DNA of 64,000 bases from an uncultured virus (IMG/VR IMGVR_UViG_3300029305_007310) (lineage: Duplodnaviria > Heunggongvirae > Uroviricota > Caudoviricetes): positions 1 through 64,000 of the IMG/VR virus record IMGVR_UViG_3300029305_007310; one strand, written 5' to 3'. How positions within the stretch are numbered: the stretch's first letter is position 1; each line of letters opens with the position of its first letter. Below, piece after piece: positions 1 to 64,000 of this stretch. The position numbers and the translations under genes were made by a program. Under the pieces are notes generated by a model. That model worked only from the letters and a program-made list of their open reading frames with translations, ran no database searches and was not told the origin of the DNA.

Positions 1-167
1 TCTTTGGCGGCGTTCATGGCAGACATGGCGGCTTTCGAGTCCTTGGACAAGACAGCTTCCCCGGCGGCTTCAGCAAGCAGAACTTTGTTCATGGCAGAGA
101 TAGCCTTGCGGAAATCGTTGCGGAGTTCATCGGTGGACAGGATGGTGGTGTTGGTGGTGTTAGACAT
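1..167 (-). CDS. Hypothetical phage protein, partial (runs off the left end); first gene of the divergent arm
   Basis: Minus-strand ATG at 167-165 after GAAAGAGGT RBS; open frame MSNTTNTTILSTDELRNDFRKAISAMNK... Confidence 0.6.
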   Translation of the reverse strand, partial: MSNTTNTTILSTDELRNDFRKAISAMNKVLLAEAAGEAVLSKDSKAAMSAMNAAK

Positions 168-1750
168 AGATGCATACCTCTTTCGTTAATTTAGTAGCGT
201 GATAGTCAATCAGCGCTCTATTGGGGGCACAGCTATTGCGTGGGTAGATAGACTGTGCCCTGGGTAGAACGTTGAACCTTGTTTGATGCATACCCTGCTT
301 GGACAGGAATCATGTGGACATGATTATCCTGCGGCACGTACTCGTCCCTATTCGTCGTGGGTCGAACCCGCACTATACACAGAGATGTAGCCCATTGATA
401 GACAGATAGAGGGCATGTGTATAGCTCGACTTAGCCCGGGCAGGTAGAGGCATTTGTATGTGGCAGGCCTTGCCTTTGACGTCTTACATTTGGCCGTGCT
501 GATGCCGTGCCCGCCGGATTCGCTAACCTCCGCCAACTCATTGCATGCCCTTTCGCGTGTCAAGCGCTATCGACACAGGCGAGTCATCTTCATTGATGGT
601 TATTCTTCCCCTGCCGTTTTAACGCTGTCTAACCTTTATTCGTCATGCACCCTGTCGGCATTGCTTCACGCCGTACTTTTCGCGTCAAAGGTGGATTCTG
701 TTGTCAAGGTTCGCACGCTCCGGCACTTGCGCGGGTAGTGGTTAGACCACTACCAACTGATAAGTTAGACCTATCATGAACACGTTCGCGCTTTCGCGTG
801 TGGGGTTTCCTGTGGTGTCTTTCCCTCCTCCTGTGGGGCTTGTCGTGTGGGGTTATTGGGTACGGTCACATAGTATCAGCTTACATTTTTAGAATCACCC
901 GAATTTCAAAAAAGCGCTGAAAACCTTACTACGCCCCAAATTTTAAAAATTAAAACATCAAAAATAGCGTAAAAAAATATCACGGAATCCGTCAAAAACC
1001 GTGATATTTTTTTTGATCCATGGGGGACGGGTTTTCATAGGAAAATCAAGGCTTCCAGGGCCCACCGCCGCCAAGTTCGACCTTCTCATCTCTAGGCCTC
1101 CAACCGGCCTTTTCCGACTATTTTCTCCTAAATTTCCGCCCTCCTACCTCACCACCCCTCGTTCCATTCCACCTCCATTTTTCTTCGGCAAAATCTTCAA
1201 TCAATCTTCAACCCTAATCCCATCTCCACCCATCCCCTCATCACCCTCACAATCGCCCCACAACCCCATTCTCACCCCTTCACACACCATACCCTTATCC
1301 ACCCCAACCCCCAACTGCACGCCCCTTAAAACCCCTTTACAGGCCCAAATAAGCCCATAATAGTTATTTAATAACCAACCACCACTCTTAACCCTTTCAA
1401 TCCCACACCAAACCTAACCCCTCATAAATCGCTCTATAACCCCTTAATCAACCTCTCTCCCAACCTACCCTAAGCCCACTAACTCCACCCCAAACAAATG
1501 CCTAAAACACCCCTTAAAAGTCGAAATAACCCCATACATTTCCCACCACTTAATCCGTCAAAAATCCAAACAAAATAAGCACTTCCACCCCGAAAGGACT
1601 CGAAAGTGCTTTAATTTATCTATAAAACTCCACTTAAACTACCAATATCTTATTCACCAACCCAATCTGTCCACATTCACCATTCATGCCATTAGTAAAA
1701 TCAGCTCCCAAAAACCCTCACATTTATTTTTCTAAAACCATAAAAACCTA

Positions 1751-1779
1751 TTTACAAAATAACTAATATGTGATATACT
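1751..1779 (+). promoter_or_regulatory. Sigma-A-like promoter for the recombinase
   Basis: TTTACA-N17-TATACT with TG extension. Confidence 0.6.
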
Positions 1780-1896
1780 AATACTACCGGATGGAGCAGC
1801 CAAGAGCATGCTCCTGATTATATTTCACTCATATCACTCGCATCTCACACCAGCCCATCACAAACTAATACCATCACACAGAAAGAGGGATATAGC

Positions 1897-2811
1897 ATGT
1901 CTGCATCCACAAATGTTACCTCTATCTTTTCTCACCCCAATTTTCCCCCTAATCCCACATCCGTCTCCCGCAAAATCTCTGGTCACATGACCAAGACAGT
2001 GCACCCAATCAAGTCTATCTCTCAGATCCAGGCACTTCACCACAATCTGCTCACCAAAGCATCTACAGCTAAAACTCCCAACAAAGCTCTTCTTGCATAT
2101 CGTAATTGGTTATTCTTTGCACTGGGTATCAACCTGGGATTCAGGGGCGGAGATATCACTGAGCTTACCTGGGGAGATCTTCTCACTTATAACCCTCATA
2201 CAGATACCTACGACATCCGAACTGATGAAAATAACTTCATCCATGCAGAGAAGACAGGAAAAGCTACCTACATCATTCTGAATGACGAAGCCAAAGAATC
2301 TATCAAATTTTATCTCATAGCCACCAGACCATTAGGCCTAATCCCAAATCTTTCTTCACCCGTATTTGCCAGCAATAAATCTTCTGGTACCAAGGAAGCA
2401 AAAGTAACTGGTCATATTGACTGTGACAACATTGGCAGGATCATCAAAAAGGCAGCCAAAGAAGTTGGTATCACTCAGAATATCTGCACTCATTCCATGC
2501 GTAAGACCTTTGGCTATCACTACTATAAGAATACTGGAGATCTTATCACTCTGCAAAAGATCTTTGGTCATAGTACTCCTGCTATCACTCTCGCTTACAT
2601 TGGTATTGAGATCGAAGAGTTAACAGCAGCCTATGGCAATAAACCTGATACCTCTATTCCTGATCTCTATGCTTACACCTCAAATCTCACTAACAATCCT
2701 ATACCTATCAACACAACTTCACCCACTGCAAAGCTCAAAGTGATCAAAAGTACTGTTACTCCTAATGCCATTCACACCTACAGTCCATACAGATATTCTA
2801 ATGCATTATGA
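1897..2811 (+). CDS. Tyrosine recombinase (integrase/Xer family)
   Basis: GFRGGDI, EKTGK, HSMRKT, FGHS and AYIG give the R-K-H-R-H-Y catalytic set. Confidence 0.92.
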   Translation: MSASTNVTSIFSHPNFPPNPTSVSRKISGHMTKTVHPIKSISQIQALHHNLLTKASTAKTPNKALLAYRNWLFFALGINLGFRGGDITELTWGDLLTYNPHTDTYDIRTDENNFIHAEKTGKATYIILNDEAKESIKFYLIATRPLGLIPNLSSPVFASNKSSGTKEAKVTGHIDCDNIGRIIKKAAKEVGITQNICTHSMRKTFGYHYYKNTGDLITLQKIFGHSTPAITLAYIGIEIEELTAAYGNKPDTSIPDLYAYTSNLTNNPIPINTTSPTAKLKVIKSTVTPNAIHTYSPYRYSNAL

Positions 2812-2814
2812 TCT

Positions 2815-2975
2815 ATCGCGCGGAGTACGGAGTGTGGAATGCGAAGTGAAGCGAACGTAGTGAGCATAACGCAGCATGTAACACGTAGTACTACACCCCC
2901 CGCGCGATTCATGAATACTACTGGAATGAGCGTAGCGAATTCCAGTAGTAGGAATACGGGGCCGAAGGCCCAATA
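2815..2975. other. Cluster of hairpins, candidate origin or single-strand initiation element
   Basis: 12-bp stem TACTACTGGAAT/ATTCCAGTAGTA with GAGCGTAGCGA loop; ATCGCGCGG/CCGCGCGAT pairing; GGGCCGAAGGCCC hairpin. Confidence 0.4.
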
Positions 2976-3166
2976 CGAATATAAGATAATATTTGTTTAT
3001 AAATAAGGTGAAAACGAACACCCACTTTTTTGGGAAACGCTTTCTATCCGTAAAAAGCGAATCCCAAATAGAATGGAATTCCGTTAACTAACAACATCTG
3101 GTGTATAATAATAAAATATTATACTAATGTCACAATATATTGTGAAAGAAGGTAATAATCATCAAA

Positions 3167-3892
3167 TTGGCGATCAACACCAACTTTTTTCCATGGGTAG
3201 GAGGGAAACAAGCTTATGGTTCTAAGCTGGAATTATTCTTAGCTGTTTATCTGCGATTTTGTGTGAATGAGATGGGTGTCTGCACAGTCTCTTATTCTGA
3301 ACTGGCGGAGATCTTAGGGCTCTCTCTTAATGGGGGCAAGGCTGCACATAATGCGAGAGAAAAAATCAGTAACGTTATCAAAGGACTGGTAACGAGGGGA
3401 AAAGAGGATTTTCCTAACGACTTCATATGCTTTGGGGTGCCTAATAAAAAAGATGAGGACATCCGGATAAATGATGCATTCAAGATTCCTGTCAAGAGCA
3501 TGAAGCGAGAACAGATACCTCCTTTTGTTGTGGTGGAGCTTGATGATTTTTTTAAGATCGTTTCAGCTGCAAAGAATGCAAGTATCAAGCCTGATGAATT
3601 ATTCGCTCTTTATGTTTTCCTGAAGGGATGGATGCGTCCTGTTGCTTTTGATGAGGGGAAGGATAAGTCTTTGGGGTGCTGGTTATGCCGTGAGCAGATC
3701 ACAACCTCGCTCCATATCTCAGTCCCTACTTATATGAAGTATCGTAAGATCCTTGAAGAGAATGAGCTTATCTTTTTTAAACAGGGACAAGCTCAGATCA
3801 GCCCTGCACTCTTTTCGACCACAAATAATCCAGCTATATGGACGGCAATTGAAGACGCCATTTTAGCGGAAGACAATGAGGAGGTATCATGA
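3167..3892 (+). CDS. Putative winged-helix DNA-binding or replication protein
   Basis: Two HTH-like segments (VSYSELAEILGLS; CREQITTSLHISVPTYMKYRKILEENELI). Confidence 0.45.
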   Translation: MAINTNFFPWVGGKQAYGSKLELFLAVYLRFCVNEMGVCTVSYSELAEILGLSLNGGKAAHNAREKISNVIKGLVTRGKEDFPNDFICFGVPNKKDEDIRINDAFKIPVKSMKREQIPPFVVVELDDFFKIVSAAKNASIKPDELFALYVFLKGWMRPVAFDEGKDKSLGCWLCREQITTSLHISVPTYMKYRKILEENELIFFKQGQAQISPALFSTTNNPAIWTAIEDAILAEDNEEVS

Positions 3893-4194
3893 GCAGTATT
3901 TCCAAAACCAAAACCATCCCCTTAGACCAGGACTTTGAGGAGATACTTATTAGTGCTCTTAGATATGCGCTGGGACGCAACAGTTATATTGTTAAAATGA
4001 CAGCAGAATACATTTCCAAATTCATCCCGGATTTGTCTAGTCAGCCGCTCCTCGTTATGCAACGAGATTTGCGCAATGAGCTTTATCAACCAGATAGTCG
4101 CTGGGCTTTTTCGATGGTGGATATTCAGACTTGGTTAGAGTTGCTCAGAAAAACAGAAGAAGAGTTGGATAAGAGAGGGTATTTTGTTGGATAG
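3889..4194 (+). CDS. Hypothetical phage protein
   Basis: ORF with GAGGAGGT RBS overlapping upstream stop. Confidence 0.7.
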   Translation: MSSISKTKTIPLDQDFEEILISALRYALGRNSYIVKMTAEYISKFIPDLSSQPLLVMQRDLRNELYQPDSRWAFSMVDIQTWLELLRKTEEELDKRGYFVG

Positions 4195-4612
4195 AGATGA
4201 TTTGTTAAATAAAGTTCGGAATTGTACGCCTTATTATGGATGGGAAAGTAAATATCCAGAACTATATGGAAAATATGGAATGGGCATATATGGGATTTGT
4301 GAAAGATGGCATTGGTTTGAAGAAGATAATATTACAAATTATGCAAGAGAACATGGTTGCGCACCATTAACCGAGGCGACAAACGAAGAATTGTTATTAA
4401 TGTGGGCAATGGCCGATAGCTATTGGTTGAGTGAATATGAAAAATGGTACGACCATGCTTGCAAAAAGGCAAGAAAATTAGACGAATTCGTAGGCAAGTG
4501 TGAAAGAAAATATTTTGGATACGATGAAAATGGATATACAGATAAAACAATAGATAGAGTTCTTAGTTCAGTATTTGAAGTTTTGGATAATAAATTGAAT
4601 TTTACGAGGTGA
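4184..4612 (+). CDS. Hypothetical phage protein
   Basis: 142-aa ORF with RBS, operon-coupled. Confidence 0.7.
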   Translation: MLDRDDLLNKVRNCTPYYGWESKYPELYGKYGMGIYGICERWHWFEEDNITNYAREHGCAPLTEATNEELLLMWAMADSYWLSEYEKWYDHACKKARKLDEFVGKCERKYFGYDENGYTDKTIDRVLSSVFEVLDNKLNFTR

Positions 4613-4616
4613 TCTT

Positions 4617-4817
4617 ATAAAAGCCCTAACAAAAGAAAAGCTAATCAAAATCATAAAGCAGTATGAGCACGATCTCATCTTTGACGACATGGACGATTTT
4701 CAAAAAATTTTTGATCGCTATGGAGATGAGTATTTTGTGAATAGAGACACCGGTGAACTGGAGCTGTACAAAAAGAACGAATCATTTAAGGAGGATAGGC
4801 ATGGGGAGAATCATTAA
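4617..4817 (+). CDS. Small hypothetical protein with probable ATA start
   Basis: GAGGTGA RBS then ATA AAA GCC...; 66-codon frame that fills the gap between neighbours. Confidence 0.5.
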   Translation: MKALTKEKLIKIIKQYEHDLIFDDMDDFQKIFDRYGDEYFVNRDTGELELYKKNESFKEDRHGENH

Positions 4818-5061
4818 AGAATTTGAAACAGAGTACAACGTTGGCGATGTTGTAGTGTACGAAAAGAATAATATACTGTTTGTCGGAATCATTGAGGGTT
4901 ATTACATCGATGACAATAATTTTTGGTTCAACATCAGGGTTAACGACAATTTTGTGCACACCTATTCAAATGGTGGCGATGTCGCTGAATGGGATATTGT
5001 AGGCGTCTTGCCCGATGAATTGGCCAAGGACTGCAAGAAAAAAATTATTCATAACTGTTAA
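4801..5061 (+). CDS. Hypothetical protein
   Basis: ATG after AAGGAGGA; MGRIIKEFETEYNVGDVV. Confidence 0.7.
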   Translation: MGRIIKEFETEYNVGDVVVYEKNNILFVGIIEGYYIDDNNFWFNIRVNDNFVHTYSNGGDVAEWDIVGVLPDELAKDCKKKIIHNC

Positions 5062-5073
5062 GGAGGGATCTAT

Positions 5074-5805
5074 TTGATCTACATCACAGGAGATACCCAC
5101 CGCGATTTTTATCGTATCGCTATGCATTGCCATCAGTATGAAACCACAAAGGATGATCTGATGATCGTTCTTGGCGACAATGGCATCAATCTTCTTTCAA
5201 GAGATAGCGACACTATGCTCAAAGAGCAGCTTGAAAAACTGCCCATCACCTTTATGCTGATCCGCGGGAACCACGACCGTCGTCCGGATGAGAGCGAGTA
5301 CGAGCGCAAGTACATCAAGGGTGATGGCTACTCCGGCATTTTCTTGGTCGAGCCGGAATATCCGTCATTGCTCTTTGCGATTGATGGCAATGCATACCAG
5401 ATTCTTGGAAAGAATGCTGTTGTCATTGGCGGCGCCTACAGCGTAGACAAGGATTGGCGCATTCAAAATGGTCAGCCTTGGTTTGAAGACGAGCAGCTGA
5501 GCTATGAAGAGCGCAAAGAAATCTATGAAAGCCTCATATGGGCAAAACAGCATGATATTTCTATCGAATTGTTCTTAACGCACACTTGTCCTTACAGGTA
5601 TATTCCGCGGGAAATGTTCCTTGGCTATGTTGATCAAACTAGTGTGGACGACAGGATGGAAGAGTTCTTGGATAGCGTCTGGGAGTTGTTTGGCGAAGAG
5701 AGCAAATGGTACTGCGGTCATTGGCACACAGACAAGGCGATTGATAATGTGAGATTCATGTATAACGATATCATTTGTTTGAATGACGTTTATGATATCA
5801 ACTGA
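5074..5805 (+). CDS. Calcineurin-like metallophosphoesterase
   Basis: GDTH, LGD, GNHD, THTCP and GHWH motifs. Confidence 0.9.
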   Translation: MIYITGDTHRDFYRIAMHCHQYETTKDDLMIVLGDNGINLLSRDSDTMLKEQLEKLPITFMLIRGNHDRRPDESEYERKYIKGDGYSGIFLVEPEYPSLLFAIDGNAYQILGKNAVVIGGAYSVDKDWRIQNGQPWFEDEQLSYEERKEIYESLIWAKQHDISIELFLTHTCPYRYIPREMFLGYVDQTSVDDRMEEFLDSVWELFGEESKWYCGHWHTDKAIDNVRFMYNDIICLNDVYDIN

Positions 5806-5855
5806 TTTTTTATGTCTGTTTTCAAAGCTTATAAAATAACTAATAAAGGAGTAAG

Positions 5856-6260
5856 ATGATGGGAAATAAAGTTGAAGCTGTAAATCGCTTGGAGTTTATA
5901 GAATATGTCCGCTCAATCGTAAACAAGGTTAAGATGAAACATATAAACGAGGAACAATACGTAAAAGACAAAATGGCTGCAGCTTATGAGGTCATTGCAT
6001 CTGTCCTCGACGAGCTGAAAGAATTCAAAACCCTCGATGTTTTTCCAATCATTCATGCCAAATGGGTGCTTGAAGAATCTCCCTATGCTGAACATGAAAG
6101 GGGTATAGATGGCGAGAGTCATCCGCGGTACGTGTGCAGCAATTGCGGTCATGAAGCTGGATTTGAATGTGATCCAGACGGCTTTGCAACATGGCAAGAT
6201 AAGACACCATGGTGTGGCAATTGCGCCGCCAAGATGGATCTGGAGGATAAGAATGAATAA
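5856..6260 (+). CDS. Zn-ribbon hypothetical protein
   Basis: HAKW...CSNCG...CGNCAAKMD. Confidence 0.7.
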   Translation: MMGNKVEAVNRLEFIEYVRSIVNKVKMKHINEEQYVKDKMAAAYEVIASVLDELKEFKTLDVFPIIHAKWVLEESPYAEHERGIDGESHPRYVCSNCGHEAGFECDPDGFATWQDKTPWCGNCAAKMDLEDKNE

Positions 6261-6582
6261 CGGTTGGTTTGAAGAGAGAAAAGGAAAACACAAGCCGGAA
6301 GATTGTTGGTGTTATACTATTCGCTCCTATGATGGACAGGGTGGTTGCCTTGGGACAAAAGAGATTGATCCTTGTGAAGGCGAAAACTGCAAACGTTGGA
6401 GGTCTAAAGACCAAAAGGCTCGATGGGTTAAAGCTACTGGAATGATGCCACCTGAATTTCATGGGAGACCTCGGTGCTCTAATTGCGGCCATTTTGCAAT
6501 GTGGTACAAGATTGGGCATGTGGAGCTGACACCATTCTGTCCTTGGTGTGGTAAGCCTATGGAACTGGAGGGGAATGAGTGA
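6253..6582 (+). CDS. Zn-ribbon hypothetical protein
   Basis: ATG after GGAGG; CSNCG...CPWCGKPM. Confidence 0.7.
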   Translation: MNNGWFEERKGKHKPEDCWCYTIRSYDGQGGCLGTKEIDPCEGENCKRWRSKDQKARWVKATGMMPPEFHGRPRCSNCGHFAMWYKIGHVELTPFCPWCGKPMELEGNE

Positions 6583-6729
6583 GACTAGCATATGGAATTG
6601 TTGCATGGTTCCTATGGATCTTATTCTTGGGGGCTTGCCTCTCAATAGGTGGAGGCGAACTTACGTATAATCAGATTTTCTTTTCAACTGCGATTGTAGC
6701 TGGAGCTGCCATGATGGGGAGGGATTGAT

Positions 6730-6936
6730 ATAGATATTAAGGATTTGAAGAAGGCGCTGGTGGAGGTAAAGAAGATTTGCGACAACAATCGATGCGTGAA
6801 TTGCCCGTTCCGCAAGATGGATGAAGTAGGCTTGCCGTATTGCCCGATGCATGAGGATGATGACGGAAACGACATTCATCAGCCTGCATTTTGGGTTGTT
6901 GATGACTATGAGGAGGATGAAAATGAGGCCGATTGA
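6730..6936 (+). CDS. Small Cys-rich hypothetical protein
   Basis: CVNCPF motif; RBS suggests ATA start at 6730 (TTG at 6745 is the alternative). Confidence 0.55.
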   Translation: MDIKDLKKALVEVKKICDNNRCVNCPFRKMDEVGLPYCPMHEDDDGNDIHQPAFWVVDDYEEDENEAD

Positions 6937-7363
6937 TGCAAACTCATTTGCTGTGCATGTGGCCTTGTATATGGCAGAAAACGCCTATTTGAATGATACG
7001 GCATTGGACGTTTTGAAAAAGGTTTCAAAGTGGCTTGAGGAAGAACCCACCCTTGACTACGCGCCTGTGAAGCGTGGGGATTGGAAATTAGAAGTAAACG
7101 CTTTTTATAAGGACAATCCTTTTGAGGAGATAGATCTTTGCATATACATTCTTGCCAAGTGTGGTAATTGTGGTCGTATGCATCCAGATAGTCATCAAGT
7201 GTATTCAAAAGATCTCTATGCTGAAGGAGACAATAACCATCCATTTGATGTTGAATATGAGAAGCGGGTGGCACTTAAAGAATTTCGCGAAAGAGGCTAT
7301 TTGTTCGCAAACTATTGCCCCAACTGCGGTGCTCGGATGGATGGGAAGGAGAACAAGGAATGA
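6923..7363 (+). CDS. Zn-ribbon hypothetical protein (MRPIDA-type)
   Basis: CGNCG...YCPNCGARMD; GAGGAGG RBS. Confidence 0.7.
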   Translation: MRPIDANSFAVHVALYMAENAYLNDTALDVLKKVSKWLEEEPTLDYAPVKRGDWKLEVNAFYKDNPFEEIDLCIYILAKCGNCGRMHPDSHQVYSKDLYAEGDNNHPFDVEYEKRVALKEFRERGYLFANYCPNCGARMDGKENKE

Positions 7364-7521
7364 TGTGGTTCTCTTTCTTTCTTACAAATACCACCCCTGT
7401 TATATGCCTGACATTACTAGCTATCCATTTTGACAAGTGGTGGATTGTGCTGTTTTCATTATTGTTTAGTTATTCTTTTAAGTCAAATAAGGAGGAGGAT
7501 GAGAAGAATGAAAACGCCTGA
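7360..7521 (+). CDS. Small membrane protein
   Basis: Hydrophobic ORF coupled to neighbours. Confidence 0.45.
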   Translation: MMWFSFFLTNTTPVICLTLLAIHFDKWWIVLFSLLFSYSFKSNKEEDEKNENA

Positions 7522-7777
7522 ATATCATGTGAGTGCCGGAATATTTGGTGAGATATATGCTGGTACACTAATGCCTAAGAAAGACGGGAAGCCTCAAACG
7601 TGGAGGAATAAGTCTTGTGTTACTGATGAGGCCATTTGTGCCGTGAGGGATCATATGATGGATTCTTGCCTTAAAAAGAAAGAGGGTAAAACGGAAGGTG
7701 GCTACGAATGGAAACGCAAAGACGGTAAAAAGGTTTTGCTTCTTGTAAAGGTGGTAGATAGCGATGATGGAAATTGA
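7508..7777 (+). CDS. Hypothetical protein
   Basis: MKTPEYHVSAGIFGEIYAG; RBS present. Confidence 0.65.
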   Translation: MKTPEYHVSAGIFGEIYAGTLMPKKDGKPQTWRNKSCVTDEAICAVRDHMMDSCLKKKEGKTEGGYEWKRKDGKKVLLLVKVVDSDDGN

Positions 7778-8225
7778 TTGTAGGAAATGCGTTAATTGCG
7801 ATGTTGTAAAAGGCAATTGCAGAATGTTTGGTTCAGATCCTGAAGAGGCAGTTAAGGCATGTGCTTCCTATGGATTTGAACACTATATCCCTGTTGGCGA
7901 TAGACGAGTTAAGAAGTCACTTATCCACGGAACCCAAGCATGGCGCAATATCCTTATTGATTACGACAAAATGATTCAGGCGCCTGATATTACTCTTGAA
8001 GCGCTAAATAGAGTTTTTCGCTATGTGTGTGCCCTTGAATCTCGTCTTAAGCGGGTTGAAAAGGAAAGGGATTCTGCAGTTGAAATGCTTTATGAATCTA
8101 CCCCATGCCTTGCTTGCGAGCGGAAATGCGGCTCCATGTTGGATGAAAATTATATCAAGTATTGCGTGAATTGTTGTTTTGGAAGCGAGTTTGTCTATTC
8201 TCTTCCGCGTCCTAATGAGAAATGA
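7764..8225 (+). CDS. Cys-rich hypothetical protein
   Basis: 153-aa ORF with several CxxC motifs. Confidence 0.65.
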   Translation: MMEIDCRKCVNCDVVKGNCRMFGSDPEEAVKACASYGFEHYIPVGDRRVKKSLIHGTQAWRNILIDYDKMIQAPDITLEALNRVFRYVCALESRLKRVEKERDSAVEMLYESTPCLACERKCGSMLDENYIKYCVNCCFGSEFVYSLPRPNEK

Positions 8226-8494
8226 CAGTAGTATTAGGAATAGTTATTATCGCTGCGCTTATTTTGGTTGCTGGAATGGCTGGCGCCCATGCCGTATGTG
8301 GTATCACAGATTGGATATATGATGAATTTATTAGGGAGAGTGAACGATGAGATTTGTATATGGCTTTATTGCGGGTATCATTTGGATTGTATTATTATCC
8401 TGTTTCAACGATGAAAAGGCACTTTTGAATTCAGATACGCCAATTATTACGTTAGCTATTGTTGTGGCTGGTGCTATGGCGGGAGGTGGCTGAT

Positions 8495-8836
8495 ATGGGT
8501 GAGTTGTCATTTGGCCCTGGTACGCTGTACTTTCAGACCCTTGAAGGAATTGATGCGAAAATTGGCACGACAACTGAGGGCACTTTTGATTATGAAAACG
8601 ATGAAGAAAAGAATCGTATAAGCAGTTTTCAGGTGGCAAAAGGGGCAACCTTTACACTGAATGCGGATTATATTAATTGGCGAGAATTGAAGAAGCTTTC
8701 AATTCTTACGCTATGGTGGGAAAAGTACTCACAATATATTCATCTCGCGCGGCATGGGAAAAACAAGAGGATCAGAAAGAAAAACTATCTTAAAGCGATA
8801 GAGATACTTATAAGATTAAAAGAAAAATATTATTGA
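8495..8836 (+). CDS. Hypothetical protein
   Basis: ATG after GGAGGTGG RBS. Confidence 0.65.
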   Translation: MGELSFGPGTLYFQTLEGIDAKIGTTTEGTFDYENDEEKNRISSFQVAKGATFTLNADYINWRELKKLSILTLWWEKYSQYIHLARHGKNKRIRKKNYLKAIEILIRLKEKYY

Positions 8837-9029
8837 TCGAGGTGAAAATTTGATAGTGTATCCTGTGGCGTTGCTGATTATAGCAGCGATTGTTTATTGT
8901 GGTTTGTGCAAGAAAAGAAACATGTGGGCATGGATCGTATTGTATTGGGCTACATTGTGTGTGAAAAATTTGGTAGATGCCGTAATGGCAACGGGAGTAT
9001 AAGCAAAAAGATGACAGGAGTGATAAGTC

Positions 9030-10697
9030 ATCAAGAATCGACAATTATACACATTGAAATTTAACTCTGGAAAGCTAAAAGCGTGTGGGTATTCAATCAC
9101 GACTACATTTGATGAGGCTCATGAGCTTGGTGAGGTCATTGCTCTTGCAGATAGCCAAATGCTCCGCACAATCAGGAGCATCCGTAAAAGAACGCTTGAC
9201 CGTCAAAAGGTTGAAAGGCTATTTCTTGAACGTGATGAGCTTCGCAGGCGTTGCGAGAGAAGAAAACATACAGAATCGTATGCTGAACGGCTGAAATGGC
9301 TTAAAGACAAAATCAATCGCACGATGTTTATGCCGGATTATGTGACGGTCGTGATGGATCACAAAGCCCATTACAAATATATGTTTGAGAATGGGTTTGA
9401 CATCAATGATAAGCACTATGTGCGATTGAGCTGCTCTGCTGGACAAGCTCGTGTAAGCACTGTGGTGTTCTGTGCAGACGATATTGTTGAGGAGGTTGAA
9501 AGGCGCCTTAACAACGGACGAGATATGACTAAGAAGTTGGCTCCTAGTAAGTTTAATGCATACTTTGGACTCGCTGGTAGTGCGACTTTTGAGGTGAGCG
9601 AACCTAAATTTATCGTTGTAAAGGACTATTCCAACTTCTCCACCTTTATGGCCAACTTTGATACAGAGACAGATTGGGATATTGATGATGAAATTGAGCC
9701 TCGTGAAGTGACCGCTGAAATGAACCGCACTGATGGTATGGGGCTGATTTCTCCAAGGCAGGCTCAGAAGTGGGCTGAGGAGTTGGAGCTTGATTATGTT
9801 CCTAGCCAGTTTATTGTAAGGCAGAGTTTTCTGAAAGGCATGGTATGCACTTTCCCAATTCATGAGTTCTGCGAGGAAGTAAATGACGGCAATTATCTGG
9901 TGGACACCATTTATCAGGATGAGAATGGGGAATACATCAAAGCCGATCTCAGGGATTATGACCTGATTATTGGCGAGTCTCAGTTTAAGCTATGGGATAG
10001 CTGGTCAAGTATGGAAGCATATATCGATTGTTGTCACCAGAATGGTCTCACCTGGGGGATCGCTCAGTATTCGCCTAAAGAAGCAAAGAACGTTTTAACG
10101 CTAAACTACCAGTTTATCCAGACGCTCGACTTAAAACAACGCGACATTGAAAAGCTGGCTTCGCTTTTTGTGGACTGGATTGAAGGAACCAGTATGGACA
10201 AACGCGAGTATATGCTGTTGTTCTTGCTGGGGGCTAATAATACGCAGGAAAGCATTGAATGGTTTTTGCGTAGCAGTGATAAAAATTGGATTAGAGCATT
10301 GGTTGTAAACCCAGAATGTGCAAAAGACCCTTACATCAGATTGAAGATTAGGGATTTAATCAGAAACAGGATCAAGAATGCGGCTATGGGTGAGTTGCCT
10401 ATAAAGGGCAATTTTCAAACAATGGTTTCTGATCCGTATGCTTATATGCAGCACGTGTGTGGCATGGAGCCCACTGGGTTGCTCAGAGAAGGTGAGTGCT
10501 ACAGCAATTACTGGAATGAGCGTGGTGTTGAGAAGGTTAATTTGGCCAGGTCTCCTCAGACATATCGTTGCGAAAATGTAGTTACGCGGCTGGTGAAAAA
10601 TGAGGAGACTGAGAAGTGGTATAGGTATTGTCATCTTGGAGTGATTTTTAATTGGTTTGGCCATGAGGTTGTGAACCTTGGCGGTGCCGACTTCGAT
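9030..10697 (+). CDS. yonO: YonO-like single-subunit RNA polymerase (RdRP-related two-barrel family), exon 1
   Basis: TDGMGLISP, QSFLKGM, ARSP and terminal GGADFD motifs; start either ATC 9030 (best RBS spacing) or TTG 9054. Confidence 0.85.
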
Positions 10698-11566
10698 AAA
10701 CTTCTTTGTCGAAGTAAAACGTGGTGAACGCATAAAGGTGCGGTGTCATCTCAGCAATGCAGTCGCAGGAAATGGCGATGAGTGAGGTGGCTAACAGGGG
10801 AGCCTAAACCGTAAGGCATGGTAATCCTGTGCTTTTGAATATGTGTATTTGTGGCCTATTAATAAATAAGGAGGTGTTTTATGGAGGAGTTCCGTGATGT
10901 GTACATAGAAAAATATGGATTAATTAAAATCAATCGAACTGGTACTTGTGTTATTGGGAAAAAGGGCGTGCCTTTATCAATGCATTGGCGCAATGATGAC
11001 GGCTACGTGCTCGTCAGGTTGTCGTATTTTGATGAAAAGACGGGGAAGAAAAAACGACTAAATAGGTTGGTGCATCGCTTGGTTGCATTAGCTTTTGTTG
11101 AAAATCCTAATGGTCTTCTCGAGGTTAATCATAAGGATGGAGATAAAGAAAATAATGACGCCAGCAATTTGGAGTGGTGTTCTCGTCAGCAAAATATTCA
11201 GCATGCCTGGAGGACTGGTCTTTCAACATATAGTAATATGGGTGTGAATAACGGAAGACATGTTTTAAACGAAAATTCTGTTATAGAAATAAGAGACGCT
11301 TATGCCAGAGGAGAAACAAGATATAGTATTGCCAAACGCTATGGTATAGGCTGGACTACAGTAGACCATGTTATTAAAGGCCACACATGGTCTTATGTAA
11401 ATTGATCAAAAACATATTCAGAAGTCAAGAGACTATCCCGCAAGGGAGTACAGGTAAGGTGTAATTCCTTACTTGGAAGTGCCACGCCCCTGATAAAGGG
11501 TGAAGATATAGTCCAACCCGGCTACTTTGAGTGGCGTTAAAGTACCGTGAAAACGGCGGTAGAGTG
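10698..11566 (+). ncRNA. Group I intron in the RNA polymerase gene
   Basis: P1 CTTCGAT/GTCGAAG with U.G pair; P3 CGTGG/CCACG; P7 GACTAT/ATAGTC; GAAGATATAGTCC; terminal G; splicing restores DFD|GD in frame. Confidence 0.93.
10881..11405 (+). CDS. Intron-encoded HNH homing endonuclease with C-terminal HTH
   Basis: VHRLVALAF...EVNHKDGDKENNDASNLEW; lies in the loop of the P6 stem TTTTGAATATGT/ACATATTCAGAA. Confidence 0.92.
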   Translation: MEEFRDVYIEKYGLIKINRTGTCVIGKKGVPLSMHWRNDDGYVLVRLSYFDEKTGKKKRLNRLVHRLVALAFVENPNGLLEVNHKDGDKENNDASNLEWCSRQQNIQHAWRTGLSTYSNMGVNNGRHVLNENSVIEIRDAYARGETRYSIAKRYGIGWTTVDHVIKGHTWSYVN

Positions 11567-12670
11567 GGAGATATAGTAGCCTCAACTGACTGTGAGGCTA
11601 TTATTAACAACGTATATAAAGATGAACTGACAGTAACCTATGATGCCCCTAAACCTTCTAAGAAGGTTTTTGATAAGCAGGATCTCTTTAATGCAGACCT
11701 TTTCTCCTTTGGCTCGATGATCGGCAGTATCACGAACAAGGGCACTAATGCTTATGCGCTGTTGCCATTACTTGAAGAGGAATATGGAAAGGATAGCAAA
11801 GAAGTCAAGCTTGTGCTTTCACGTCTGCAGCAGTGCTGTGTCGCACAGTCGAGAGCTATTGATAAAGCTAAGATAGGTCAGCCCGTTAAAGGTATTCCAG
11901 ATATTTGGATCAGACGTCGCAGGATCACTGAGGAAGATGATGAAGCAACTCGTGCTCACAAAGAACTTATGAATCGTTGCCTGATTGATAAGCGGCCTTA
12001 TTTCTTCAAATATCGCTATGCCGACAGCAAACGCGAGCATGATGCTTATAAGAAGAGCCGTGATGCTATTTGTAAATCGCTATTTGATCTTTCAATTGAT
12101 GAGTTGATAGCCGCCCCTAGAAAAACTCAGGAGCAAAGAGATTGGCTGCGCAATTATCACGAATTTGCGCCACTCATTGAAAGCAACAGCCCCATGAACC
12201 TACTTTGCAAATATATCGAGCAGATTGATTTCCAGATTGTGAAAAAAATGAGGGCACCTGGGCAATTTGATCCGCATGTTTATATTGATCAGACTGTTGC
12301 TAATTGGGAAGAGCATTATGAAAGCATTGTAAAATGCTATGATCGGCATTTACGAGATGTGGCTAATAATGCGGCTTGTGGTAATTTTGAAGAAGAAAGA
12401 ATTATAGATAAATTGCGAGAGTCTATGTCTTTCATATGCACCAATCCAACTGTGGTGGTAAACTGTCTAGTGCAATATTTGCTTATTGATAAGCCGCGTA
12501 AAGATATAGAAATTTTGTGGCTGGCATATGGAAACCAATTAGTTAGAAATGCAAGAAAGAACGATCAGGGGATAGTTGTTTTCCCTTTGCCTGACCCCAA
12601 TGGCGAAATTGAATATTTGGGCGACAGGTTTCAAAATGTGGAGGTGACCGAGTATAAACTTGGCATTTAA
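11567..12670 (+). CDS. yonO: YonO-like RNA polymerase, exon 2
   Basis: Begins GDIVASTD; contains IGSITN, AIDKAK and KRPYFFKY. Confidence 0.85.
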   Translation, partial: GDIVASTDCEAIINNVYKDELTVTYDAPKPSKKVFDKQDLFNADLFSFGSMIGSITNKGTNAYALLPLLEEEYGKDSKEVKLVLSRLQQCCVAQSRAIDKAKIGQPVKGIPDIWIRRRRITEEDDEATRAHKELMNRCLIDKRPYFFKYRYADSKREHDAYKKSRDAICKSLFDLSIDELIAAPRKTQEQRDWLRNYHEFAPLIESNSPMNLLCKYIEQIDFQIVKKMRAPGQFDPHVYIDQTVANWEEHYESIVKCYDRHLRDVANNAACGNFEEERIIDKLRESMSFICTNPTVVVNCLVQYLLIDKPRKDIEILWLAYGNQLVRNARKNDQGIVVFPLPDPNGEIEYLGDRFQNVEVTEYKLGI

Positions 12671-13538
12671 TTTGGATTCATACAGACAGAAAGAATTTGC
12701 CCAGCATGTTTTTGGCCATGGGCTTCAAGCAGAATCATATGGGAAACAGGGGTATGAGCTTAAGCTGCTTGCGGTATATCTTCGCGATGAATGCGGTATG
12801 TCAGATAAAGAAATCCGCGAATATCTAATAAAGTTTTGTGAAAAAGAGATAGAGGGTTATCACTTTAGAAGACATTATAAATTAATTGAAACAGCATGTA
12901 AGTACGCAAAGGATAAAAAGAATGTGTTAATACAAGTCGATTCATTGCCGGTTTATCAGGAAGAAGTGATGTATATCGATTCGCTTGATATTTCGTATGA
13001 TGAAAAGAAACTTATGTTCTCTATTTTAATGCTCAAGAAATTGGACAGGGAATGCTTTGAGCAACGAAACGGTGGGGAATATAAAATGGCATATTTAGCA
13101 GCGGACGAGCAGAAATTGTGTTTCTTAAAAAAGACGGCTGGTGCGTCATCTAAGATGGACATCCCTAAAGATGTTTTTTATCATTGGCGTGAAAAGGGAT
13201 ACATTCGAGTGTCCTTTGCTGGCTTTATCTTAGATTTTATGGACCAGATGGAGCACAACGGAATCGAGATCATGCAAATAAAGCATTATGATTGTTTTGG
13301 GGCTTATTGGGATCTGTTGTTTAATGGAGATAAGGTTACCACTTGCAAGGTTTGTTCTAAGCCTATTAAGAAAACCAGCGCCAATAAGTGTTACTGTAAA
13401 GAGCACATGAAATTTACTGAACCAACTGTGGCACATAAAACGAAACAGATGGAATGCGGCAATTGTGGCAGGAAATTTTTTGTAAGTGCTCATGCGGTAA
13501 AAGCTAGAATTTGCCCCTCTTGCGCAAGGAAAGAATAA
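12660..13538 (+). CDS. Hypothetical protein with C-terminal Zn ribbons, adjacent to the RNAP
   Basis: 292-aa ORF; CKVC, YCKEH, CGNC and CPSC. Confidence 0.75.
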   Translation: MAFNLDSYRQKEFAQHVFGHGLQAESYGKQGYELKLLAVYLRDECGMSDKEIREYLIKFCEKEIEGYHFRRHYKLIETACKYAKDKKNVLIQVDSLPVYQEEVMYIDSLDISYDEKKLMFSILMLKKLDRECFEQRNGGEYKMAYLAADEQKLCFLKKTAGASSKMDIPKDVFYHWREKGYIRVSFAGFILDFMDQMEHNGIEIMQIKHYDCFGAYWDLLFNGDKVTTCKVCSKPIKKTSANKCYCKEHMKFTEPTVAHKTKQMECGNCGRKFFVSAHAVKARICPSCARKE

Positions 13539-13565
13539 CAATATAGTTTTTCGGAAGCTCAAAGA

Positions 13566-13610
13566 GCCGGAAACCATTGAAACGTAAGGGTTTCCGGCCT
13601 TTTTGTTTTT
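13566..13610 (+). terminator. Inverted repeat with T tract ahead of the late operon
   Basis: GCCGGAAACC-N13-GGTTTCCGGC followed by CTTTTTGTTTTT. Confidence 0.6.
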
Positions 13611-13657
13611 CCTATCTATTTGAAAGGAAGAGAGATACTTCCGCCATATAGAAAGGA

Positions 13658-13885
13658 TTGAAAAAATTGATTAAAGTCAACAAAAATGAGGCCCTGATGA
13701 TCCGTGAAGTTTTCCCCGTTGGCGTTACCCTTCACCGTACTTGCAAGCAGAAGTCAGACCGGCACAATTATTATATGTCGAGTCAGGTGCCTGCAATTGC
13801 TGCAGTAGAAGAATATCGTAATGGCGCAACGGTGGAAGAACTCAAGGCAAAGTACAAGAATGCAAAAATCGGCCTGTATTTTTAA
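13658..13885 (+). CDS. Hypothetical protein
   Basis: GAAAGGA RBS; 75 aa. Confidence 0.65.
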   Translation: MKKLIKVNKNEALMIREVFPVGVTLHRTCKQKSDRHNYYMSSQVPAIAAVEEYRNGATVEELKAKYKNAKIGLYF

Positions 13886-13903
13886 TTGAAGGAGTGAAAT
13901 AAT

Positions 13904-14131
13904 ATGGCAAAGCTTCAGAAAACGATGAGTTTTAATAATGCGACAATTGATTTTGATGCGGGTGAGCTGATTGAATATTCCAAGGATGGCGATCCTATTG
14001 CTCGCTTTAAGCTGGGGGAAATTTTTCAGACTTGGGACGGCGTTAGTGGAATTTCTCTGACGATTAAGCGCGTTAATGAAGTCTATCATTCTGATGAAGA
14101 TGGCGAGGGTATCGCTGATGGTAATTACTGA
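13904..14131 (+). CDS. YonK-like protein
   Basis: Size, sequence pattern and position just before a YonJ-like phosphoesterase, as in SPbeta. Confidence 0.6.
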   Translation: MAKLQKTMSFNNATIDFDAGELIEYSKDGDPIARFKLGEIFQTWDGVSGISLTIKRVNEVYHSDEDGEGIADGNY

Positions 14132-15338
14132 TTTTAAATTAGATACAAATGATAATGAACTTCAAACGCTTTGGAAACTGGGAAAACTAAAAGACAAAGA
14201 ATTGCTAGAAGCTTCTTGGCAGGAAATTGGTGATTTTATGAATCGTCATTTCCGCTTGGACGAGACGGAATATAGGACAGAATCAGCATATCGTAAGATT
14301 TATAAAAATGGCAAGATGTTTTTTGAACAGGTATTTCAGATGAATGCTGATGACGTTGAAGGTTTAACTGAAATTCAAGAAGAGCGAGTTGCTCTTCAGA
14401 AAGAGCGCCAGCGTTTGCGTGACGAGCGTACTCAATATGGTAAGTATGTGCGTGATGAGTCTCGTTTTGAACAGCGGTTAGATGCGATGGAAACTCTAAT
14501 TATGGAACAGGGGAAAGTAAAATACAATTTCCCCGTGGTTGAGCTTCCTGTGACATTTGAGGCTAAAAAAGAGATGCTGGTTTTACTCAGTGACTGGCAC
14601 ATTGGTTTGGAATTTAAAAATGAATTTGGTTGCTTTAATATTGATGAGGCTAAGATGCGGCTTGATGAGCTGCTAATGGCAATTCGCGAAAAGAAAAAGC
14701 TTCATGAGTGCGAAATATGCAATGTCGCAGTTATGGGTGATATGATTAGTGGAATTATTAAGCCTGGGATTTTGGTGGCGAACCGCGAGAGTGCCATGCA
14801 TCAAGTAATGCTTGCTGCTGAAATGCTTAGCAAGTTTTTGGGTGAACTTTGTTCATACTTTGGTGAAGTGAGCTTCGTAAGCGTTGCTGGTAACCATAGC
14901 CGCATGGAAGCTAGTAAGGATAAAGCTATCAAAGATGACCGCCTTGATGATGTGATCGCATGGTATGTAAAGGCGTCTCTCAAGCATCTCCCTAATTTCA
15001 AACCGAGAGATGAAGTGGATAATACCGTTACAGAGCTTGGCATTTGCGGCAAGCTTTATTTTTTTGCTCATGGTGATCATGATGAAATTACACAGGCTGG
15101 TATCTCGAAGCTGGCGTTCCTGCTTGGTGAGATACCCTATGCGGTTTGTGTGGGACATAAACACTATCCTATGATGACTGAAGTCAATGGGGTAAAGGTA
15201 GTGCAGAATGGTTGTCTTCCTGGATCTGGTGATGACCATACGATTGAAATGCGCCTGAGTGGAAAAGCCTCTCAAACGATTTTGATTTGTGATGAAGATG
15301 GTATTGACGCCTATTATCCTGTAAGACTAGAGGTGTGA
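14118..15338 (+). CDS. YonJ-like metallophosphoesterase with N-terminal coiled coil
   Basis: SDWHIG, MGD, GNH, HGD and GHKH motifs. Confidence 0.8.
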   Translation: MVITDFKLDTNDNELQTLWKLGKLKDKELLEASWQEIGDFMNRHFRLDETEYRTESAYRKIYKNGKMFFEQVFQMNADDVEGLTEIQEERVALQKERQRLRDERTQYGKYVRDESRFEQRLDAMETLIMEQGKVKYNFPVVELPVTFEAKKEMLVLLSDWHIGLEFKNEFGCFNIDEAKMRLDELLMAIREKKKLHECEICNVAVMGDMISGIIKPGILVANRESAMHQVMLAAEMLSKFLGELCSYFGEVSFVSVAGNHSRMEASKDKAIKDDRLDDVIAWYVKASLKHLPNFKPRDEVDNTVTELGICGKLYFFAHGDHDEITQAGISKLAFLLGEIPYAVCVGHKHYPMMTEVNGVKVVQNGCLPGSGDDHTIEMRLSGKASQTILICDEDGIDAYYPVRLEV

Positions 15339-15842
15339 AAATGCATTGGTTGATCGCTTGCAAAGACGGAGAAGTTGCGTCAATTGAGGCGGAAGATCTT
15401 ATGAACGCAATTAAGCTGTCAGGCTTTGAGACATCTTGTATTATTGCCGCCTTGGCATCTAATTTTGAATGAATCGCAATAGCGTTTTATTGGTTGGCAC
15501 ATGAGGTCAATCTGAGTGATGAAACAATATCCTGTTCCAGTATGTAGAGTATTGTGGAGCTCTCCGGGGGTTGTATGGGAACCACTAACTGGATAGGCTT
15601 TAAGCTGAAAGAAAACATATGGGCTGGTCGAAAGACCCTGGTCCACCGAGCGGCGGGGAATTTCCTTGCCATTTTTGTGCAACCGCGTGCAAACGCGTAA
15701 CTCCTGGTTAATGAGTAGCGTTTAGGCGTTGCTCTGATTTGAGGATTACCAAAGAGCCTTGTGCTCTTTGTTTTGCTTATATGGGTAGGCAAAGCTAAGA
15801 GCACAATGGATGAGAAAATTTAAATGTTAGGGGGACGAGCCT

Positions 15843-17042
15843 ATCCCTTATTTTTATGACACATGCACGTTGCTAAGACTACAGGAAAAAGTATTTGAGG
15901 AACCCTTTTATGTGAGCGGACAAACTTTCAAAGAGCTTGAGGAGATCAAGACAAGCAGTAGGAAAGATGCAGAAACTAAAGCAAAATCGAGAAGTCTTTT
16001 TAGATTGCTTGTTGAGAAAGAGAATTATACGATCATTCCTATTGACATGAAGATCTATGACGAGCTTATTGTGCTGAACCTGAGTGCCAGTCCTGACGAA
16101 ATCATTATTGCTAGTGCTTCATTGGTAAATAGGAACATTGAGAATATTGTTTTTGCAACAGATGATTTGGCATGTGGAATGATAGCAAAATCTTGCAAGC
16201 TGAAGGTGGAAATCAACCCAAAAGCCAAATATGAGGAAGAGTATAAAGGTTATAAGGAGTTCCGGGGAACTAGTGAAGAAATCAATAAATATATGGACAA
16301 TCTGGATTATAAATCTTGGTATATAAACGAATATTTGATTCTTCACAATTTGGACGACGGGAAAACAACCGAGATGCGGTATGACGGCCACCAGTTTGTG
16401 GCTTTAAAGTTGCCGCCATCTTCGTATATAAAAGCAAAAAACAGCTTACAGCGATGTGCGCTTGATTTGTTGATGAATAAAGACATTACTGCTATTGGTA
16501 TTTTGGGTGGCTACGGCAGCGGTAAGACGATGCTGTCCATGCTTATGGGTTTGTATCATGTAACTGAAAAGGGAAATCAAGATAAAGTTGTTGGCATCCG
16601 AGAGGCAAAAGGCGAAGGAGCAGAAATTGGTTTTCTTCCGGGGCGCTTTGAGGCAAAAACGGGGAATTTTTTTAAACCGTTGGAGCAGCAACTTAAAGGT
16701 GGTACTTTTGAGTTTGAATCTTTGATGCAGCGTGGCGTTTTAGAAACCCAGATTCCTTATTATCTTAAGGGCACGACATACAATGATAGTTTTATTGTTG
16801 TTGATGAAGCAGAAGATCTGTCTGAAAGCCAGTTAAAATTGATTGGCACGCGCGTGGGTCAGAATAGTCGGATTGTTTTTGCAGGCGATTATAAGCAATC
16901 TTTGATTTGTAAGAATTTGAACAATCCTTTAGTAAAAATGTGTTATGAGCTTCGTGGCAATCCAGCGTTTGGCTGTATCGTCCTTGATGAGGATGTGCGC
17001 AGTGAAACAAGCAAAATGTTTGCAGAGCTTTTTCAGAATTGA
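15843..17042 (+). CDS. phoH: PIN-PhoH family protein
   Basis: N-terminal FYDTCTLL and ATDD (PIN); GGYGSGKT, IGFLPG, KGTTY, DEAED, GD and RS motifs; probable ATC start. Confidence 0.88.
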   Translation: MPYFYDTCTLLRLQEKVFEEPFYVSGQTFKELEEIKTSSRKDAETKAKSRSLFRLLVEKENYTIIPIDMKIYDELIVLNLSASPDEIIIASASLVNRNIENIVFATDDLACGMIAKSCKLKVEINPKAKYEEEYKGYKEFRGTSEEINKYMDNLDYKSWYINEYLILHNLDDGKTTEMRYDGHQFVALKLPPSSYIKAKNSLQRCALDLLMNKDITAIGILGGYGSGKTMLSMLMGLYHVTEKGNQDKVVGIREAKGEGAEIGFLPGRFEAKTGNFFKPLEQQLKGGTFEFESLMQRGVLETQIPYYLKGTTYNDSFIVVDEAEDLSESQLKLIGTRVGQNSRIVFAGDYKQSLICKNLNNPLVKMCYELRGNPAFGCIVLDEDVRSETSKMFAELFQN

Positions 17043-17064
17043 ATGATTTGATGGTGGTGATAGA

Positions 17065-18396
17065 TTGGCAGCAGCTAAAACAACAGCAACAAAAGCTGCG
17101 GCGCCTAAAAAGAAAATAGGCCGTCCATCAAAAGCCGATCTTGCATTACAGGCTAAACGAGAGAAAAAAGCAGAGCGTGAACGCGCATCGGCTTTTCTTG
17201 AAGAAATGCCTCCTGTTTATAAATGCACTCGTTGCGGGAAAATGGCCTTTGAGGGAAAAGGCAACTTTTTTGCAGTTATTAATAATAGGGCTTTTGAGGG
17301 AAATGATAATAGGGCGTCTATTTGTTGCGAGTGCACAGAAAAATTTTTTAACGAATACATAGAGCGTTATAAGGATGAGAAGCTCGCCTTGATGCTGGTA
17401 TGCATGCATCTGGGCGTTTTCTTTTCTGAGTCTTTATATGACAATATGCACGAAAAAGAAACGCTTGAGCCTGAAAAGGAGAAATTTACGATTGGTAAAT
17501 ATCTTCGCCAGCTGTCTGGGCCTCAGTATAAAAAACAAACTTTCTTGTCCTATATGCTGTCTATACTTCAAAAGAAGCAAGCATTTAGCACGCAAGAGGA
17601 ATCGAGAGACAGGCTTGAGGAAAACTGGAAAGCTGAAGATAGGCGCAATAAGCGCATGTGCATAGATGAGATTGGATATGACTGTTTTGATGATACGGTT
17701 TATTCTTCTGCTGATAGAAAGCAGATGTATAACTCATTAGCACAGTATTTGGGCATGGACGGTGTTTCTGAGGATAAGCATAAACGAGACGCCGCGGTTA
17801 GCATCGTGAAAACATCCATGCAGATGGAGTTCGTAGATCGAGAGCTAAACCGTGAAAGCAGGAACCCAGATCCTGATTTTTCAAGAATTGATAAACTGAT
17901 TACTGCTAAAAAGCAGTTAAGTGAAGTTATCAATAAAATTGCAAAAGATAATGCCATTTCTGCAAGCGGTAGCGGGAAACGAGGAAAGTCTACTGTTGCT
18001 GTTACGGCGATCATGAAGGAAATGATTGATAATGGCGTTATTGAGATTAAGCCTAATTTGACAGAAGTAAAAATGTGCGAGGCTTTCACTTCGATTGCTG
18101 AAATTAGTTCCAAAGCTCTTGTAAATGAGATGAACATTACAGGAGATGAATATGCCGTTATGGTCGGTCAGCAGTCAGATGTGATACGTGAGCAAGCCGA
18201 AAAGATCATGCAGCTTGAAGAAGAGAAGAGACTGCTTACTATACGAGTTCATGACTTTGAGGCAAAGCGAAAGAGAAAAACCGTGAATCCAGTTACTCTT
18301 GATATTGGGGCTGCCGCGAGGGAGGCCTTAGAGGAAGAAGAGGTTGAACTGGAGTTTGAAGGGTTGGCGAGCTTGGATGGTGATATTGAATGCTAA
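17065..18396 (+). CDS. Gene preceding the terminase (YonG-like, possible small terminase or packaging factor)
   Basis: CTRC/CCEC Zn motif and coiled coil; overlaps the terminase start. Confidence 0.55.
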   Translation: MAAAKTTATKAAAPKKKIGRPSKADLALQAKREKKAERERASAFLEEMPPVYKCTRCGKMAFEGKGNFFAVINNRAFEGNDNRASICCECTEKFFNEYIERYKDEKLALMLVCMHLGVFFSESLYDNMHEKETLEPEKEKFTIGKYLRQLSGPQYKKQTFLSYMLSILQKKQAFSTQEESRDRLEENWKAEDRRNKRMCIDEIGYDCFDDTVYSSADRKQMYNSLAQYLGMDGVSEDKHKRDAAVSIVKTSMQMEFVDRELNRESRNPDPDFSRIDKLITAKKQLSEVINKIAKDNAISASGSGKRGKSTVAVTAIMKEMIDNGVIEIKPNLTEVKMCEAFTSIAEISSKALVNEMNITGDEYAVMVGQQSDVIREQAEKIMQLEEEKRLLTIRVHDFEAKRKRKTVNPVTLDIGAAAREALEEEEVELEFEGLASLDGDIEC

Positions 18397-20261
18397 CAAC
18401 TATCACAGTGCCAACCACACGAGAAATATCACAAAGAAAGCTTGAGACATATGCGCGTTACTGTCAAGTAATACAATGGGGGAGAAAATACCCCATACAA
18501 TTTGCCGAGCGTTTTATGGGGCTGGAATTGTTAGATTTTCAGAAGTATATCATGCTCGGATCTTGGACAAAGGAATTTTTAGGCTGGCTTGTTTGTCGTA
18601 ATGGAGGTAAAACAACTGAGGCTGGTATTTATACGATGCTGAGAAGCTTACTTTTGCCCTTTCATGCTACATATTTTTTAGGCAACACTGGTGAGCAGGC
18701 AAAAGAAGTTTTTAATAAGATTGAAAAGATAGCTAAAAATGAAATTGAGTCCTTTGCTGGTTCAACCGAGTTCTTCATGGGAGAGCTTAAGCGTACTTCA
18801 CAAGGGCTCAACGATGGTTTTAGCCACAATCCAGCGTCGTATAAATGTGAGCTGTTTAATGGGTCAAGCATCAACACATTGAATAGCGATATTATTAATA
18901 TTAAAGGTAAACGTGCTCATTTAGTCGTGTTCGATGAATCTGGTTGGTTTTCAGATGAGCTATTTGTTCAGGCTGAACAGTTTACTAACCAGGATCAAAA
19001 CTTCAAAATGGGCGGCGGTATTGACTTAACGGAAGAGCCCTTAAATTTTCCAAGACAGTTGTTGTATTGCAGTTCTGCTTCAGATACAGAAAGTAGCTTT
19101 TATAAAAAGTTGCGCAATTATACGATTGAGATGCTTAAGGGGGACAATCGATACTTCGTTTGTAATCTGGATGTTGATATCGTAAGAAACTGCACAAAGA
19201 ACGGAGATCCTTACCCTTCTTTGATTGCTCAATCTAAGATTGACAATGCTATGCGTGATGACCCAGAAAGAGCAATGCGTGAGCTATATAACCGTTTTTC
19301 GTCTGAAAGCCACGAGGGCCAAATCCTTACTCGCAGACATTTAATGCAATATACAAAGCCTTATTTGCCTGAATATAAGAATAAGGGAGATAAGCTCTAT
19401 TTGCTTTCCTGGGACTCTGCGCGACTAAACGACGGAAGTATTGTTGAAGCTGCAGAGTTAATTAATGATCCAAAAATCGGGTGGCGCATGGAACTGAAAA
19501 ATATCAATGCGTTTGTTGATCCAAGCACAAAGAATAAGACACCTATGCGCATGCAGGATCAGGTGAAAGGCTTCCAAAAGCTATTGCTGGATTACAATGG
19601 ATCGGAGTTTGGCAAGCTCGACTATGAAAACATTGCCGGGGTAATGATCGACGCTGGTGCTGGTGGTCAACCATACAGTATTTGCGATAACCTTGTCCCT
19701 GACTTTGTCGGATTTGATGGGCAAAACCATCGAGGGATCATTGATTCTAAGCATAAACTTAATGAAGCAGCTGTAAGAGACTTCCCTGATTCAGTGGATA
19801 TTGTAACGATGCTGGATCCTCGTGCTCACAGAAATGATCTATATAGAGCAATAGAGGATATGGTGAAATTAGGCGTTGTTTCTTTCCCAATGGCCTACGA
19901 GGGGAAAGACCAATATACCGAGATACAGAAAATAAAAAAGAAGGACTCAGATGGGAAGTACTACGAGGAAGAGATTGAAGTCATTCATGCTTTTACGGAT
20001 GATGAAAAGATTTCGTTGATGCAAATTGAGCTGCTAAAGACTGAGCTGATCACTATGTGTAAGTACACAAATGGACAGACGGTTACTTATAACTTCCCAC
20101 CTGATAAACGAAATAAGATGCACGATGACCGAATCTACGCATTCGGTCTTTTATGTTGGAAATTAGCTCAGTTGAGGAGAGGGCAAACTTTGACGGCTGA
20201 AAAGAAAGAAGTCGATATTGATTCTATGCCTCTTTTGGTTAGTGAGCTTGAGTTCAACTAA
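18390..20261 (+). CDS. Terminase large subunit
   Basis: Walker A CRNGGKT, Walker B VVFDE, SSA coupling motif, nuclease SWDSAR...HDDR. Confidence 0.9.
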   Translation: MLTTITVPTTREISQRKLETYARYCQVIQWGRKYPIQFAERFMGLELLDFQKYIMLGSWTKEFLGWLVCRNGGKTTEAGIYTMLRSLLLPFHATYFLGNTGEQAKEVFNKIEKIAKNEIESFAGSTEFFMGELKRTSQGLNDGFSHNPASYKCELFNGSSINTLNSDIINIKGKRAHLVVFDESGWFSDELFVQAEQFTNQDQNFKMGGGIDLTEEPLNFPRQLLYCSSASDTESSFYKKLRNYTIEMLKGDNRYFVCNLDVDIVRNCTKNGDPYPSLIAQSKIDNAMRDDPERAMRELYNRFSSESHEGQILTRRHLMQYTKPYLPEYKNKGDKLYLLSWDSARLNDGSIVEAAELINDPKIGWRMELKNINAFVDPSTKNKTPMRMQDQVKGFQKLLLDYNGSEFGKLDYENIAGVMIDAGAGGQPYSICDNLVPDFVGFDGQNHRGIIDSKHKLNEAAVRDFPDSVDIVTMLDPRAHRNDLYRAIEDMVKLGVVSFPMAYEGKDQYTEIQKIKKKDSDGKYYEEEIEVIHAFTDDEKISLMQIELLKTELITMCKYTNGQTVTYNFPPDKRNKMHDDRIYAFGLLCWKLAQLRRGQTLTAEKKEVDIDSMPLLVSELEFN

Positions 20262-20280
20262 TGAGAGTGAGATGAGAACA

Positions 20281-20520
20281 ATGTATGAAAATGCGGTTAT
20301 TCCAACCGTAGTAGAAAAAGAGAATAAACGTCCACGGTTGTATTACTGCAAGTCTAAGCGCTACGCAAATTTTATGATTTCACATGGCTCGCAGATTGTG
20401 CAGATTCAAAATGATAAATTTAGGCCAGGATTCTTGGTCTTTGTCTTTCTGTGGGATGATGTGTGTGACGCCAACGCTCAAATCTGGGAAAACGGAGAAA
20501 GAAATACCTATATTGGATAA
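20281..20520 (+). CDS. Small hypothetical protein
   Basis: ORF between terminase and portal. Confidence 0.55.
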   Translation: MYENAVIPTVVEKENKRPRLYYCKSKRYANFMISHGSQIVQIQNDKFRPGFLVFVFLWDDVCDANAQIWENGERNTYIG

Positions 20521-20549
20521 TTCAATTTTGAGGAGGGAGGTGGTTAGGC

Positions 20550-22214
20550 ATGCCAAGAAAGAAAAAGAACTCTGGTGAAGAATTTGAAGTTGTTGTGCCT
20601 ATGGCCGCTGCCTCTAATTCAATAAGCAAGCCTGAAGATGTGCGCCATATCGATATGGAGCATTGGGAGATTGCAGCTGCAAATGAATATGATCCGTCCA
20701 ATCGTGCGCAGTCAACGGTGCTTAATGATAGCTCAACGTCTTCTACAATCTCGCAAGACGATATTGATGATTACGCGACTGCACCTCAGGCCGATAAGCA
20801 AAAAACGATGGAAATAATCAACCTGATCAGGCAGTATAAGAACAAAGACGATTTGATTGGCCTTGTTGTCGAGGCTATTGAAAACAATGTAAATGCTCGC
20901 TATCGTCTTCATTGGCGTGATGCTAGGCATAAAGATGTTGATAAGAAAGCAAATGAAGAAGTTAAGAAGGCAATTGCTGAGTTTAATGAAAAGATTAATT
21001 TAAAGCAGTTGATCAGAGATTCTACGGCTGCGACCTATCAAGATGGCAATTATATCATGTGTTTGCGCTCATATGGCAAGTCTCCTTCCGGGACAGATCT
21101 TTTACCGGATTATGTGGTAGATACTTATCCAATTGGCGTTGCTGAAATTAGTCAATATACCGTTGGCGGCGATCCTTATGTTTTAATTGATATGAATACC
21201 CTGAAGAGCCAAATTCGTAAGTCTTATACTAAGACGAAAAAGAATAAGGCTCTTTTTTATGAAAACGAAACTAAGGAAATCGAAGCAACTTTCCCCAAAG
21301 AAGTGGTTGATGCTTATAAAGCCGGTGAAAGATATGCCAAGTTGGATATTAAGTATACAGGCGTAGAGCGTATCAATAATGATAAGTTGCAATATGGTCT
21401 GTCTCCAATTTTTAGGGCTTTTACACCTATGACCATGCTTGAATTGTGCCGTAAGGCTGATCGTATGGCCTTACAGACCAGATCAAAGAAAATTGTTGCT
21501 CAGTATCTGAACAAGGAAATTCTTGGCCCCAATTGGAATGCGGATACATATCGCCAGCAGGCGTATGCTCATAAAACTCTTCTTGCGGCTTGGGCTAACA
21601 ATATCGTATTGGTGACAGCTCCTGCCACAGTGAGAGAAATCGCTTATGTGGAACCCAAAGGCGAATTAACCAATATTGAAGTTACGAGTGATTATCGTAA
21701 TCAGATTATGAGCACACTCGGCATTTCCTTCCTTGCTGATGGGAATTCCAAGTCGCTAACGATTGCTAATCTCAGTGTTAAGCAGCTGATGAAGAATATC
21801 AATAAGATCACCAAGCAGTTGGAGACTATTCTTCATAAATGGTATAAGGTAGTGCTGCAGGAAGCTGGTATGGATCCATCTTTGGCGCCAACGATTACTG
21901 TTATTGACGCCGAGATGCTTGAAATGGACTTGAGAATGGAATTGGCTGATATCCTATTTAGCAAATTCAACGCAAGCTATGAAACGGTATTTGAACTTAT
22001 TGGCTATAACGTTGAAGATGAAAAGGCCAAACGTGAAATTGAAAATGATGAGGGTTATGATCAGATTTTCACCCCACGTCAGACGGTTTATACAACCAAT
22101 GGCAATTCTGGTGATGACAGTGGTGGCGATGGCCGCCCCGCAGATAAAGATAGCAATGACCCCGATAAGCAGGCTGACGACCAGCAAAGAAATAAGTCTA
22201 AAAAGGAATTATAA
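20550..22214 (+). CDS. Portal protein
   Basis: Position, 554 aa, YGLSPI motif and acidic GRP tail. Confidence 0.8.
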   Translation: MPRKKKNSGEEFEVVVPMAAASNSISKPEDVRHIDMEHWEIAAANEYDPSNRAQSTVLNDSSTSSTISQDDIDDYATAPQADKQKTMEIINLIRQYKNKDDLIGLVVEAIENNVNARYRLHWRDARHKDVDKKANEEVKKAIAEFNEKINLKQLIRDSTAATYQDGNYIMCLRSYGKSPSGTDLLPDYVVDTYPIGVAEISQYTVGGDPYVLIDMNTLKSQIRKSYTKTKKNKALFYENETKEIEATFPKEVVDAYKAGERYAKLDIKYTGVERINNDKLQYGLSPIFRAFTPMTMLELCRKADRMALQTRSKKIVAQYLNKEILGPNWNADTYRQQAYAHKTLLAAWANNIVLVTAPATVREIAYVEPKGELTNIEVTSDYRNQIMSTLGISFLADGNSKSLTIANLSVKQLMKNINKITKQLETILHKWYKVVLQEAGMDPSLAPTITVIDAEMLEMDLRMELADILFSKFNASYETVFELIGYNVEDEKAKREIENDEGYDQIFTPRQTVYTTNGNSGDDSGGDGRPADKDSNDPDKQADDQQRNKSKKEL

Positions 22215-22252
22215 GATGAATATTAACCTTGCCCAGAGAGGGGGTGAAATGG

Positions 22253-23842
22253 ATGGATGAGAAGAAAATGTTTGTTGCTGGCTCATATATTGAGATTGCA
22301 GAACACAAGAATTACCTGGAGCTAGAGAATCTTGTGTGCTATTATGATTACCCAAATGCCAATGGCTCACAGGTAAACTACGGCACAACTGATGAAGAAA
22401 AGGCTGCGACGCTTGAACGCGCGAAGACCTTATGTCTGATGCCCGTATATGCTAAGTGTGCCGTCAATCGTAATGGTGACCCTACTTTTAAGGGGCATGA
22501 GATCTCAAGAGGGCCTAAAGGTGAGCTAAAATTTGATACAGTTCCCATTGGCACTCATTACAGCGTGAAAATTAAAAAGCATAACATTGTGGCAGCGGAT
22601 GGTACAGCACATCGTCTGCCATGTTTATTTTCTAAGCAAAGGATTTGGAAACGCAACAAGAATGCAGTTGCTGCAATCCAACGTTTGTTTGGAGAAGGAA
22701 AGCTTTTTAATTCTTATGAGATGGACGTCAGCCAATACACTTTTAAAGATGGCATTAAGCATCTTGAAGATTATTCATTCCTGGGCAACGCCTTTCTTGG
22801 GTATGAATATGCCACTCCTGCTTATGGAACTGGTGGAGGGTCACAGGTATTATCTGTTGCAAGCACTGAAGATGGTTTTAGTAATGCAGAATTGATGATA
22901 GCCGAAGCTCTCTATCAGGATAATTTGGAAAATGAAGATACTTATTGTGAGGTGAACGAGATGCCTAATGAAGAATTTGAAGTTGTTGTTGAAGCCGTAG
23001 ATGAAGTAGAAACTTCTGAGGAGGTCATTGAACAGCAGCTTGAAGAAGAAACTGTTGTTTCTGAAGAAAAGCCTTCTGAAGAGGCGGTGGAAGAAGCAAA
23101 CGAAACAAGCGAAGTCGAGACTCAGCAGTTCGAAGAGGAGGAAGCAGAAGTTTCTGAAACTGAAGATAAGACAGAGGAAGAGCCCGTTCAGGATCCTGAA
23201 CTGTCTGCACTGACTGACTACGATATTCGCAGGAAGCTTGAAGAAGCTCTCTATGCTTCTACCAAGGAGTATGTGTATTGTCGCCACATTTTCCCCGCAG
23301 ATAACTGCGCATGGGTGAAAATGGACGCTGATCGCGCGGTTGGCGAATTGAATATGACAGAAGTTACCTACATGGTTGAGGGTGACAATGTTTCTATCAT
23401 TTCTATGACGCCCATTACTTTGACTGCTTCTCCTCGCGAAATGGCTACTGTTTTGTCTGAGCGCGAGAAGAAGCTTTCTGAACTGGAAAACGAGTTGAGC
23501 GAGTTGAAAAAGATCAAAGAGTCTTATGACAATCTCGTTCTGGAGCAGGCAGAAGCAAAACATAAGCAGGAAGTTGCTGAATTGCGTAAGTATGTTCAGA
23601 ATGCTGGCTGCTTTACGGAAGAAGAGCTTGCGGAAGAAAAAATGGCTAGTATGATCGAAAATCTGCAGATTGCAGAAGTAAAGGTCTTGATTGCCGATAA
23701 ATTGATCGCTGCCAAAGTTGAAAAGGAGTCTGCAATTGAGCAGGCCTCTACGCCTACACCCAAGGTTGACTTGGGCTTTGAGGCTGAAAACGTGAAAAAG
23801 TCTCGCTCACGCCAGTGGGCGGATTTTATCTCAAAAAAGTGA
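22253..23842 (+). CDS. Prohead protease/scaffold (YonD-like)
   Basis: N-terminal GH...SYEM...PAY domain followed by an acidic coiled coil; lies between portal and capsid. Confidence 0.7.
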   Translation: MDEKKMFVAGSYIEIAEHKNYLELENLVCYYDYPNANGSQVNYGTTDEEKAATLERAKTLCLMPVYAKCAVNRNGDPTFKGHEISRGPKGELKFDTVPIGTHYSVKIKKHNIVAADGTAHRLPCLFSKQRIWKRNKNAVAAIQRLFGEGKLFNSYEMDVSQYTFKDGIKHLEDYSFLGNAFLGYEYATPAYGTGGGSQVLSVASTEDGFSNAELMIAEALYQDNLENEDTYCEVNEMPNEEFEVVVEAVDEVETSEEVIEQQLEEETVVSEEKPSEEAVEEANETSEVETQQFEEEEAEVSETEDKTEEEPVQDPELSALTDYDIRRKLEEALYASTKEYVYCRHIFPADNCAWVKMDADRAVGELNMTEVTYMVEGDNVSIISMTPITLTASPREMATVLSEREKKLSELENELSELKKIKESYDNLVLEQAEAKHKQEVAELRKYVQNAGCFTEEELAEEKMASMIENLQIAEVKVLIADKLIAAKVEKESAIEQASTPTPKVDLGFEAENVKKSRSRQWADFISKK

Positions 23843-23865
23843 TTTATTAAGGAGGGAAAACGACT

Positions 23866-24258
23866 ATGTTGAAATATGCAATTGTTGACATGATGAAGGG
23901 CATTCCTCAGGCTGTCGCCGAGACGGAAATGACTCGTGGTGCTGTACTGAATGGTGGTCTGTTCCTGGCTGATAAGGAGCGCAATCATGACGGTCTGGCT
24001 GCTGCCTACAATCTGAAGGAGAAGGAATTCGAGACCATTAAGGTTGGCGAGATTTACAATCGTGTGCCTACTCGCGTTGGTGAGGAGTATTACACCACCG
24101 AGATTGAGGGTGCTGCTGGCATGACTGCTGGTGATGCTCTGAGCGCTGATGGCGCTAAGTTTGTTGCTGGCGAAGGCGCTGTAACTGGTTGGGAGTTTGT
24201 TGGTGAGTATGTCAATCCTTACGATCTGCCCATGTATCAGGTTCGTCGCGTAAAGTAA
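23866..24258 (+). CDS. Probable head decoration protein
   Basis: Just before the capsid gene; highly expressed codon style. Confidence 0.55.
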   Translation: MLKYAIVDMMKGIPQAVAETEMTRGAVLNGGLFLADKERNHDGLAAAYNLKEKEFETIKVGEIYNRVPTRVGEEYYTTEIEGAAGMTAGDALSADGAKFVAGEGAVTGWEFVGEYVNPYDLPMYQVRRVK

Positions 24259-24330
24259 TTTTATTTTTTAAACAGAGCAGTTAGTTGATGCTAACTGCTT
24301 TTTTATTTTGTTTTTAAGGAGGGAATAATA

Positions 24331-25329
24331 ATGGCTATCGAAATTTCTGAAAAGATGAGCAAGCCCGGTGTTCTGACTGAGTGGGCTTCTGCTGTTGTGT
24401 ATAAAAATTCTTTGACTGATGACCAGAAGGAAATTTCTGAGGTTATCGACGAGGCTGTTCGCAAGATTGGTGAAACTGGTCATGATCCGAATCATGAGAT
24501 CGCTTCTCTGATTCAGAAGACTTTCACTGAGGAGAGCGTAAATGCTCCTTCTGAGCTGATTGGTCGCATGTTTGATGAATCTTCTATTGGCGAGTTTGAC
24601 GATTTCTATATCGAAACCGAGCCTAAGAACACCATGATGGCTTATGAGGCTACCAATGGCGGCAACGTTCCTGCTTCTTATATTGAGCATAACTTCATGA
24701 AGCCCACTTGGATGAACCTTCAGGCTGAGACTTACATCAACATGTCTGACATGCGCCGTGGCGGCTATCATACTGTCGCTAAGCACATTGAGTTTATTAA
24801 TGAGTGCTTTGAGAATCGTCGTGTGGCTGCTCTGATGAACGTGATCAACAACGCTATTACTGCCGATATGCCCGGTTATGTTGCCGAGACTGAGGCTCTG
24901 CCTGGTGAAGCTGCCATGGATGAGCTGGCCCTTTATCTGCATGATAAGGTTGCCGATGGCGAAGTGTTTATGTTTATGCTGAACCGTTATCGTCAGGCTG
25001 CTTCTAAGCTGGCTCAGGCTCAGCGTTGGCCCACTGAAGGCGATAAGAATATGTACAACCGTGAAGGTTTCCTGAATGCTTATGCTGGCGTTCCCATGCT
25101 GGGCTTCTCCGGTCAGAAGCGTCTGGCTGATGGAACTCTGATCGTGCCTGATAAGACCATCTTTGGTGTTGCTGGTAAGGTCGGCTCTGCTGTGACCCGT
25201 GGCTCTGCTCGTGTTCTGGAAGAGGAAGATATCAATTCTGAGAAGATTCATGTGAAGGTGGCTGGTTTCACCTTTGGTTATGCAATCACTGATATTTCTA
25301 AGATCGGTAAGATCGTCATGGCGAAGTAA
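24331..25329 (+). CDS. Major capsid protein
   Basis: 332 aa, position, strong RBS, biased codons, downstream hairpin. Confidence 0.8.
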   Translation: MAIEISEKMSKPGVLTEWASAVVYKNSLTDDQKEISEVIDEAVRKIGETGHDPNHEIASLIQKTFTEESVNAPSELIGRMFDESSIGEFDDFYIETEPKNTMMAYEATNGGNVPASYIEHNFMKPTWMNLQAETYINMSDMRRGGYHTVAKHIEFINECFENRRVAALMNVINNAITADMPGYVAETEALPGEAAMDELALYLHDKVADGEVFMFMLNRYRQAASKLAQAQRWPTEGDKNMYNREGFLNAYAGVPMLGFSGQKRLADGTLIVPDKTIFGVAGKVGSAVTRGSARVLEEEDINSEKIHVKVAGFTFGYAITDISKIGKIVMAK

Positions 25330-25428
25330 GAAAGGCGAATGTCCATTTGATTGGATGATGAGAAAATTGAAATTGGTGGCGGTTTAGTTTTATATTAAAC
25401 CGCCACTTATTAAAGGAGCAGATAATAT

Positions 25429-26145
25429 ATGAGTTTTGATAAAGAAATGGTACGAGTGTTTAATTATGGTCTTTGCAGTATTGCTGTTAAGACCAACGAA
25501 CGAAGCGTCTTGATTAAGGGCACTGATGACCCTAATTTCCCGACAATGGAGTCTTTCTCTTTGAAAGAATTGGAGTATGTTAATGCACATAGCCCTGTTC
25601 TTCGTAGCGGTATGCTTGAATTTGATGAAGAAGAGCGAACTGATATTTACAAAGCTCTTCATATTAAGGATTGGGAGACCGCCTGCATTTTTGAAAGCGA
25701 AATTGATGAGATTCTTACGACTCCGACTATTGCTGCTATGCAACGTGTTACAGAGGTCAAGGATTTGCCGACCATTGATCGCATTTTTGCGCATATGAAG
25801 AGGTTGATTAAAACAAATCAGGCTGATGTATCCAGCAGAGTCCAAAAAGTGGTTATGACCAGACGTGACGAGTTGCGCGAAAACATTCTTAATTCACGCA
25901 TTCAGCTTGTCCCCAAGAAGGTTGATCCTGTTGATGCCATTTCACAGGAAGCTCTTGATAAGATGGTTCAGGATAAGGTTGCGGCTGCTTTGGCTTCTAT
26001 GGCAGCTCCAGTAACTACAAATACAGAAGCGGCTCCTGTTATTGAAGAGGTGCCGCCTGTTGTAGAAACGAAGCCTGTTCAGGAGACAAAGCCTGTTAAG
26101 CCCAAGAAGACCACTCGCACTAGTTCAAAAACCGCTCCTAAGTAA
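25429..26145 (+). CDS. Hypothetical virion morphogenesis protein
   Basis: 238-aa ORF after the capsid gene. Confidence 0.65.
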   Translation: MSFDKEMVRVFNYGLCSIAVKTNERSVLIKGTDDPNFPTMESFSLKELEYVNAHSPVLRSGMLEFDEEERTDIYKALHIKDWETACIFESEIDEILTTPTIAAMQRVTEVKDLPTIDRIFAHMKRLIKTNQADVSSRVQKVVMTRRDELRENILNSRIQLVPKKVDPVDAISQEALDKMVQDKVAAALASMAAPVTTNTEAAPVIEEVPPVVETKPVQETKPVKPKKTTRTSSKTAPK

Positions 26146-26167
26146 AAACGAACGGAGGTGATCGCGA

Positions 26168-26671
26168 GTGACGGATCGTTTAGCTGATGTCTACGAGGCG
26201 TTTTATGACAAAATCGAGTTGGACTCAGAATATTTTCAGTATTTTGATGTAGATGAGATCGAGGCAATGAAAATTGCCCAAGAGCGTGCGCGGTCGTATC
26301 TCCGAGAAGCGTGCAGTTATTTAAGACGTCATGTAACTTTAGATTTCAGTCTTAGAATTGAAAAAGATGAGACGGGTGAAGAACATTTTGCTGCATCTAT
26401 AACTGATGACGAGGTGGATCTCTTGGCGGCAATTATGCTTGTGCCTTACTATGAAAGAGGTCTAGCAAAATTGCGGCCAAAGCTTAACACTTTTTCAGCT
26501 AGTGAGTTGAAATTGCTGCATTCACCGGCCAATGAACGCCAGACATATTTAGCTCTAATTGAGAATCAAAGGGCTAATATTAACTTTTTAATTGCTGACT
26601 ATTACGCCAAAGATCGTTTGACAGGCGCAGAAAAAATGATCAGTACAACTATACCGGAGGATTCAGAGTAG
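26168..26671 (+). CDS. Putative head-tail adaptor
   Basis: Position and size. Confidence 0.55.
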   Translation: MTDRLADVYEAFYDKIELDSEYFQYFDVDEIEAMKIAQERARSYLREACSYLRRHVTLDFSLRIEKDETGEEHFAASITDDEVDLLAAIMLVPYYERGLAKLRPKLNTFSASELKLLHSPANERQTYLALIENQRANINFLIADYYAKDRLTGAEKMISTTIPEDSE

Positions 26672-27471
26672 TGAAGCATGATATCAGCTATTATAGAAAA
26701 ATCCACGGTACATATGGCGTTTCAAGCGTTAAAGAAGCACAAATTCGATCTATAAGGCAAAATGTAACCGGCTCATTTCAAAACACAATCAATTGGGAAC
26801 AGGTTTTTGTAAATCACTCGACCGACGAGCAAGATTTAGAAATAATTCCTACCATTGATATTTATACTAAGAAATTTAAAACCAGACCAAGTGAAGTGAT
26901 GCGTCTTGGGGATTTAATCGAATGGCGCGACGCTTTGTGGATTGTTAATACTTTAGATGCTGATAATCAAATCAATTATCAGGGAACTATGGTCCAATGC
27001 AATCTTTGTCTGCGCTGGCAGCTTGAAGACGGCACAATCCATGAAGAATTTGGCTGGGATAAAGACGCAAGCAAATATTCTTATGGTGAAGACCGCGGTA
27101 ATTATATGGATACTGCGCAATTCACAATGAAGGTGATTGTTCAGGTCAATGAACAGACACTTTCAATACGAAGAAATAAGAGATTTTTAATTGGTCCATT
27201 TGGTGTGGGCTTTACACCTCTTGCGGTAGAGGTATCTCGAATAAACGGAGTTACCAATACTTACAAATACAAAGAGGGTACAGAGCAATATGAATCTGGC
27301 TTGTTGGAGTTTACACTTCACGAAACACAGTTCTATCCAGATCGTGATAATGCTGAATTAGGTATTGCTGATTATTTTGTCATTGGGAAAGATAGTTCTG
27401 TCCCCGAGCCTGCTCCAGAGAAAACATCGCCTCCAAAATCTGTTGTGAGTGAAGGGGGAGAGTGGTTTTAA
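26671..27471 (+). CDS. Putative head closure or neck protein
   Basis: Position; GDLIEW...WIV...CN pattern. Confidence 0.55.
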   Translation: MKHDISYYRKIHGTYGVSSVKEAQIRSIRQNVTGSFQNTINWEQVFVNHSTDEQDLEIIPTIDIYTKKFKTRPSEVMRLGDLIEWRDALWIVNTLDADNQINYQGTMVQCNLCLRWQLEDGTIHEEFGWDKDASKYSYGEDRGNYMDTAQFTMKVIVQVNEQTLSIRRNKRFLIGPFGVGFTPLAVEVSRINGVTNTYKYKEGTEQYESGLLEFTLHETQFYPDRDNAELGIADYFVIGKDSSVPEPAPEKTSPPKSVVSEGGEWF

Positions 27472-27983
27472 TGGGCAATAATTTAAATGTAATTAGCGAT
27501 ATGAAACAGGTGATTTTACGCTCAATTTTATCTGATGAGGATGTCGTAAAGCTTCTTAGAGATAATTATGATGTTCAAACACCAGACATGGGCTTGCGTT
27601 ACACTCAAGTGTTTCCTTGGATGCGAACGCTTGACACAGTTGAAGAAGCTAAAAGTTTTGTGACTTTTGAGGTCTCTGTAACCGGCATCCAAAATTGCGC
27701 AGTTCGAGAATTTGAATTGCGCATTTATATTATGACCCATCAAAGCTTAATGCTTATTAACGGTGAGGTATGTGGGAATTTGGGCTTAGATCCGTCTGAC
27801 TGCGGCACAAGAATTGATGTTTTGGCAGATAAAATTGATTATTTGCTGAACGGAAGTGAAGAAATGGGATTTGGCAAAATGGAGCTTGTAACTTCGCCCC
27901 CATTTACCCCAGCAGAAAAATTTCTTGGGCGCATGTTGGTTTATCACGTTGAGGGATGGAATCGTTGGGGTGAAAAGTTGTAA
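27471..27983 (+). CDS. Putative tail terminator
   Basis: Position; RIDVLADKIDYLLNG pattern. Confidence 0.5.
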   Translation: MGNNLNVISDMKQVILRSILSDEDVVKLLRDNYDVQTPDMGLRYTQVFPWMRTLDTVEEAKSFVTFEVSVTGIQNCAVREFELRIYIMTHQSLMLINGEVCGNLGLDPSDCGTRIDVLADKIDYLLNGSEEMGFGKMELVTSPPFTPAEKFLGRMLVYHVEGWNRWGEKL

Positions 27984-28732
27984 TGGATCTTTTGAAGCTA
28001 TATGAGATTGATCAGTTGCAACTTTACTTTGGCAACGATTTTAAAATCAATGAGCATTTAATCATCCGCCAGCCGACAATTGGAGATATTGTTGATATGG
28101 GGGAGCGTAACTATTTTTCAATGGTGCATACATTGACTGCCATACCATCTGATCTGATTGCTCAGCTTTCTGTCATTGGTCTTGACTGGAACAAAGTCGA
28201 GGACTTTGAATTATTTTCGATGCTGATTACTTCAATGGATATTGATGAAACTCGCGTTTTGTTTGGGAACTTGGATTTTTCAAAATTCCGTGTCGTACCA
28301 ATAGAAGGTGAACGACGCCATATTCTTCATCATGAAGAACTCGATTTTGATATGGACGAGCTTATGTATGGAGCTATGGCTCGATATCTTTGCATGATGC
28401 ACGGAATTAAGAAAAAACCACAGTATGCCGGTAACGAAGCAACCAAACAAATGATGATTGAAATGGCTATTGAAGATATGGAACGCGCCAAAAAGAAGCC
28501 ATACGTATCACAATTAAAATCGCTTATTTCTACAATGGTGAATAGTGCCGGATTTAAGTACAACATTGAACAAGTGCGGGATATGAAGTTATGCCAGTTT
28601 ATGGACAGTGTGTCTAGAATTCAAATTATATCTTCAGCAACGGCATTGCTGCATGGCTGTTATTCCGGCATGATTGACACCAAGAAAATTGATAAAGACG
28701 GTTTAAACACCATGAAGGACATCGATGTGTAA
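27983..28732 (+). CDS. Hypothetical tail-module protein
   Basis: 249-aa ORF coupled to the upstream gene. Confidence 0.65.
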   Translation: MDLLKLYEIDQLQLYFGNDFKINEHLIIRQPTIGDIVDMGERNYFSMVHTLTAIPSDLIAQLSVIGLDWNKVEDFELFSMLITSMDIDETRVLFGNLDFSKFRVVPIEGERRHILHHEELDFDMDELMYGAMARYLCMMHGIKKKPQYAGNEATKQMMIEMAIEDMERAKKKPYVSQLKSLISTMVNSAGFKYNIEQVRDMKLCQFMDSVSRIQIISSATALLHGCYSGMIDTKKIDKDGLNTMKDIDV

Positions 28733-28767
28733 TCGGTGTTTTTCTTTTTAATAAGGAGGAATGAATA

Positions 28768-29589
28768 ATGGATATTAACAATTTTGTTATCGAGCGCGTT
28801 CGTCGTGCAACTATGTTCTCCACTTCCACTGGTGAGGCCATGTGGAATATTAACCAGGTCGAAGAGCCTGCTCTGAATGTAACCACCGAGAAGGCTGAAG
28901 CTGTGGACGCTATGGGCGTTAAGATCGCTGAGTTTGATCGCGCTAAGAACGCTGAATTCACTGCTCAGAACTCTCTGTTTGACTTCGGTCTGGCCGCTGC
29001 TCAGTTTGGCCGCGAAAAGGAAGTCGCCACCGAGACTGCTACTTTGGTTGTGCCTAAGTGGGAAGAGATCAAGGTGACTCAGGCTATGATCGATGAGGGC
29101 GCTGTTACTCTGCAGGAAGTTCCCGTTGGTGTTGCTGGTGCTGAAATTCCCTTCATTTATACTCTGAACGGTGATGGCTCTCTGAAGAATAAGTTTGCTA
29201 TTGGCGCTGAAGCCAATGCTGCTGCTTTTGCTCTGGCTGCTGCCGATAAGAAGATTACTCTTCCCACTGGTCTGACTGCTGGCGTTCGTCTGTGGATCCC
29301 CTATGAGTTCGCCGCTGCTTCTGCCGTGGTTGTGTCTAACACCGCCATCGACTTCCCCAAGGCTGGTAAGTTTGTTATGGAAGTCCTGGGTTCTGATGTG
29401 TGCGATCCTTCTAAGAAGTATTATGCCTACATCGAGTTCCCCAATGCTAAGCTGTCTGGCGACGTTGACTTTACCTTCACTACTGAAGGCAAGCATCCCT
29501 TCACCATTCAGGCTATGCAGCAGTATTGCGATGAAGAGAAGCGTCTCTTTAGCATTAAGATCCCCGAGGTGGCCACTACTGCGGCCTAA
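28768..29589 (+). CDS. Major tail (tube) protein
   Basis: Position, strong RBS, highly expressed codon style. Confidence 0.7.
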   Translation: MDINNFVIERVRRATMFSTSTGEAMWNINQVEEPALNVTTEKAEAVDAMGVKIAEFDRAKNAEFTAQNSLFDFGLAAAQFGREKEVATETATLVVPKWEEIKVTQAMIDEGAVTLQEVPVGVAGAEIPFIYTLNGDGSLKNKFAIGAEANAAAFALAAADKKITLPTGLTAGVRLWIPYEFAAASAVVVSNTAIDFPKAGKFVMEVLGSDVCDPSKKYYAYIEFPNAKLSGDVDFTFTTEGKHPFTIQAMQQYCDEEKRLFSIKIPEVATTAA

Positions 29590-29616
29590 TTTTGTTCTTT
29601 AAAGGGGTGATGCAAT

Positions 29617-30009
29617 ATGCAGAATAAGGGCCATAACCATAATTGCATTATTTGCGGTGAAGGTTATTATTATTGCAATGATTGCGGAGCCATGAAATCT
29701 TTTACCCCTTGGCGTAGAGTCGCGTGTTCTATCGAATGCTATCAAACTTATCTTGCATTTATGGATTATCGTGATCATGATCATGATAGTGAAAAGTTCG
29801 CGAAGGCAATTGATCAGATTGGTATGGACGTTCGAAAGTTACCCGTGGCTCTAACCAAGGTGTATGAGAATGGAAAGCAAGCAATTGCTGAAAAGGAACG
29901 TCCTGCATCGCAGGATCTTTTTGTTTCTGAGGTTGAACAGGAGCAAGCGCCTGTCCTTCCTCAATTTAATAAAACGGATTATTACAAACATACCCGTAAG
30001 AAGAAGTGA
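29617..30009 (+). CDS. Zn-finger hypothetical protein
   Basis: CIICG..YYCNDC..CSIEC. Confidence 0.65.
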   Translation: MQNKGHNHNCIICGEGYYYCNDCGAMKSFTPWRRVACSIECYQTYLAFMDYRDHDHDSEKFAKAIDQIGMDVRKLPVALTKVYENGKQAIAEKERPASQDLFVSEVEQEQAPVLPQFNKTDYYKHTRKKK

Positions 30010-30015
30010 TTTTAC

Positions 30016-30051
30016 GGGGCGTATCTTAGATCGATACGCCCCTTTTTTATT
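30016..30051 (+). terminator. Intrinsic terminator
   Basis: GGGGCGTATC...GATACGCCCC followed by T tract. Confidence 0.7.
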
Positions 30052-30071
30052 TGAGTTGGAGGAGTGGGAGG

Positions 30072-30278
30072 ATGAGAACAAGGTCTACTGTGACCGACAG
30101 GGTATATGAGCCTGACCTGATGTTTTATATTGTGAACCCTGTCCAGATTGCAAGATATTTGAAACATGGAGCAACGTTATACGATCTTTTTGAAAGTGGA
30201 GATAATCTTGTCGCAGTATTTTCGAAACGTGAGACAAGTGAATTATATAAATTATGGCAACGCCATGAGCTGAAGTAG
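30072..30278 (+). CDS. Small hypothetical protein
   Basis: 68-aa ORF with RBS. Confidence 0.6.
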   Translation: MRTRSTVTDRVYEPDLMFYIVNPVQIARYLKHGATLYDLFESGDNLVAVFSKRETSELYKLWQRHELK

Positions 30279-30285
30279 GTGGTCA

Positions 30286-30798
30286 GTGTTGAAAATTTTA
30301 GCTTTCGACCAGGCGAGTCAGATGACCGGAGCTGCTTGGTTTGAGGATACAACTTTACTAGGTTATACGGTCATCAATTTTAAAAAAATCAAAGATGCTC
30401 GTGAACGAATGGGCGCGATGATTCAAGAAATGTATAAACTGATTCAGGAAATAAAACCTGATGTGATTGTTTTTGAGGACGTGGTAATGCAACGTAATGC
30501 CGCTAGTCTTATTATTTTAGCCAGACTTCAGGGCGCCTTAATGGCTTATTGCTATGAACACGCAATTATTTGGGTGGTGTATAAGCCTTCTGAATGGCGT
30601 AGAATGCTACATTTCAAACAGGGGAGTAGGGTCAAGCGTGAGATTCTCAAGGCCCAAGCTAAGGCGTTTGTAAAGAAGTATTATGAAGTGGACGTTAATG
30701 AAGATGAAGCAGATGCTATTTGCATTGGCTGTGCTTTTGCTTGTGTACAAAATGCTTTAAGTATGGGTGATGAAGATGGCGGCAGAGCAATTAAATAA
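30286..30798 (+). CDS. ruvC: RuvC-like Holliday junction resolvase
   Basis: ILAFDQAS..TG, IVFED, PSEWR and DEADAICIG motifs. Confidence 0.85.
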   Translation: MLKILAFDQASQMTGAAWFEDTTLLGYTVINFKKIKDARERMGAMIQEMYKLIQEIKPDVIVFEDVVMQRNAASLIILARLQGALMAYCYEHAIIWVVYKPSEWRRMLHFKQGSRVKREILKAQAKAFVKKYYEVDVNEDEADAICIGCAFACVQNALSMGDEDGGRAIK

Positions 30799-31066
30799 TA
30801 AGGCGTTAGAAACGCTATGTAACGAAATACTCAAAGCGGTTGAGGTAAAGGCCAAAAGTGTTTATACACAAATGTCTAAAAAAACCACAAAAATTTCTGC
30901 TTTAAGCGCATACCCATTGGGTGCCTTATGCTTTTTAAAAGAAGGGATGAATCCCAATTTGATTTTTGGTGGCAAATGGGAGCAGTTGGCAGGAAATTTG
31001 TCGCTCAGCGGAAATGGTGAGACAGTTGAATTGAGCGGCGTTAAAGTATGGCAACGATTTGAATAA
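30776..31066 (+). CDS. Hypothetical protein resembling a baseplate/tail C-terminal motif
   Basis: AYPLGA...NPNLIFGGKWEQ...VWQR. Confidence 0.5.
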   Translation: MAAEQLNNKALETLCNEILKAVEVKAKSVYTQMSKKTTKISALSAYPLGALCFLKEGMNPNLIFGGKWEQLAGNLSLSGNGETVELSGVKVWQRFE

Positions 31067-31080
31067 TGGAGGGCTAAATA

Positions 31081-31563
31081 ATGGAAGATATGAAAATTGT
31101 CGAGTGCAACGTGGATGGTAAACTGGTTAAGATTGAAGTGAAGAAAACGATACCTTATATTAAACGGGTGGCTGCCTCTAATGTAATTGCAGAAGCTATC
31201 ATGTCGGAGAATGGGGAGTATCATCCTTGGGCATTTGATATCCATTTTACAATTTTTATTCTTAGTGCGTATACTGATTTTATTTTCCCGGAGAGCTGGG
31301 ACGATAATGAAGTTTATAAGTTTAGCCGCAGTGCTCAATTTGAAGTAATCTTTGAAACCATTAACGACAACGAACGTAAAGAGGTTTGTGAGTGGGTGGA
31401 AAAGCTCGTTGAATATAGGAAGAAGTGTTTTGAAAAGAACGCCGTGTCTCGTTTACTTGATACAGCTAAAGAGTTTTTCAAAGTGTTTCAAGAAATGCTT
31501 CTAAATAATCCCGATATTTTAGACGCATTTGGATCGCTACCTGAGCTTAAGAATTTACAGTAA
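31081..31563 (+). CDS. Putative tail assembly chaperone
   Basis: Position upstream of the tape measure gene. Confidence 0.45.
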   Translation: MEDMKIVECNVDGKLVKIEVKKTIPYIKRVAASNVIAEAIMSENGEYHPWAFDIHFTIFILSAYTDFIFPESWDDNEVYKFSRSAQFEVIFETINDNERKEVCEWVEKLVEYRKKCFEKNAVSRLLDTAKEFFKVFQEMLLNNPDILDAFGSLPELKNLQ

Positions 31564-31608
31564 TTATGATATAATATTCATAAGCTAGTAACCTTATGGA
31601 GGGATAAC

Positions 31609-32097
31609 ATGTATTACGAAGAAAATGGGATTGTATTTGACCAAGAGTGGATTAAGGATCAAAATGGAGTGTGGACTATCCCTTGTTTGGTACTGGGCCA
31701 TCGTGTGAATTTTCATATTAGATCTAAAGTTTCTGATGAAGAAAGAAGAAAATTTGTTGAGCAAATGGCGGTTGCTTTCTTTGTGCGTATGGGTTCTAGC
31801 ATTGTTTTTGATACCAATGCTTATCAGTTATGGCGAGACCAAGTAGAGCGAGGCCGCAGTTTTGAAAAATTCTTTTGCTATACTGATATGCACCAAACGC
31901 TGATGAAAGTAATAGAGGAGTATCATTTACAAGACCAAATTTCTTTTCCAAAGATTTTTTTAATTGATAGCAATATGCTCCAGTATGCTATAGAGCATAT
32001 TGTAGGTAAAAACGAATTGGAACAACTCACTTATGAAATAGATTCTCTGGTTTGCGAAACGCGCCAGAGGCTGCAAAGTATAATTAAGGGAAAATAG
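31609..32097 (+). CDS. Hypothetical protein
   Basis: GGAGGG RBS; TGaTATAAT upstream suggests its own promoter. Confidence 0.6.
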   Translation: MYYEENGIVFDQEWIKDQNGVWTIPCLVLGHRVNFHIRSKVSDEERRKFVEQMAVAFFVRMGSSIVFDTNAYQLWRDQVERGRSFEKFFCYTDMHQTLMKVIEEYHLQDQISFPKIFLIDSNMLQYAIEHIVGKNELEQLTYEIDSLVCETRQRLQSIIKGK

Positions 32098-32113
32098 GAT
32101 CTGAGGTGGTGGC

Positions 32114-32569
32114 TTGCCGACATTTGATAGTATAGAAGCAGCTGTTAATTATGTGAAAGAGAGTATTACGGAAGCTCTCGGTGGAGGCGTTTTGCGAGCC
32201 GTTAAAAATGAAGAAGCTTCTCAGATTAAAGATGAGGTATATAAAGCATATAAACCCAAATACTACAAACGTAGAAAAGATATGTATGCACCAGGCAATA
32301 TTGTTGGATCAGTTGATGGGTTAACTTTAACTGTATACAATATTACTCCTCCGAGTGACGAACATATGCCGCGTTTTAGGAAAAATACGCCTGCGCCAAC
32401 TACTGATAAAGATTTGGCGTCAGTTATTGAAACGGGTGAGGGATATGATTGGTATAGCCCTGGGCCTAGACCGTTCACGCAATCAACCGTTGAAGCTCTC
32501 GCGATTTCAAAAGAGCATGTTATTGCGTTAAAAAAACATTTGAGGTCAAAAGGAATTCGAGTAATTTAA
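32114..32569 (+). CDS. Putative tail completion protein (HK97 gp10-like)
   Basis: YKPKYYKR...IETG...PRPF pattern. Confidence 0.55.
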   Translation: MPTFDSIEAAVNYVKESITEALGGGVLRAVKNEEASQIKDEVYKAYKPKYYKRRKDMYAPGNIVGSVDGLTLTVYNITPPSDEHMPRFRKNTPAPTTDKDLASVIETGEGYDWYSPGPRPFTQSTVEALAISKEHVIALKKHLRSKGIRVI

Positions 32570-32634
32570 AAACTGAATAAATAATTTATAAGCGGGGTTC
32601 ATCCCGCTTTTTCTTATGCCTATGAAAAGGAGGG

Positions 32635-35600
32635 ATGAACATGCCAGATGAATTAAGTGTAAAAATAGATGTTCTATTAGGCGTAAAGGAAGGCGAAGTA
32701 AAAAATATCAAGGCTCAGCTGGAAGACGAAAAAATAAATGTCCCAGTTAATCTTGACGTGAAAGGGACAGATAAGGTAGATAAAAAACTTTCTCAGCTTC
32801 AGCAGCGTGCGCAAAAATATGCTGGTGAAATTCGAAAGATTATAGCCAGTGTGCCTGAAATAGATAAGACTTTTAGAGGTTATACATTTTCTTCAGGAAA
32901 ACTTAGGGATGCAAAATCTGAAATTCGTGGGCGCTTAGCTTTAGCAGAAAAAGAACTGACACCATATCTAAGACAATTAGAATCGCCCGATTTAACAGTT
33001 GATCAGCTTAAAGAAGCGCAAAAAGCCTCAAAGAAGGTTTTGGCAGATATATACCGCGCTCAAATGATGAGCGAAATGGCATCAGTCGGCAAAATGTTGA
33101 CTCAAGGGGATAAGGCAGTTTCAAATGCTATTCTTCCTGATGAAGAAAGAAAGAAGCTTAAGAAAAATCTTTCCTTGTTGCGCAAAGACTACAATAAATT
33201 TTTTGATACCATCGATGAGAAGGCAAAGAAAATTGCGGTTGGCAAAGAGGATTTTTATGCTTTAAGAACAAGTGAGTTTGCTTCCATTGGCAAAATGGAG
33301 CGTGTACTTGAAAAAATTCCGCAGGAAATCGCTATTGCTGCAAATATTACCCCTGCTGTTGATCAAAAGGCAATTCAAACAGAAATTAATTCCGCGGTTG
33401 AAAACATAAAAATAACTAAGCCAGTTAAAGTGCCTATCGAGTTGATTGTTAAAGAGGATGTTAGCAGTGCCGATGATTCATCGGCGATTTCTAGTGTTGT
33501 TTCTTATAATGAAAAGAATTTTGGGAGCGCACTTAAGGCTGATGAGAAACTTCGTAATTTGTATGGAAAATTCCAGGATGATTATGAAGATCTTGTGCAA
33601 CAGTTCCTCATGGGCGAGGAAGATGAAGAATATCGGCAAAAAGCTCAAAGTCTAATACAGGATGTAATTAACAATCGCAAAATGGAGCCTGGTAAGCTTC
33701 TGCAGGCGATTAGGGATAAATATAATAAAGACGGCAGCGAGTTTAATATTGGCAAGCGTGAAATTGGAAAAATACTTACTTTTGCTAATCATTTAGAGAA
33801 TAAATTCGCCCCGGCTCTTGAAAAAACAATTGCGAAAATTGAAACCGACCTATCTTCCAGAGTGCAGAAGTCAGCAATTGCTTTACAGCACACTATAGAT
33901 CCTGAGAATCTCCTAAAAGCCTCAAAAACAAATGGCCTTATTGCCCCTAGTGGTGCCGTTTTTAATACGTCTCACGTGCCACAATTATATGGAAATGTTG
34001 GCCTATTTTTTGATGGCGCGACATTTGATCCTAGACTTCATCAAGATTCGCATTTGTTTGGAGCTGACGGCAATACACCGGTTGTAGGAAATTTAAAAAC
34101 CAGAAAAATCAGGAAACAAGACGGGACTATTGAAACTCAATTATATAGTGAGTTAGAAAAAGCATGGTTGCCTTTTACTGCTGAAAATGCAGCGAATATC
34201 ATGCGCAATGAATACCCGCTGGTCAATCTGCCCGGTCATTTCGGGAAAAGTTTTGACGCTCCAGAAGATTTTGAAGAAGTCGGCGAGTCTCTGAAACAAG
34301 CATTTATAAAAAGGTATGCCAACTTTGATGAGCTGTTGGCAGATTCAGATCGTTTATTGGATGCTGTAAAAACCAATGGCGGTATAAAAGATGCTGGAAA
34401 TATTGATGCGGATCAGCATAAGGCATACGCACAAAAATATAGAGAAATTCAAACTGATATTTTGAATGCTATGGGGAAAGATGCCATTGATAGCGTTGAC
34501 CCACAAATTTTTAAGGCTGTTACAGATGCTATTGTTAGTGACACATCCCCGATGCTGGCAAATGAGAATGAATTTGTATCCTCTTTGCAAAAAAGCTTTG
34601 ATGAAACGGGTATTCAACTAAATAACGAGATAATTCAGAAGTTGGTAAGCCTTAGAAACAGCATGGCGAACAATTTGGCCGATTATTTTGAAGCAAAAAT
34701 TATGCGCGATGTCGGCATTGAAGAAGCTCGCGCAGCTGTTGTGCCGCGGAATGTTGATCCTGCGGTTCGCCAAGAACTTACAAAAAGAAATATCCCTATT
34801 TATGAATATGAATATACCGAACTCCCTAAAGCAAAAGATTTTCAGGGAGATCAAAAAGCTTATAAAGAAGCCTTTGTTAGAATTAATGAGGCGAATGAAA
34901 GAGCTTATCTTGAAGCTGTTAACAGGGTAATTGCCGATCATCCTGAGCTTAATTTAAGAAATTACAAGACAAAGTTGCCGCCAATTGCTGCGGATAGTAG
35001 CAAGAAAGAAGCTGAATTCCGTAAACAGGCAAATGACTTGATGGCTCGTTTTACACGTGCATCTTCTGAAGAGATTGTTCCTAAAGTAGACCCTTCTGAG
35101 ATTGAGAATGCTGGCGCTGAGGCGAAACAACTCTCAAATACTTTGGCAAATCTCGAGGGTGAAAGCACACATGTGCATGTTAATGCTGATGAGGTTAAAA
35201 CAGCAACTAAAGAAGCGGAAAGGTTGCTTGCGCTTCCCGCGCCGCAATATGAGGAGCTATCTCCTTATCAAAAGCCTAGCGCAGAAGCGCTTCGCAATGT
35301 TGATGCTATTTATGATTGGACAACTTACGAGCGAGCGCTTGAACCGATTTGGAATAAAATGCGCGATGGGTTATCTCATCCTCAGTTTATCCCAATTGGC
35401 GGAAGGACCCTTCAGGATTTAGTTGATAATTATCGTACTGGGCTACAGGGTGCCAATTTGTTGCCCGATGCGAGCGGCAGTATTGGCAGGTTTCCTGGGG
35501 TGGGTACTTCATCTGCTTCTATACCTGTTGATATAAATGTGGATCCTGATATTCACGTAAATAATCCCGTAGAAGTAAAAGAAGAAGTCAAGAAGGTCGT

Positions 35601-37671
35601 AGAAAATGCAACCAAATCTAGTGGCTCCACAAAAGCAGAAGCAGATGTTGAAATAGAAACAAATGTTGAGATTGCCGATCCGCATGGCATGATGAATGAC
35701 ATCAAAGCAGAAATTGAAAAGAATAAAAAACTGGTTGATGACATTAGCGAAATGCCTAGGTCGATAATGAGCAAACAACAGGCAGATAATCGTGTCAGTC
35801 AGTTGCAGCAAAATATAAAGCATCTTGAACATTTGCAAAATGTGCTGCAGCAAACGGGAAACATGCTGCCCGATAATTATGAGTCTATTTTTGCTCAGAG
35901 CAGGAAGCTTCAAGAGAAAGCTTTTAAAAATATCCATTTAGAAACCTTTGAGCAGCAGGGCGATAAGCTTAAAAATATGTTCTCTGAAATTACTCAGGCA
36001 ATGGGCTCGTTACACGGCGATAAAGATTTCTCTAATCTGTTTGATGCCGCCTCTAATTCTTTGCAGGTTTACAGCGACCAGTATGCTAAAGTCCTTGAGC
36101 TTTCCAAGCAAGGCAACTTAACCGGTGAAGATATTGCTTCTTTAAATAAGGCATATGTTCAGGCTGCACACGATGTTGAGGCTTATGCGAAAGCGGTCAA
36201 AGACGCCTCGAAAGCTGAAGAAAAGCAAACCAACGCTGCTAAGAAAAATCAAGCGGCAATGGAGACTGCAAAAACAAAAATCCAAGAAATGCTTGAACTT
36301 CAGAAAAAATATGAAAAAGCATTCAAGGATCCTGCTTGGGCGCAGTCTTATAATAACATTTTAGCTGGCTATCAGGCCATTGGCCCCGATACAGAAAACG
36401 CCGCGGATAGGGTCGCAAGTCTTAACAAGCAACTTGCGGCATTAAAAGCCCAAGCTCGTGCGGCTGGCACCGCAACAACTACTTTTGGGACTTCACTTGA
36501 GAAAGCCTTTAGCCGTTTTGGCCGGTGGTTTAGCGCATCTGAGATTTTCATGTTTATTGTCAATAAAACGAAAGAAATGATTGGCAATGTAAAAGCTATC
36601 GATTCTGCAATGACAGATCTCCGTAAGGTTACTGATGCGAGTGAAGGACAGTACGACAAATACTTAACTAGCGCAGCACAGCGTAGTGCTGATATGAGTG
36701 CAAGAATTACCGGCTATATTGGTGGGACAAATCAATTTGCGCGTCTTGGTTATGGTATTGAGGATGCACAAAAACTTGGTGAAGTCGCAACGATTTATGC
36801 CCAAGTTGGCGACGATATTCAAGGAATTGAGGATGCCTCTAGTAGTATTATTGCTACAATGAAGGCGTTTGATATTGAAGCAGACAACGCTATGTCCATT
36901 GTTGACAAATTTAACAGAGCTGGTAATGCTTACGCAGTTTCCAGCGGCAACATTGGCGCAATGCTTCAACGCTCTGCGGCCGCTATGGCATCTGCAGGAA
37001 ACGATATTAATCAGACAATTGCCATGGGCACTGCTATGGCAGAAGTCAACCGCGACGCTGAAAAATCTGGCGCCGCGTTAAAAGTGCTTGCTCTTCGTCT
37101 AAGAGGTTCTAAAACTGAGCTTGAAGAGATGGGTGAGAGCACGGAAACCATGGCCACTTCAACTAGCAAACTTCGTGAGCAGATCCTAGCTCTTACGAAC
37201 GTTGATGGTACTGGTGGCTTTGATATTATGGATGCAGATGGTTTTAAGTCCACTTATGAAATGATCGATGGTATTGCCAACGCATTTAATAAGATGGATG
37301 ATGGTAGCGAAAATGCCGCGGCTTTGTTGGAGCTTATTGCTGGTAAGAACCGTGCTTCTGATGTTGCCGGTATGATGAAAAACTGGGAAACGGCTAAAAA
37401 TGTGTATAAAGATATGCTTAATGCCGAAGGCAGCGCAATGGAAGAGTACGAAAAGTGGCAGAAATCCATTGAAGCTAAGTCTGAAAAGCTCGGTTCCAAC
37501 TTTGAGCGTATGTCAGTTGCTGTTTTTGACACAGAAGTTCTCAGTGCATTCTATAATATTCTAAATAGCATTCTCTCTGTTTTCAGTGGAATTGCTGAAG
37601 TTGCGGGTGGCATTCCGACTATTGTTGGACTTGCTTTTGCTGCTTTGGCAAAAATTAAACCTGATTCTGGT
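32635..37671 (+). CDS. Tail tape measure protein, exon 1
   Basis: TMP core (IDSAMTDLRKVT, FARLGY, VDKFN, LKVLALRLRG, LIAGKNRA); start may be ATG 32641; ends at the intron 5' splice site GGT. Confidence 0.88.
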
Positions 37672-38154
37672 ATTGTAAAAGTACAATATGCCCCGCTTAT
37701 GAAGAACTCATTGGCGGCGTAAACTCGTATATGCTGGGAAAAAGATGATGAGATAGATCAGCTACAACATGGCCCGAAAGGGCGAGTGTGAATGCAGGTG
37801 GGGAAACCCTTCACGGGAGTGGGAAAGAAAATGGTCTATTAAGTATATGGCGCGAGCCTACGTACAGGTGCTTCCATAATAAATAGCACACGTCTTTGGT
37901 CAGCAGGGGAATGATGAAAGTTGGAGCCTGATCAGCTCCGGCGATTGGATCAGCATTACCCTCACAGACTGCAAGGAGTTGGGGCGATAGAGATTCGCCT
38001 TTGATGGACAGTCGGACTGGTGGAGTGAAAATGGATAGCTCCACGCGTGAGTTTAAAGACTACACGCTGGCTAACGCTGGTGGCTGCGAAAGTGCCATAA
38101 GCTATTGAAAAAAAGAAATAATAGGAGTACAATGATTTAAAAGGAGGTGAGCTC

Positions 38155-38400
38155 ATGGCTTCTAAGCAACAGGAGGAAGACTTTCAGTGGTTTTTGAAAA
38201 ATTATGCTTCATTGTCAGAGAAATATGCCCCCGCATATTTGATTATCAAAAACGGCTCTGTACTTGGAGCTGAAGTGACTCCTGGTGACGCACTAAATAA
38301 AGCGCTTATTACAGAAGAAATGGGTAGTTTTATTATTCAAGAGTGTGATGGGACTGTTGAAGCATATACTAGTTATATTTCTTCTACATGTTTTTTATAA
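38155..38400 (+). CDS. Small protein, DUF5678-like (intron cargo)
   Basis: AGGAGGTGA RBS; FQWFLKNYASLSEKY..YLIIKNGSVLG pattern upstream of a protease. Confidence 0.6.
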   Translation: MASKQQEEDFQWFLKNYASLSEKYAPAYLIIKNGSVLGAEVTPGDALNKALITEEMGSFIIQECDGTVEAYTSYISSTCFL

Positions 38401-38432
38401 GATAAATTATACAAAAGACGGGATGAAACGCA

Positions 38433-38921
38433 ATGCTTTCTTCGCCAATTAGAGCATTTACTTCAACTTATCCTTCATTGAGCAAAAAGTTGATCAATGA
38501 AGCTGTGGTTGGTTACAATAAACAAGAGCTAACAGTGCGAGCTCAATGGGACACCGGTGCTACAACAACTTGTATTTCTAAAGATGTTGTTTCTCACTTA
38601 AATCTTATCCCTATTGGTTCTAGACAAATATCTACACCATCTGGGAGCTCGGTTGTAAATACTTATATACTTGATATTAAATTGCTCAACAATGTGACGA
38701 TTCCGCAATTAATCGTATGTGAAACGGAAATTGGGGATCAAGGCATTGGGCTACTTGTTGGCATGGATATTATTGGGTTAGGTGATTTTGCTGTTAGCAA
38801 TTGGGGCGGAAAAACAATTTTTACATTTAGAACCCCCTCTCAAAGAATAACCGATTATGCAAAACAACTATCCGTGCAAAATGTGATAGGCTCTCTTCAT
38901 GGAAAGAAACATAGAAAATAA
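38433..38921 (+). CDS. Retropepsin-like (clan AA) aspartic protease (intron cargo)
   Basis: AQWDTGATTTCI and LLVGMDII motifs. Confidence 0.85.
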   Translation: MLSSPIRAFTSTYPSLSKKLINEAVVGYNKQELTVRAQWDTGATTTCISKDVVSHLNLIPIGSRQISTPSGSSVVNTYILDIKLLNNVTIPQLIVCETEIGDQGIGLLVGMDIIGLGDFAVSNWGGKTIFTFRTPSQRITDYAKQLSVQNVIGSLHGKKHRK

Positions 38922-38945
38922 AAGAATATTTTGATTGTTTGTTGG

Positions 38946-39206
38946 CTATTCTCTCCCCAGAATTTCTATGATTTGTGGTCTAAAACCATCCACAAAACTT
39001 TGGGCGTCTTCACAGCAAAACACCAAAAACAACATTAAGGTCAATGCGCAACATCCATGTTCACCTTTTTCAATGGCAGCATAGGATCTGGGGTCAATCA
39101 ACAAGATCTCAGCAAATTGTGCTTGAGTCATTTGATTATCAAAACGCACTTTGGATAAACGTTCTATCAAATAAGTTTGAAGAGCGCATTTACACGCAGT
39201 TTTCAT
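38946..39206 (-). CDS. XRE-family HTH regulator (intron cargo)
   Basis: MTQAQFAEILLIDPRSYAAIEKG. Confidence 0.8.
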   Translation of the reverse strand: MKTACKCALQTYLIERLSKVRFDNQMTQAQFAEILLIDPRSYAAIEKGEHGCCALTLMLFLVFCCEDAQSFVDGFRPQIIEILGRE

Positions 39207-39429
39207 TGGCTATTATCTCCTTTTTAGTGATGTGGAAGATAATTTTAATGAAAAATGGTAGATGCTGCCATGAGGTATACATCATGAATTTTAAAGAAAA
39301 AAAGAAAAGACCGTTAATTTCGGTCTGTAGATTGACTATTGAATGAGGATATGATAGCATAAGTACGAAGTGAGGACTTCACTGTGCGTAAAGCACCCCA
39401 TAACAGCTAATTATCAAATCTAATTAGCT

Positions 39430-39477
39430 AATCAAAAGTATCGTGCAAGCTGTCAACTGCACGGTACTTTTTGATTT
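39430..39477. terminator. Bidirectional terminator-like hairpin inside the intron
   Basis: AATCAAAAGTATCGTGCA...TGCACGGTACTTTTTGATT. Confidence 0.65.
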
Positions 39478-39568
39478 AGCCTGCGAAATGAGCGTACATT
39501 TGGAAGACTAAACGTAGAAAGTTGATGATAGTGATAATAATATCACAGATAGAATTAGTCTTTCTCAT
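39476..39568 (-). CDS. 30-aa hydrophobic peptide, type I toxin-like
   Basis: MRKTNSICDIIITIINFLRLVFQMYAHFAG after GAAAGGGGGTG RBS; flanked by long complementary arms. Confidence 0.6.
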   Translation of the reverse strand: MRKTNSICDIIITIINFLRLVFQMYAHFAG

Positions 39569-39711
39569 CACAACACCCCCTTTCAGTATTACCTGTTAGG
39601 GATGTTGCCGCACAGTGCTTCGTGCTTATGCCATTATTTACTATACTACTGAGGGAATTATAGTGCAGAAGAACGGGTGTTCTTACTATTTATGTTTGTG
39701 TTTTGCAGCGC

Positions 39712-40206
39712 CTATTTCTTTATTGATAGTTGATGCTCAAACAGCTCATGGAACATAAGCTGCAATTGAATGTCTTCAAATTTGATTAGAAAGACATCGT
39801 TTGTTACATCAACAATTTTACCAGCACCAAGCTTTTTATGAAGGATAGTAGCCCCAATAAAATTATTGTAAATAGAATTGGTGCGCACAGAAGCAGGGGT
39901 TCGCGTTTTCTTGGATTTGGTTGCTATGCGATTTTTCTTTTTCTCCTCTTGTTGGTGTAACCATGCCTCATTGGCCTTTCTGATTTTTTCCTGATCATAT
40001 TCGATTTTGCGTCGCATGATCATAAGATTTCTTTGATCTTCTGTGTAGTATTTGCAATATGTAGAGGAAGAACAGGGCCCGTATTTGAAGAGGCAGTTTT
40101 TAGTTTCTTTATTATAGTAGGCGCAGCGTAATTTTGATCTATTCTTATCGATCTTTTTTACGTATTCTATGTGCCAAGGAGTCCCCTGAAGTTGAGAAAT
40201 GCTCAT
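39712..40206 (-). CDS. Hypothetical basic protein (intron cargo)
   Basis: Cys cluster, coiled coil and C-terminal HKKLGAGKIV (Tudor/SH3-like). Confidence 0.7.
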   Translation of the reverse strand: MSISQLQGTPWHIEYVKKIDKNRSKLRCAYYNKETKNCLFKYGPCSSSTYCKYYTEDQRNLMIMRRKIEYDQEKIRKANEAWLHQQEEKKKNRIATKSKKTRTPASVRTNSIYNNFIGATILHKKLGAGKIVDVTNDVFLIKFEDIQLQLMFHELFEHQLSIKK

Positions 40207-40215
40207 AAGTATACC

Positions 40216-40668
40216 TCACCACATATGCCCACATTTCTTGCATCTTTTGGTTTTGCCAATCTTATTGCTTGCAAGCCCCCAGGCAGCTACAGAGAATGCA
40301 CGACGGATTGTGGAGATTTCTTCGATGATCTGAGGTGGAGCTCCGCATTGGGGACAACATTTTGCTCGGAAAGCAGCTTGACGAGCGAGTGTTTCTCTAT
40401 GAGAACGGGCATATTTTTGGGCCTCATCCATAATTTGCGTTACTTCTTTTTCACGCGCAGTAACAGACATCATTGATAATTCAGTCAGCGTATGGACTTC
40501 CCATCCCCAATGCTTTGGTGTAACGACATCAACTTTCCCGCCGCAATTTTTGTGTGTGGCTCTCATATTATCAAAAAGTTGCAGAGCGCTTTCTTCAATG
40601 TCAAGTGCTGGAGCCACAGCTCCGCACGTTTCACAATACCAAAAATAATCATCATCCCATTTTGACAT
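40216..40668 (-). CDS. Zn-ribbon protein (intron cargo)
   Basis: AAGGAGGT RBS; CETCG, CPQCG and KTKRCKKCGHMW. Confidence 0.75.
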   Translation of the reverse strand: MSKWDDDYFWYCETCGAVAPALDIEESALQLFDNMRATHKNCGGKVDVVTPKHWGWEVHTLTELSMMSVTAREKEVTQIMDEAQKYARSHRETLARQAAFRAKCCPQCGAPPQIIEEISTIRRAFSVAAWGLASNKIGKTKRCKKCGHMW

Positions 40669-40693
40669 TTTTAAATACCTCCTTATATTTATT

Positions 40694-40722
40694 AGTATAC
40701 CTATGCCTATTTATAGTGTCAA
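40694..40722 (-). promoter_or_regulatory. Consensus sigma-A promoter for the antisense cargo genes
   Basis: TTGACA-N17-TATACT on the minus strand. Confidence 0.75.
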
Positions 40723-40754
40723 CATTGATCATGTAGACATTTAGCCACAAGTTG

Positions 40755-43700
40755 ATTTTACCTTGGCAACAAATAATTGGTGCAGATGGTAATGCGTTTT
40801 TAGGTTCCATTTTTACTGCAAATAGAGACAGAAAAGCTGTTGCTTTGGAAGTACAAAAAAGAGATTTCGCATTTCTTGAGGAATATAATTCTGCCTCAAA
40901 ATCACGTCGTGATGAAATCGAAAAATTAATTTCTCCTCAGACTGCGGGTTTTGTTAATTTTGATCTTTTGAAAGACAAAGCTGACGACGCAGATGAGCAC
41001 ATCAAAAGCGTTAAGAAAACATTAGAAGGAATCAACAAGATTGAATTCCAAGGCTGGGGCAAGAAAGCGGTTAACGCTCTCAAATCAGTCGGCCAAGCCT
41101 TTGTTGGTATTGCGGCTCAGGCTCTTACTGCTATGGCTGTTACTCTGGCTATTGAAGGCATTGTCACAGTTTTCGATAACATCATCAATGCTTCTCAGAA
41201 GGCCATTGACGCCGCAGACGAGACTAAAGCTGCGTGGGAGTCCTTAGACGCAACCCAGAAAACCGCCAGAGAGACAATTGACCAATATGGCGAACGTTAT
41301 GATGAATTGTCTGAGAAAAGGGGTAAACCTTCTGGGTTGAGCACTTCCGAGTACGAAGAATATAAAGATATTTGCAACGAACTTGCTTCCGTATTTCCAG
41401 AGTTGGTAAGTGGCTGGGATGAGCAGGGAAATGCCATTCTTAGGGCTAATACAAGTATTAAAAAGCTGGAAGAGTCGTATCAGTCTTTACTTCGTTTAAA
41501 TCGTGAAGCAAAGAGTGAAGATTTTGCGGAAACAGTCATGGAAGGCGCTTATGCAAGATTGTATTCTGCTGATAAAGGTAGTTATACGGATTACCTCGAA
41601 ATGCGTCGTGCAGCCGAAGAGTTGGCTAGGATGCAAGGCAGAGGTGAAAACGCAGAGGCCTATGAATTTGTTGCTCCCGGTGTAATTGGCGATTATGGCC
41701 AATACTGGTTTGGTAAAGATGGAATACTAAGCAGCAGTAACAAATTTATTGAACAAATCAATGGATTTATTAGCAGTGGCGACTTGAGCGCCATTGGGAA
41801 AATCCCAGGAGACCTTGCTGCATATTTTGGAACAGTAACCGCTGCCGCTGGAGCTGCTGAATATGCCGCTGATGAGATCATTAAATTAAGTGACATTGAT
41901 GCACTTGATTATATTACCGATCATACCGGAGCGCTAAAGCAAGGCACATCATTAGACGATGGTTTAAATCAGTTAGCTAATGCTGTGATTGGACAGATCA
42001 TGTCTATAGAGCTTATAGTTGCTCAAAAAGCAGAGTCTTTGAGCTATCAGGCGGATCGTGATCTTGTCACTTTACAGGATGAATACCGTAATATGACTAT
42101 TAACGCGTTTGATCGGTATTCAAACTATAAATATGGTGGCGGCATACTGGCCGAATCTGGATTTGAAGAAGATTTTAAAAATTATCTTGAAAGAGTGCCG
42201 TATGCTTTTGGACATGACTGGTTTGGTGAAATAGACGCCAAAGATCCGGCAGCTTTTGCTGATAAGTACAAAAATGAAGTACTGAACAAATTAAGAATTC
42301 CTACTGTTTCTGAAATGGTTGAGGGAATGTACCAATCTGTTACGGATTATTTCTCTGGAGATATGTCATATGGCGATCTTAAGAGAAAGTTGGATGGATA
42401 CGGTAAAGATGGGCCATTCCAAAACGACCGTGTTTGGTCTGCATTTATTGAAGCCGCGTTTGGTGGTGAAGGTGTTCAGCAAGCGCAAGAAGATGCTTTT
42501 AAGCGAGCAAAAAACATCTTAAAATTTGGAGATGCTTCCTCGCTTGAGGATTTGACATTTGAACAATTGTCATTTCTTGCAGGATATAAAGGGGAAAGTA
42601 TTTATTCACTTGACGAATTGAATGCTCTTATGAAAGAGGATGCAATAAAAAATCAAAGTGAATTAGAAGAAATTATTAAGTCCTACACCGACTTTAACGA
42701 GGCTCGCACCAAATCACTGTCCGCTCTTTCAGCCCTTAGCGAGCAAGGCCACCTTACTCCTGACGAATGGAAACAGCTTCAGGCGTCTGGCTATGATGCT
42801 GCAATTGCTGAAACACAGTATGGCTCCAAGTATGTCGATTATCAGACGATGCGTGATATCGACGAAGCTAAAACTCAGGAAAAGATTGTAGAAAATCTTG
42901 AGGCGAAAGCTTTAAAGCAGGAAAAGCTTAATGAGCTAACTGATGAGCACACCAAGCTCCTTGCTGAAAATTCCAAGGAAGCCGAGAAAAAGGCAGAAGA
43001 AATCAAAACTCTTGAAAATGAGATTGATTTGATTGATCTTATGAATGAGAGTCTTTTGGAGTCTACTTCTGCTCTTAATGCGTTTAAGCAGGCCTCCAGT
43101 ATGGCCGAGCTTGGTGACAACTTCCGCTCTACCAAAGAAGCTCTTGATGCTATTAATGAGGGTCTTGAGTCTGGCCGTGTGGGCACCAACAAATTCAAAG
43201 CTGCGCTTGAACTGCTTGGTGGCAGAGGGATGCTTGAACGGTTTGAATCCGGCGATTTCTCTCGTAAAGAGCTGAAGCAATACACTGAGCAACTTGGCAA
43301 ATATTATGACGAAGATGGCAACATCAATCGTAGTAAGGCATTTGATACTTTTGTAAAAGAAGGTATAGGGCGCTATTTCAAAGGTGAAAACGGAGAAAAG
43401 CGTTTTGCATTTAATGCTGGGACTACGATGGCTCAGATCCAAGAAAAGCTTGGCGGCATTACGGAAGAGATGGCTACATACTTCCTTGATGCTATTAATG
43501 AGTATGCTGTTGGTGCAAATGAAATCCTTGGGCCTGATGGTTATGAGAGTTATCAGGAAAGAGCGAAAAAAGCCAGAGAAGAAGCTGAGGCAAAAGAGAG
43601 TGCAAGAATTGAACAGCTTAATGGAATTGCAGAAAATGCTTTAACGGCCTCTACTGAACAAATTGCGGCAGCTACTGAAACAAAGGCAGCGGCTACACTT

Positions 43701-46700
43701 ATGAAAGAAGCTGCGGCTGCATGGCTGGCGTCTGCGCCCAAGGAAACTGAACCGTCTGCTACACCTATTGATTCTCAAATTGAATTAGAAAAAACAGCGA
43801 TAGATAATCTCTTTAAAGAGCATATTGGAGCAACGCCTGTTCCAACTGAAGATACAGTTCAAGTGAATGGGGACATGTATGTGCAACCGCACGATTCAAG
43901 TGCCCCAATAGCGAAGCCATTCTTTAAAGACCCATTAGTGGGATTGGAAGGTACAGACAACTATCAGATTGAAGCACAGGCCATTGAGGCTGCTAGTGAT
44001 ATTTTAAAGGCGGCACTTCCTCAGCATTCTGATTTAGGCAGAGAGCCTGTTTCTCTCTCGGACGAAGTTTATAGCGAGAATAGAGCTGATGCTAATGCCC
44101 AAATTGATGCCAATGTATCTTATATCAAAGGCTTGTTCCAGGCTTTTGAAAGTGCAGGCGTGGATATGGCTCAAATTGATTTGGGGGCTTTGCAATCAAA
44201 TGTCCAGAGTGTTGTAGATACACTTAAAGTGCTTGGGTACAGTGGCGAAGCGCTTGACCAAGCAGACGCAATACTGCAAGGAATCAATACCAAATTGTTG
44301 GCATTGAAAGCGGCCGAAGCGGACTTGCCTTCTACGCCTCCTGTTCCGTCTGAAGTATCCTCAGTGATACCCAATAGAATTCCTGAAAAACTGCCAGAGA
44401 ACGCTAGTGTATTTGAAAGCCTTGTGGGCGGTTTGACGGCTGTTACTCAGGAGACGAAGCAAGCATTAATCGATCATGCTATTCATCTAAAGGAAGCTTA
44501 CGTTACCTTAGAAGATTACGAGAATTCTCAAATGGTAGAAAACGCCATTCAGAAAATCATGGATCTTCAAGTTGAGGGAATTACTCCTTATGTGCGTCCC
44601 GAACCTTCAGAGGTGCCGGAGGATGCAAAAGCGAGGATACCTGATAGCATCCCTGATATGCTCCCTGAAAGCGCGAGTGCATTTGAAAGTCTCGTGAGAG
44701 GGCTTACTGTCGTTACTGCGGAAGTGCAAGCAAGGCTTCTTGATCATGCTAACAGCTTGAAGGAAGCCTACACCAACATGCTCTCGATAACAGGAGATTA
44801 TGAGGGTTTGGCTTTAATTGAGAATGCTCTCAGCCAAATCGAGAGTCTTGAAATTGTAACTGATGCTCCTGTAGAAGTGGCTCCTGGTGCAGAAAATGCA
44901 GTTCCGTCTGCAACAATGAGCATTCATGAACAATTAATGGCGCTGGGTGCTATGGGGCATGGTGCATTAGCATTTGCTGGATATAACGATGTAAACGCGA
45001 TTAGAACTGAAAGAACAAAATCTTCAGAGACCACCCCTGCCGGGGAAGAGCAAGAGATTGAAAGTGAATTACATCTTGACAATGAAGCTGCTCTTGATGC
45101 GATTGATGAAGTAAAGGAGATAGCGGAAGAACCCTTAGAGGGTACTTTTGAGGTTGATCCTACATCTGCTGAGACTGCGGTAACGAATGTAGTTACAATG
45201 ATTGAAACGATAACAACCAAGCCCGTTGATGCAAACACAGAGCCTGCAGAGGGCAAGGTTGGAACGTTGGATTCTCGCATTCGCGCAACTGTTACCAAAG
45301 GTGTTGATACCAGTCAAATTGAAGGCGCTATCTCTTTAGCCGATGCGCTTCACAGCTCTCTTTCAAGGCCTGCTACAAAACGTGTTACAGTAGTTCAAAG
45401 TGGCGGATTAACGTCAGGTGGTTCAGTAACCGCTGTTGATGGCGGTAAAATGGCCTCTTCTGGTGGGATCGCACGAGTTGATGGAGGGGCGGCATATGCT
45501 GGTGGTACAGCCCTTGTTGGCGAAATTGCTCCTGAAATTATTGTTGACCGTAAGAGTGGTACATGGAGACTTGTTGATTATCCACAGCTTACCCATTTGA
45601 ATCCTGGGGATATTGTTTTCAATGGTGAGCAAACTAAGGATATACTTGCTGGTAAGCGCACTGGTTTTAGTAAAGCTTTTGTAGATGGCAATGTTAAGGG
45701 TGGTTTGAGTTTTGCGAGTGGAGAAAAGCGGTACTTAACAGCCGCTATGGGAGAATTTCAGGCTGGGAGTTTCGGCCTTAGCACTCCTTATAAAAGCCAA
45801 GCCATACCGGATGGTAAGAAAAAAAGCTCCGGCGGTGGTGGATCTTCTCGTGGAGGCTCCGGCGACGATGAAGAAAAAGACTGGAAAGACTGGATTGTCC
45901 GAGTTCTTGAAATTGCAAAAGAAGCTACAGAGAAAGCTATTGACGATGTGGCTAAGAAAATTGGCTACCTCGCACAGAATGCTCAGTTGGATGTAGCTCT
46001 TAAAGCAAATCAGAACGAGATTGAAAAGAATGAGGCTGCTCAAAAGCGCTATATGGAACAGGCTGCGCAAATGCAAAGAGAGCATGGTTTAAGCGCTGAC
46101 ATTGTAAAAAGGATTCAAGAAGGCACGATTGATATTACTAAGTATGATCAAGAAATGCTTGACAAGATTGATGATTATCAAACATGGTTTGAGAAAGCGG
46201 AAGATTGTCGAAAAGCTGTGGAAGAGCTGAAGGAGCAAGAGCTTGAGCTTCAGCGCCAAAAACTTGATAATATCGACAAATATTACAACCACAAGATTGA
46301 CCGTCTTGAAGCCCAAATCAGTAAAAATGACTCCATGCTTGATCGGAAGGGCGCTTACGGCGAAGAGATTTTTCAACAAGATTATGTTGATGCCATTAAA
46401 GCAACCCAAGACAAGATTGCTCAACTGCAGGCTGAACGGAAGGCTTATGCAAAGCAGTTTGATGTACTTGTGAAGTCTGGGGCTCTTCAGCCTGATAGCA
46501 ATGAGTGGCATGAGTACATATCTACTCTTGAAGAAGTGGATGAATCCATTATAGAAACGCAAACAGACCTCGCAGAGTTAAAAGATGCCATGGAGAACAT
46601 AAAGCTTACTAATTTGCAGTATGCTCTTGATCGTCTTGAAGCTTTGCAGGATGCTTTAGAGAGTTTCTTGGATTTCCATGATTCTCAAGGCGTTGATAAT

Positions 46701-47054
46701 AATGCTGATACCTATATTGATCTGATTCAGAATGCTTTCGACGAGATTGATAACCTTGAAATGCAAAATGAATTCCTCCGTGGGCAGCAAGAAGGACTGG
46801 ATGTCCTGAGCGAGAAATGGCAGGAATTGCAGCAAGAGATTGAAAGCAATGAACAGAGCATTTGGGAGATTAAGTCTGCGCAGGAGGATTGGAATGATAC
46901 AATCGCTGACTTGCAGATTCAGATGCTTGAACGTGAACGTGAAGAGCTTGAAAAGACCAATGACGCGCTGGAAAGACGCAAAGAAATGGAAGATGCTCTT
47001 GAAGACCTTGAAAAGGCTAAGAGCCAGAGAACGAAACTCATATACAGAGAGGGT
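40755..47054 (+). CDS. Tail tape measure protein, exon 2
   Basis: 2100-codon helical frame with no RBS upstream; ALVGEIAPEIIV motif; ends YREG at a 5' splice site. Confidence 0.85.
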
Positions 47055-48289
47055 AAACACCGATGCCCCTTTACGCAGTAATGTGTATTGCAACAGGTGA
47101 GTATATCGGTTAAAGCCTGAAGGAGACAGGTAAGACCGAGGTAAATATTGTTTATTGGCAAAATAGTAAGGAGTTATTTTGCCGCCATATAATCGGGTAC
47201 CAGAGAAAGAAACAATAAAACTATGTAATAGTATAAACTTGGAATATATTAATACGATTTATGAAAAGGTCGCGTATGTTGAATTTATATGTAAAAAGCA
47301 TGACTACAAAGGGGTGCAAAGAATAAACCGCGAAGCTCTTTGTAGATGGGCTCAGAAAGGCACCTGTAATTGCGCACATATTAACAGAGACGCAGAAGAT
47401 TTGCGTCGTGAACCAAATTTGGATAAAGATGTTATTGTATTGGGTGAATATATAAAATCCAATATCCCCATTTTGTGCAAATGTAAAAGATGTCAAAGTG
47501 AATTCATGGCGACACCAAATAAACTTCAGCAAGGTCGCGGGTGCCCCAATTGTCGTTTTGAAAAAATAGGTGAACATAATCGCCTTGGTTTAGAAACCTA
47601 TAAGCAACGCTTACAAAAGAATTTCCCTGACTTAGAATTAGTCGGTGAGTATTCAGGGATGGAACATTCAATAACGTTTCGCTGTAAACGGTGCGGTAAA
47701 GTTCAGAAATGCTCTTCTGCATGGAGGGTGCTGTCTGGTGATCGCGGGTGTTCTAAATGCAATTCATCTAAAGGTGAAAGAAAAATTGCTAATTATTTGG
47801 ATGCGCACAATATTTTTTATGAAGCACAAAAGCAATTTTTACAGTGTCACGCTAAGAAGCCTTTGCGATTTGATTTTTATATTCCCAGTTTGAATACCTG
47901 CATTGAATACCAAGGAGAACAACACTATAGACCAGTTGATTTTGCTGGTAGGCATGATGGGAGCCATATAGTTAATCATTCATCTTTGCTGGAAAGAGAT
48001 GATATTAAACGCTCTTTTTGCTCGCAAAATGCAATTAATTTGGTCGAAATTCCATATTGGGAAATAGGAAACATCGAAGAAAAACTAAAAGATTTATTAT
48101 GCTAATAAACAATATAACCGTAGAGACTGTAATGGTGGTTACAGCAATGTGACCACCTGACTCACCCTCCTCGAAAGAGGATGAAGATCCAGTCCGAACT
48201 CGCGCTATATCTCCAAAATAATAAAACGCGAGAGATGGGTTGAAAGACCTATCCGCCACACAAGTGGTTTATAAGTAACAGATTTATTG
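47055..48289 (+). ncRNA. Group I intron in the tape measure gene
   Basis: P1 GGGT/GCCC; P10 CCGAT/ATCGG; P3 GGTGAG/CTCACC; P7 GACTG/CAGTC; GAAGATCCAGTCC; terminal G; join YREG|IGFVYEAD in frame. Confidence 0.92.
47179..48105 (+). CDS. Intron-encoded homing endonuclease: Zn-binding repeats plus C-terminal Vsr/PD-(D/E)xK-like nuclease
   Basis: Repeated CxxC...GCPNC units; SKGE, LRFDFY and IEYQGEQH; lies in the P6 loop. Confidence 0.85.
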   Translation: MPPYNRVPEKETIKLCNSINLEYINTIYEKVAYVEFICKKHDYKGVQRINREALCRWAQKGTCNCAHINRDAEDLRREPNLDKDVIVLGEYIKSNIPILCKCKRCQSEFMATPNKLQQGRGCPNCRFEKIGEHNRLGLETYKQRLQKNFPDLELVGEYSGMEHSITFRCKRCGKVQKCSSAWRVLSGDRGCSKCNSSKGERKIANYLDAHNIFYEAQKQFLQCHAKKPLRFDFYIPSLNTCIEYQGEQHYRPVDFAGRHDGSHIVNHSSLLERDDIKRSFCSQNAINLVEIPYWEIGNIEEKLKDLLC

Positions 48290-48700
48290 ATCGGATTTGT
48301 ATATGAGGCAGATCAAGAAGCTATCAAAGAAGCCCAAGATCGCGTTGATGAACTCAGGCATAATGAAATGCTTGACAAAATTGACGAGGCTATTTCGGCT
48401 ATCGAGGATAACAAGAAGAACGACAACATTTATGATTTCCAAGGTTCCAGCGTAATTAAGGACATCACAGATGAAGATGCTTTGAAGCTCTATAATTTGA
48501 TTCATGGCTCTACGGATCTTGATGCCTTGCTTGCAGATAAAGCATTTGCAGATTTGAAAAACGTTGGTGGAAACACCGCGTCTTCAACAGTCATTCAAAT
48601 TGGCGATATCCGCCTTGAAGGCGTGCAAGACGCTAACTCGCTTGCGCAAAGCATAGTCAGTGAATTGCCAAATCGGCTTATCCAGGCAATTTATAAATAA
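48290..48700 (+). CDS. Tail tape measure protein, exon 3
   Basis: IGFVYEADQEAIKEAQ... ending in a typical TMP C-terminus. Confidence 0.85.
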   Translation: MGFVYEADQEAIKEAQDRVDELRHNEMLDKIDEAISAIEDNKKNDNIYDFQGSSVIKDITDEDALKLYNLIHGSTDLDALLADKAFADLKNVGGNTASSTVIQIGDIRLEGVQDANSLAQSIVSELPNRLIQAIYK

Positions 48701-48704
48701 TACC

Positions 48705-48740
48705 AAGGGGGTTGTTGCTTTGGCGGCAGCCCCCTTTAAA
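48705..48740 (+). terminator. Hairpin/terminator after the TMP gene
   Basis: AAGGGGGTTGTTGC...GCGGCAGCCCCCTTT. Confidence 0.55.
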
Positions 48741-48755
48741 AGGAGGTGAGAAGCC

Positions 48756-49469
48756 CTGAAAGTAACAAATGATTCATTACGCTGCGCAGTAAGGATTGAA
48801 CATTCTGTTGAAGATGCCAGAGCATTTGTAGAAGATGCGTCTGTAATTACTTCTGTAAGTGTTCAGCGAAGGCCATCTACTTCAACAAATTGGGTTGAAA
48901 TACATAGTGTATCAATTACTACTGAGAATGATTTGAATTTTTGTTTGTTGGATTACTCGGCTCGGTCATGTCGGGAATATGAATATAGGAATGTTATTGT
49001 TTCCAATACTAATTATATTGGGCCAGCGGTGGCGGTCACTACACGTTTTGATGGGGTTCTGATCGCTTCCAAGAAGAAATGCTATATATCATTACTTAAT
49101 CCTGAGTATACACTACAAAGAGACTTTAATGTGGCTTATGTAAAACCCTATAATAGTAAGTACCCACATGCTATTCATAATGGCTTGGCAAACTCTAATA
49201 AGGGTACAGTAAAGGGCATTTTCAACCCAATTTCACCAGATTGTATGATTGAAATGAAGTATGCAGATTACGCGGATGATTTCATAGACTTTTTATCCGA
49301 CGGAACGCCTAAATTAATAAAAACCTTTGATGGGCATGCGTGGTATGCTGAAATAGATACGCCAGTAAAAAGAGAGTACGATAAAGTGATTGGTATAGTT
49401 AATATTAGTTTCTCTTGGACGGAAGTTGCAGAAGTACCTTCAAACTTTTGCAAAATGGTAACGGGGTGA
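48756..49469 (+). CDS. Putative distal tail protein, probable CTG start
   Basis: AGGAGGTG RBS before CTG 48756; frame open through the listed ORF; FLSDGTPKLIKTFDG...ISFSWTEV. Confidence 0.65.
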   Translation: MKVTNDSLRCAVRIEHSVEDARAFVEDASVITSVSVQRRPSTSTNWVEIHSVSITTENDLNFCLLDYSARSCREYEYRNVIVSNTNYIGPAVAVTTRFDGVLIASKKKCYISLLNPEYTLQRDFNVAYVKPYNSKYPHAIHNGLANSNKGTVKGIFNPISPDCMIEMKYADYADDFIDFLSDGTPKLIKTFDGHAWYAEIDTPVKREYDKVIGIVNISFSWTEVAEVPSNFCKMVTG

Positions 49470-49473
49470 TAGA

Positions 49474-51177
49474 ATGACTGATTTTGAATTGGTTGCTTAC
49501 CCTGTAAAAAAGATTAAAGTTAAATTACAACTGGTTGGAGGAAGCCAATCATTTTTCCCAGGATTAAGGAAATATGTTTTATGGGATGAATACAATCAGA
49601 CACTGTGGGAAGAAGTGGTTGAAAAAACATGGAAACAATTTGGCGAACGAGAGCAAGGAGAAACTGAACTGTCTGTAATACAAGAAATGGATGGAGATGT
49701 TGTGTCTCTTTCCCAATCAATTGATGCCACGTCGGATGTTAGGCGCACAATGTCCGCTTCTATCCATCTCAATAACCCCAAATACTTTGAAGCCGCATTC
49801 AGTGCCATTTGGCTAAATCGTCTGATTCGTGTTCAGTTTGGTATTTATGATATAGACGAGGAGGATTATCGTTGGTTTCCAATAGGGGACTATATGGTTA
49901 CTCTAAACGATTATATGTATAATGCACAAACTAATCAGCTAAATTTATCACTCGCTGATCTAATGGCATCTATTACGGAACATCGAGGAAATCAAATTGG
50001 GACAGAAGTCACGATTTATATGGATACTCCCATGAAAGAAGCTATTAATGGGACAATTGAGCGTTTCTTCCCTTTTACATTTAACAATGTAACAGATTTC
50101 GAAGAAGAAAAGATACCGTATGATTTGGAGTTTGAACGAGGAATTTACCCATATGATATTGTGAAAAAAATTGTAACGCTTTATCCGGGGTATGAACAAT
50201 ATTATACTGCAGACGGAGTTTATGCAGTACAATCAGTGCCAATGGGGATAAGCGAGGGGTTGGTTCTTGATGCAGACCAAATGGCACAGCTTGTAATTTC
50301 AGATAATGGAAGCTCAAATCCCCAAGATATCAAAAATACAGTTGAAGTATGGGGGAGAGAACTGGATGCAGACCATACTGCTGAAACATGCGATAGTACA
50401 TTGAGGGAAAAAACGTATTCTTTATATATTGACGAGTTGTTCGATGCACTGGTAGATGGTATGACCTTTTCTTTTACGCCAGATAAAACATCCCAAATTG
50501 GTCAAATGATCAAGATCCAAGATACACCCGCGTATCCAATTGTTATAGAAAGTGGAGATGGAGATAAGGTTAATGTACAATGGGGAGATTTGAAAGAAGG
50601 TACGCAATACGTAGTGAAATACACGAATTTTACTTATGTATTGCAAGGGCCAAGTATTATTCACGCCATGTATTTCCTTTTCAGCGAGCGTCCTGACGAC
50701 AAAATTATCGCAGCTTTAAAGAGTAAGTATGGCTGCCAAGACATTGGCATTATGATCCATCGTGATTCTCAATTTACTATTGATTGGATTGGTGAACGCG
50801 TATTGGTTTGTGATGGTGGAGAATATGAAGATATTTATACTACCAAATTGGCTTTAGAAAGAGCTTCCTATGAGACGTGGAAACGTGCTCGTGTTCAAGA
50901 CACTATTCGTCTGGAAATGCTTTATGTTCCTTGGCTGGATGTAAATCAAAAAGTAAGATACAAGTCTATTGTTACAGATGAAGAAGCAGATTATTTGGTA
51001 CAAAGTATCCAGGTGAATGTTGAGACTTTTACCATGTATGTATCGCTCACACGGTATTATCCGTACTATCCATGGTTAAGAGGAAGCACAAAATGGGAAG
51101 ATTATGGAGAAACTAGCTGGAGCGAATTATCTGGTTTGTATTGGGACGAAATAATGTACCCTGTAAAAACAGAATGA
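49474..51177 (+). CDS. Tail/baseplate hub protein
   Basis: SIDATSDVRRT, IPYDLEF, IKNTVEVWG and VPWLDVNQKV; position. Confidence 0.7.
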   Translation: MTDFELVAYPVKKIKVKLQLVGGSQSFFPGLRKYVLWDEYNQTLWEEVVEKTWKQFGEREQGETELSVIQEMDGDVVSLSQSIDATSDVRRTMSASIHLNNPKYFEAAFSAIWLNRLIRVQFGIYDIDEEDYRWFPIGDYMVTLNDYMYNAQTNQLNLSLADLMASITEHRGNQIGTEVTIYMDTPMKEAINGTIERFFPFTFNNVTDFEEEKIPYDLEFERGIYPYDIVKKIVTLYPGYEQYYTADGVYAVQSVPMGISEGLVLDADQMAQLVISDNGSSNPQDIKNTVEVWGRELDADHTAETCDSTLREKTYSLYIDELFDALVDGMTFSFTPDKTSQIGQMIKIQDTPAYPIVIESGDGDKVNVQWGDLKEGTQYVVKYTNFTYVLQGPSIIHAMYFLFSERPDDKIIAALKSKYGCQDIGIMIHRDSQFTIDWIGERVLVCDGGEYEDIYTTKLALERASYETWKRARVQDTIRLEMLYVPWLDVNQKVRYKSIVTDEEADYLVQSIQVNVETFTMYVSLTRYYPYYPWLRGSTKWEDYGETSWSELSGLYWDEIMYPVKTE

Positions 51178-51192
51178 TGAGGAGGTGATGTT

Positions 51193-51807
51193 GTGCCTAC
51201 AATTTCAGGAATTCTGGGAATGACGTTGCCAGAATCATTTGATAAAGTTGACGTCAGCGTTCTAAGTAATAACTTCAACTTGATTGATTTAGCATTTGGC
51301 CAGAGGATTACTTTGGAGCAGATAGCAAATAATTTAGAAACAGAAAAAGAGGGAATGGTACTTGACGCTAGGCAAGGTAAGGCATTGTCTGATACGCTTG
51401 TATCCGTTGCAAAAGCAATCGATGAAACAAAAGTTAGCAAAACTGACATTGTAAATGACTTAAAAACTGATGACGGCACAAAGCCATTAAGCGCCGCTCA
51501 AGGTGTTGAATTAAACCGCACAAAAGCGTTTGGATTTAGCGCGTCTGTGCTATTACCAACTGAAGGTTGGACAGGAGATGGCCCGTATACCCGCGACATT
51601 GAACTGGCTGGTGTTTCTGAAAATAAAGACATTTGTCATGTGGTGATGTCATTTGATCCAGCCTACGAGGAACCTTTTACGGATAGTGGAGTTGTTTTGG
51701 TCGCACAGAAGCAGGATGCATTGACTTTCAAGGTTGAGTTTATCCCGGAAGAAGCATTCCCCGTTAATGTTCTGGTAATGTTCACCGGTCAGGAGGTGGA
51801 CGGATGA
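51193..51807 (+). CDS. Tail fibre-related protein
   Basis: Repeats VLDARQGKAL and PLSAAQGVEL. Confidence 0.65.
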   Translation: MPTISGILGMTLPESFDKVDVSVLSNNFNLIDLAFGQRITLEQIANNLETEKEGMVLDARQGKALSDTLVSVAKAIDETKVSKTDIVNDLKTDDGTKPLSAAQGVELNRTKAFGFSASVLLPTEGWTGDGPYTRDIELAGVSENKDICHVVMSFDPAYEEPFTDSGVVLVAQKQDALTFKVEFIPEEAFPVNVLVMFTGQEVDG

Positions 51808-52592
51808 TTTTTAACCTGATGGGTGGAACGGTTGGTGCAGTCAGGACAATACATGCAAACAGTGCTGAAACGCTTCCGACGAGCGTGGCGGAAGGAACGC
51901 TTGCAATTATCAGCCAAACGCGACCCGGCAAGGTGCTGGTTCAGAACACAGAGCCCACAGCACCTGCTTCTGGTGATGTATGGATCAGCACGGATGTGTC
52001 CAGCTCAGCACCGATCCAGACGGGGAACATCACGATTTACCCGTCATCTGCAAAACAGTATGTAGCAGTTGCGTGGGTTACGGTGACAGCATATGTATTC
52101 AGCGGTGGTGCGTGGATTCCGCTTGAAACGTATTTGTTCAAAAACGGCGATCTATATGAGAGCATTACTGGCGGATGGGTAAGGATGTGGAGAGACAGAG
52201 AATGTGCAGAAATCACAGATACTGCGCTTGTAGCTGACGCCAGTTATCAGTATCGTCGTGCAGCGTTTCGCACCAAAAACGCTGTTGATTTGACCTCATA
52301 TAAAACGTTGAGAGCTGTATTTACTCCTATCACTAAGACGTATGGCGGCGAATATTGTGTCGCACTCGGTGTAAATAACACGGCTTTGGCAGAGGGAGAG
52401 CAGACCAATAGCAACGCACCGGGATTGACAAACCCCAACCACTGTATGACTGGGTATACGCAAACGACAATCAATCACACCGATCAATTCACGTTGGATT
52501 ATGACATTTCAGATGTAATTGGCGAACAATACGTAACAATCTATTTCCATACGCTCGACAGTTCATGCATCGAAGTACAGTTGCTTTCGTGA
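51804..52592 (+). CDS. Tail fibre or receptor-binding protein
   Basis: PTAPASGDVWI motif and beta-rich C-terminus. Confidence 0.55.
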   Translation: MIFNLMGGTVGAVRTIHANSAETLPTSVAEGTLAIISQTRPGKVLVQNTEPTAPASGDVWISTDVSSSAPIQTGNITIYPSSAKQYVAVAWVTVTAYVFSGGAWIPLETYLFKNGDLYESITGGWVRMWRDRECAEITDTALVADASYQYRRAAFRTKNAVDLTSYKTLRAVFTPITKTYGGEYCVALGVNNTALAEGEQTNSNAPGLTNPNHCMTGYTQTTINHTDQFTLDYDISDVIGEQYVTIYFHTLDSSCIEVQLLS

Positions 52593-52607
52593 GGAGGGGT
52601 GTGACCG

Positions 52608-52913
52608 ATGATCTATTATCTTGACACAGATTATCGCCTGCATGTCGAGCAGGACGGGACACGCAAAGCGTGGGACGATGAAACTGGAATCTTTGACGGA
52701 AAGTGCAAAACTTACATTGAAGGCTTCCGTGTGATTCCAGAGGGTGAAAGCTGGAAACGCAACGACGGGACGGTATTCAAGGGCTTTATGATTTCTCATG
52801 TGGTGGACGCATCCATCTTGCATGCTGCGCAGGCTGATGTTGAGGCAGCATACGCCGAAATGGAAGACATGCGATCCGCGCTGGAACTGTTGGGGGTGAC
52901 TCCTATTGAGTAA
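52608..52913 (+). CDS. Small tail-associated protein
   Basis: GAGGAGGGG RBS; position. Confidence 0.6.
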   Translation: MIYYLDTDYRLHVEQDGTRKAWDDETGIFDGKCKTYIEGFRVIPEGESWKRNDGTVFKGFMISHVVDASILHAAQADVEAAYAEMEDMRSALELLGVTPIE

Positions 52914-53316
52914 GTGGCATAACGGTGCGCTGCCGATTAGAAACGCAATGGATGAAGCGGGTAAAATGCTAACAGATGAGCAGGCAATGTTTATCCCTGT
53001 ATTATATAGATCTTGGGAAAGCGATATCAATTACACAGTTGATGATCGCAGACTGTATAAAGGCGTGTTGTATAAATGTCTACAGCCGCATATAGCACAA
53101 GCTAACTGGAATCCTGCGGATACCCCTTCTTTATGGGCAAAAATGTTAACCAGCGAGACAGGAGAAATTCTGCCATGGGAGCAGCCGGACAGCACCAATG
53201 GATATAAATTAGGTGATAAAGTGACTCATAATGGAGAAACGTGGGAATGCACAGGTGTTGATGCTGGCGGCAATAATATCTGGGAGCCTGGAGTGTATGG
53301 GTGGACGGTTATATAA
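52906..53316 (+). CDS. Carbohydrate-binding module protein (CBM5/12-like repeats)
   Basis: YTVDDRRLYKGVLYKCLQPH and YKLGDKVTHNGETW...WEPGVYGW. Confidence 0.75.
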   Translation: MSKWHNGALPIRNAMDEAGKMLTDEQAMFIPVLYRSWESDINYTVDDRRLYKGVLYKCLQPHIAQANWNPADTPSLWAKMLTSETGEILPWEQPDSTNGYKLGDKVTHNGETWECTGVDAGGNNIWEPGVYGWTVI

Positions 53317-53400
53317 CCTTATAAATCATTTATTAACAATAATGAAAGGCCTAAACGGGTCTTTTTTATTGTAATAAAACCAGAAAGGAGGTGACGGATA

Positions 53401-54141
53401 TTGCAACACTTGGTTAATGTTTTCTTTGGAGAAGCTGGGCAAAAAGGGACTTTTACTGTTCAGCAGGGCGAATACAACAGCCGTGAAATTATTTGTGCTC
53501 TCTGGCAAAAGATGCCGGGTGGTGGTCAGTTACCAATGCGTACAGACGAAATTACGGTAATGGTTGTGTTTAAACACGGTACAGTAACCACGCCTCCTTA
53601 TGCTACAACAATTATTGGAGATAATGAGATTTCGTTTGTTTTGCCACAATCTGTGATGGCTGCTGCTGGTAAGGCTGAGATGCAGCTTAATGTTTATGGA
53701 GACGACAGTCTTCTTAACAGCGCAATTGTGCCATTTAAGGTTTTAGCATCAATTACTCCTGCAACTGTGGGTCAGCCTGATGTTGAACCTGGATTGCTTG
53801 GGATTTTACAGCAGGTGCGTACAGTTTTAAATAAGGCTGAGCGTGCTGAAAAGGCGCGTGAAGAAGCAGAACGAGATCGAGCGAAAACATTTGAAGAGTG
53901 GAAGAAAATCATTGAAGACCTAGGTGAAGGGACTGCCTCAGTATTTAATGCTGAAACGAGGTACGATTTCCCTTCTGTCGGGTCGCCTAATGTTATTTAT
54001 AAAGCTGAGAGTGAGCGAAAAATTTATCAATGGAATAGCGATGAGCTTAAATACGAAGCTTTGAATTCTGCAGAAACGACAGAAGAGCTGAATATTAAGG
54101 TCATCTATGGAGGTGATGCAAGTGGAACAGTTGGTAACTAG
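53401..54141 (+). CDS. BppU-like upper baseplate protein
   Basis: QQGEYNSR...AAGKAEMQL N-domain, coiled coil, FPSVG tail. Confidence 0.65.
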   Translation: MQHLVNVFFGEAGQKGTFTVQQGEYNSREIICALWQKMPGGGQLPMRTDEITVMVVFKHGTVTTPPYATTIIGDNEISFVLPQSVMAAAGKAEMQLNVYGDDSLLNSAIVPFKVLASITPATVGQPDVEPGLLGILQQVRTVLNKAERAEKAREEAERDRAKTFEEWKKIIEDLGEGTASVFNAETRYDFPSVGSPNVIYKAESERKIYQWNSDELKYEALNSAETTEELNIKVIYGGDASGTVGN

Positions 54142-55387
54142 ATTTATACTCAGAAATGACGCGACCGTAAACTGGGCCGCAAACGTCGATAAGGTTCTCC
54201 TTAAGGGTGAGCCTGCGTTTGAATTCCTTGCAGATGGCACAGTCAAGATGAAAGTTGGCGATGGTGTTAGCACCTGGGGGGAACTGCCTTATTTTGCTGG
54301 TGGGGAAAGCTACAGTGTTGAAGAGCTTGAAGCCGCTGTAAAGAAAGCGGAGCAGGATATTGCTACCCTGCAGGCGGTTGTAACTCCTGCAGAGGGCGTA
54401 CCGCTTCTGACTCGACTGGAGTTTTTGGAGAATAAGGTCGGTGTAGAAGATGATACAACAATCGACGCCCAGATTGATGCCAAGATTAATGAGTTTGCAG
54501 CTCGTGTGTCTGATGATGGCACGATCAACACTATCAAAGAATTGATTGATTATGTAGCTGAGCATGGGGCAGAGTTTGCCAATGTTACTGCTGATGTAAA
54601 GTCTCTGAGAGATCTTATTGGCACTACGCCTGTTTCTGAACAGGTTATGGCTGCTATCAATGGCAGCGAAAGCAAGGCTAAGGCCCTGTTCGAGCATATG
54701 AAGTACGAAGTGACCAGCAAACCTGCGGGAGCACTTGTAAGCTATCGTGATCATGAAATTCGCGTGATGTGCCCTGCAGATACTGCGTGGGAACATCAGC
54801 AAGTTGGTGGTACTGGTAACGCCAACTTGTATTACATGGGCTTTAAGGCGTATGCTCCTGATGGCGCTGTGAGTTTCAAGGAAGATACTGCTGAAATTAT
54901 CACGGACGAAACCATGTACCTGTTTGAAAACAATGATTTTGCTGGCGTTGACGCCTATGGTCGCAAGTATAGCATTGTGTGGCTGCCTCTCGCGTCCTAT
55001 GATGAGACAGCTCAGACGTGGACATATTATGGCACCAAGTCTAGTAAAGAGCGCTATATTGGCTGGTATTACTCCGTGGAGTGGTACGATGCCAATGGTG
55101 TGATGATTGATTCTGATATGATTCGTATCAATCTGAGCAACGAAGAGTGCCACAATGCAGTTGAGCCTTATTACATGGGCAATGTGGTCAAGGAAGTCAG
55201 CGTTAATGGTGTAACGCTTGCGAAGGAAAACGGCAAGGTCAACATTGAAACTGACGATATGCTCAAGTCTTCTGAGGAAGTAATCGTTAACGAGGACGGC
55301 ACTCTTGCGCTTGGTACGATTTCTCTTGCCAAGATCGCAACTAACGATGGCACTACGCTGGTACTCAATGGCGGTAACGCTGGTTAA
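54122..55387 (+). CDS. Tail fibre protein with hyaluronidase/Mtd-type N-terminal domain
   Basis: LRNDAT..W..LLKGE..KVGDG..W.ELPY; DTIKELIDYV-like repeat. Confidence 0.7.
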   Translation: MEQLVTRFILRNDATVNWAANVDKVLLKGEPAFEFLADGTVKMKVGDGVSTWGELPYFAGGESYSVEELEAAVKKAEQDIATLQAVVTPAEGVPLLTRLEFLENKVGVEDDTTIDAQIDAKINEFAARVSDDGTINTIKELIDYVAEHGAEFANVTADVKSLRDLIGTTPVSEQVMAAINGSESKAKALFEHMKYEVTSKPAGALVSYRDHEIRVMCPADTAWEHQQVGGTGNANLYYMGFKAYAPDGAVSFKEDTAEIITDETMYLFENNDFAGVDAYGRKYSIVWLPLASYDETAQTWTYYGTKSSKERYIGWYYSVEWYDANGVMIDSDMIRINLSNEECHNAVEPYYMGNVVKEVSVNGVTLAKENGKVNIETDDMLKSSEEVIVNEDGTLALGTISLAKIATNDGTTLVLNGGNAG

Positions 55388-55460
55388 TAAAACTAAATTA
55401 CTTTGTCTGAAGCGGCTTAAAAGCCGTTTTTGTTTATTTATGAAAGGAAGTGCTTAAATT

Positions 55461-57116
55461 ATGGCTACTACTACTTTTAATAATATTCGTCTTCAGCTCA
55501 AGTATGATTCTTATGCCAATTGGCTTAACAGCTCTCTAATCCTGAATCCTGGTGAAATTGGTATTTGCACTATTCCTGCTGAGACTAATGCTATTCGTCA
55601 GGAGCCTGCTGTTATTATCAAGGTTGGTGACGGTGAGCATCTGTATAAGGATCTGCCGGTTTTGAGTGCAAAATCAGGAGATGTGGCATCCTGGGCCCTG
55701 GCCGAGAACAAGCCTGCTTACGAAGCTAAGGAAATCACTGGTATTGACGCCTACATCGCTGGTTATGTTAATGAGCAGATGGGCATCTCTGTTGACACTG
55801 ACACCCAGTACCAGATTGTGACCGTTGACGCTTACACCTGCAAGCTTCAGTCCAAGGGTAAGACCGATGAAGCTTGGGCCGATGTGTCTACTATCACCAT
55901 GCCCAATGACACTGCTGCTATCGACGCTCTGAAGGCCCTTGTTGGTACCGAGAATGTTGCTAAGCAGATTGGTGATGCTATCACTGCCCTGGATCTGGCC
56001 AACACTTATGCCGCAAAGTCTCATACCCATGAGATGGGCGAGGTGAACGGTCTGACCGAGGCTCTGGCTGGCAAGCAGGCTGCTGGCGATTATGCCACCA
56101 AGGCCGAGGCTCAGGGCTATGCCGATGCCAAGGACGAAGCTATTGCTGCCGCTAAGAAGGCTGGCGACGATGCTCAGGGTGCCGTTGACGCTCTGGCTGG
56201 AAAGGTTGGCGAAGTGCCTGCCGACAAGACTGTTGTGCAGATGATCAACGAGGCCCAGACCGCTGCTACTTATGACGACACTCAGGTGAAGGCTGACATC
56301 AAGGCCAACGCTGATGCCATTGACGCCATTGAGGAAGACTACCTGAAGAATACCGATAAGGAAGAGCTGCAGGGCGCTATCAACACCGAAAAGGGTCGTG
56401 TTGACACCCTGGTTGGCAACGACGCTAACAAATCCGTGCGTACTATTGCAGCCGAAGAGCTGGCTGCTCAGTTGATCGCTGAAAACGCTCAGGAAGCGCT
56501 GGACACTTTGGGCGAGATTGCCGCTTGGATTCAGGCGCATCCCGGCGATGCCGCCGCCATGAACAGGGCCATCGATGACCTTGAAGCTCTGGTTGGCACT
56601 CTGCCTGAAGGCGCTACCGCCACTACCGTTGTGGACTATGTGAATGAAATGATTGCTGGCCTGAAGATTGGTGATTATGCCAAGGCTGCTGATCTGACTG
56701 CCGCAGTTGGCCGCATTGCTGCTCTGGAAGCCAATGTCGATAAGTGGAATGCCGCTGAACAGAATGCCAAGGACTATGCTGATGGTCTGAATACCACCAT
56801 GGATGGTCGTGTGCAGGCTGTTGAGGGCAAGGCCCACGAGCACGCCAACAAAGAACTGCTTGATACTTACACTCAGACTGAAACCAACCTTGCTGACGCT
56901 GTTGCTAAGAAGCATGAACACGAGAATGCTGGCGTTCTGAATGGCATTACTGCCGAGAAGGTAGCCGCTTGGGATGCCGCTGAACAGAATGCCAAAGATT
57001 ACACTGATGAGCTGGAAGGCGAGCTTTCTGCCGTTGCGAAGAGCGGCAATGTTAATGATCTGATTCAGACCACTGGTGACGTCCTTATCCTTGACTGCGG
57101 AAACTCTGAGGCATAA
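55461..57116 (+). CDS. Long coiled-coil tail fibre protein
   Basis: LNPGE..KVGDG N-domain; LDTLGEIAAWI; AAEQNAKDY repeats; highly expressed codon style. Confidence 0.75.
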   Translation: MATTTFNNIRLQLKYDSYANWLNSSLILNPGEIGICTIPAETNAIRQEPAVIIKVGDGEHLYKDLPVLSAKSGDVASWALAENKPAYEAKEITGIDAYIAGYVNEQMGISVDTDTQYQIVTVDAYTCKLQSKGKTDEAWADVSTITMPNDTAAIDALKALVGTENVAKQIGDAITALDLANTYAAKSHTHEMGEVNGLTEALAGKQAAGDYATKAEAQGYADAKDEAIAAAKKAGDDAQGAVDALAGKVGEVPADKTVVQMINEAQTAATYDDTQVKADIKANADAIDAIEEDYLKNTDKEELQGAINTEKGRVDTLVGNDANKSVRTIAAEELAAQLIAENAQEALDTLGEIAAWIQAHPGDAAAMNRAIDDLEALVGTLPEGATATTVVDYVNEMIAGLKIGDYAKAADLTAAVGRIAALEANVDKWNAAEQNAKDYADGLNTTMDGRVQAVEGKAHEHANKELLDTYTQTETNLADAVAKKHEHENAGVLNGITAEKVAAWDAAEQNAKDYTDELEGELSAVAKSGNVNDLIQTTGDVLILDCGNSEA

Positions 57117-57145
57117 ACAAACTAATTAAACAGACGATTACACAC

Positions 57146-57180
57146 GGGGTGATGGGTTAATTCCATCACCCCTTTAACTT
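57146..57180 (+). terminator. Terminator-like hairpin
   Basis: GGGGTGATGG...CCATCACCCC TTT. Confidence 0.55.
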
Positions 57181-57262
57181 TGCAAATAACGGGGCGGTTG
57201 AAATGGATACCGCCTCGCCCTCTTACGATTTGAAAATGAAAATTGGATTGGAGGAAATATAG

Positions 57263-58177
57263 ATGACTGAGAAAAGATTTCGCTCACGAGTAATCAATAA
57301 ACACGATATAGAAGCAAATTGGAAGCTTGCGGTTAATTTTAAGCCGCTAATTGGAGAATGGATTGTGTATGATCCAGATGAAAACTATGATTACGCCCGA
57401 TTTAAAATGGGCGATGGTGAGACATTTGTAAATGATTTGCCGTTTTGTAATGACGTAATTACTGAAGAGGATGTAGACCTGATGGTTGGTTATCCTGTTG
57501 GTAATTTGCCTGAGAACGATCAGGAATCCATCGTGCAGCAGGTCATTGCTGCGCTTGGTACGCCTGTGTTTGGTCGTGTGGAGGATGACAAGGATATCAT
57601 CCTGACGGCAACTAATCTTGCTGCAGGGACGTATACCTACTATTTCGAGGATGCAAACGGAGAGCGGAGACTCATTGGTACTGATGCCGTCGCAGAAGAG
57701 CCGAAGTACACCAACGTTATCCCGTTGTCCATCGCGGCAGATGGAACGCAGTTTGTGGGAGCAAATGGCGAAGACGGCTATAAAACAGGTACGCGCATAA
57801 ATTCTTCGGGTGTCGAAGTAAGCGCAAATACGATTGTCACGGGCTATATCCCTGCAACTGTAGCTGATAAGTTCTATTTTTACGATATTGATCTTTCTGC
57901 CGATTCCAATAAATACCACAAGATTGCTATATACGATGAAAATTTCACTTTTCTAAGTGGTTGGGATGTGATGAGCATGTATAACGCCAAAGATAGTGAA
58001 CAAGTCATTGCGGAGGGTGTTTCTTTTGATGAAAATGGAATACTTGCCACATACAGTCCGCTGGCGTTTAGATATGCTGTCGGTTCAACTGTTGTGAATA
58101 AAACTGCTTATATTCGCGTGTGCGCGGGAACTATTAACGAAAACTCTGTTATCACCAAAAATGAGCCGATTGTGTAA
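57263..58177 (+). CDS. Tail-associated protein (KxGDG N-domain plus beta-rich C-domain)
   Basis: FKMGDG motif; C-domain similar to that of 59219-61015. Confidence 0.7.
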   Translation: MTEKRFRSRVINKHDIEANWKLAVNFKPLIGEWIVYDPDENYDYARFKMGDGETFVNDLPFCNDVITEEDVDLMVGYPVGNLPENDQESIVQQVIAALGTPVFGRVEDDKDIILTATNLAAGTYTYYFEDANGERRLIGTDAVAEEPKYTNVIPLSIAADGTQFVGANGEDGYKTGTRINSSGVEVSANTIVTGYIPATVADKFYFYDIDLSADSNKYHKIAIYDENFTFLSGWDVMSMYNAKDSEQVIAEGVSFDENGILATYSPLAFRYAVGSTVVNKTAYIRVCAGTINENSVITKNEPIV

Positions 58178-58189
58178 GGTGGTGAAGTT

Positions 58190-59194
58190 ATGTCGTACAA
58201 ACATTTTATACCACAAAATGTCGCGCCATTGGGAGTAAGACGTATCGGCATCTATAACGCACAGGGAAACCGAGTAGGGCAAATCCCGCTCGGCTCCCTT
58301 ACACCACCGAATCCGCACAAAAAGCTGTACAGTTTCGGTGCTCTGTCTGATGTGCATGTTGTGTACGTTACGGCGGCTACGGATTTTGAAAGAGCGTTGG
58401 ATTATATGAACGAAAACGAGGACGTGGCTTTTACCTGCATTGCTGGCGATCTTACAGATGACGGAACGGCTGCACAGCTTGCCCAGTATAAAGCGGTTGT
58501 TGATGCTCATTCGCCTGATACGCCTGTATACGCCATTGCGGGAAACCATGAAAAGTATTCTGAACAACCGACGTTAATTCAACAGTACACAGGACAGCCC
58601 TTGTATTACAGTTTCGCGCATGGCGATGACGTGTTCCTGATGTGCGGATGCTATTCGTGGTCAAACGATGGTGTGTTCACAAAAGGCTATCTGCAATGGA
58701 TTTACGAAACGCTTGAAGCCAACAGGAACAAGCGGTGCTTTATCTTTGAGCATGTGTTCCCTTGGGGTGACAGCGGAAATCCGGGCGAACTGTATCACTT
58801 CGATATGTTCACCGGAACGAAGGGGAGTGTATTTCAATCGCTTCTCCGACACTATAAGAACACGGTGTTGTTTCACGGACATTCTCACACAAAGTTCGAG
58901 CTGCAAAGCGTGGATGATAAGGCGAATTACAGTGATGCACTTGATTATCGGTCTGTACATATTCCGAGCCTTGCTGTTCCTCGCGATATTGGCGATGGCG
59001 AACTTGCGAATATCTACTCTGAATCCGAGGGCTATGTCGTAGATGTGTACAAAGACGGTATCCATCTTCGCGGCAGGGACTTTGTGAAGGGAGAGTTTCT
59101 CCCGATTGCGTCTTACTGGATTGATACCACGTTGCAGACCGTTGAGGCAGGAACCTACACCGATCCCACAGGGGTCATCATGACACAACCCTAA
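58190..59194 (+). CDS. Calcineurin-like metallophosphoesterase
   Basis: SDVH, AGDL, GNHE, EH and HGHSH motifs. Confidence 0.88.
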   Translation: MSYKHFIPQNVAPLGVRRIGIYNAQGNRVGQIPLGSLTPPNPHKKLYSFGALSDVHVVYVTAATDFERALDYMNENEDVAFTCIAGDLTDDGTAAQLAQYKAVVDAHSPDTPVYAIAGNHEKYSEQPTLIQQYTGQPLYYSFAHGDDVFLMCGCYSWSNDGVFTKGYLQWIYETLEANRNKRCFIFEHVFPWGDSGNPGELYHFDMFTGTKGSVFQSLLRHYKNTVLFHGHSHTKFELQSVDDKANYSDALDYRSVHIPSLAVPRDIGDGELANIYSESEGYVVDVYKDGIHLRGRDFVKGEFLPIASYWIDTTLQTVEAGTYTDPTGVIMTQP

Positions 59195-59218
59195 ATTGAA
59201 GAAAGGCGAGTGAAATAA

Positions 59219-61015
59219 ATGGCTTTTTTAGGAAACGAAGCATTGCAACGACTTTGGGCGCACACGATCTCAAGGATCAGCTCGAAGGCCGATGAGATAA
59301 AAACATGGGTATCACAACAAAAAGTAAGCGCGTTTGAAAACGATGCTGGGTATCTGACTGAGCACCAGGACATCAGCGGCAAACTGGACGCGGACAAACT
59401 GCCAGAGGCTATCAACAACGCTCTTGCTCAGGCGGCGGAATCTGGGGAGTTTAATGGGGAACCGGGTTATTCGCCGGTGCGCGGAACGGACTACTGGACA
59501 CCTGCCGATCAGGAAGCAATCACGGAGGAAGTCAGTAATCAGCTATCTTTGGAGATTGGGGTCGTGCCAGAATACGTCAAGGCTGAAGCGGAATCTGTGA
59601 TCGAGCGTGTGAGTGCCGCGCAGGCTGGCAGGACGTTCACCTTTGCGGCAATCACTGATTTGCACTATGGCAACGGCGGTTATACGGACGGCGTACTGCA
59701 TTCATGTCAGGCTCTCAAATACATTGACGAGCGGCTGAAACTGGATGCTGTGGCTGTGCTGGGTGACTACACTGACGGATATCCTGCGGACGGGCTGGCG
59801 AATGCGTTCGGTGATTTCCGTGCTGTAAATGCAGTGCTGAATGATCTGCGGTTTGCGCCGAATCTGCGCACTCAAGGCAATCATGACTACTATGCAGACA
59901 ATGCGCCAAAAATCCGCAGGCACATCCAGGCGTACTCCGAGGATGTTGTATGGGGCGATATTGCTGGCGGCTACTACCACAAGGATTTCGATGCGTACAA
60001 GCTGCGTGTTATTGTCCTCAACACTACCGAGACAGGGAATGCAAACATTGACTGCACGACCGCACAGTATCAGTGGTTTGCAGACACACTCGACCTGAGC
60101 GCCAAAGAAGACGCTGAAGAATGGCAAATCCTTGTTCTGTCCCATCATCCGCTGGACTGGTATCACATTGATGAAAGCTATGCGCTTGCCAGAATCGCCA
60201 ACGCCTATCGTGAGGGAACAGCCTATTCCATCACCGGAGTTTCCTGCGATTTCTCCGACGGCAAAAATGCTGCTGTACTTATCGGCAACATTCACGGCCA
60301 TATCCACAATCTGCTTGTGGACAAGGTGCATATCGGCAATGTGGTAAACGGCGTTAAGAGCGAGGTAGACCGTATGGCAACGCCCGAATCCTGCATCAAC
60401 CGTGCGAACCAGTACACGGGCGCATGGCAGGAAGAAACGAGCTATCACAAGACCATCGGCACGGCAGAAGATACGTCATTTGTGATCTACTGCATTGACC
60501 TCGACACCTACACGATACAGGCTGTGTGCTATGGCGCAGGCTATGACAGGACACTGACGTATTATGTGGCTAAAAACGGATATACAAATCAGATCCCTAT
60601 TTCCGTTGATTCCGCCGGTGCTGTGTATAACGGGACGGGATACAAGGCCGATTACCGTTTAAACTCATCGGGCACAGAAACGGAACTTGCTGGTACGGGT
60701 GTTACCGGCTTTATTCCGGTCAAGCGACTTGATGTAGTGCGGATGGAAAACATTTCCTACAAGCCCGGTGTCGATAGTACTGGCGACTATATTGCACTGT
60801 ATGATTCCGACTTTACGAAAACGGTAACAATCAAGTCTCCATATGTTGCATCTCATGACTATGTACTCGGCTCCAGGGTGCTGGATGATGACGGCAACTT
60901 GATTCAGTTTACAATGTCCGACAGCGCAGACGCTGGCCATGCGTATATGCGAGTATCTTGCGCTGGCCTTGGCGCTGAATCGATCATCACAGTGAACGAG
61001 GAGATCACAGAATAA
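59219..61015 (+). CDS. Metallophosphoesterase fused to tail-fibre-like N-terminus and beta-rich C-domain
   Basis: GYLTEHQDISGK and PVRGTDYWT; TDLH, LGD, GNHD, SHH and HGHIH. Confidence 0.85.
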   Translation: MAFLGNEALQRLWAHTISRISSKADEIKTWVSQQKVSAFENDAGYLTEHQDISGKLDADKLPEAINNALAQAAESGEFNGEPGYSPVRGTDYWTPADQEAITEEVSNQLSLEIGVVPEYVKAEAESVIERVSAAQAGRTFTFAAITDLHYGNGGYTDGVLHSCQALKYIDERLKLDAVAVLGDYTDGYPADGLANAFGDFRAVNAVLNDLRFAPNLRTQGNHDYYADNAPKIRRHIQAYSEDVVWGDIAGGYYHKDFDAYKLRVIVLNTTETGNANIDCTTAQYQWFADTLDLSAKEDAEEWQILVLSHHPLDWYHIDESYALARIANAYREGTAYSITGVSCDFSDGKNAAVLIGNIHGHIHNLLVDKVHIGNVVNGVKSEVDRMATPESCINRANQYTGAWQEETSYHKTIGTAEDTSFVIYCIDLDTYTIQAVCYGAGYDRTLTYYVAKNGYTNQIPISVDSAGAVYNGTGYKADYRLNSSGTETELAGTGVTGFIPVKRLDVVRMENISYKPGVDSTGDYIALYDSDFTKTVTIKSPYVASHDYVLGSRVLDDDGNLIQFTMSDSADAGHAYMRVSCAGLGAESIITVNEEITE

Positions 61016-61051
61016 CTATCAGGAATGATTGTGACGTAAGGAGGTACGCTT

Positions 61052-61141
61052 GTGATGAGCTTATGGCATTTGGTGTGGATCATCCCGCTGTCGGGTGGTA
61101 TTGGGTTATTCGCTGCGGCTATTTTAAAAATGAGCGATTGA
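61052..61141 (+). CDS. Small single-TM peptide
   Basis: AAGGAGGT RBS; MMSLWHLVWIIPLSGGIGLFAAAILKMSD. Confidence 0.5.
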   Translation: MMSLWHLVWIIPLSGGIGLFAAAILKMSD

Positions 61142-61193
61142 ATTATATGTTTATTTTGGATTAACGATAACGCACGGTGAAAAGGGTGAGTGT

Positions 61194-62096
61194 ATGATAA
61201 CAGGACAGCAATTGGCGCAAATGGGCGTCGAATTGGCGACTGGCAAGCGTATTGATTATGATGATGTAGACTGCCAAGCTTTTGTGGAGTTGATATTTGA
61301 CGAGTGCGGGAAGGACATTAGTTATTCTGGCAGCAATGATATGTACCGCAATGCGTGCAGTTGGATAGGGACAATTGAAGAAGCAAAAAGAATTGGCTAT
61401 CTCGTTCCAGGGGTAGCCCTTTTCATCCATTCTTTTAACGGTGGTGAACCAGAGAAATATCGCAAGGATGGAAAGGGTAACGCAGAACATGTAGGCCTTT
61501 ACGTTGGAGAAAATGCTCTGGAAGACACTGATAAAAATGGGGAGTGGAGAATTTGCAATGTTGTTCATTCTTCTGCGTCTATGGATCGTGTTGCTGGGTC
61601 TACACTAAAAAATGGATGGACACATGTTGGATTATGGAAACAAATCGATTATGGTATCCAGATCCAAAACAGTGAAAATGGCATATTGGAGAATTCCATG
61701 ATTGGAGATGAAAAAATGGCAATTGAAGAGAGTTTTATTTATGCGACTGTAAAGACAGCAAATGGTAGCCCCTTGAATTTCCGCACCAAGAAAAGCACAA
61801 AAGCTGATTTAGTGGCGCGTGTGCCGGAAATCACCAATGGAGCTCGTGTGAAAGTATTGCGCGATGACGGTGATTGGTGCAAAATTTCCTACAATGGCTA
61901 TAACGGTTATGTTTTAAGCGAGTTCCTTAACTTTGCTAATACTGTTAAGGAAGAGGCAGAGTGGGTAGATCAGACAATTGGCGATATGGATGATAAAGCA
62001 AAATTCTACCGCGTCTATGTTGATTTTACTACAAAGGATGAGGCTCTTGTTTTCCAAAAAGCTATGCAAGGGTGCCAAGTAGGTTCAGTAAAATAA
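61194..62096 (+). CDS. Endolysin, NlpC/P60-like peptidase plus SH3b domain
   Basis: DCQAFV, HVGLY and VVHSS; LNFR...WCKISYNGYNGYV. Confidence 0.85.
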   Translation: MITGQQLAQMGVELATGKRIDYDDVDCQAFVELIFDECGKDISYSGSNDMYRNACSWIGTIEEAKRIGYLVPGVALFIHSFNGGEPEKYRKDGKGNAEHVGLYVGENALEDTDKNGEWRICNVVHSSASMDRVAGSTLKNGWTHVGLWKQIDYGIQIQNSENGILENSMIGDEKMAIEESFIYATVKTANGSPLNFRTKKSTKADLVARVPEITNGARVKVLRDDGDWCKISYNGYNGYVLSEFLNFANTVKEEAEWVDQTIGDMDDKAKFYRVYVDFTTKDEALVFQKAMQGCQVGSVK

Positions 62097-62109
62097 GAAA
62101 GATGGGTGA

Positions 62110-62655
62110 GTGGGAGTGGAAGAGGTGGTTAAATGGTTATCAGGCTGTACTGATACCATGAAAGTTATAATTGAACTTGTCAAAGAAATTGGAATTGTTC
62201 TTGGTTTTTTGGGCACAGCGGTGTTATCATTTCGTAAATGGGTGATGAAGCCACTGGAGGCCGCTATTGAAGAGCAGAAAAAGGCAACAGTGGAGCTGAA
62301 AACAGATTATGAAAATAAAAGAGACGAAGTGCTTAAAGAGGTCGCTGTGCTTAATGGGCGCATTATTGAGAATGACAAGAAAAGCGAAGAGCGTCATGAA
62401 AAACTTCGTGGTGAATTTAAATCTATGCGCTTGGAAATGGGTACAATGCAGGACGATGTTGCTGACGTATTGGGTAATGAGCTCGAAAATGGGCACCACA
62501 AATTCATGACACAGGGTTGGTGTTCGCCTGCTGAAAAGCAACATTATGTTGATCTTCACAAGAGGTATGCAGCTCGTGGGCATAATCATTTGGCTCAACG
62601 CTACGAAGAAGATCTTTTAGAATTGCCGGATCATCCTCCACAGTATAACGGGTAA
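62110..62655 (+). CDS. Membrane-anchored coiled-coil lysis-module protein
   Basis: N-terminal TM segment; YAARGHN motif. Confidence 0.6.
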   Translation: MGVEEVVKWLSGCTDTMKVIIELVKEIGIVLGFLGTAVLSFRKWVMKPLEAAIEEQKKATVELKTDYENKRDEVLKEVAVLNGRIIENDKKSEERHEKLRGEFKSMRLEMGTMQDDVADVLGNELENGHHKFMTQGWCSPAEKQHYVDLHKRYAARGHNHLAQRYEEDLLELPDHPPQYNG

Positions 62656-62664
62656 GGTGATTTC

Positions 62665-62964
62665 ATGGCTGAAAAAACTGAAAAAATTGAAAATGTGAGC
62701 TGGCCAAAGACATCTGACAGGGAGTTTTCCAAGCGGATGTTTATTATTTTTATGTGGGCATTTTTTGCTCATGTTATTTTTACAATCATTGCTGAGTGGC
62801 TGTTTAATGTAGGTGGAAAAGCAGTAGAAGTATTCAAAATTTCAGTGCCAGTTTACACGACGATCTTTGCGGCAGTCATTGTTAAGGGTGGCGTAGAGAA
62901 CGTGTTTAAGGGTCAAAATTTGAAACAAACTACTGTGACTTCAACAACTGCTAACAATGGCTGA
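62665..62964 (+). CDS. Two-TM membrane protein (holin-like)
   Basis: EFSKR followed by two hydrophobic segments. Confidence 0.6.
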   Translation: MAEKTEKIENVSWPKTSDREFSKRMFIIFMWAFFAHVIFTIIAEWLFNVGGKAVEVFKISVPVYTTIFAAVIVKGGVENVFKGQNLKQTTVTSTTANNG

Positions 62965-62981
62965 TGGGAGATGAATAGAAA

Positions 62982-63416
62982 ATGGAATGGTATTATGTTG
63001 TCGCAATTATTGCCGCTTTTGCGCTGTGTGTAGGTGGTTTTGTTTATCTGCGTAAGAAGGGTTATGTAAGTTCTGAACAGATGAACGGTCTTACAAATAT
63101 TATTACTGGTCTTGCTACACTAGTTGGCGAATTAACTAAGAAAAATCAGAATGGCGCTACTGACATTCTTTACAATGTAGTAACACTTGTTCAGCAGGCT
63201 GTACTTGCGGCTGAGAATGACTGGTATAATAATAAAATCAGCAAGGAAGAGCGCAGAGAGCGCTGTATGGATGAATTATATAAGTTGCTTGCTGCTTATG
63301 ATATTGTACTGACAGATTCTCAGTGGAATGTAGTGGATATTTTGGTTCGAGCCGCTTGCGAAGCGATTGGGCATACCACTGAAATTGAAAACCTTGCTGA
63401 GGTAACGGCAGAATAA
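62982..63416 (+). CDS. Holin (LL-H-like)
   Basis: N-terminal TM; QAVLAAE...ILVRAAC pattern. Confidence 0.6.
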   Translation: MEWYYVVAIIAAFALCVGGFVYLRKKGYVSSEQMNGLTNIITGLATLVGELTKKNQNGATDILYNVVTLVQQAVLAAENDWYNNKISKEERRERCMDELYKLLAAYDIVLTDSQWNVVDILVRAACEAIGHTTEIENLAEVTAE

Positions 63417-63489
63417 GTTAGCATGAAAGCGTATTTTAACCCTCCAGATGAGCATACTTTATGTATGAATTCAATGGAGGGTATTTTTT

Positions 63490-63843
63490 ATGGAAAATAA
63501 ACGCATGGGGAGAAAGCCAGATTCAGTAGTTGCTGCTGAACGCGGGATTTCTCTTGAAGAGCTTAGAGCTGAAAGAAGAGAGCGCCTAAGAGCGAAAAAT
63601 GAAAAACATGAAGAGCTTCCAGATCACAAGAAGGATTTCTACGATTATTTTGACACAGAAATAAATGACATTGCATCAGCCATAGAAGAGTGTCGTGGCA
63701 AAATGGAACGATTGATTAAATGCCGCACTCATGAGCAAAAGCTAAACTATCTGTGCAAGCAATTCGTGGACGAAATCAAAAAGGTTGGGTTGGATCACGA
63801 GATCGCGCTTGGGAGAGCGAGAAGATTATTTGAAGAGAAATAA
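63490..63843 (+). CDS. Hypothetical protein
   Basis: GGAGGG RBS; 117 aa. Confidence 0.65.
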   Translation: MENKRMGRKPDSVVAAERGISLEELRAERRERLRAKNEKHEELPDHKKDFYDYFDTEINDIASAIEECRGKMERLIKCRTHEQKLNYLCKQFVDEIKKVGLDHEIALGRARRLFEEK

Positions 63844-63887
63844 AAAAGAGGATGATGTCCAAATAGCTGGGCACCATCCTCTTTTTT
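63842..63887. terminator. Bidirectional terminator ending the late operon
   Basis: AAAAAAGAGGATG...CATCCTCTTTTTT. Confidence 0.7.
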
Positions 63888-64000
63888 ATGGCAAAGAAAA
63901 AGGGCCATGCCATTTGGCACAGCCCTGTAAGTTAAGGATCTACGTCGTCATCCTTTTCTCATCCTTTTCAATGTTGCTTGCAAGAAGATTTTTTGCACGG

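Follow-up and report, generated by a model that had tools for sequence, protein, structure and literature searches.

A candidate group I intron that carries accessory genes within a temperate gut phage's tape measure gene

We analysed a 64,000-nt stretch (the window) of an uncultured tailed-phage genome (IMG/VR record IMGVR_UViG_3300029305_007310), in which the tape measure protein (TMP) gene is split by an island of other genes (Table 1). The upstream TMP ORF (32635-37722, 1695 aa) is closed by TAA at 37720-22; the downstream frame (ORF2) is open from 40737 and runs to 47081, with TTG at 40752 as its first start-like codon. Read from the sequence, no Shine-Dalgarno-like element precedes 40752. 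These coordinates agree with an earlier note on this DNA, which had the TMP frame ending at 37722 and resuming near 40752 without a ribosome-binding site. Pfam PhageMin_Tail matches the upstream ORF at aa 1353-1567. The TMP profile phrog_4211 aligns at positions 305-946 with aa 1010-1674 of the same ORF and at positions 986-1666 with aa 103-988 of ORF2. Both halves are thus collinear on one TMP profile and represent one gene in two pieces. In one relative (L006), an unbroken TMP of 3395 aa spans phrog_4211 positions 587-1643, and because uninterrupted TMPs in relatives reach about 4000 aa, a full-length TMP is the norm. Joining 37671 to 40755 keeps the frame and yields ...PDSG/ILPWQQ, the junction that the earlier note had proposed, although around this point the TMP varies too much for the precise joint to be confirmed by homology. 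We set the intron boundaries by the U-G pair of the 5′ splice site, by P9.0 with the terminal G and by the in-frame junction; relatives share this architecture.

Table 1 Features of the split TMP gene and the proposed intron. Positions are those of the window.
Feature	Position	Strand	Remarks
TMP exon 1	32635-37671	+	1679 codons, the last a GGT glycine codon
Proposed group I intron	37672-40754	+	3083 nt; terminal G40754
P1 and 5′ splice site	37669-37692	+	exon GGT with GCC; inner hairpin 37674-37685
P2 hairpin	37693-37717	+	9/9 pairs in minimum-energy fold
P3 5′ strand and P4-P5-P6 domain	37722-37962	+	P3 5′ strand 37722-26
P4	37732-37 with 37900-05	+	standard pairs; in minimum-energy fold
P5	37741-47 with 37891-97	+	extension 37748-37890; in minimum-energy fold
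P6	37906-13 with 37954-62	+	in minimum-energy fold
P6b	37923-27 with 37935-39	+	in minimum-energy fold
P7	37965, 37967-71 with 38009-14	+	bulged A37966; encloses P3 3′ strand and P8
P3 3′ strand	37976-80	+	inside P7
P8	37983-87 with 37995-99	+	inside P7; in minimum-energy fold
J7/9 with P9.0 strand	38015-18	+	opens segment 38015-38067
P9	38020-26 with 38038-44	+	in minimum-energy fold
P9.1	38045-49 with 38063-67	+	in minimum-energy fold
Long-range helix, 5′ strand	38068-38074	+	TGGCTAA; exact complement of 40741-47
Promoter-like site	38105-38133	+	TTGAAA-17-TACAAT (10/12); between core and first cargo gene; consensus scan only
81-aa cargo gene	38155-38400	+	strong ribosome-binding site; no family match
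162-aa retropepsin-like aspartyl protease gene	38433-38921	+	Pfam Asp_protease_2, E 8.1e-7
86-aa helix-turn-helix (XRE-like) gene	38946-39206	-	Pfam HTH_19, E 3.4e-6, below curated cut-off
Terminator-like hairpin	39308-39326	-	pattern scan only
Terminator-like hairpin	39442-39463		T run on both strands; pattern scan only
164-aa cargo gene	39712-40206	-	Cys-rich N-terminus; no family match
150-aa double zinc-ribbon gene	40216-40668	-	antisense; conserved
Promoter-like site	40662-40689	+	11/12; 65-90 nt upstream of 3′ splice site; consensus scan, AT-rich
Promoter-like site	40722-40694	-	11/12; upstream of zinc-ribbon gene; consensus scan, AT-rich
Intron 3′ tail	40741-40754	+	helix 3′ strand 40741-47, P9.0 strand 40750-53, terminal G40754
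TMP exon 2	40755-47081	+	2108 codons plus stop; no start codon or ribosome-binding site at junction

Exon 1 runs directly into a fold with the organization of a group I ribozyme. The helices were assigned by hand, guided by the alignment of the Rfam group I model (RF00028) to a relative, L077 (see below), and every proposed pair in P1, P2, P3, P4, P5, P6, P6b, P7, P8, P9 and P9.1 is a standard pair. P1 has only three exon pairs (U37671-G37690, G37670-C37691 and G37669-C37692), among them the last exon U paired to the guide G. The same GGT/A... context with an ...ATGCC or ...TTGCC guide recurs in relatives L005, L063, L077 and L128, and the P1 of L005 has six exon pairs. The P3-P8 and P4-P6 domains stand in canonical order with a P3/P7 pseudoknot. 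P7, the helix that binds guanosine in group I introns, has a bulged base here, and the insert ends in a G right after P9.0. An unconstrained minimum-energy fold recovered P2, P4, P5, P6, P6b, P8, P9 and P9.1 but not P1, P3 and P7, as expected for a P3/P7 pseudoknot; its z-score was -2.88, and none of 100 shuffles folded equally well. The full P1-P9 core claimed in the earlier note is therefore borne out helix by helix (37669-38067), but RF00028 gives it no score. This model, whose gathering threshold is 50 bits, found no match in the window at the gathering score, none at E<=10 whether 3.6 kb or a 471-nt slice was searched, and none in a whole 125,944-b record, so that the search with a group I model suggested as a check came back empty four times.

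Variation among close and distant relatives bears on whether these helices are real. Strain contigs from metagenomes vary at 24 positions of the core. Of these, 14 are in named helices, each with a standard pair retained; eight of the 14 form four compensatory double changes, and none breaks a helix. The double changes lie in P6b (37924 G>A together with 37938 C>T), P8 (37985 C>T with 37997 G>A) and P9 (38021 T>C with 38043 A>G; 38023 G>A with 38041 C>T). A change in P2 (37697 T>C) turns a G-U into a G-C pair, and pairing in P7 survives as wobble after 37968 A>G and after 38009 C>T. The compensatory changes between strains demonstrate continuing selection on the core helices. For more distant comparison, we built a model (R1) from the window's P7-P8-P9 domain. 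In a search of 734,688 b it matched L077, whose element occupies the same TMP site, at 8495-8583 (29 bits, E 3e-4) and also L101. At the same place in L077, RF00028 aligned over its full length with 38 bits (E 7.6e-8; 2.0e-9 in a second search), below 50 bits. When the window, L077 and L101 were aligned, all 54 of 54 cells were paired and 11 of 18 pairs had changed on both sides, which none of 500 shuffles reached; these counts come from three sequences only, in an alignment fitted to the model. P9 had changed on both sides in 7/7 pairs, and P7 was invariant across the three. A search with a second model (R2) yielded no additional clade, and MAFFT/RNAalifold alignments across clades were unsuccessful. 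Thus, compensatory variation, both between strains and against the Rfam-recognized relative L077, upholds the assignment to group I.

We then considered the distal 3′ end. The P9.0 pairing that had been proposed is present: 38015-18 pairs with 40750-53 through three Watson-Crick pairs and one G-U pair, directly before G40754. The strands of the proposed long-range helix, TGGCTAA (38068-74) and TTAGCCA (40741-47), are indeed exact complements, but their pairing does not exceed chance: shuffled sequences have a longest helix of 9.7 bp on average, and the observed maximum is attained in 405 of 500, since the stretches are AT-rich and helices of such lengths are expected. The window's clade is without a divergent relative. 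An analogous loop-closing helix of L077 and L101 is 29 bp long, was reached in 0/500 shuffles and includes one compensatory change. As for P10, four of six positions of the window (37685-89 with the exon 2 start) pair, and 6/6 matches exist elsewhere in the insert. A P10 with 6/6 Watson-Crick pairs lies at the predicted in-frame distal exon 2 start in L005 and, with a differing sequence, in L063 and L066.

The loop between these ribozyme parts carries genes on both strands. The earlier note had counted six ORFs without nuclease or transposase motifs. Both strands are coding and no such family is present, but five ORFs are credible (81 and 162 aa on the plus strand; 86, 164 and 150 aa on the minus strand) and other domains are recognizable, namely Asp_protease_2, HTH_19 and zinc ribbons. 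The sixth, 39044-39346 (+), shares DNA with the oppositely oriented 86-aa gene, has no family match and was not counted as credible. The 162-aa protease has 74 homologues at E<=1e-5 and is 28% identical (E 4e-18) to the protease that is the first cargo gene of L070; the 81-aa protein shows weak similarity (E 0.004) to the ORF upstream of that protease. The 86-aa protein matches the phrog_3 repressor at E 0.0066. The 150-aa protein aligns with antisense 3′-end ORFs of seven relatives; invariant columns include cysteines C12, C15, C105, C108, C143 and C146, and its atlas neighbours are nameless proteins of Bacillota and phages. Cargo starts at about 38100 and differs between strains, and the two promoter-like sites within 40662-40722 stand back to back. 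Searches of the window's ORFs with Pfam, PHROGs and PADLOC recognized no homing endonuclease (LAGLIDADG, GIY-YIG, HNH, His-Cys box, PD-(D/E)XK or related). TnpA and TnpB were likewise not found in the insert; the relatives' antisense 3′-end ORFs have zinc-ribbon matches in Pfam, including weak ones to the transposase-type families PF12760 and PF07282 (E 1e-4 to 3e-3). The cargo is thus, as had been suggested, without a recognizable homing endonuclease or insertion-sequence (IS) gene.

A comparison of related phages for a conserved core and variable cargo, also proposed in the earlier note, found both at the same TMP position. The gene is interrupted at this site in 25 of 80 related loci (26 including L126), in nine sequence clusters. 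In every interrupted locus a ribozyme stands at the 5′ end and the conserved antisense double zinc-ribbon gene stands at the 3′ end, with 1-5.8 kb of variable cargo between them that includes a retropepsin-like protease module, MazF/SocA, HEPN and DUF3990. Of 26 loci in the L063 clade, 25 contain an insertion, with identical boundaries but 18 different lengths (2602-5834 nt); boundaries, guide and exon 2 start are invariant in 25/25, whereas exon 2 diverges to 63% identity. Neither the 25 L063-clade loci nor further searches supplied an intron-less allele that would fix the boundaries. The heads of exon 2 in L005, L077 and L101 show no start signal. All four records examined for it contain integrase family PF00589, and two have been classified as proviruses; the phages are temperate.

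We propose, with a probability of about 0.68, that 37672-40754 is a cargo-bearing, cis-spliced group I intron in the giant TMP gene of a temperate phage of the animal gut. The first ~400 nt would be the ribozyme, P1-P9.1; the DNA from ~38100 to 40740 would form a peripheral loop downstream of P9.1; and the last 14 nt would supply the loop-closing strand, the P9.0 strand and the terminal G. Late transcription would produce a pre-mRNA that reads through the island, and the ribozyme would join GGT (37671) to ATT (40755), giving a single TMP of 3787 aa. The loop would serve as a cargo bay, with the antisense zinc-ribbon gene fixed at its 3′ end and exchangeable modules beside it: in the window, the small protein with the retropepsin-like protease, the HTH protein and the 164-aa protein; in relatives, toxin-antitoxin or defence-type genes. 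With promoters and ribosome-binding sites of their own, the modules could be active at times when the late gene is not transcribed, as in a lysogen, and the essential gene would be left intact. From the sequence we infer splicing, its cis mode, the timing of cargo expression and the function of the cargo. The intron may act as a safe harbour for accessory genes within an essential gene, an idea strengthened by the relatives' toxin-antitoxin and defence-type cargo, the promoter-like sites in the intron and the temperate nature of the phages. Two features count against read-through in cis: the terminator-like hairpin at 39442-39463, with its T run on both strands, and the three antisense genes in the path.

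The same features would suit a split intron, in which this ribozyme joins two transcripts through complementary strands. The first would comprise exon 1, the core and the plus-strand cargo and end at the internal terminator; the second would start from the promoter-like site at 40662-40689, ahead of the 3′ splice site, and contribute the intron's 3′ tail and exon 2. Trans-spliced group I introns occur in organelles, read-through of the antisense genes would be avoided, and the 29-bp complementary strands flanking the loop in L077 and L101 are consistent with such an assembly. However, the promoters and terminators were called by consensus in AT-rich DNA, where promoter-like sites number 21 against 9.5 expected and terminator-like sites are not above shuffles, and the window's 7-bp closing helix is weak for bimolecular assembly. 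We consider trans-splicing unlikely. Equally unlikely, taken as a whole, is a broader reading: a group I lineage that has abandoned endonuclease-driven homing and is inherited in the TMP gene of temperate gut phages as a platform whose cargo is exchanged by recombination. The zinc-ribbon protein would be a factor of the platform itself, the internal terminator and the promoter ahead of the 3′ splice site would divide the intron into two trans-spliced transcripts, and the transcriptional state of the island would gate tail assembly.

Alternatively, the ribozyme may no longer splice, as a relic or one capable of 5′ cleavage only; the TMP would then be made as two polypeptides, or its first part only, and the island would be an ordinary moron hotspot. 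The failure of RF00028 to score the core, the weak P10 and closing helix of the window, the obstacles to read-through and the missing intron-less allele would all fit such a loss. It is hard to reconcile with an ORF2 that offers only a TTG and no ribosome-binding site, with the signal-less exon 2 heads of L005, L077 and L101, with compensatory strain changes that indicate continuing selection on the helices, with the invariance of the L063 clade's boundaries, guide and exon 2 start, or with the unbroken TMPs of relatives, and we judge it improbable. An island excised at the DNA level, or an assembly artefact, with incidental RNA structure, is very improbable: cargo is swapped between strains and the relatives' zinc-ribbon protein weakly resembles transposase-type zinc ribbons, but a second record (125,944 b) holds the identical sequence, contigs of several runs cover the region, none in four DNA runs joins 37671 to 40755, no recombinase or transposase domain lies inside, and the boundaries fall on ribozyme elements rather than repeats.

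The cis-spliced, cargo-bearing intron that we favour resembles known systems in part. Phage group I introns with a homing endonuclease gene include those of T4 td, nrdB and nrdD/sunY, of SPO1 DNA polymerase and of the LL-H and Moonbeam terminases; in T4 sunY the core comes first, at the 5′ end, and coding DNA occupies the space up to a distant 3′ splice site. The TMP intron shares with these a group I core of the self-splicing type in an essential phage gene and protein-coding DNA in a peripheral loop. Unlike them, the window's intron has five genes on both strands in place of one sense ORF, with promoter-like sites of their own, and no homing endonuclease family was found in it; among relatives the load ranges from 1 to 5.8 kb, and a conserved antisense zinc-ribbon gene occupies the 3′ end. 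Introns in phage structural and packaging genes have been described (PMC4299906, PMC3706429). IStrons (10.1101/2023.11.20.567912, PMC4430133), known from Clostridioides difficile, are group I introns fused to IS200/IS605 genes. Like these, the TMP intron has a bacterial group I ribozyme at its 5′ end and non-endonuclease passengers before the 3′ splice site, and its host probably belongs to the same phylum as the IStron host; unlike these, it yielded no match to TnpA or TnpB, its cargo is variable and non-IS, and it occupies one fixed site in one gene family instead of dispersed ones. The giant ND5-717 intron of hexacoral mitochondria, reportedly removed by back-splicing (PMC6545197), also holds several unrelated functional genes in the loop of an essential gene's group I intron. 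It is organellar, however, and its cargo is a fixed, same-strand core mitochondrial gene set, whereas the phage TMP cargo is accessory, bidirectional and strain-variable. Prophages also have hotspots for defence and accessory genes, as described for P2/P4 (10.1101/2021.01.21.427644). The TMP island is like these hotspots and morons in its fixed position in temperate phages and in the swapping of toxin-antitoxin and defence-type modules among close relatives; known hotspots lie between genes, whereas the TMP island is framed by ribozyme parts within an essential late gene.

Bacterial and phage group I introns are usually viewed as selfish elements with one endonuclease gene each. In the TMP intron family, swappable genes on both strands amount to as much as 5.8 kb, with no recognizable endonuclease among them, and sit in an essential late gene. 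Endonuclease-type ORFs (DUF4379, CapR and DUF723) do occur in relatives, in other interruptions of the TMP gene. If splicing occurs as proposed, a ribozyme would open the inside of an essential gene to use as a hotspot for accessory genes, a new type of site to screen for defence and counter-defence genes borne by phages. This would also explain why tape measure genes appear "split" when metagenomic phages are annotated, and would provide a natural model for adding payloads to phage genomes with genes unbroken. The family further exposes a gap in RF00028: among four same-site TMP introns searched with it, L077 alone was scored, and its score fell short of the threshold.

We identify the 3083-nt insert in the tape measure protein (TMP) gene of the window (37672-40754) as a group I intron on the grounds of structure and homology, although it scores below the Rfam threshold, and we predict that it splices. 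The gene is divided into two frames. The first ORF (32635-37722) encodes 1695 amino acids and is terminated by TAA; the next long plus-strand frame is open from 40737 for 2109 codons, with TTG at 40752 as its sole start-like codon and no Shine-Dalgarno-like sequence seen before it, just as the earlier note had described a TMP frame that breaks and reopens without a ribosome-binding site. Against the PHROG profile phrog_4211 (2625 positions), exon 1 covers positions 305-946 and ORF2 covers 986-1666, and the relative L006 spans positions 587-1643 with a single unbroken frame of 3395 amino acids. Further relatives have unbroken TMP frames of about 4000 amino acids. Judged from these comparisons, the two window frames are halves of one TMP. 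Joining 37671 to 40755 keeps the frame and yields PDSG/ILPWQQ, the junction that had been proposed; the TMPs were too variable around it for a homology test of the exact joint. The source viral record comprises 74,255 bases, and a second record of 125,944 bases is 100% identical over the same region. No RNA run was listed among those containing the sequence, and DNA contigs of four runs included none that bridged exon 1 to exon 2 across the insert. In GenBank phages, blastn found no match to the window region or to two sequences from related TMP loci in IMG/VR, the L077 element and the L063 core; PMBT24 and CB473P1, two cultured phages of Enterocloster, have unbroken TMPs. The N-terminal part of this giant TMP also carries a PBECR5 domain, a Barnase/EndoU/ColicinE5-D/RelE-like nuclease (exon 1 residues 410-520, about 33862-34194, plus strand; Pfam E 2.1e-9, above cut-off).

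The ribozyme core was laid out by hand (see table). As claimed, the core is complete; it runs from P1 to P9.1 and consists of standard pairs throughout. Unconstrained folding recovers P2, P4, P5, P6, P6b, P8, P9 and P9.1 and misses P1, P3 and P7, the last two being pseudoknotted; the z-score of the core fold is -2.88. A search with the Infernal group I model, which the earlier note had suggested, was negative: RF00028, the Rfam group I intron model, gave no match in the window at any setting and none in the whole record. Three independent lines, namely a recognised relative, a model built from the window and strain variants, make the core more than a structure drawn by hand. Comparison with contigs of related strains from animal-gut DNA runs revealed 24 variant positions in the core, 14 of which lie in named helices, and a standard pair is kept on its own contig in all 14 cases. 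Eight of these helix variants form four double changes, 37924+37938 (P6b), 37985+37997 (P8), and 38021+38043 and 38023+38041 (both P9).

Features of the ribozyme core and promoter-like sites in the window
Feature	Position	Strand	Remark
P1	37669-92		U37671-G37690 at splice site
P2	37693-717
P3	37722-26 with 37976-80
P4	37732-37 with 37900-05
P5	37741-47 with 37891-97
P5 extension	37748-37890		143 nt, GNRA-type loops
P6	37906-13 with 37954-62
P6b	37923-27 with 37935-39
P7	37965, 37967-71 with 38009-14		bulged A37966
P8	37983-87 with 37995-99
P9	38020-26 with 38038-44
P9.1	38045-49 with 38063-67
Promoter-like site	38105-38133	+	before 81-aa gene; consensus scan only
Promoter-like site	40722-40694	-	before zinc-ribbon gene; consensus scan only
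Promoter-like site	40662-40689	+	consensus scan only

The recognised relative is L077, in which a 1-kb element breaks the TMP at the same position as in the window. RF00028 aligned end-to-end with L077 8215-8577 at 38 bits (E 7.6e-8), below its gathering score of 50 bits, in a match first obtained from a small slice only; six relative loci searched with Rfam at E<=1 gave no group I match. R1, a covariance model made from the P7-P8-P9 domain of the window alone, matched the corresponding part of L077 at 29 bits (E 3e-4 in 734,688 bases searched) and a second relative, L101, at 25.3 bits. When these three sequences were aligned by fitting to the model, 54 of 54 cells were paired, P7 was invariant, and both sides had changed in 4 of 5 P8 pairs and 7 of 7 P9 pairs, which none of 500 shuffles matched. 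A search with the further model R2 added no clade beyond the window, L077 and L101, and MAFFT with RNAalifold, which misaligned the clades and in one run yielded no consensus pairs, was discarded as a test. A pattern scan of IMG/VR DNA for P7 motifs was dropped: apart from the three already known, its 48 loci shared no sequence with the cores, and their number was about that estimated for chance. The record containing L063 has a second RF00028 match (26361-26589, plus strand; 34.1 bits, E 1.8e-8) that lies some 23 kb away from the TMP intron, which itself gave no RF00028 score.

The same position is interrupted in many relatives. With the aligned C-terminal part of exon 1 as query against IMG/VR, we obtained the best 80 of 190 TMP relatives, many of them near-duplicates. 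In 25 of these 80 loci (26 with L126), the TMP frame ends at one shared alignment position, to within 162 nt; 52 of the 80 are uninterrupted here, 39 continuing for 3.2-7 kb and 13 reaching the locus end, and in L117 and L119 (plus L126 and L130/L131) an interruption lies further upstream. BLAST grouped the cores into nine clusters. All members examined share a common plan, in which the exon end GGT is paired with GCC of the guide, the intron strand that pairs with the exon ends, a structured 5' part of 400-700 nt contains group I P4, P7 and P7' motifs, and an antisense gene occupies the 3' end, its start 40-90 nt from exon 2. Minimal elements (L077, L082, L101 and the second of L126) are about 1 kb long and have no other content. 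TMP genes are also interrupted off this site (L011 6249-6611 and 6811-8838; L009 1339-2552; L126 7675-9546; L117 8032-9875; L130 7666-7983), by inserts either of about 320-360 nt without an ORF or of 1.2-2 kb with a single sense ORF bearing DUF4379, CapR, DUF723 or DUF2726-type domains. These off-site inserts look like conventional endonuclease-bearing introns, and none scored with Rfam at E<=1.

The strongest evidence that the intron would span the whole insert comes from the relatives. The L005 guide has, 5' of its GCC, six bases that are fully Watson-Crick complementary to the first six of exon 2, at a predicted in-frame site 2.0 kb downstream. L063 and L066 likewise have six such bases, of another sequence, whose exon 2 partners lie at distances of 2.6 and 4.7 kb. 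Across the L063 clade, the guide and its exon 2 partner bases are invariant in 25 of 25 loci, while exon 2 identity falls to 63%. In L077 and L101 the antisense gene is surrounded by a 29-bp helix, which none of 500 shuffles equalled and in which one pair is U-A in one element and C-G in the other; both elements end 10 nt past the helix, at the G after the P9.0 complement. The window has corresponding features in weaker form. Its P9.0 has four pairs followed directly by G40754, as the earlier note had it, and four of six P10 positions are paired. The proposed helix of 38068-74 with 40741-47 does exist, but its 7 bp are a length easily reached in shuffled sequence. For the window, L063, L066 and L005, neither the longest-helix test nor the duplex test gave a significant closing helix; the tests on L082 and L126 used guessed intervals. 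Among the in-frame G candidates 40751, 40754 and 40766, we read 40754 as the best P10 fit.

Within clades, the first 415-515 nt of the elements are 95-100% identical and diverge thereafter, so that relatives combine conserved same-site cores with differing loads, which supports the cargo-intron interpretation put forward earlier. From exon 1 end to exon 2 start, 25 of 26 L063-clade loci measure 2602-5834 nt in 18 lengths, and the boundaries are equal in all 25 except for one base at the first intron position of L185; the L132 clade behaves likewise. One strain related to the window has 145 different bases in place of 38099-39162, and the sequence of a second departs from the window past 38100; the cargo thus begins directly after P9.1. 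No intron-less allele was found in the L063 clade or in searches with the window region. L070 and L073 carry a small ORF and a retropepsin-like protease directly after the core, in the order seen in the window, and the proteases of L070 and the window share 28% identity (E 4e-18). With 74 homologues at E<=1e-5, the window protease is, by sequence, a member of a real family. Other loads include SocA/Panacea with PemK/MazF (L128), HEPN pEK499_p136 (L134, L136) and DUF3990, of PARP-like fold (L005). The majority of cargo ORFs lack a family match, and no similarity was found between the 164-aa window gene and the 223-aa L063-clade gene. These results support the view that the elements form a previously unannotated intron family with a predicted role as an exchangeable cargo bay. 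Across loci L168-L193 of the L063 clade, identity is 91-100% in the tail of exon 1 and drops to as low as 63% in the first 200 residues of exon 2; divergence or exchange within the TMP therefore has a sharp limit at the intron.

The antisense gene at the 3' end encodes a double zinc-ribbon protein that can be aligned over eight elements, including the 150-aa ORF of the window; the zinc-ribbon cysteines C12, C15, C105, C108, C143 and C146 are among its invariant columns, and there are Pfam matches too. A word search gave only four close homologues, and its Atlas neighbours are unnamed. The L101 protein (1516-2073, minus strand) has a Ribosomal_L12 C-terminal domain in its middle (Pfam E 6.7e-17), so the middle part of this family is swapped among elements.

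IMG/VR lists the 125,944-base record as a provirus, and a tyrosine integrase gene is present in it (PF00589, 61.4 bits; window about 2077-2601, plus strand, by locus offset from 56739-57263 of record G001). From their sequence the phages are temperate, and the TMP gene would therefore be silent in the lysogen. Consensus scans alone placed promoter-like sites (see table) and terminator-like hairpins between the convergent units of the island. Cargo is probably expressed independently of the TMP, and late read-through transcripts would be mended by splicing to give full-length TMP in the virion. The internal terminator and the plus-strand promoter-like site at 40662-40689 would also permit splicing in trans. 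That the insert is a relic that does not splice is unlikely, given the compensatory strain variation in the core and an exon 2 without any start signal. We rejected a group II intron, an intein and translational bypass, since the insert is 3 kb long, contains an in-frame stop codon and lacks a reverse transcriptase and a GTGYG start.

Phage structural and packaging genes are already known to host introns (PMC4299906, PMC3706429). IStrons, the gene-bearing ND5-717 intron of corals (PMC6545197) and prophage defence hotspots each have one aspect in common with the window intron. Searches of an open-access full-text library turned up no group I intron of a phage whose cargo is multi-gene, bidirectional and variable, and none with a conserved antisense zinc-ribbon gene, in line with the earlier note, which knew of no description of a cargo-intron system. 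Elsewhere in the window, 15514-15667 (plus strand) holds a drum RNA (RF02958, 88.5 bits) directly followed by a DUF3800-XI RNA (RF02975, 62.5 bits), each exceeding its own gathering score.
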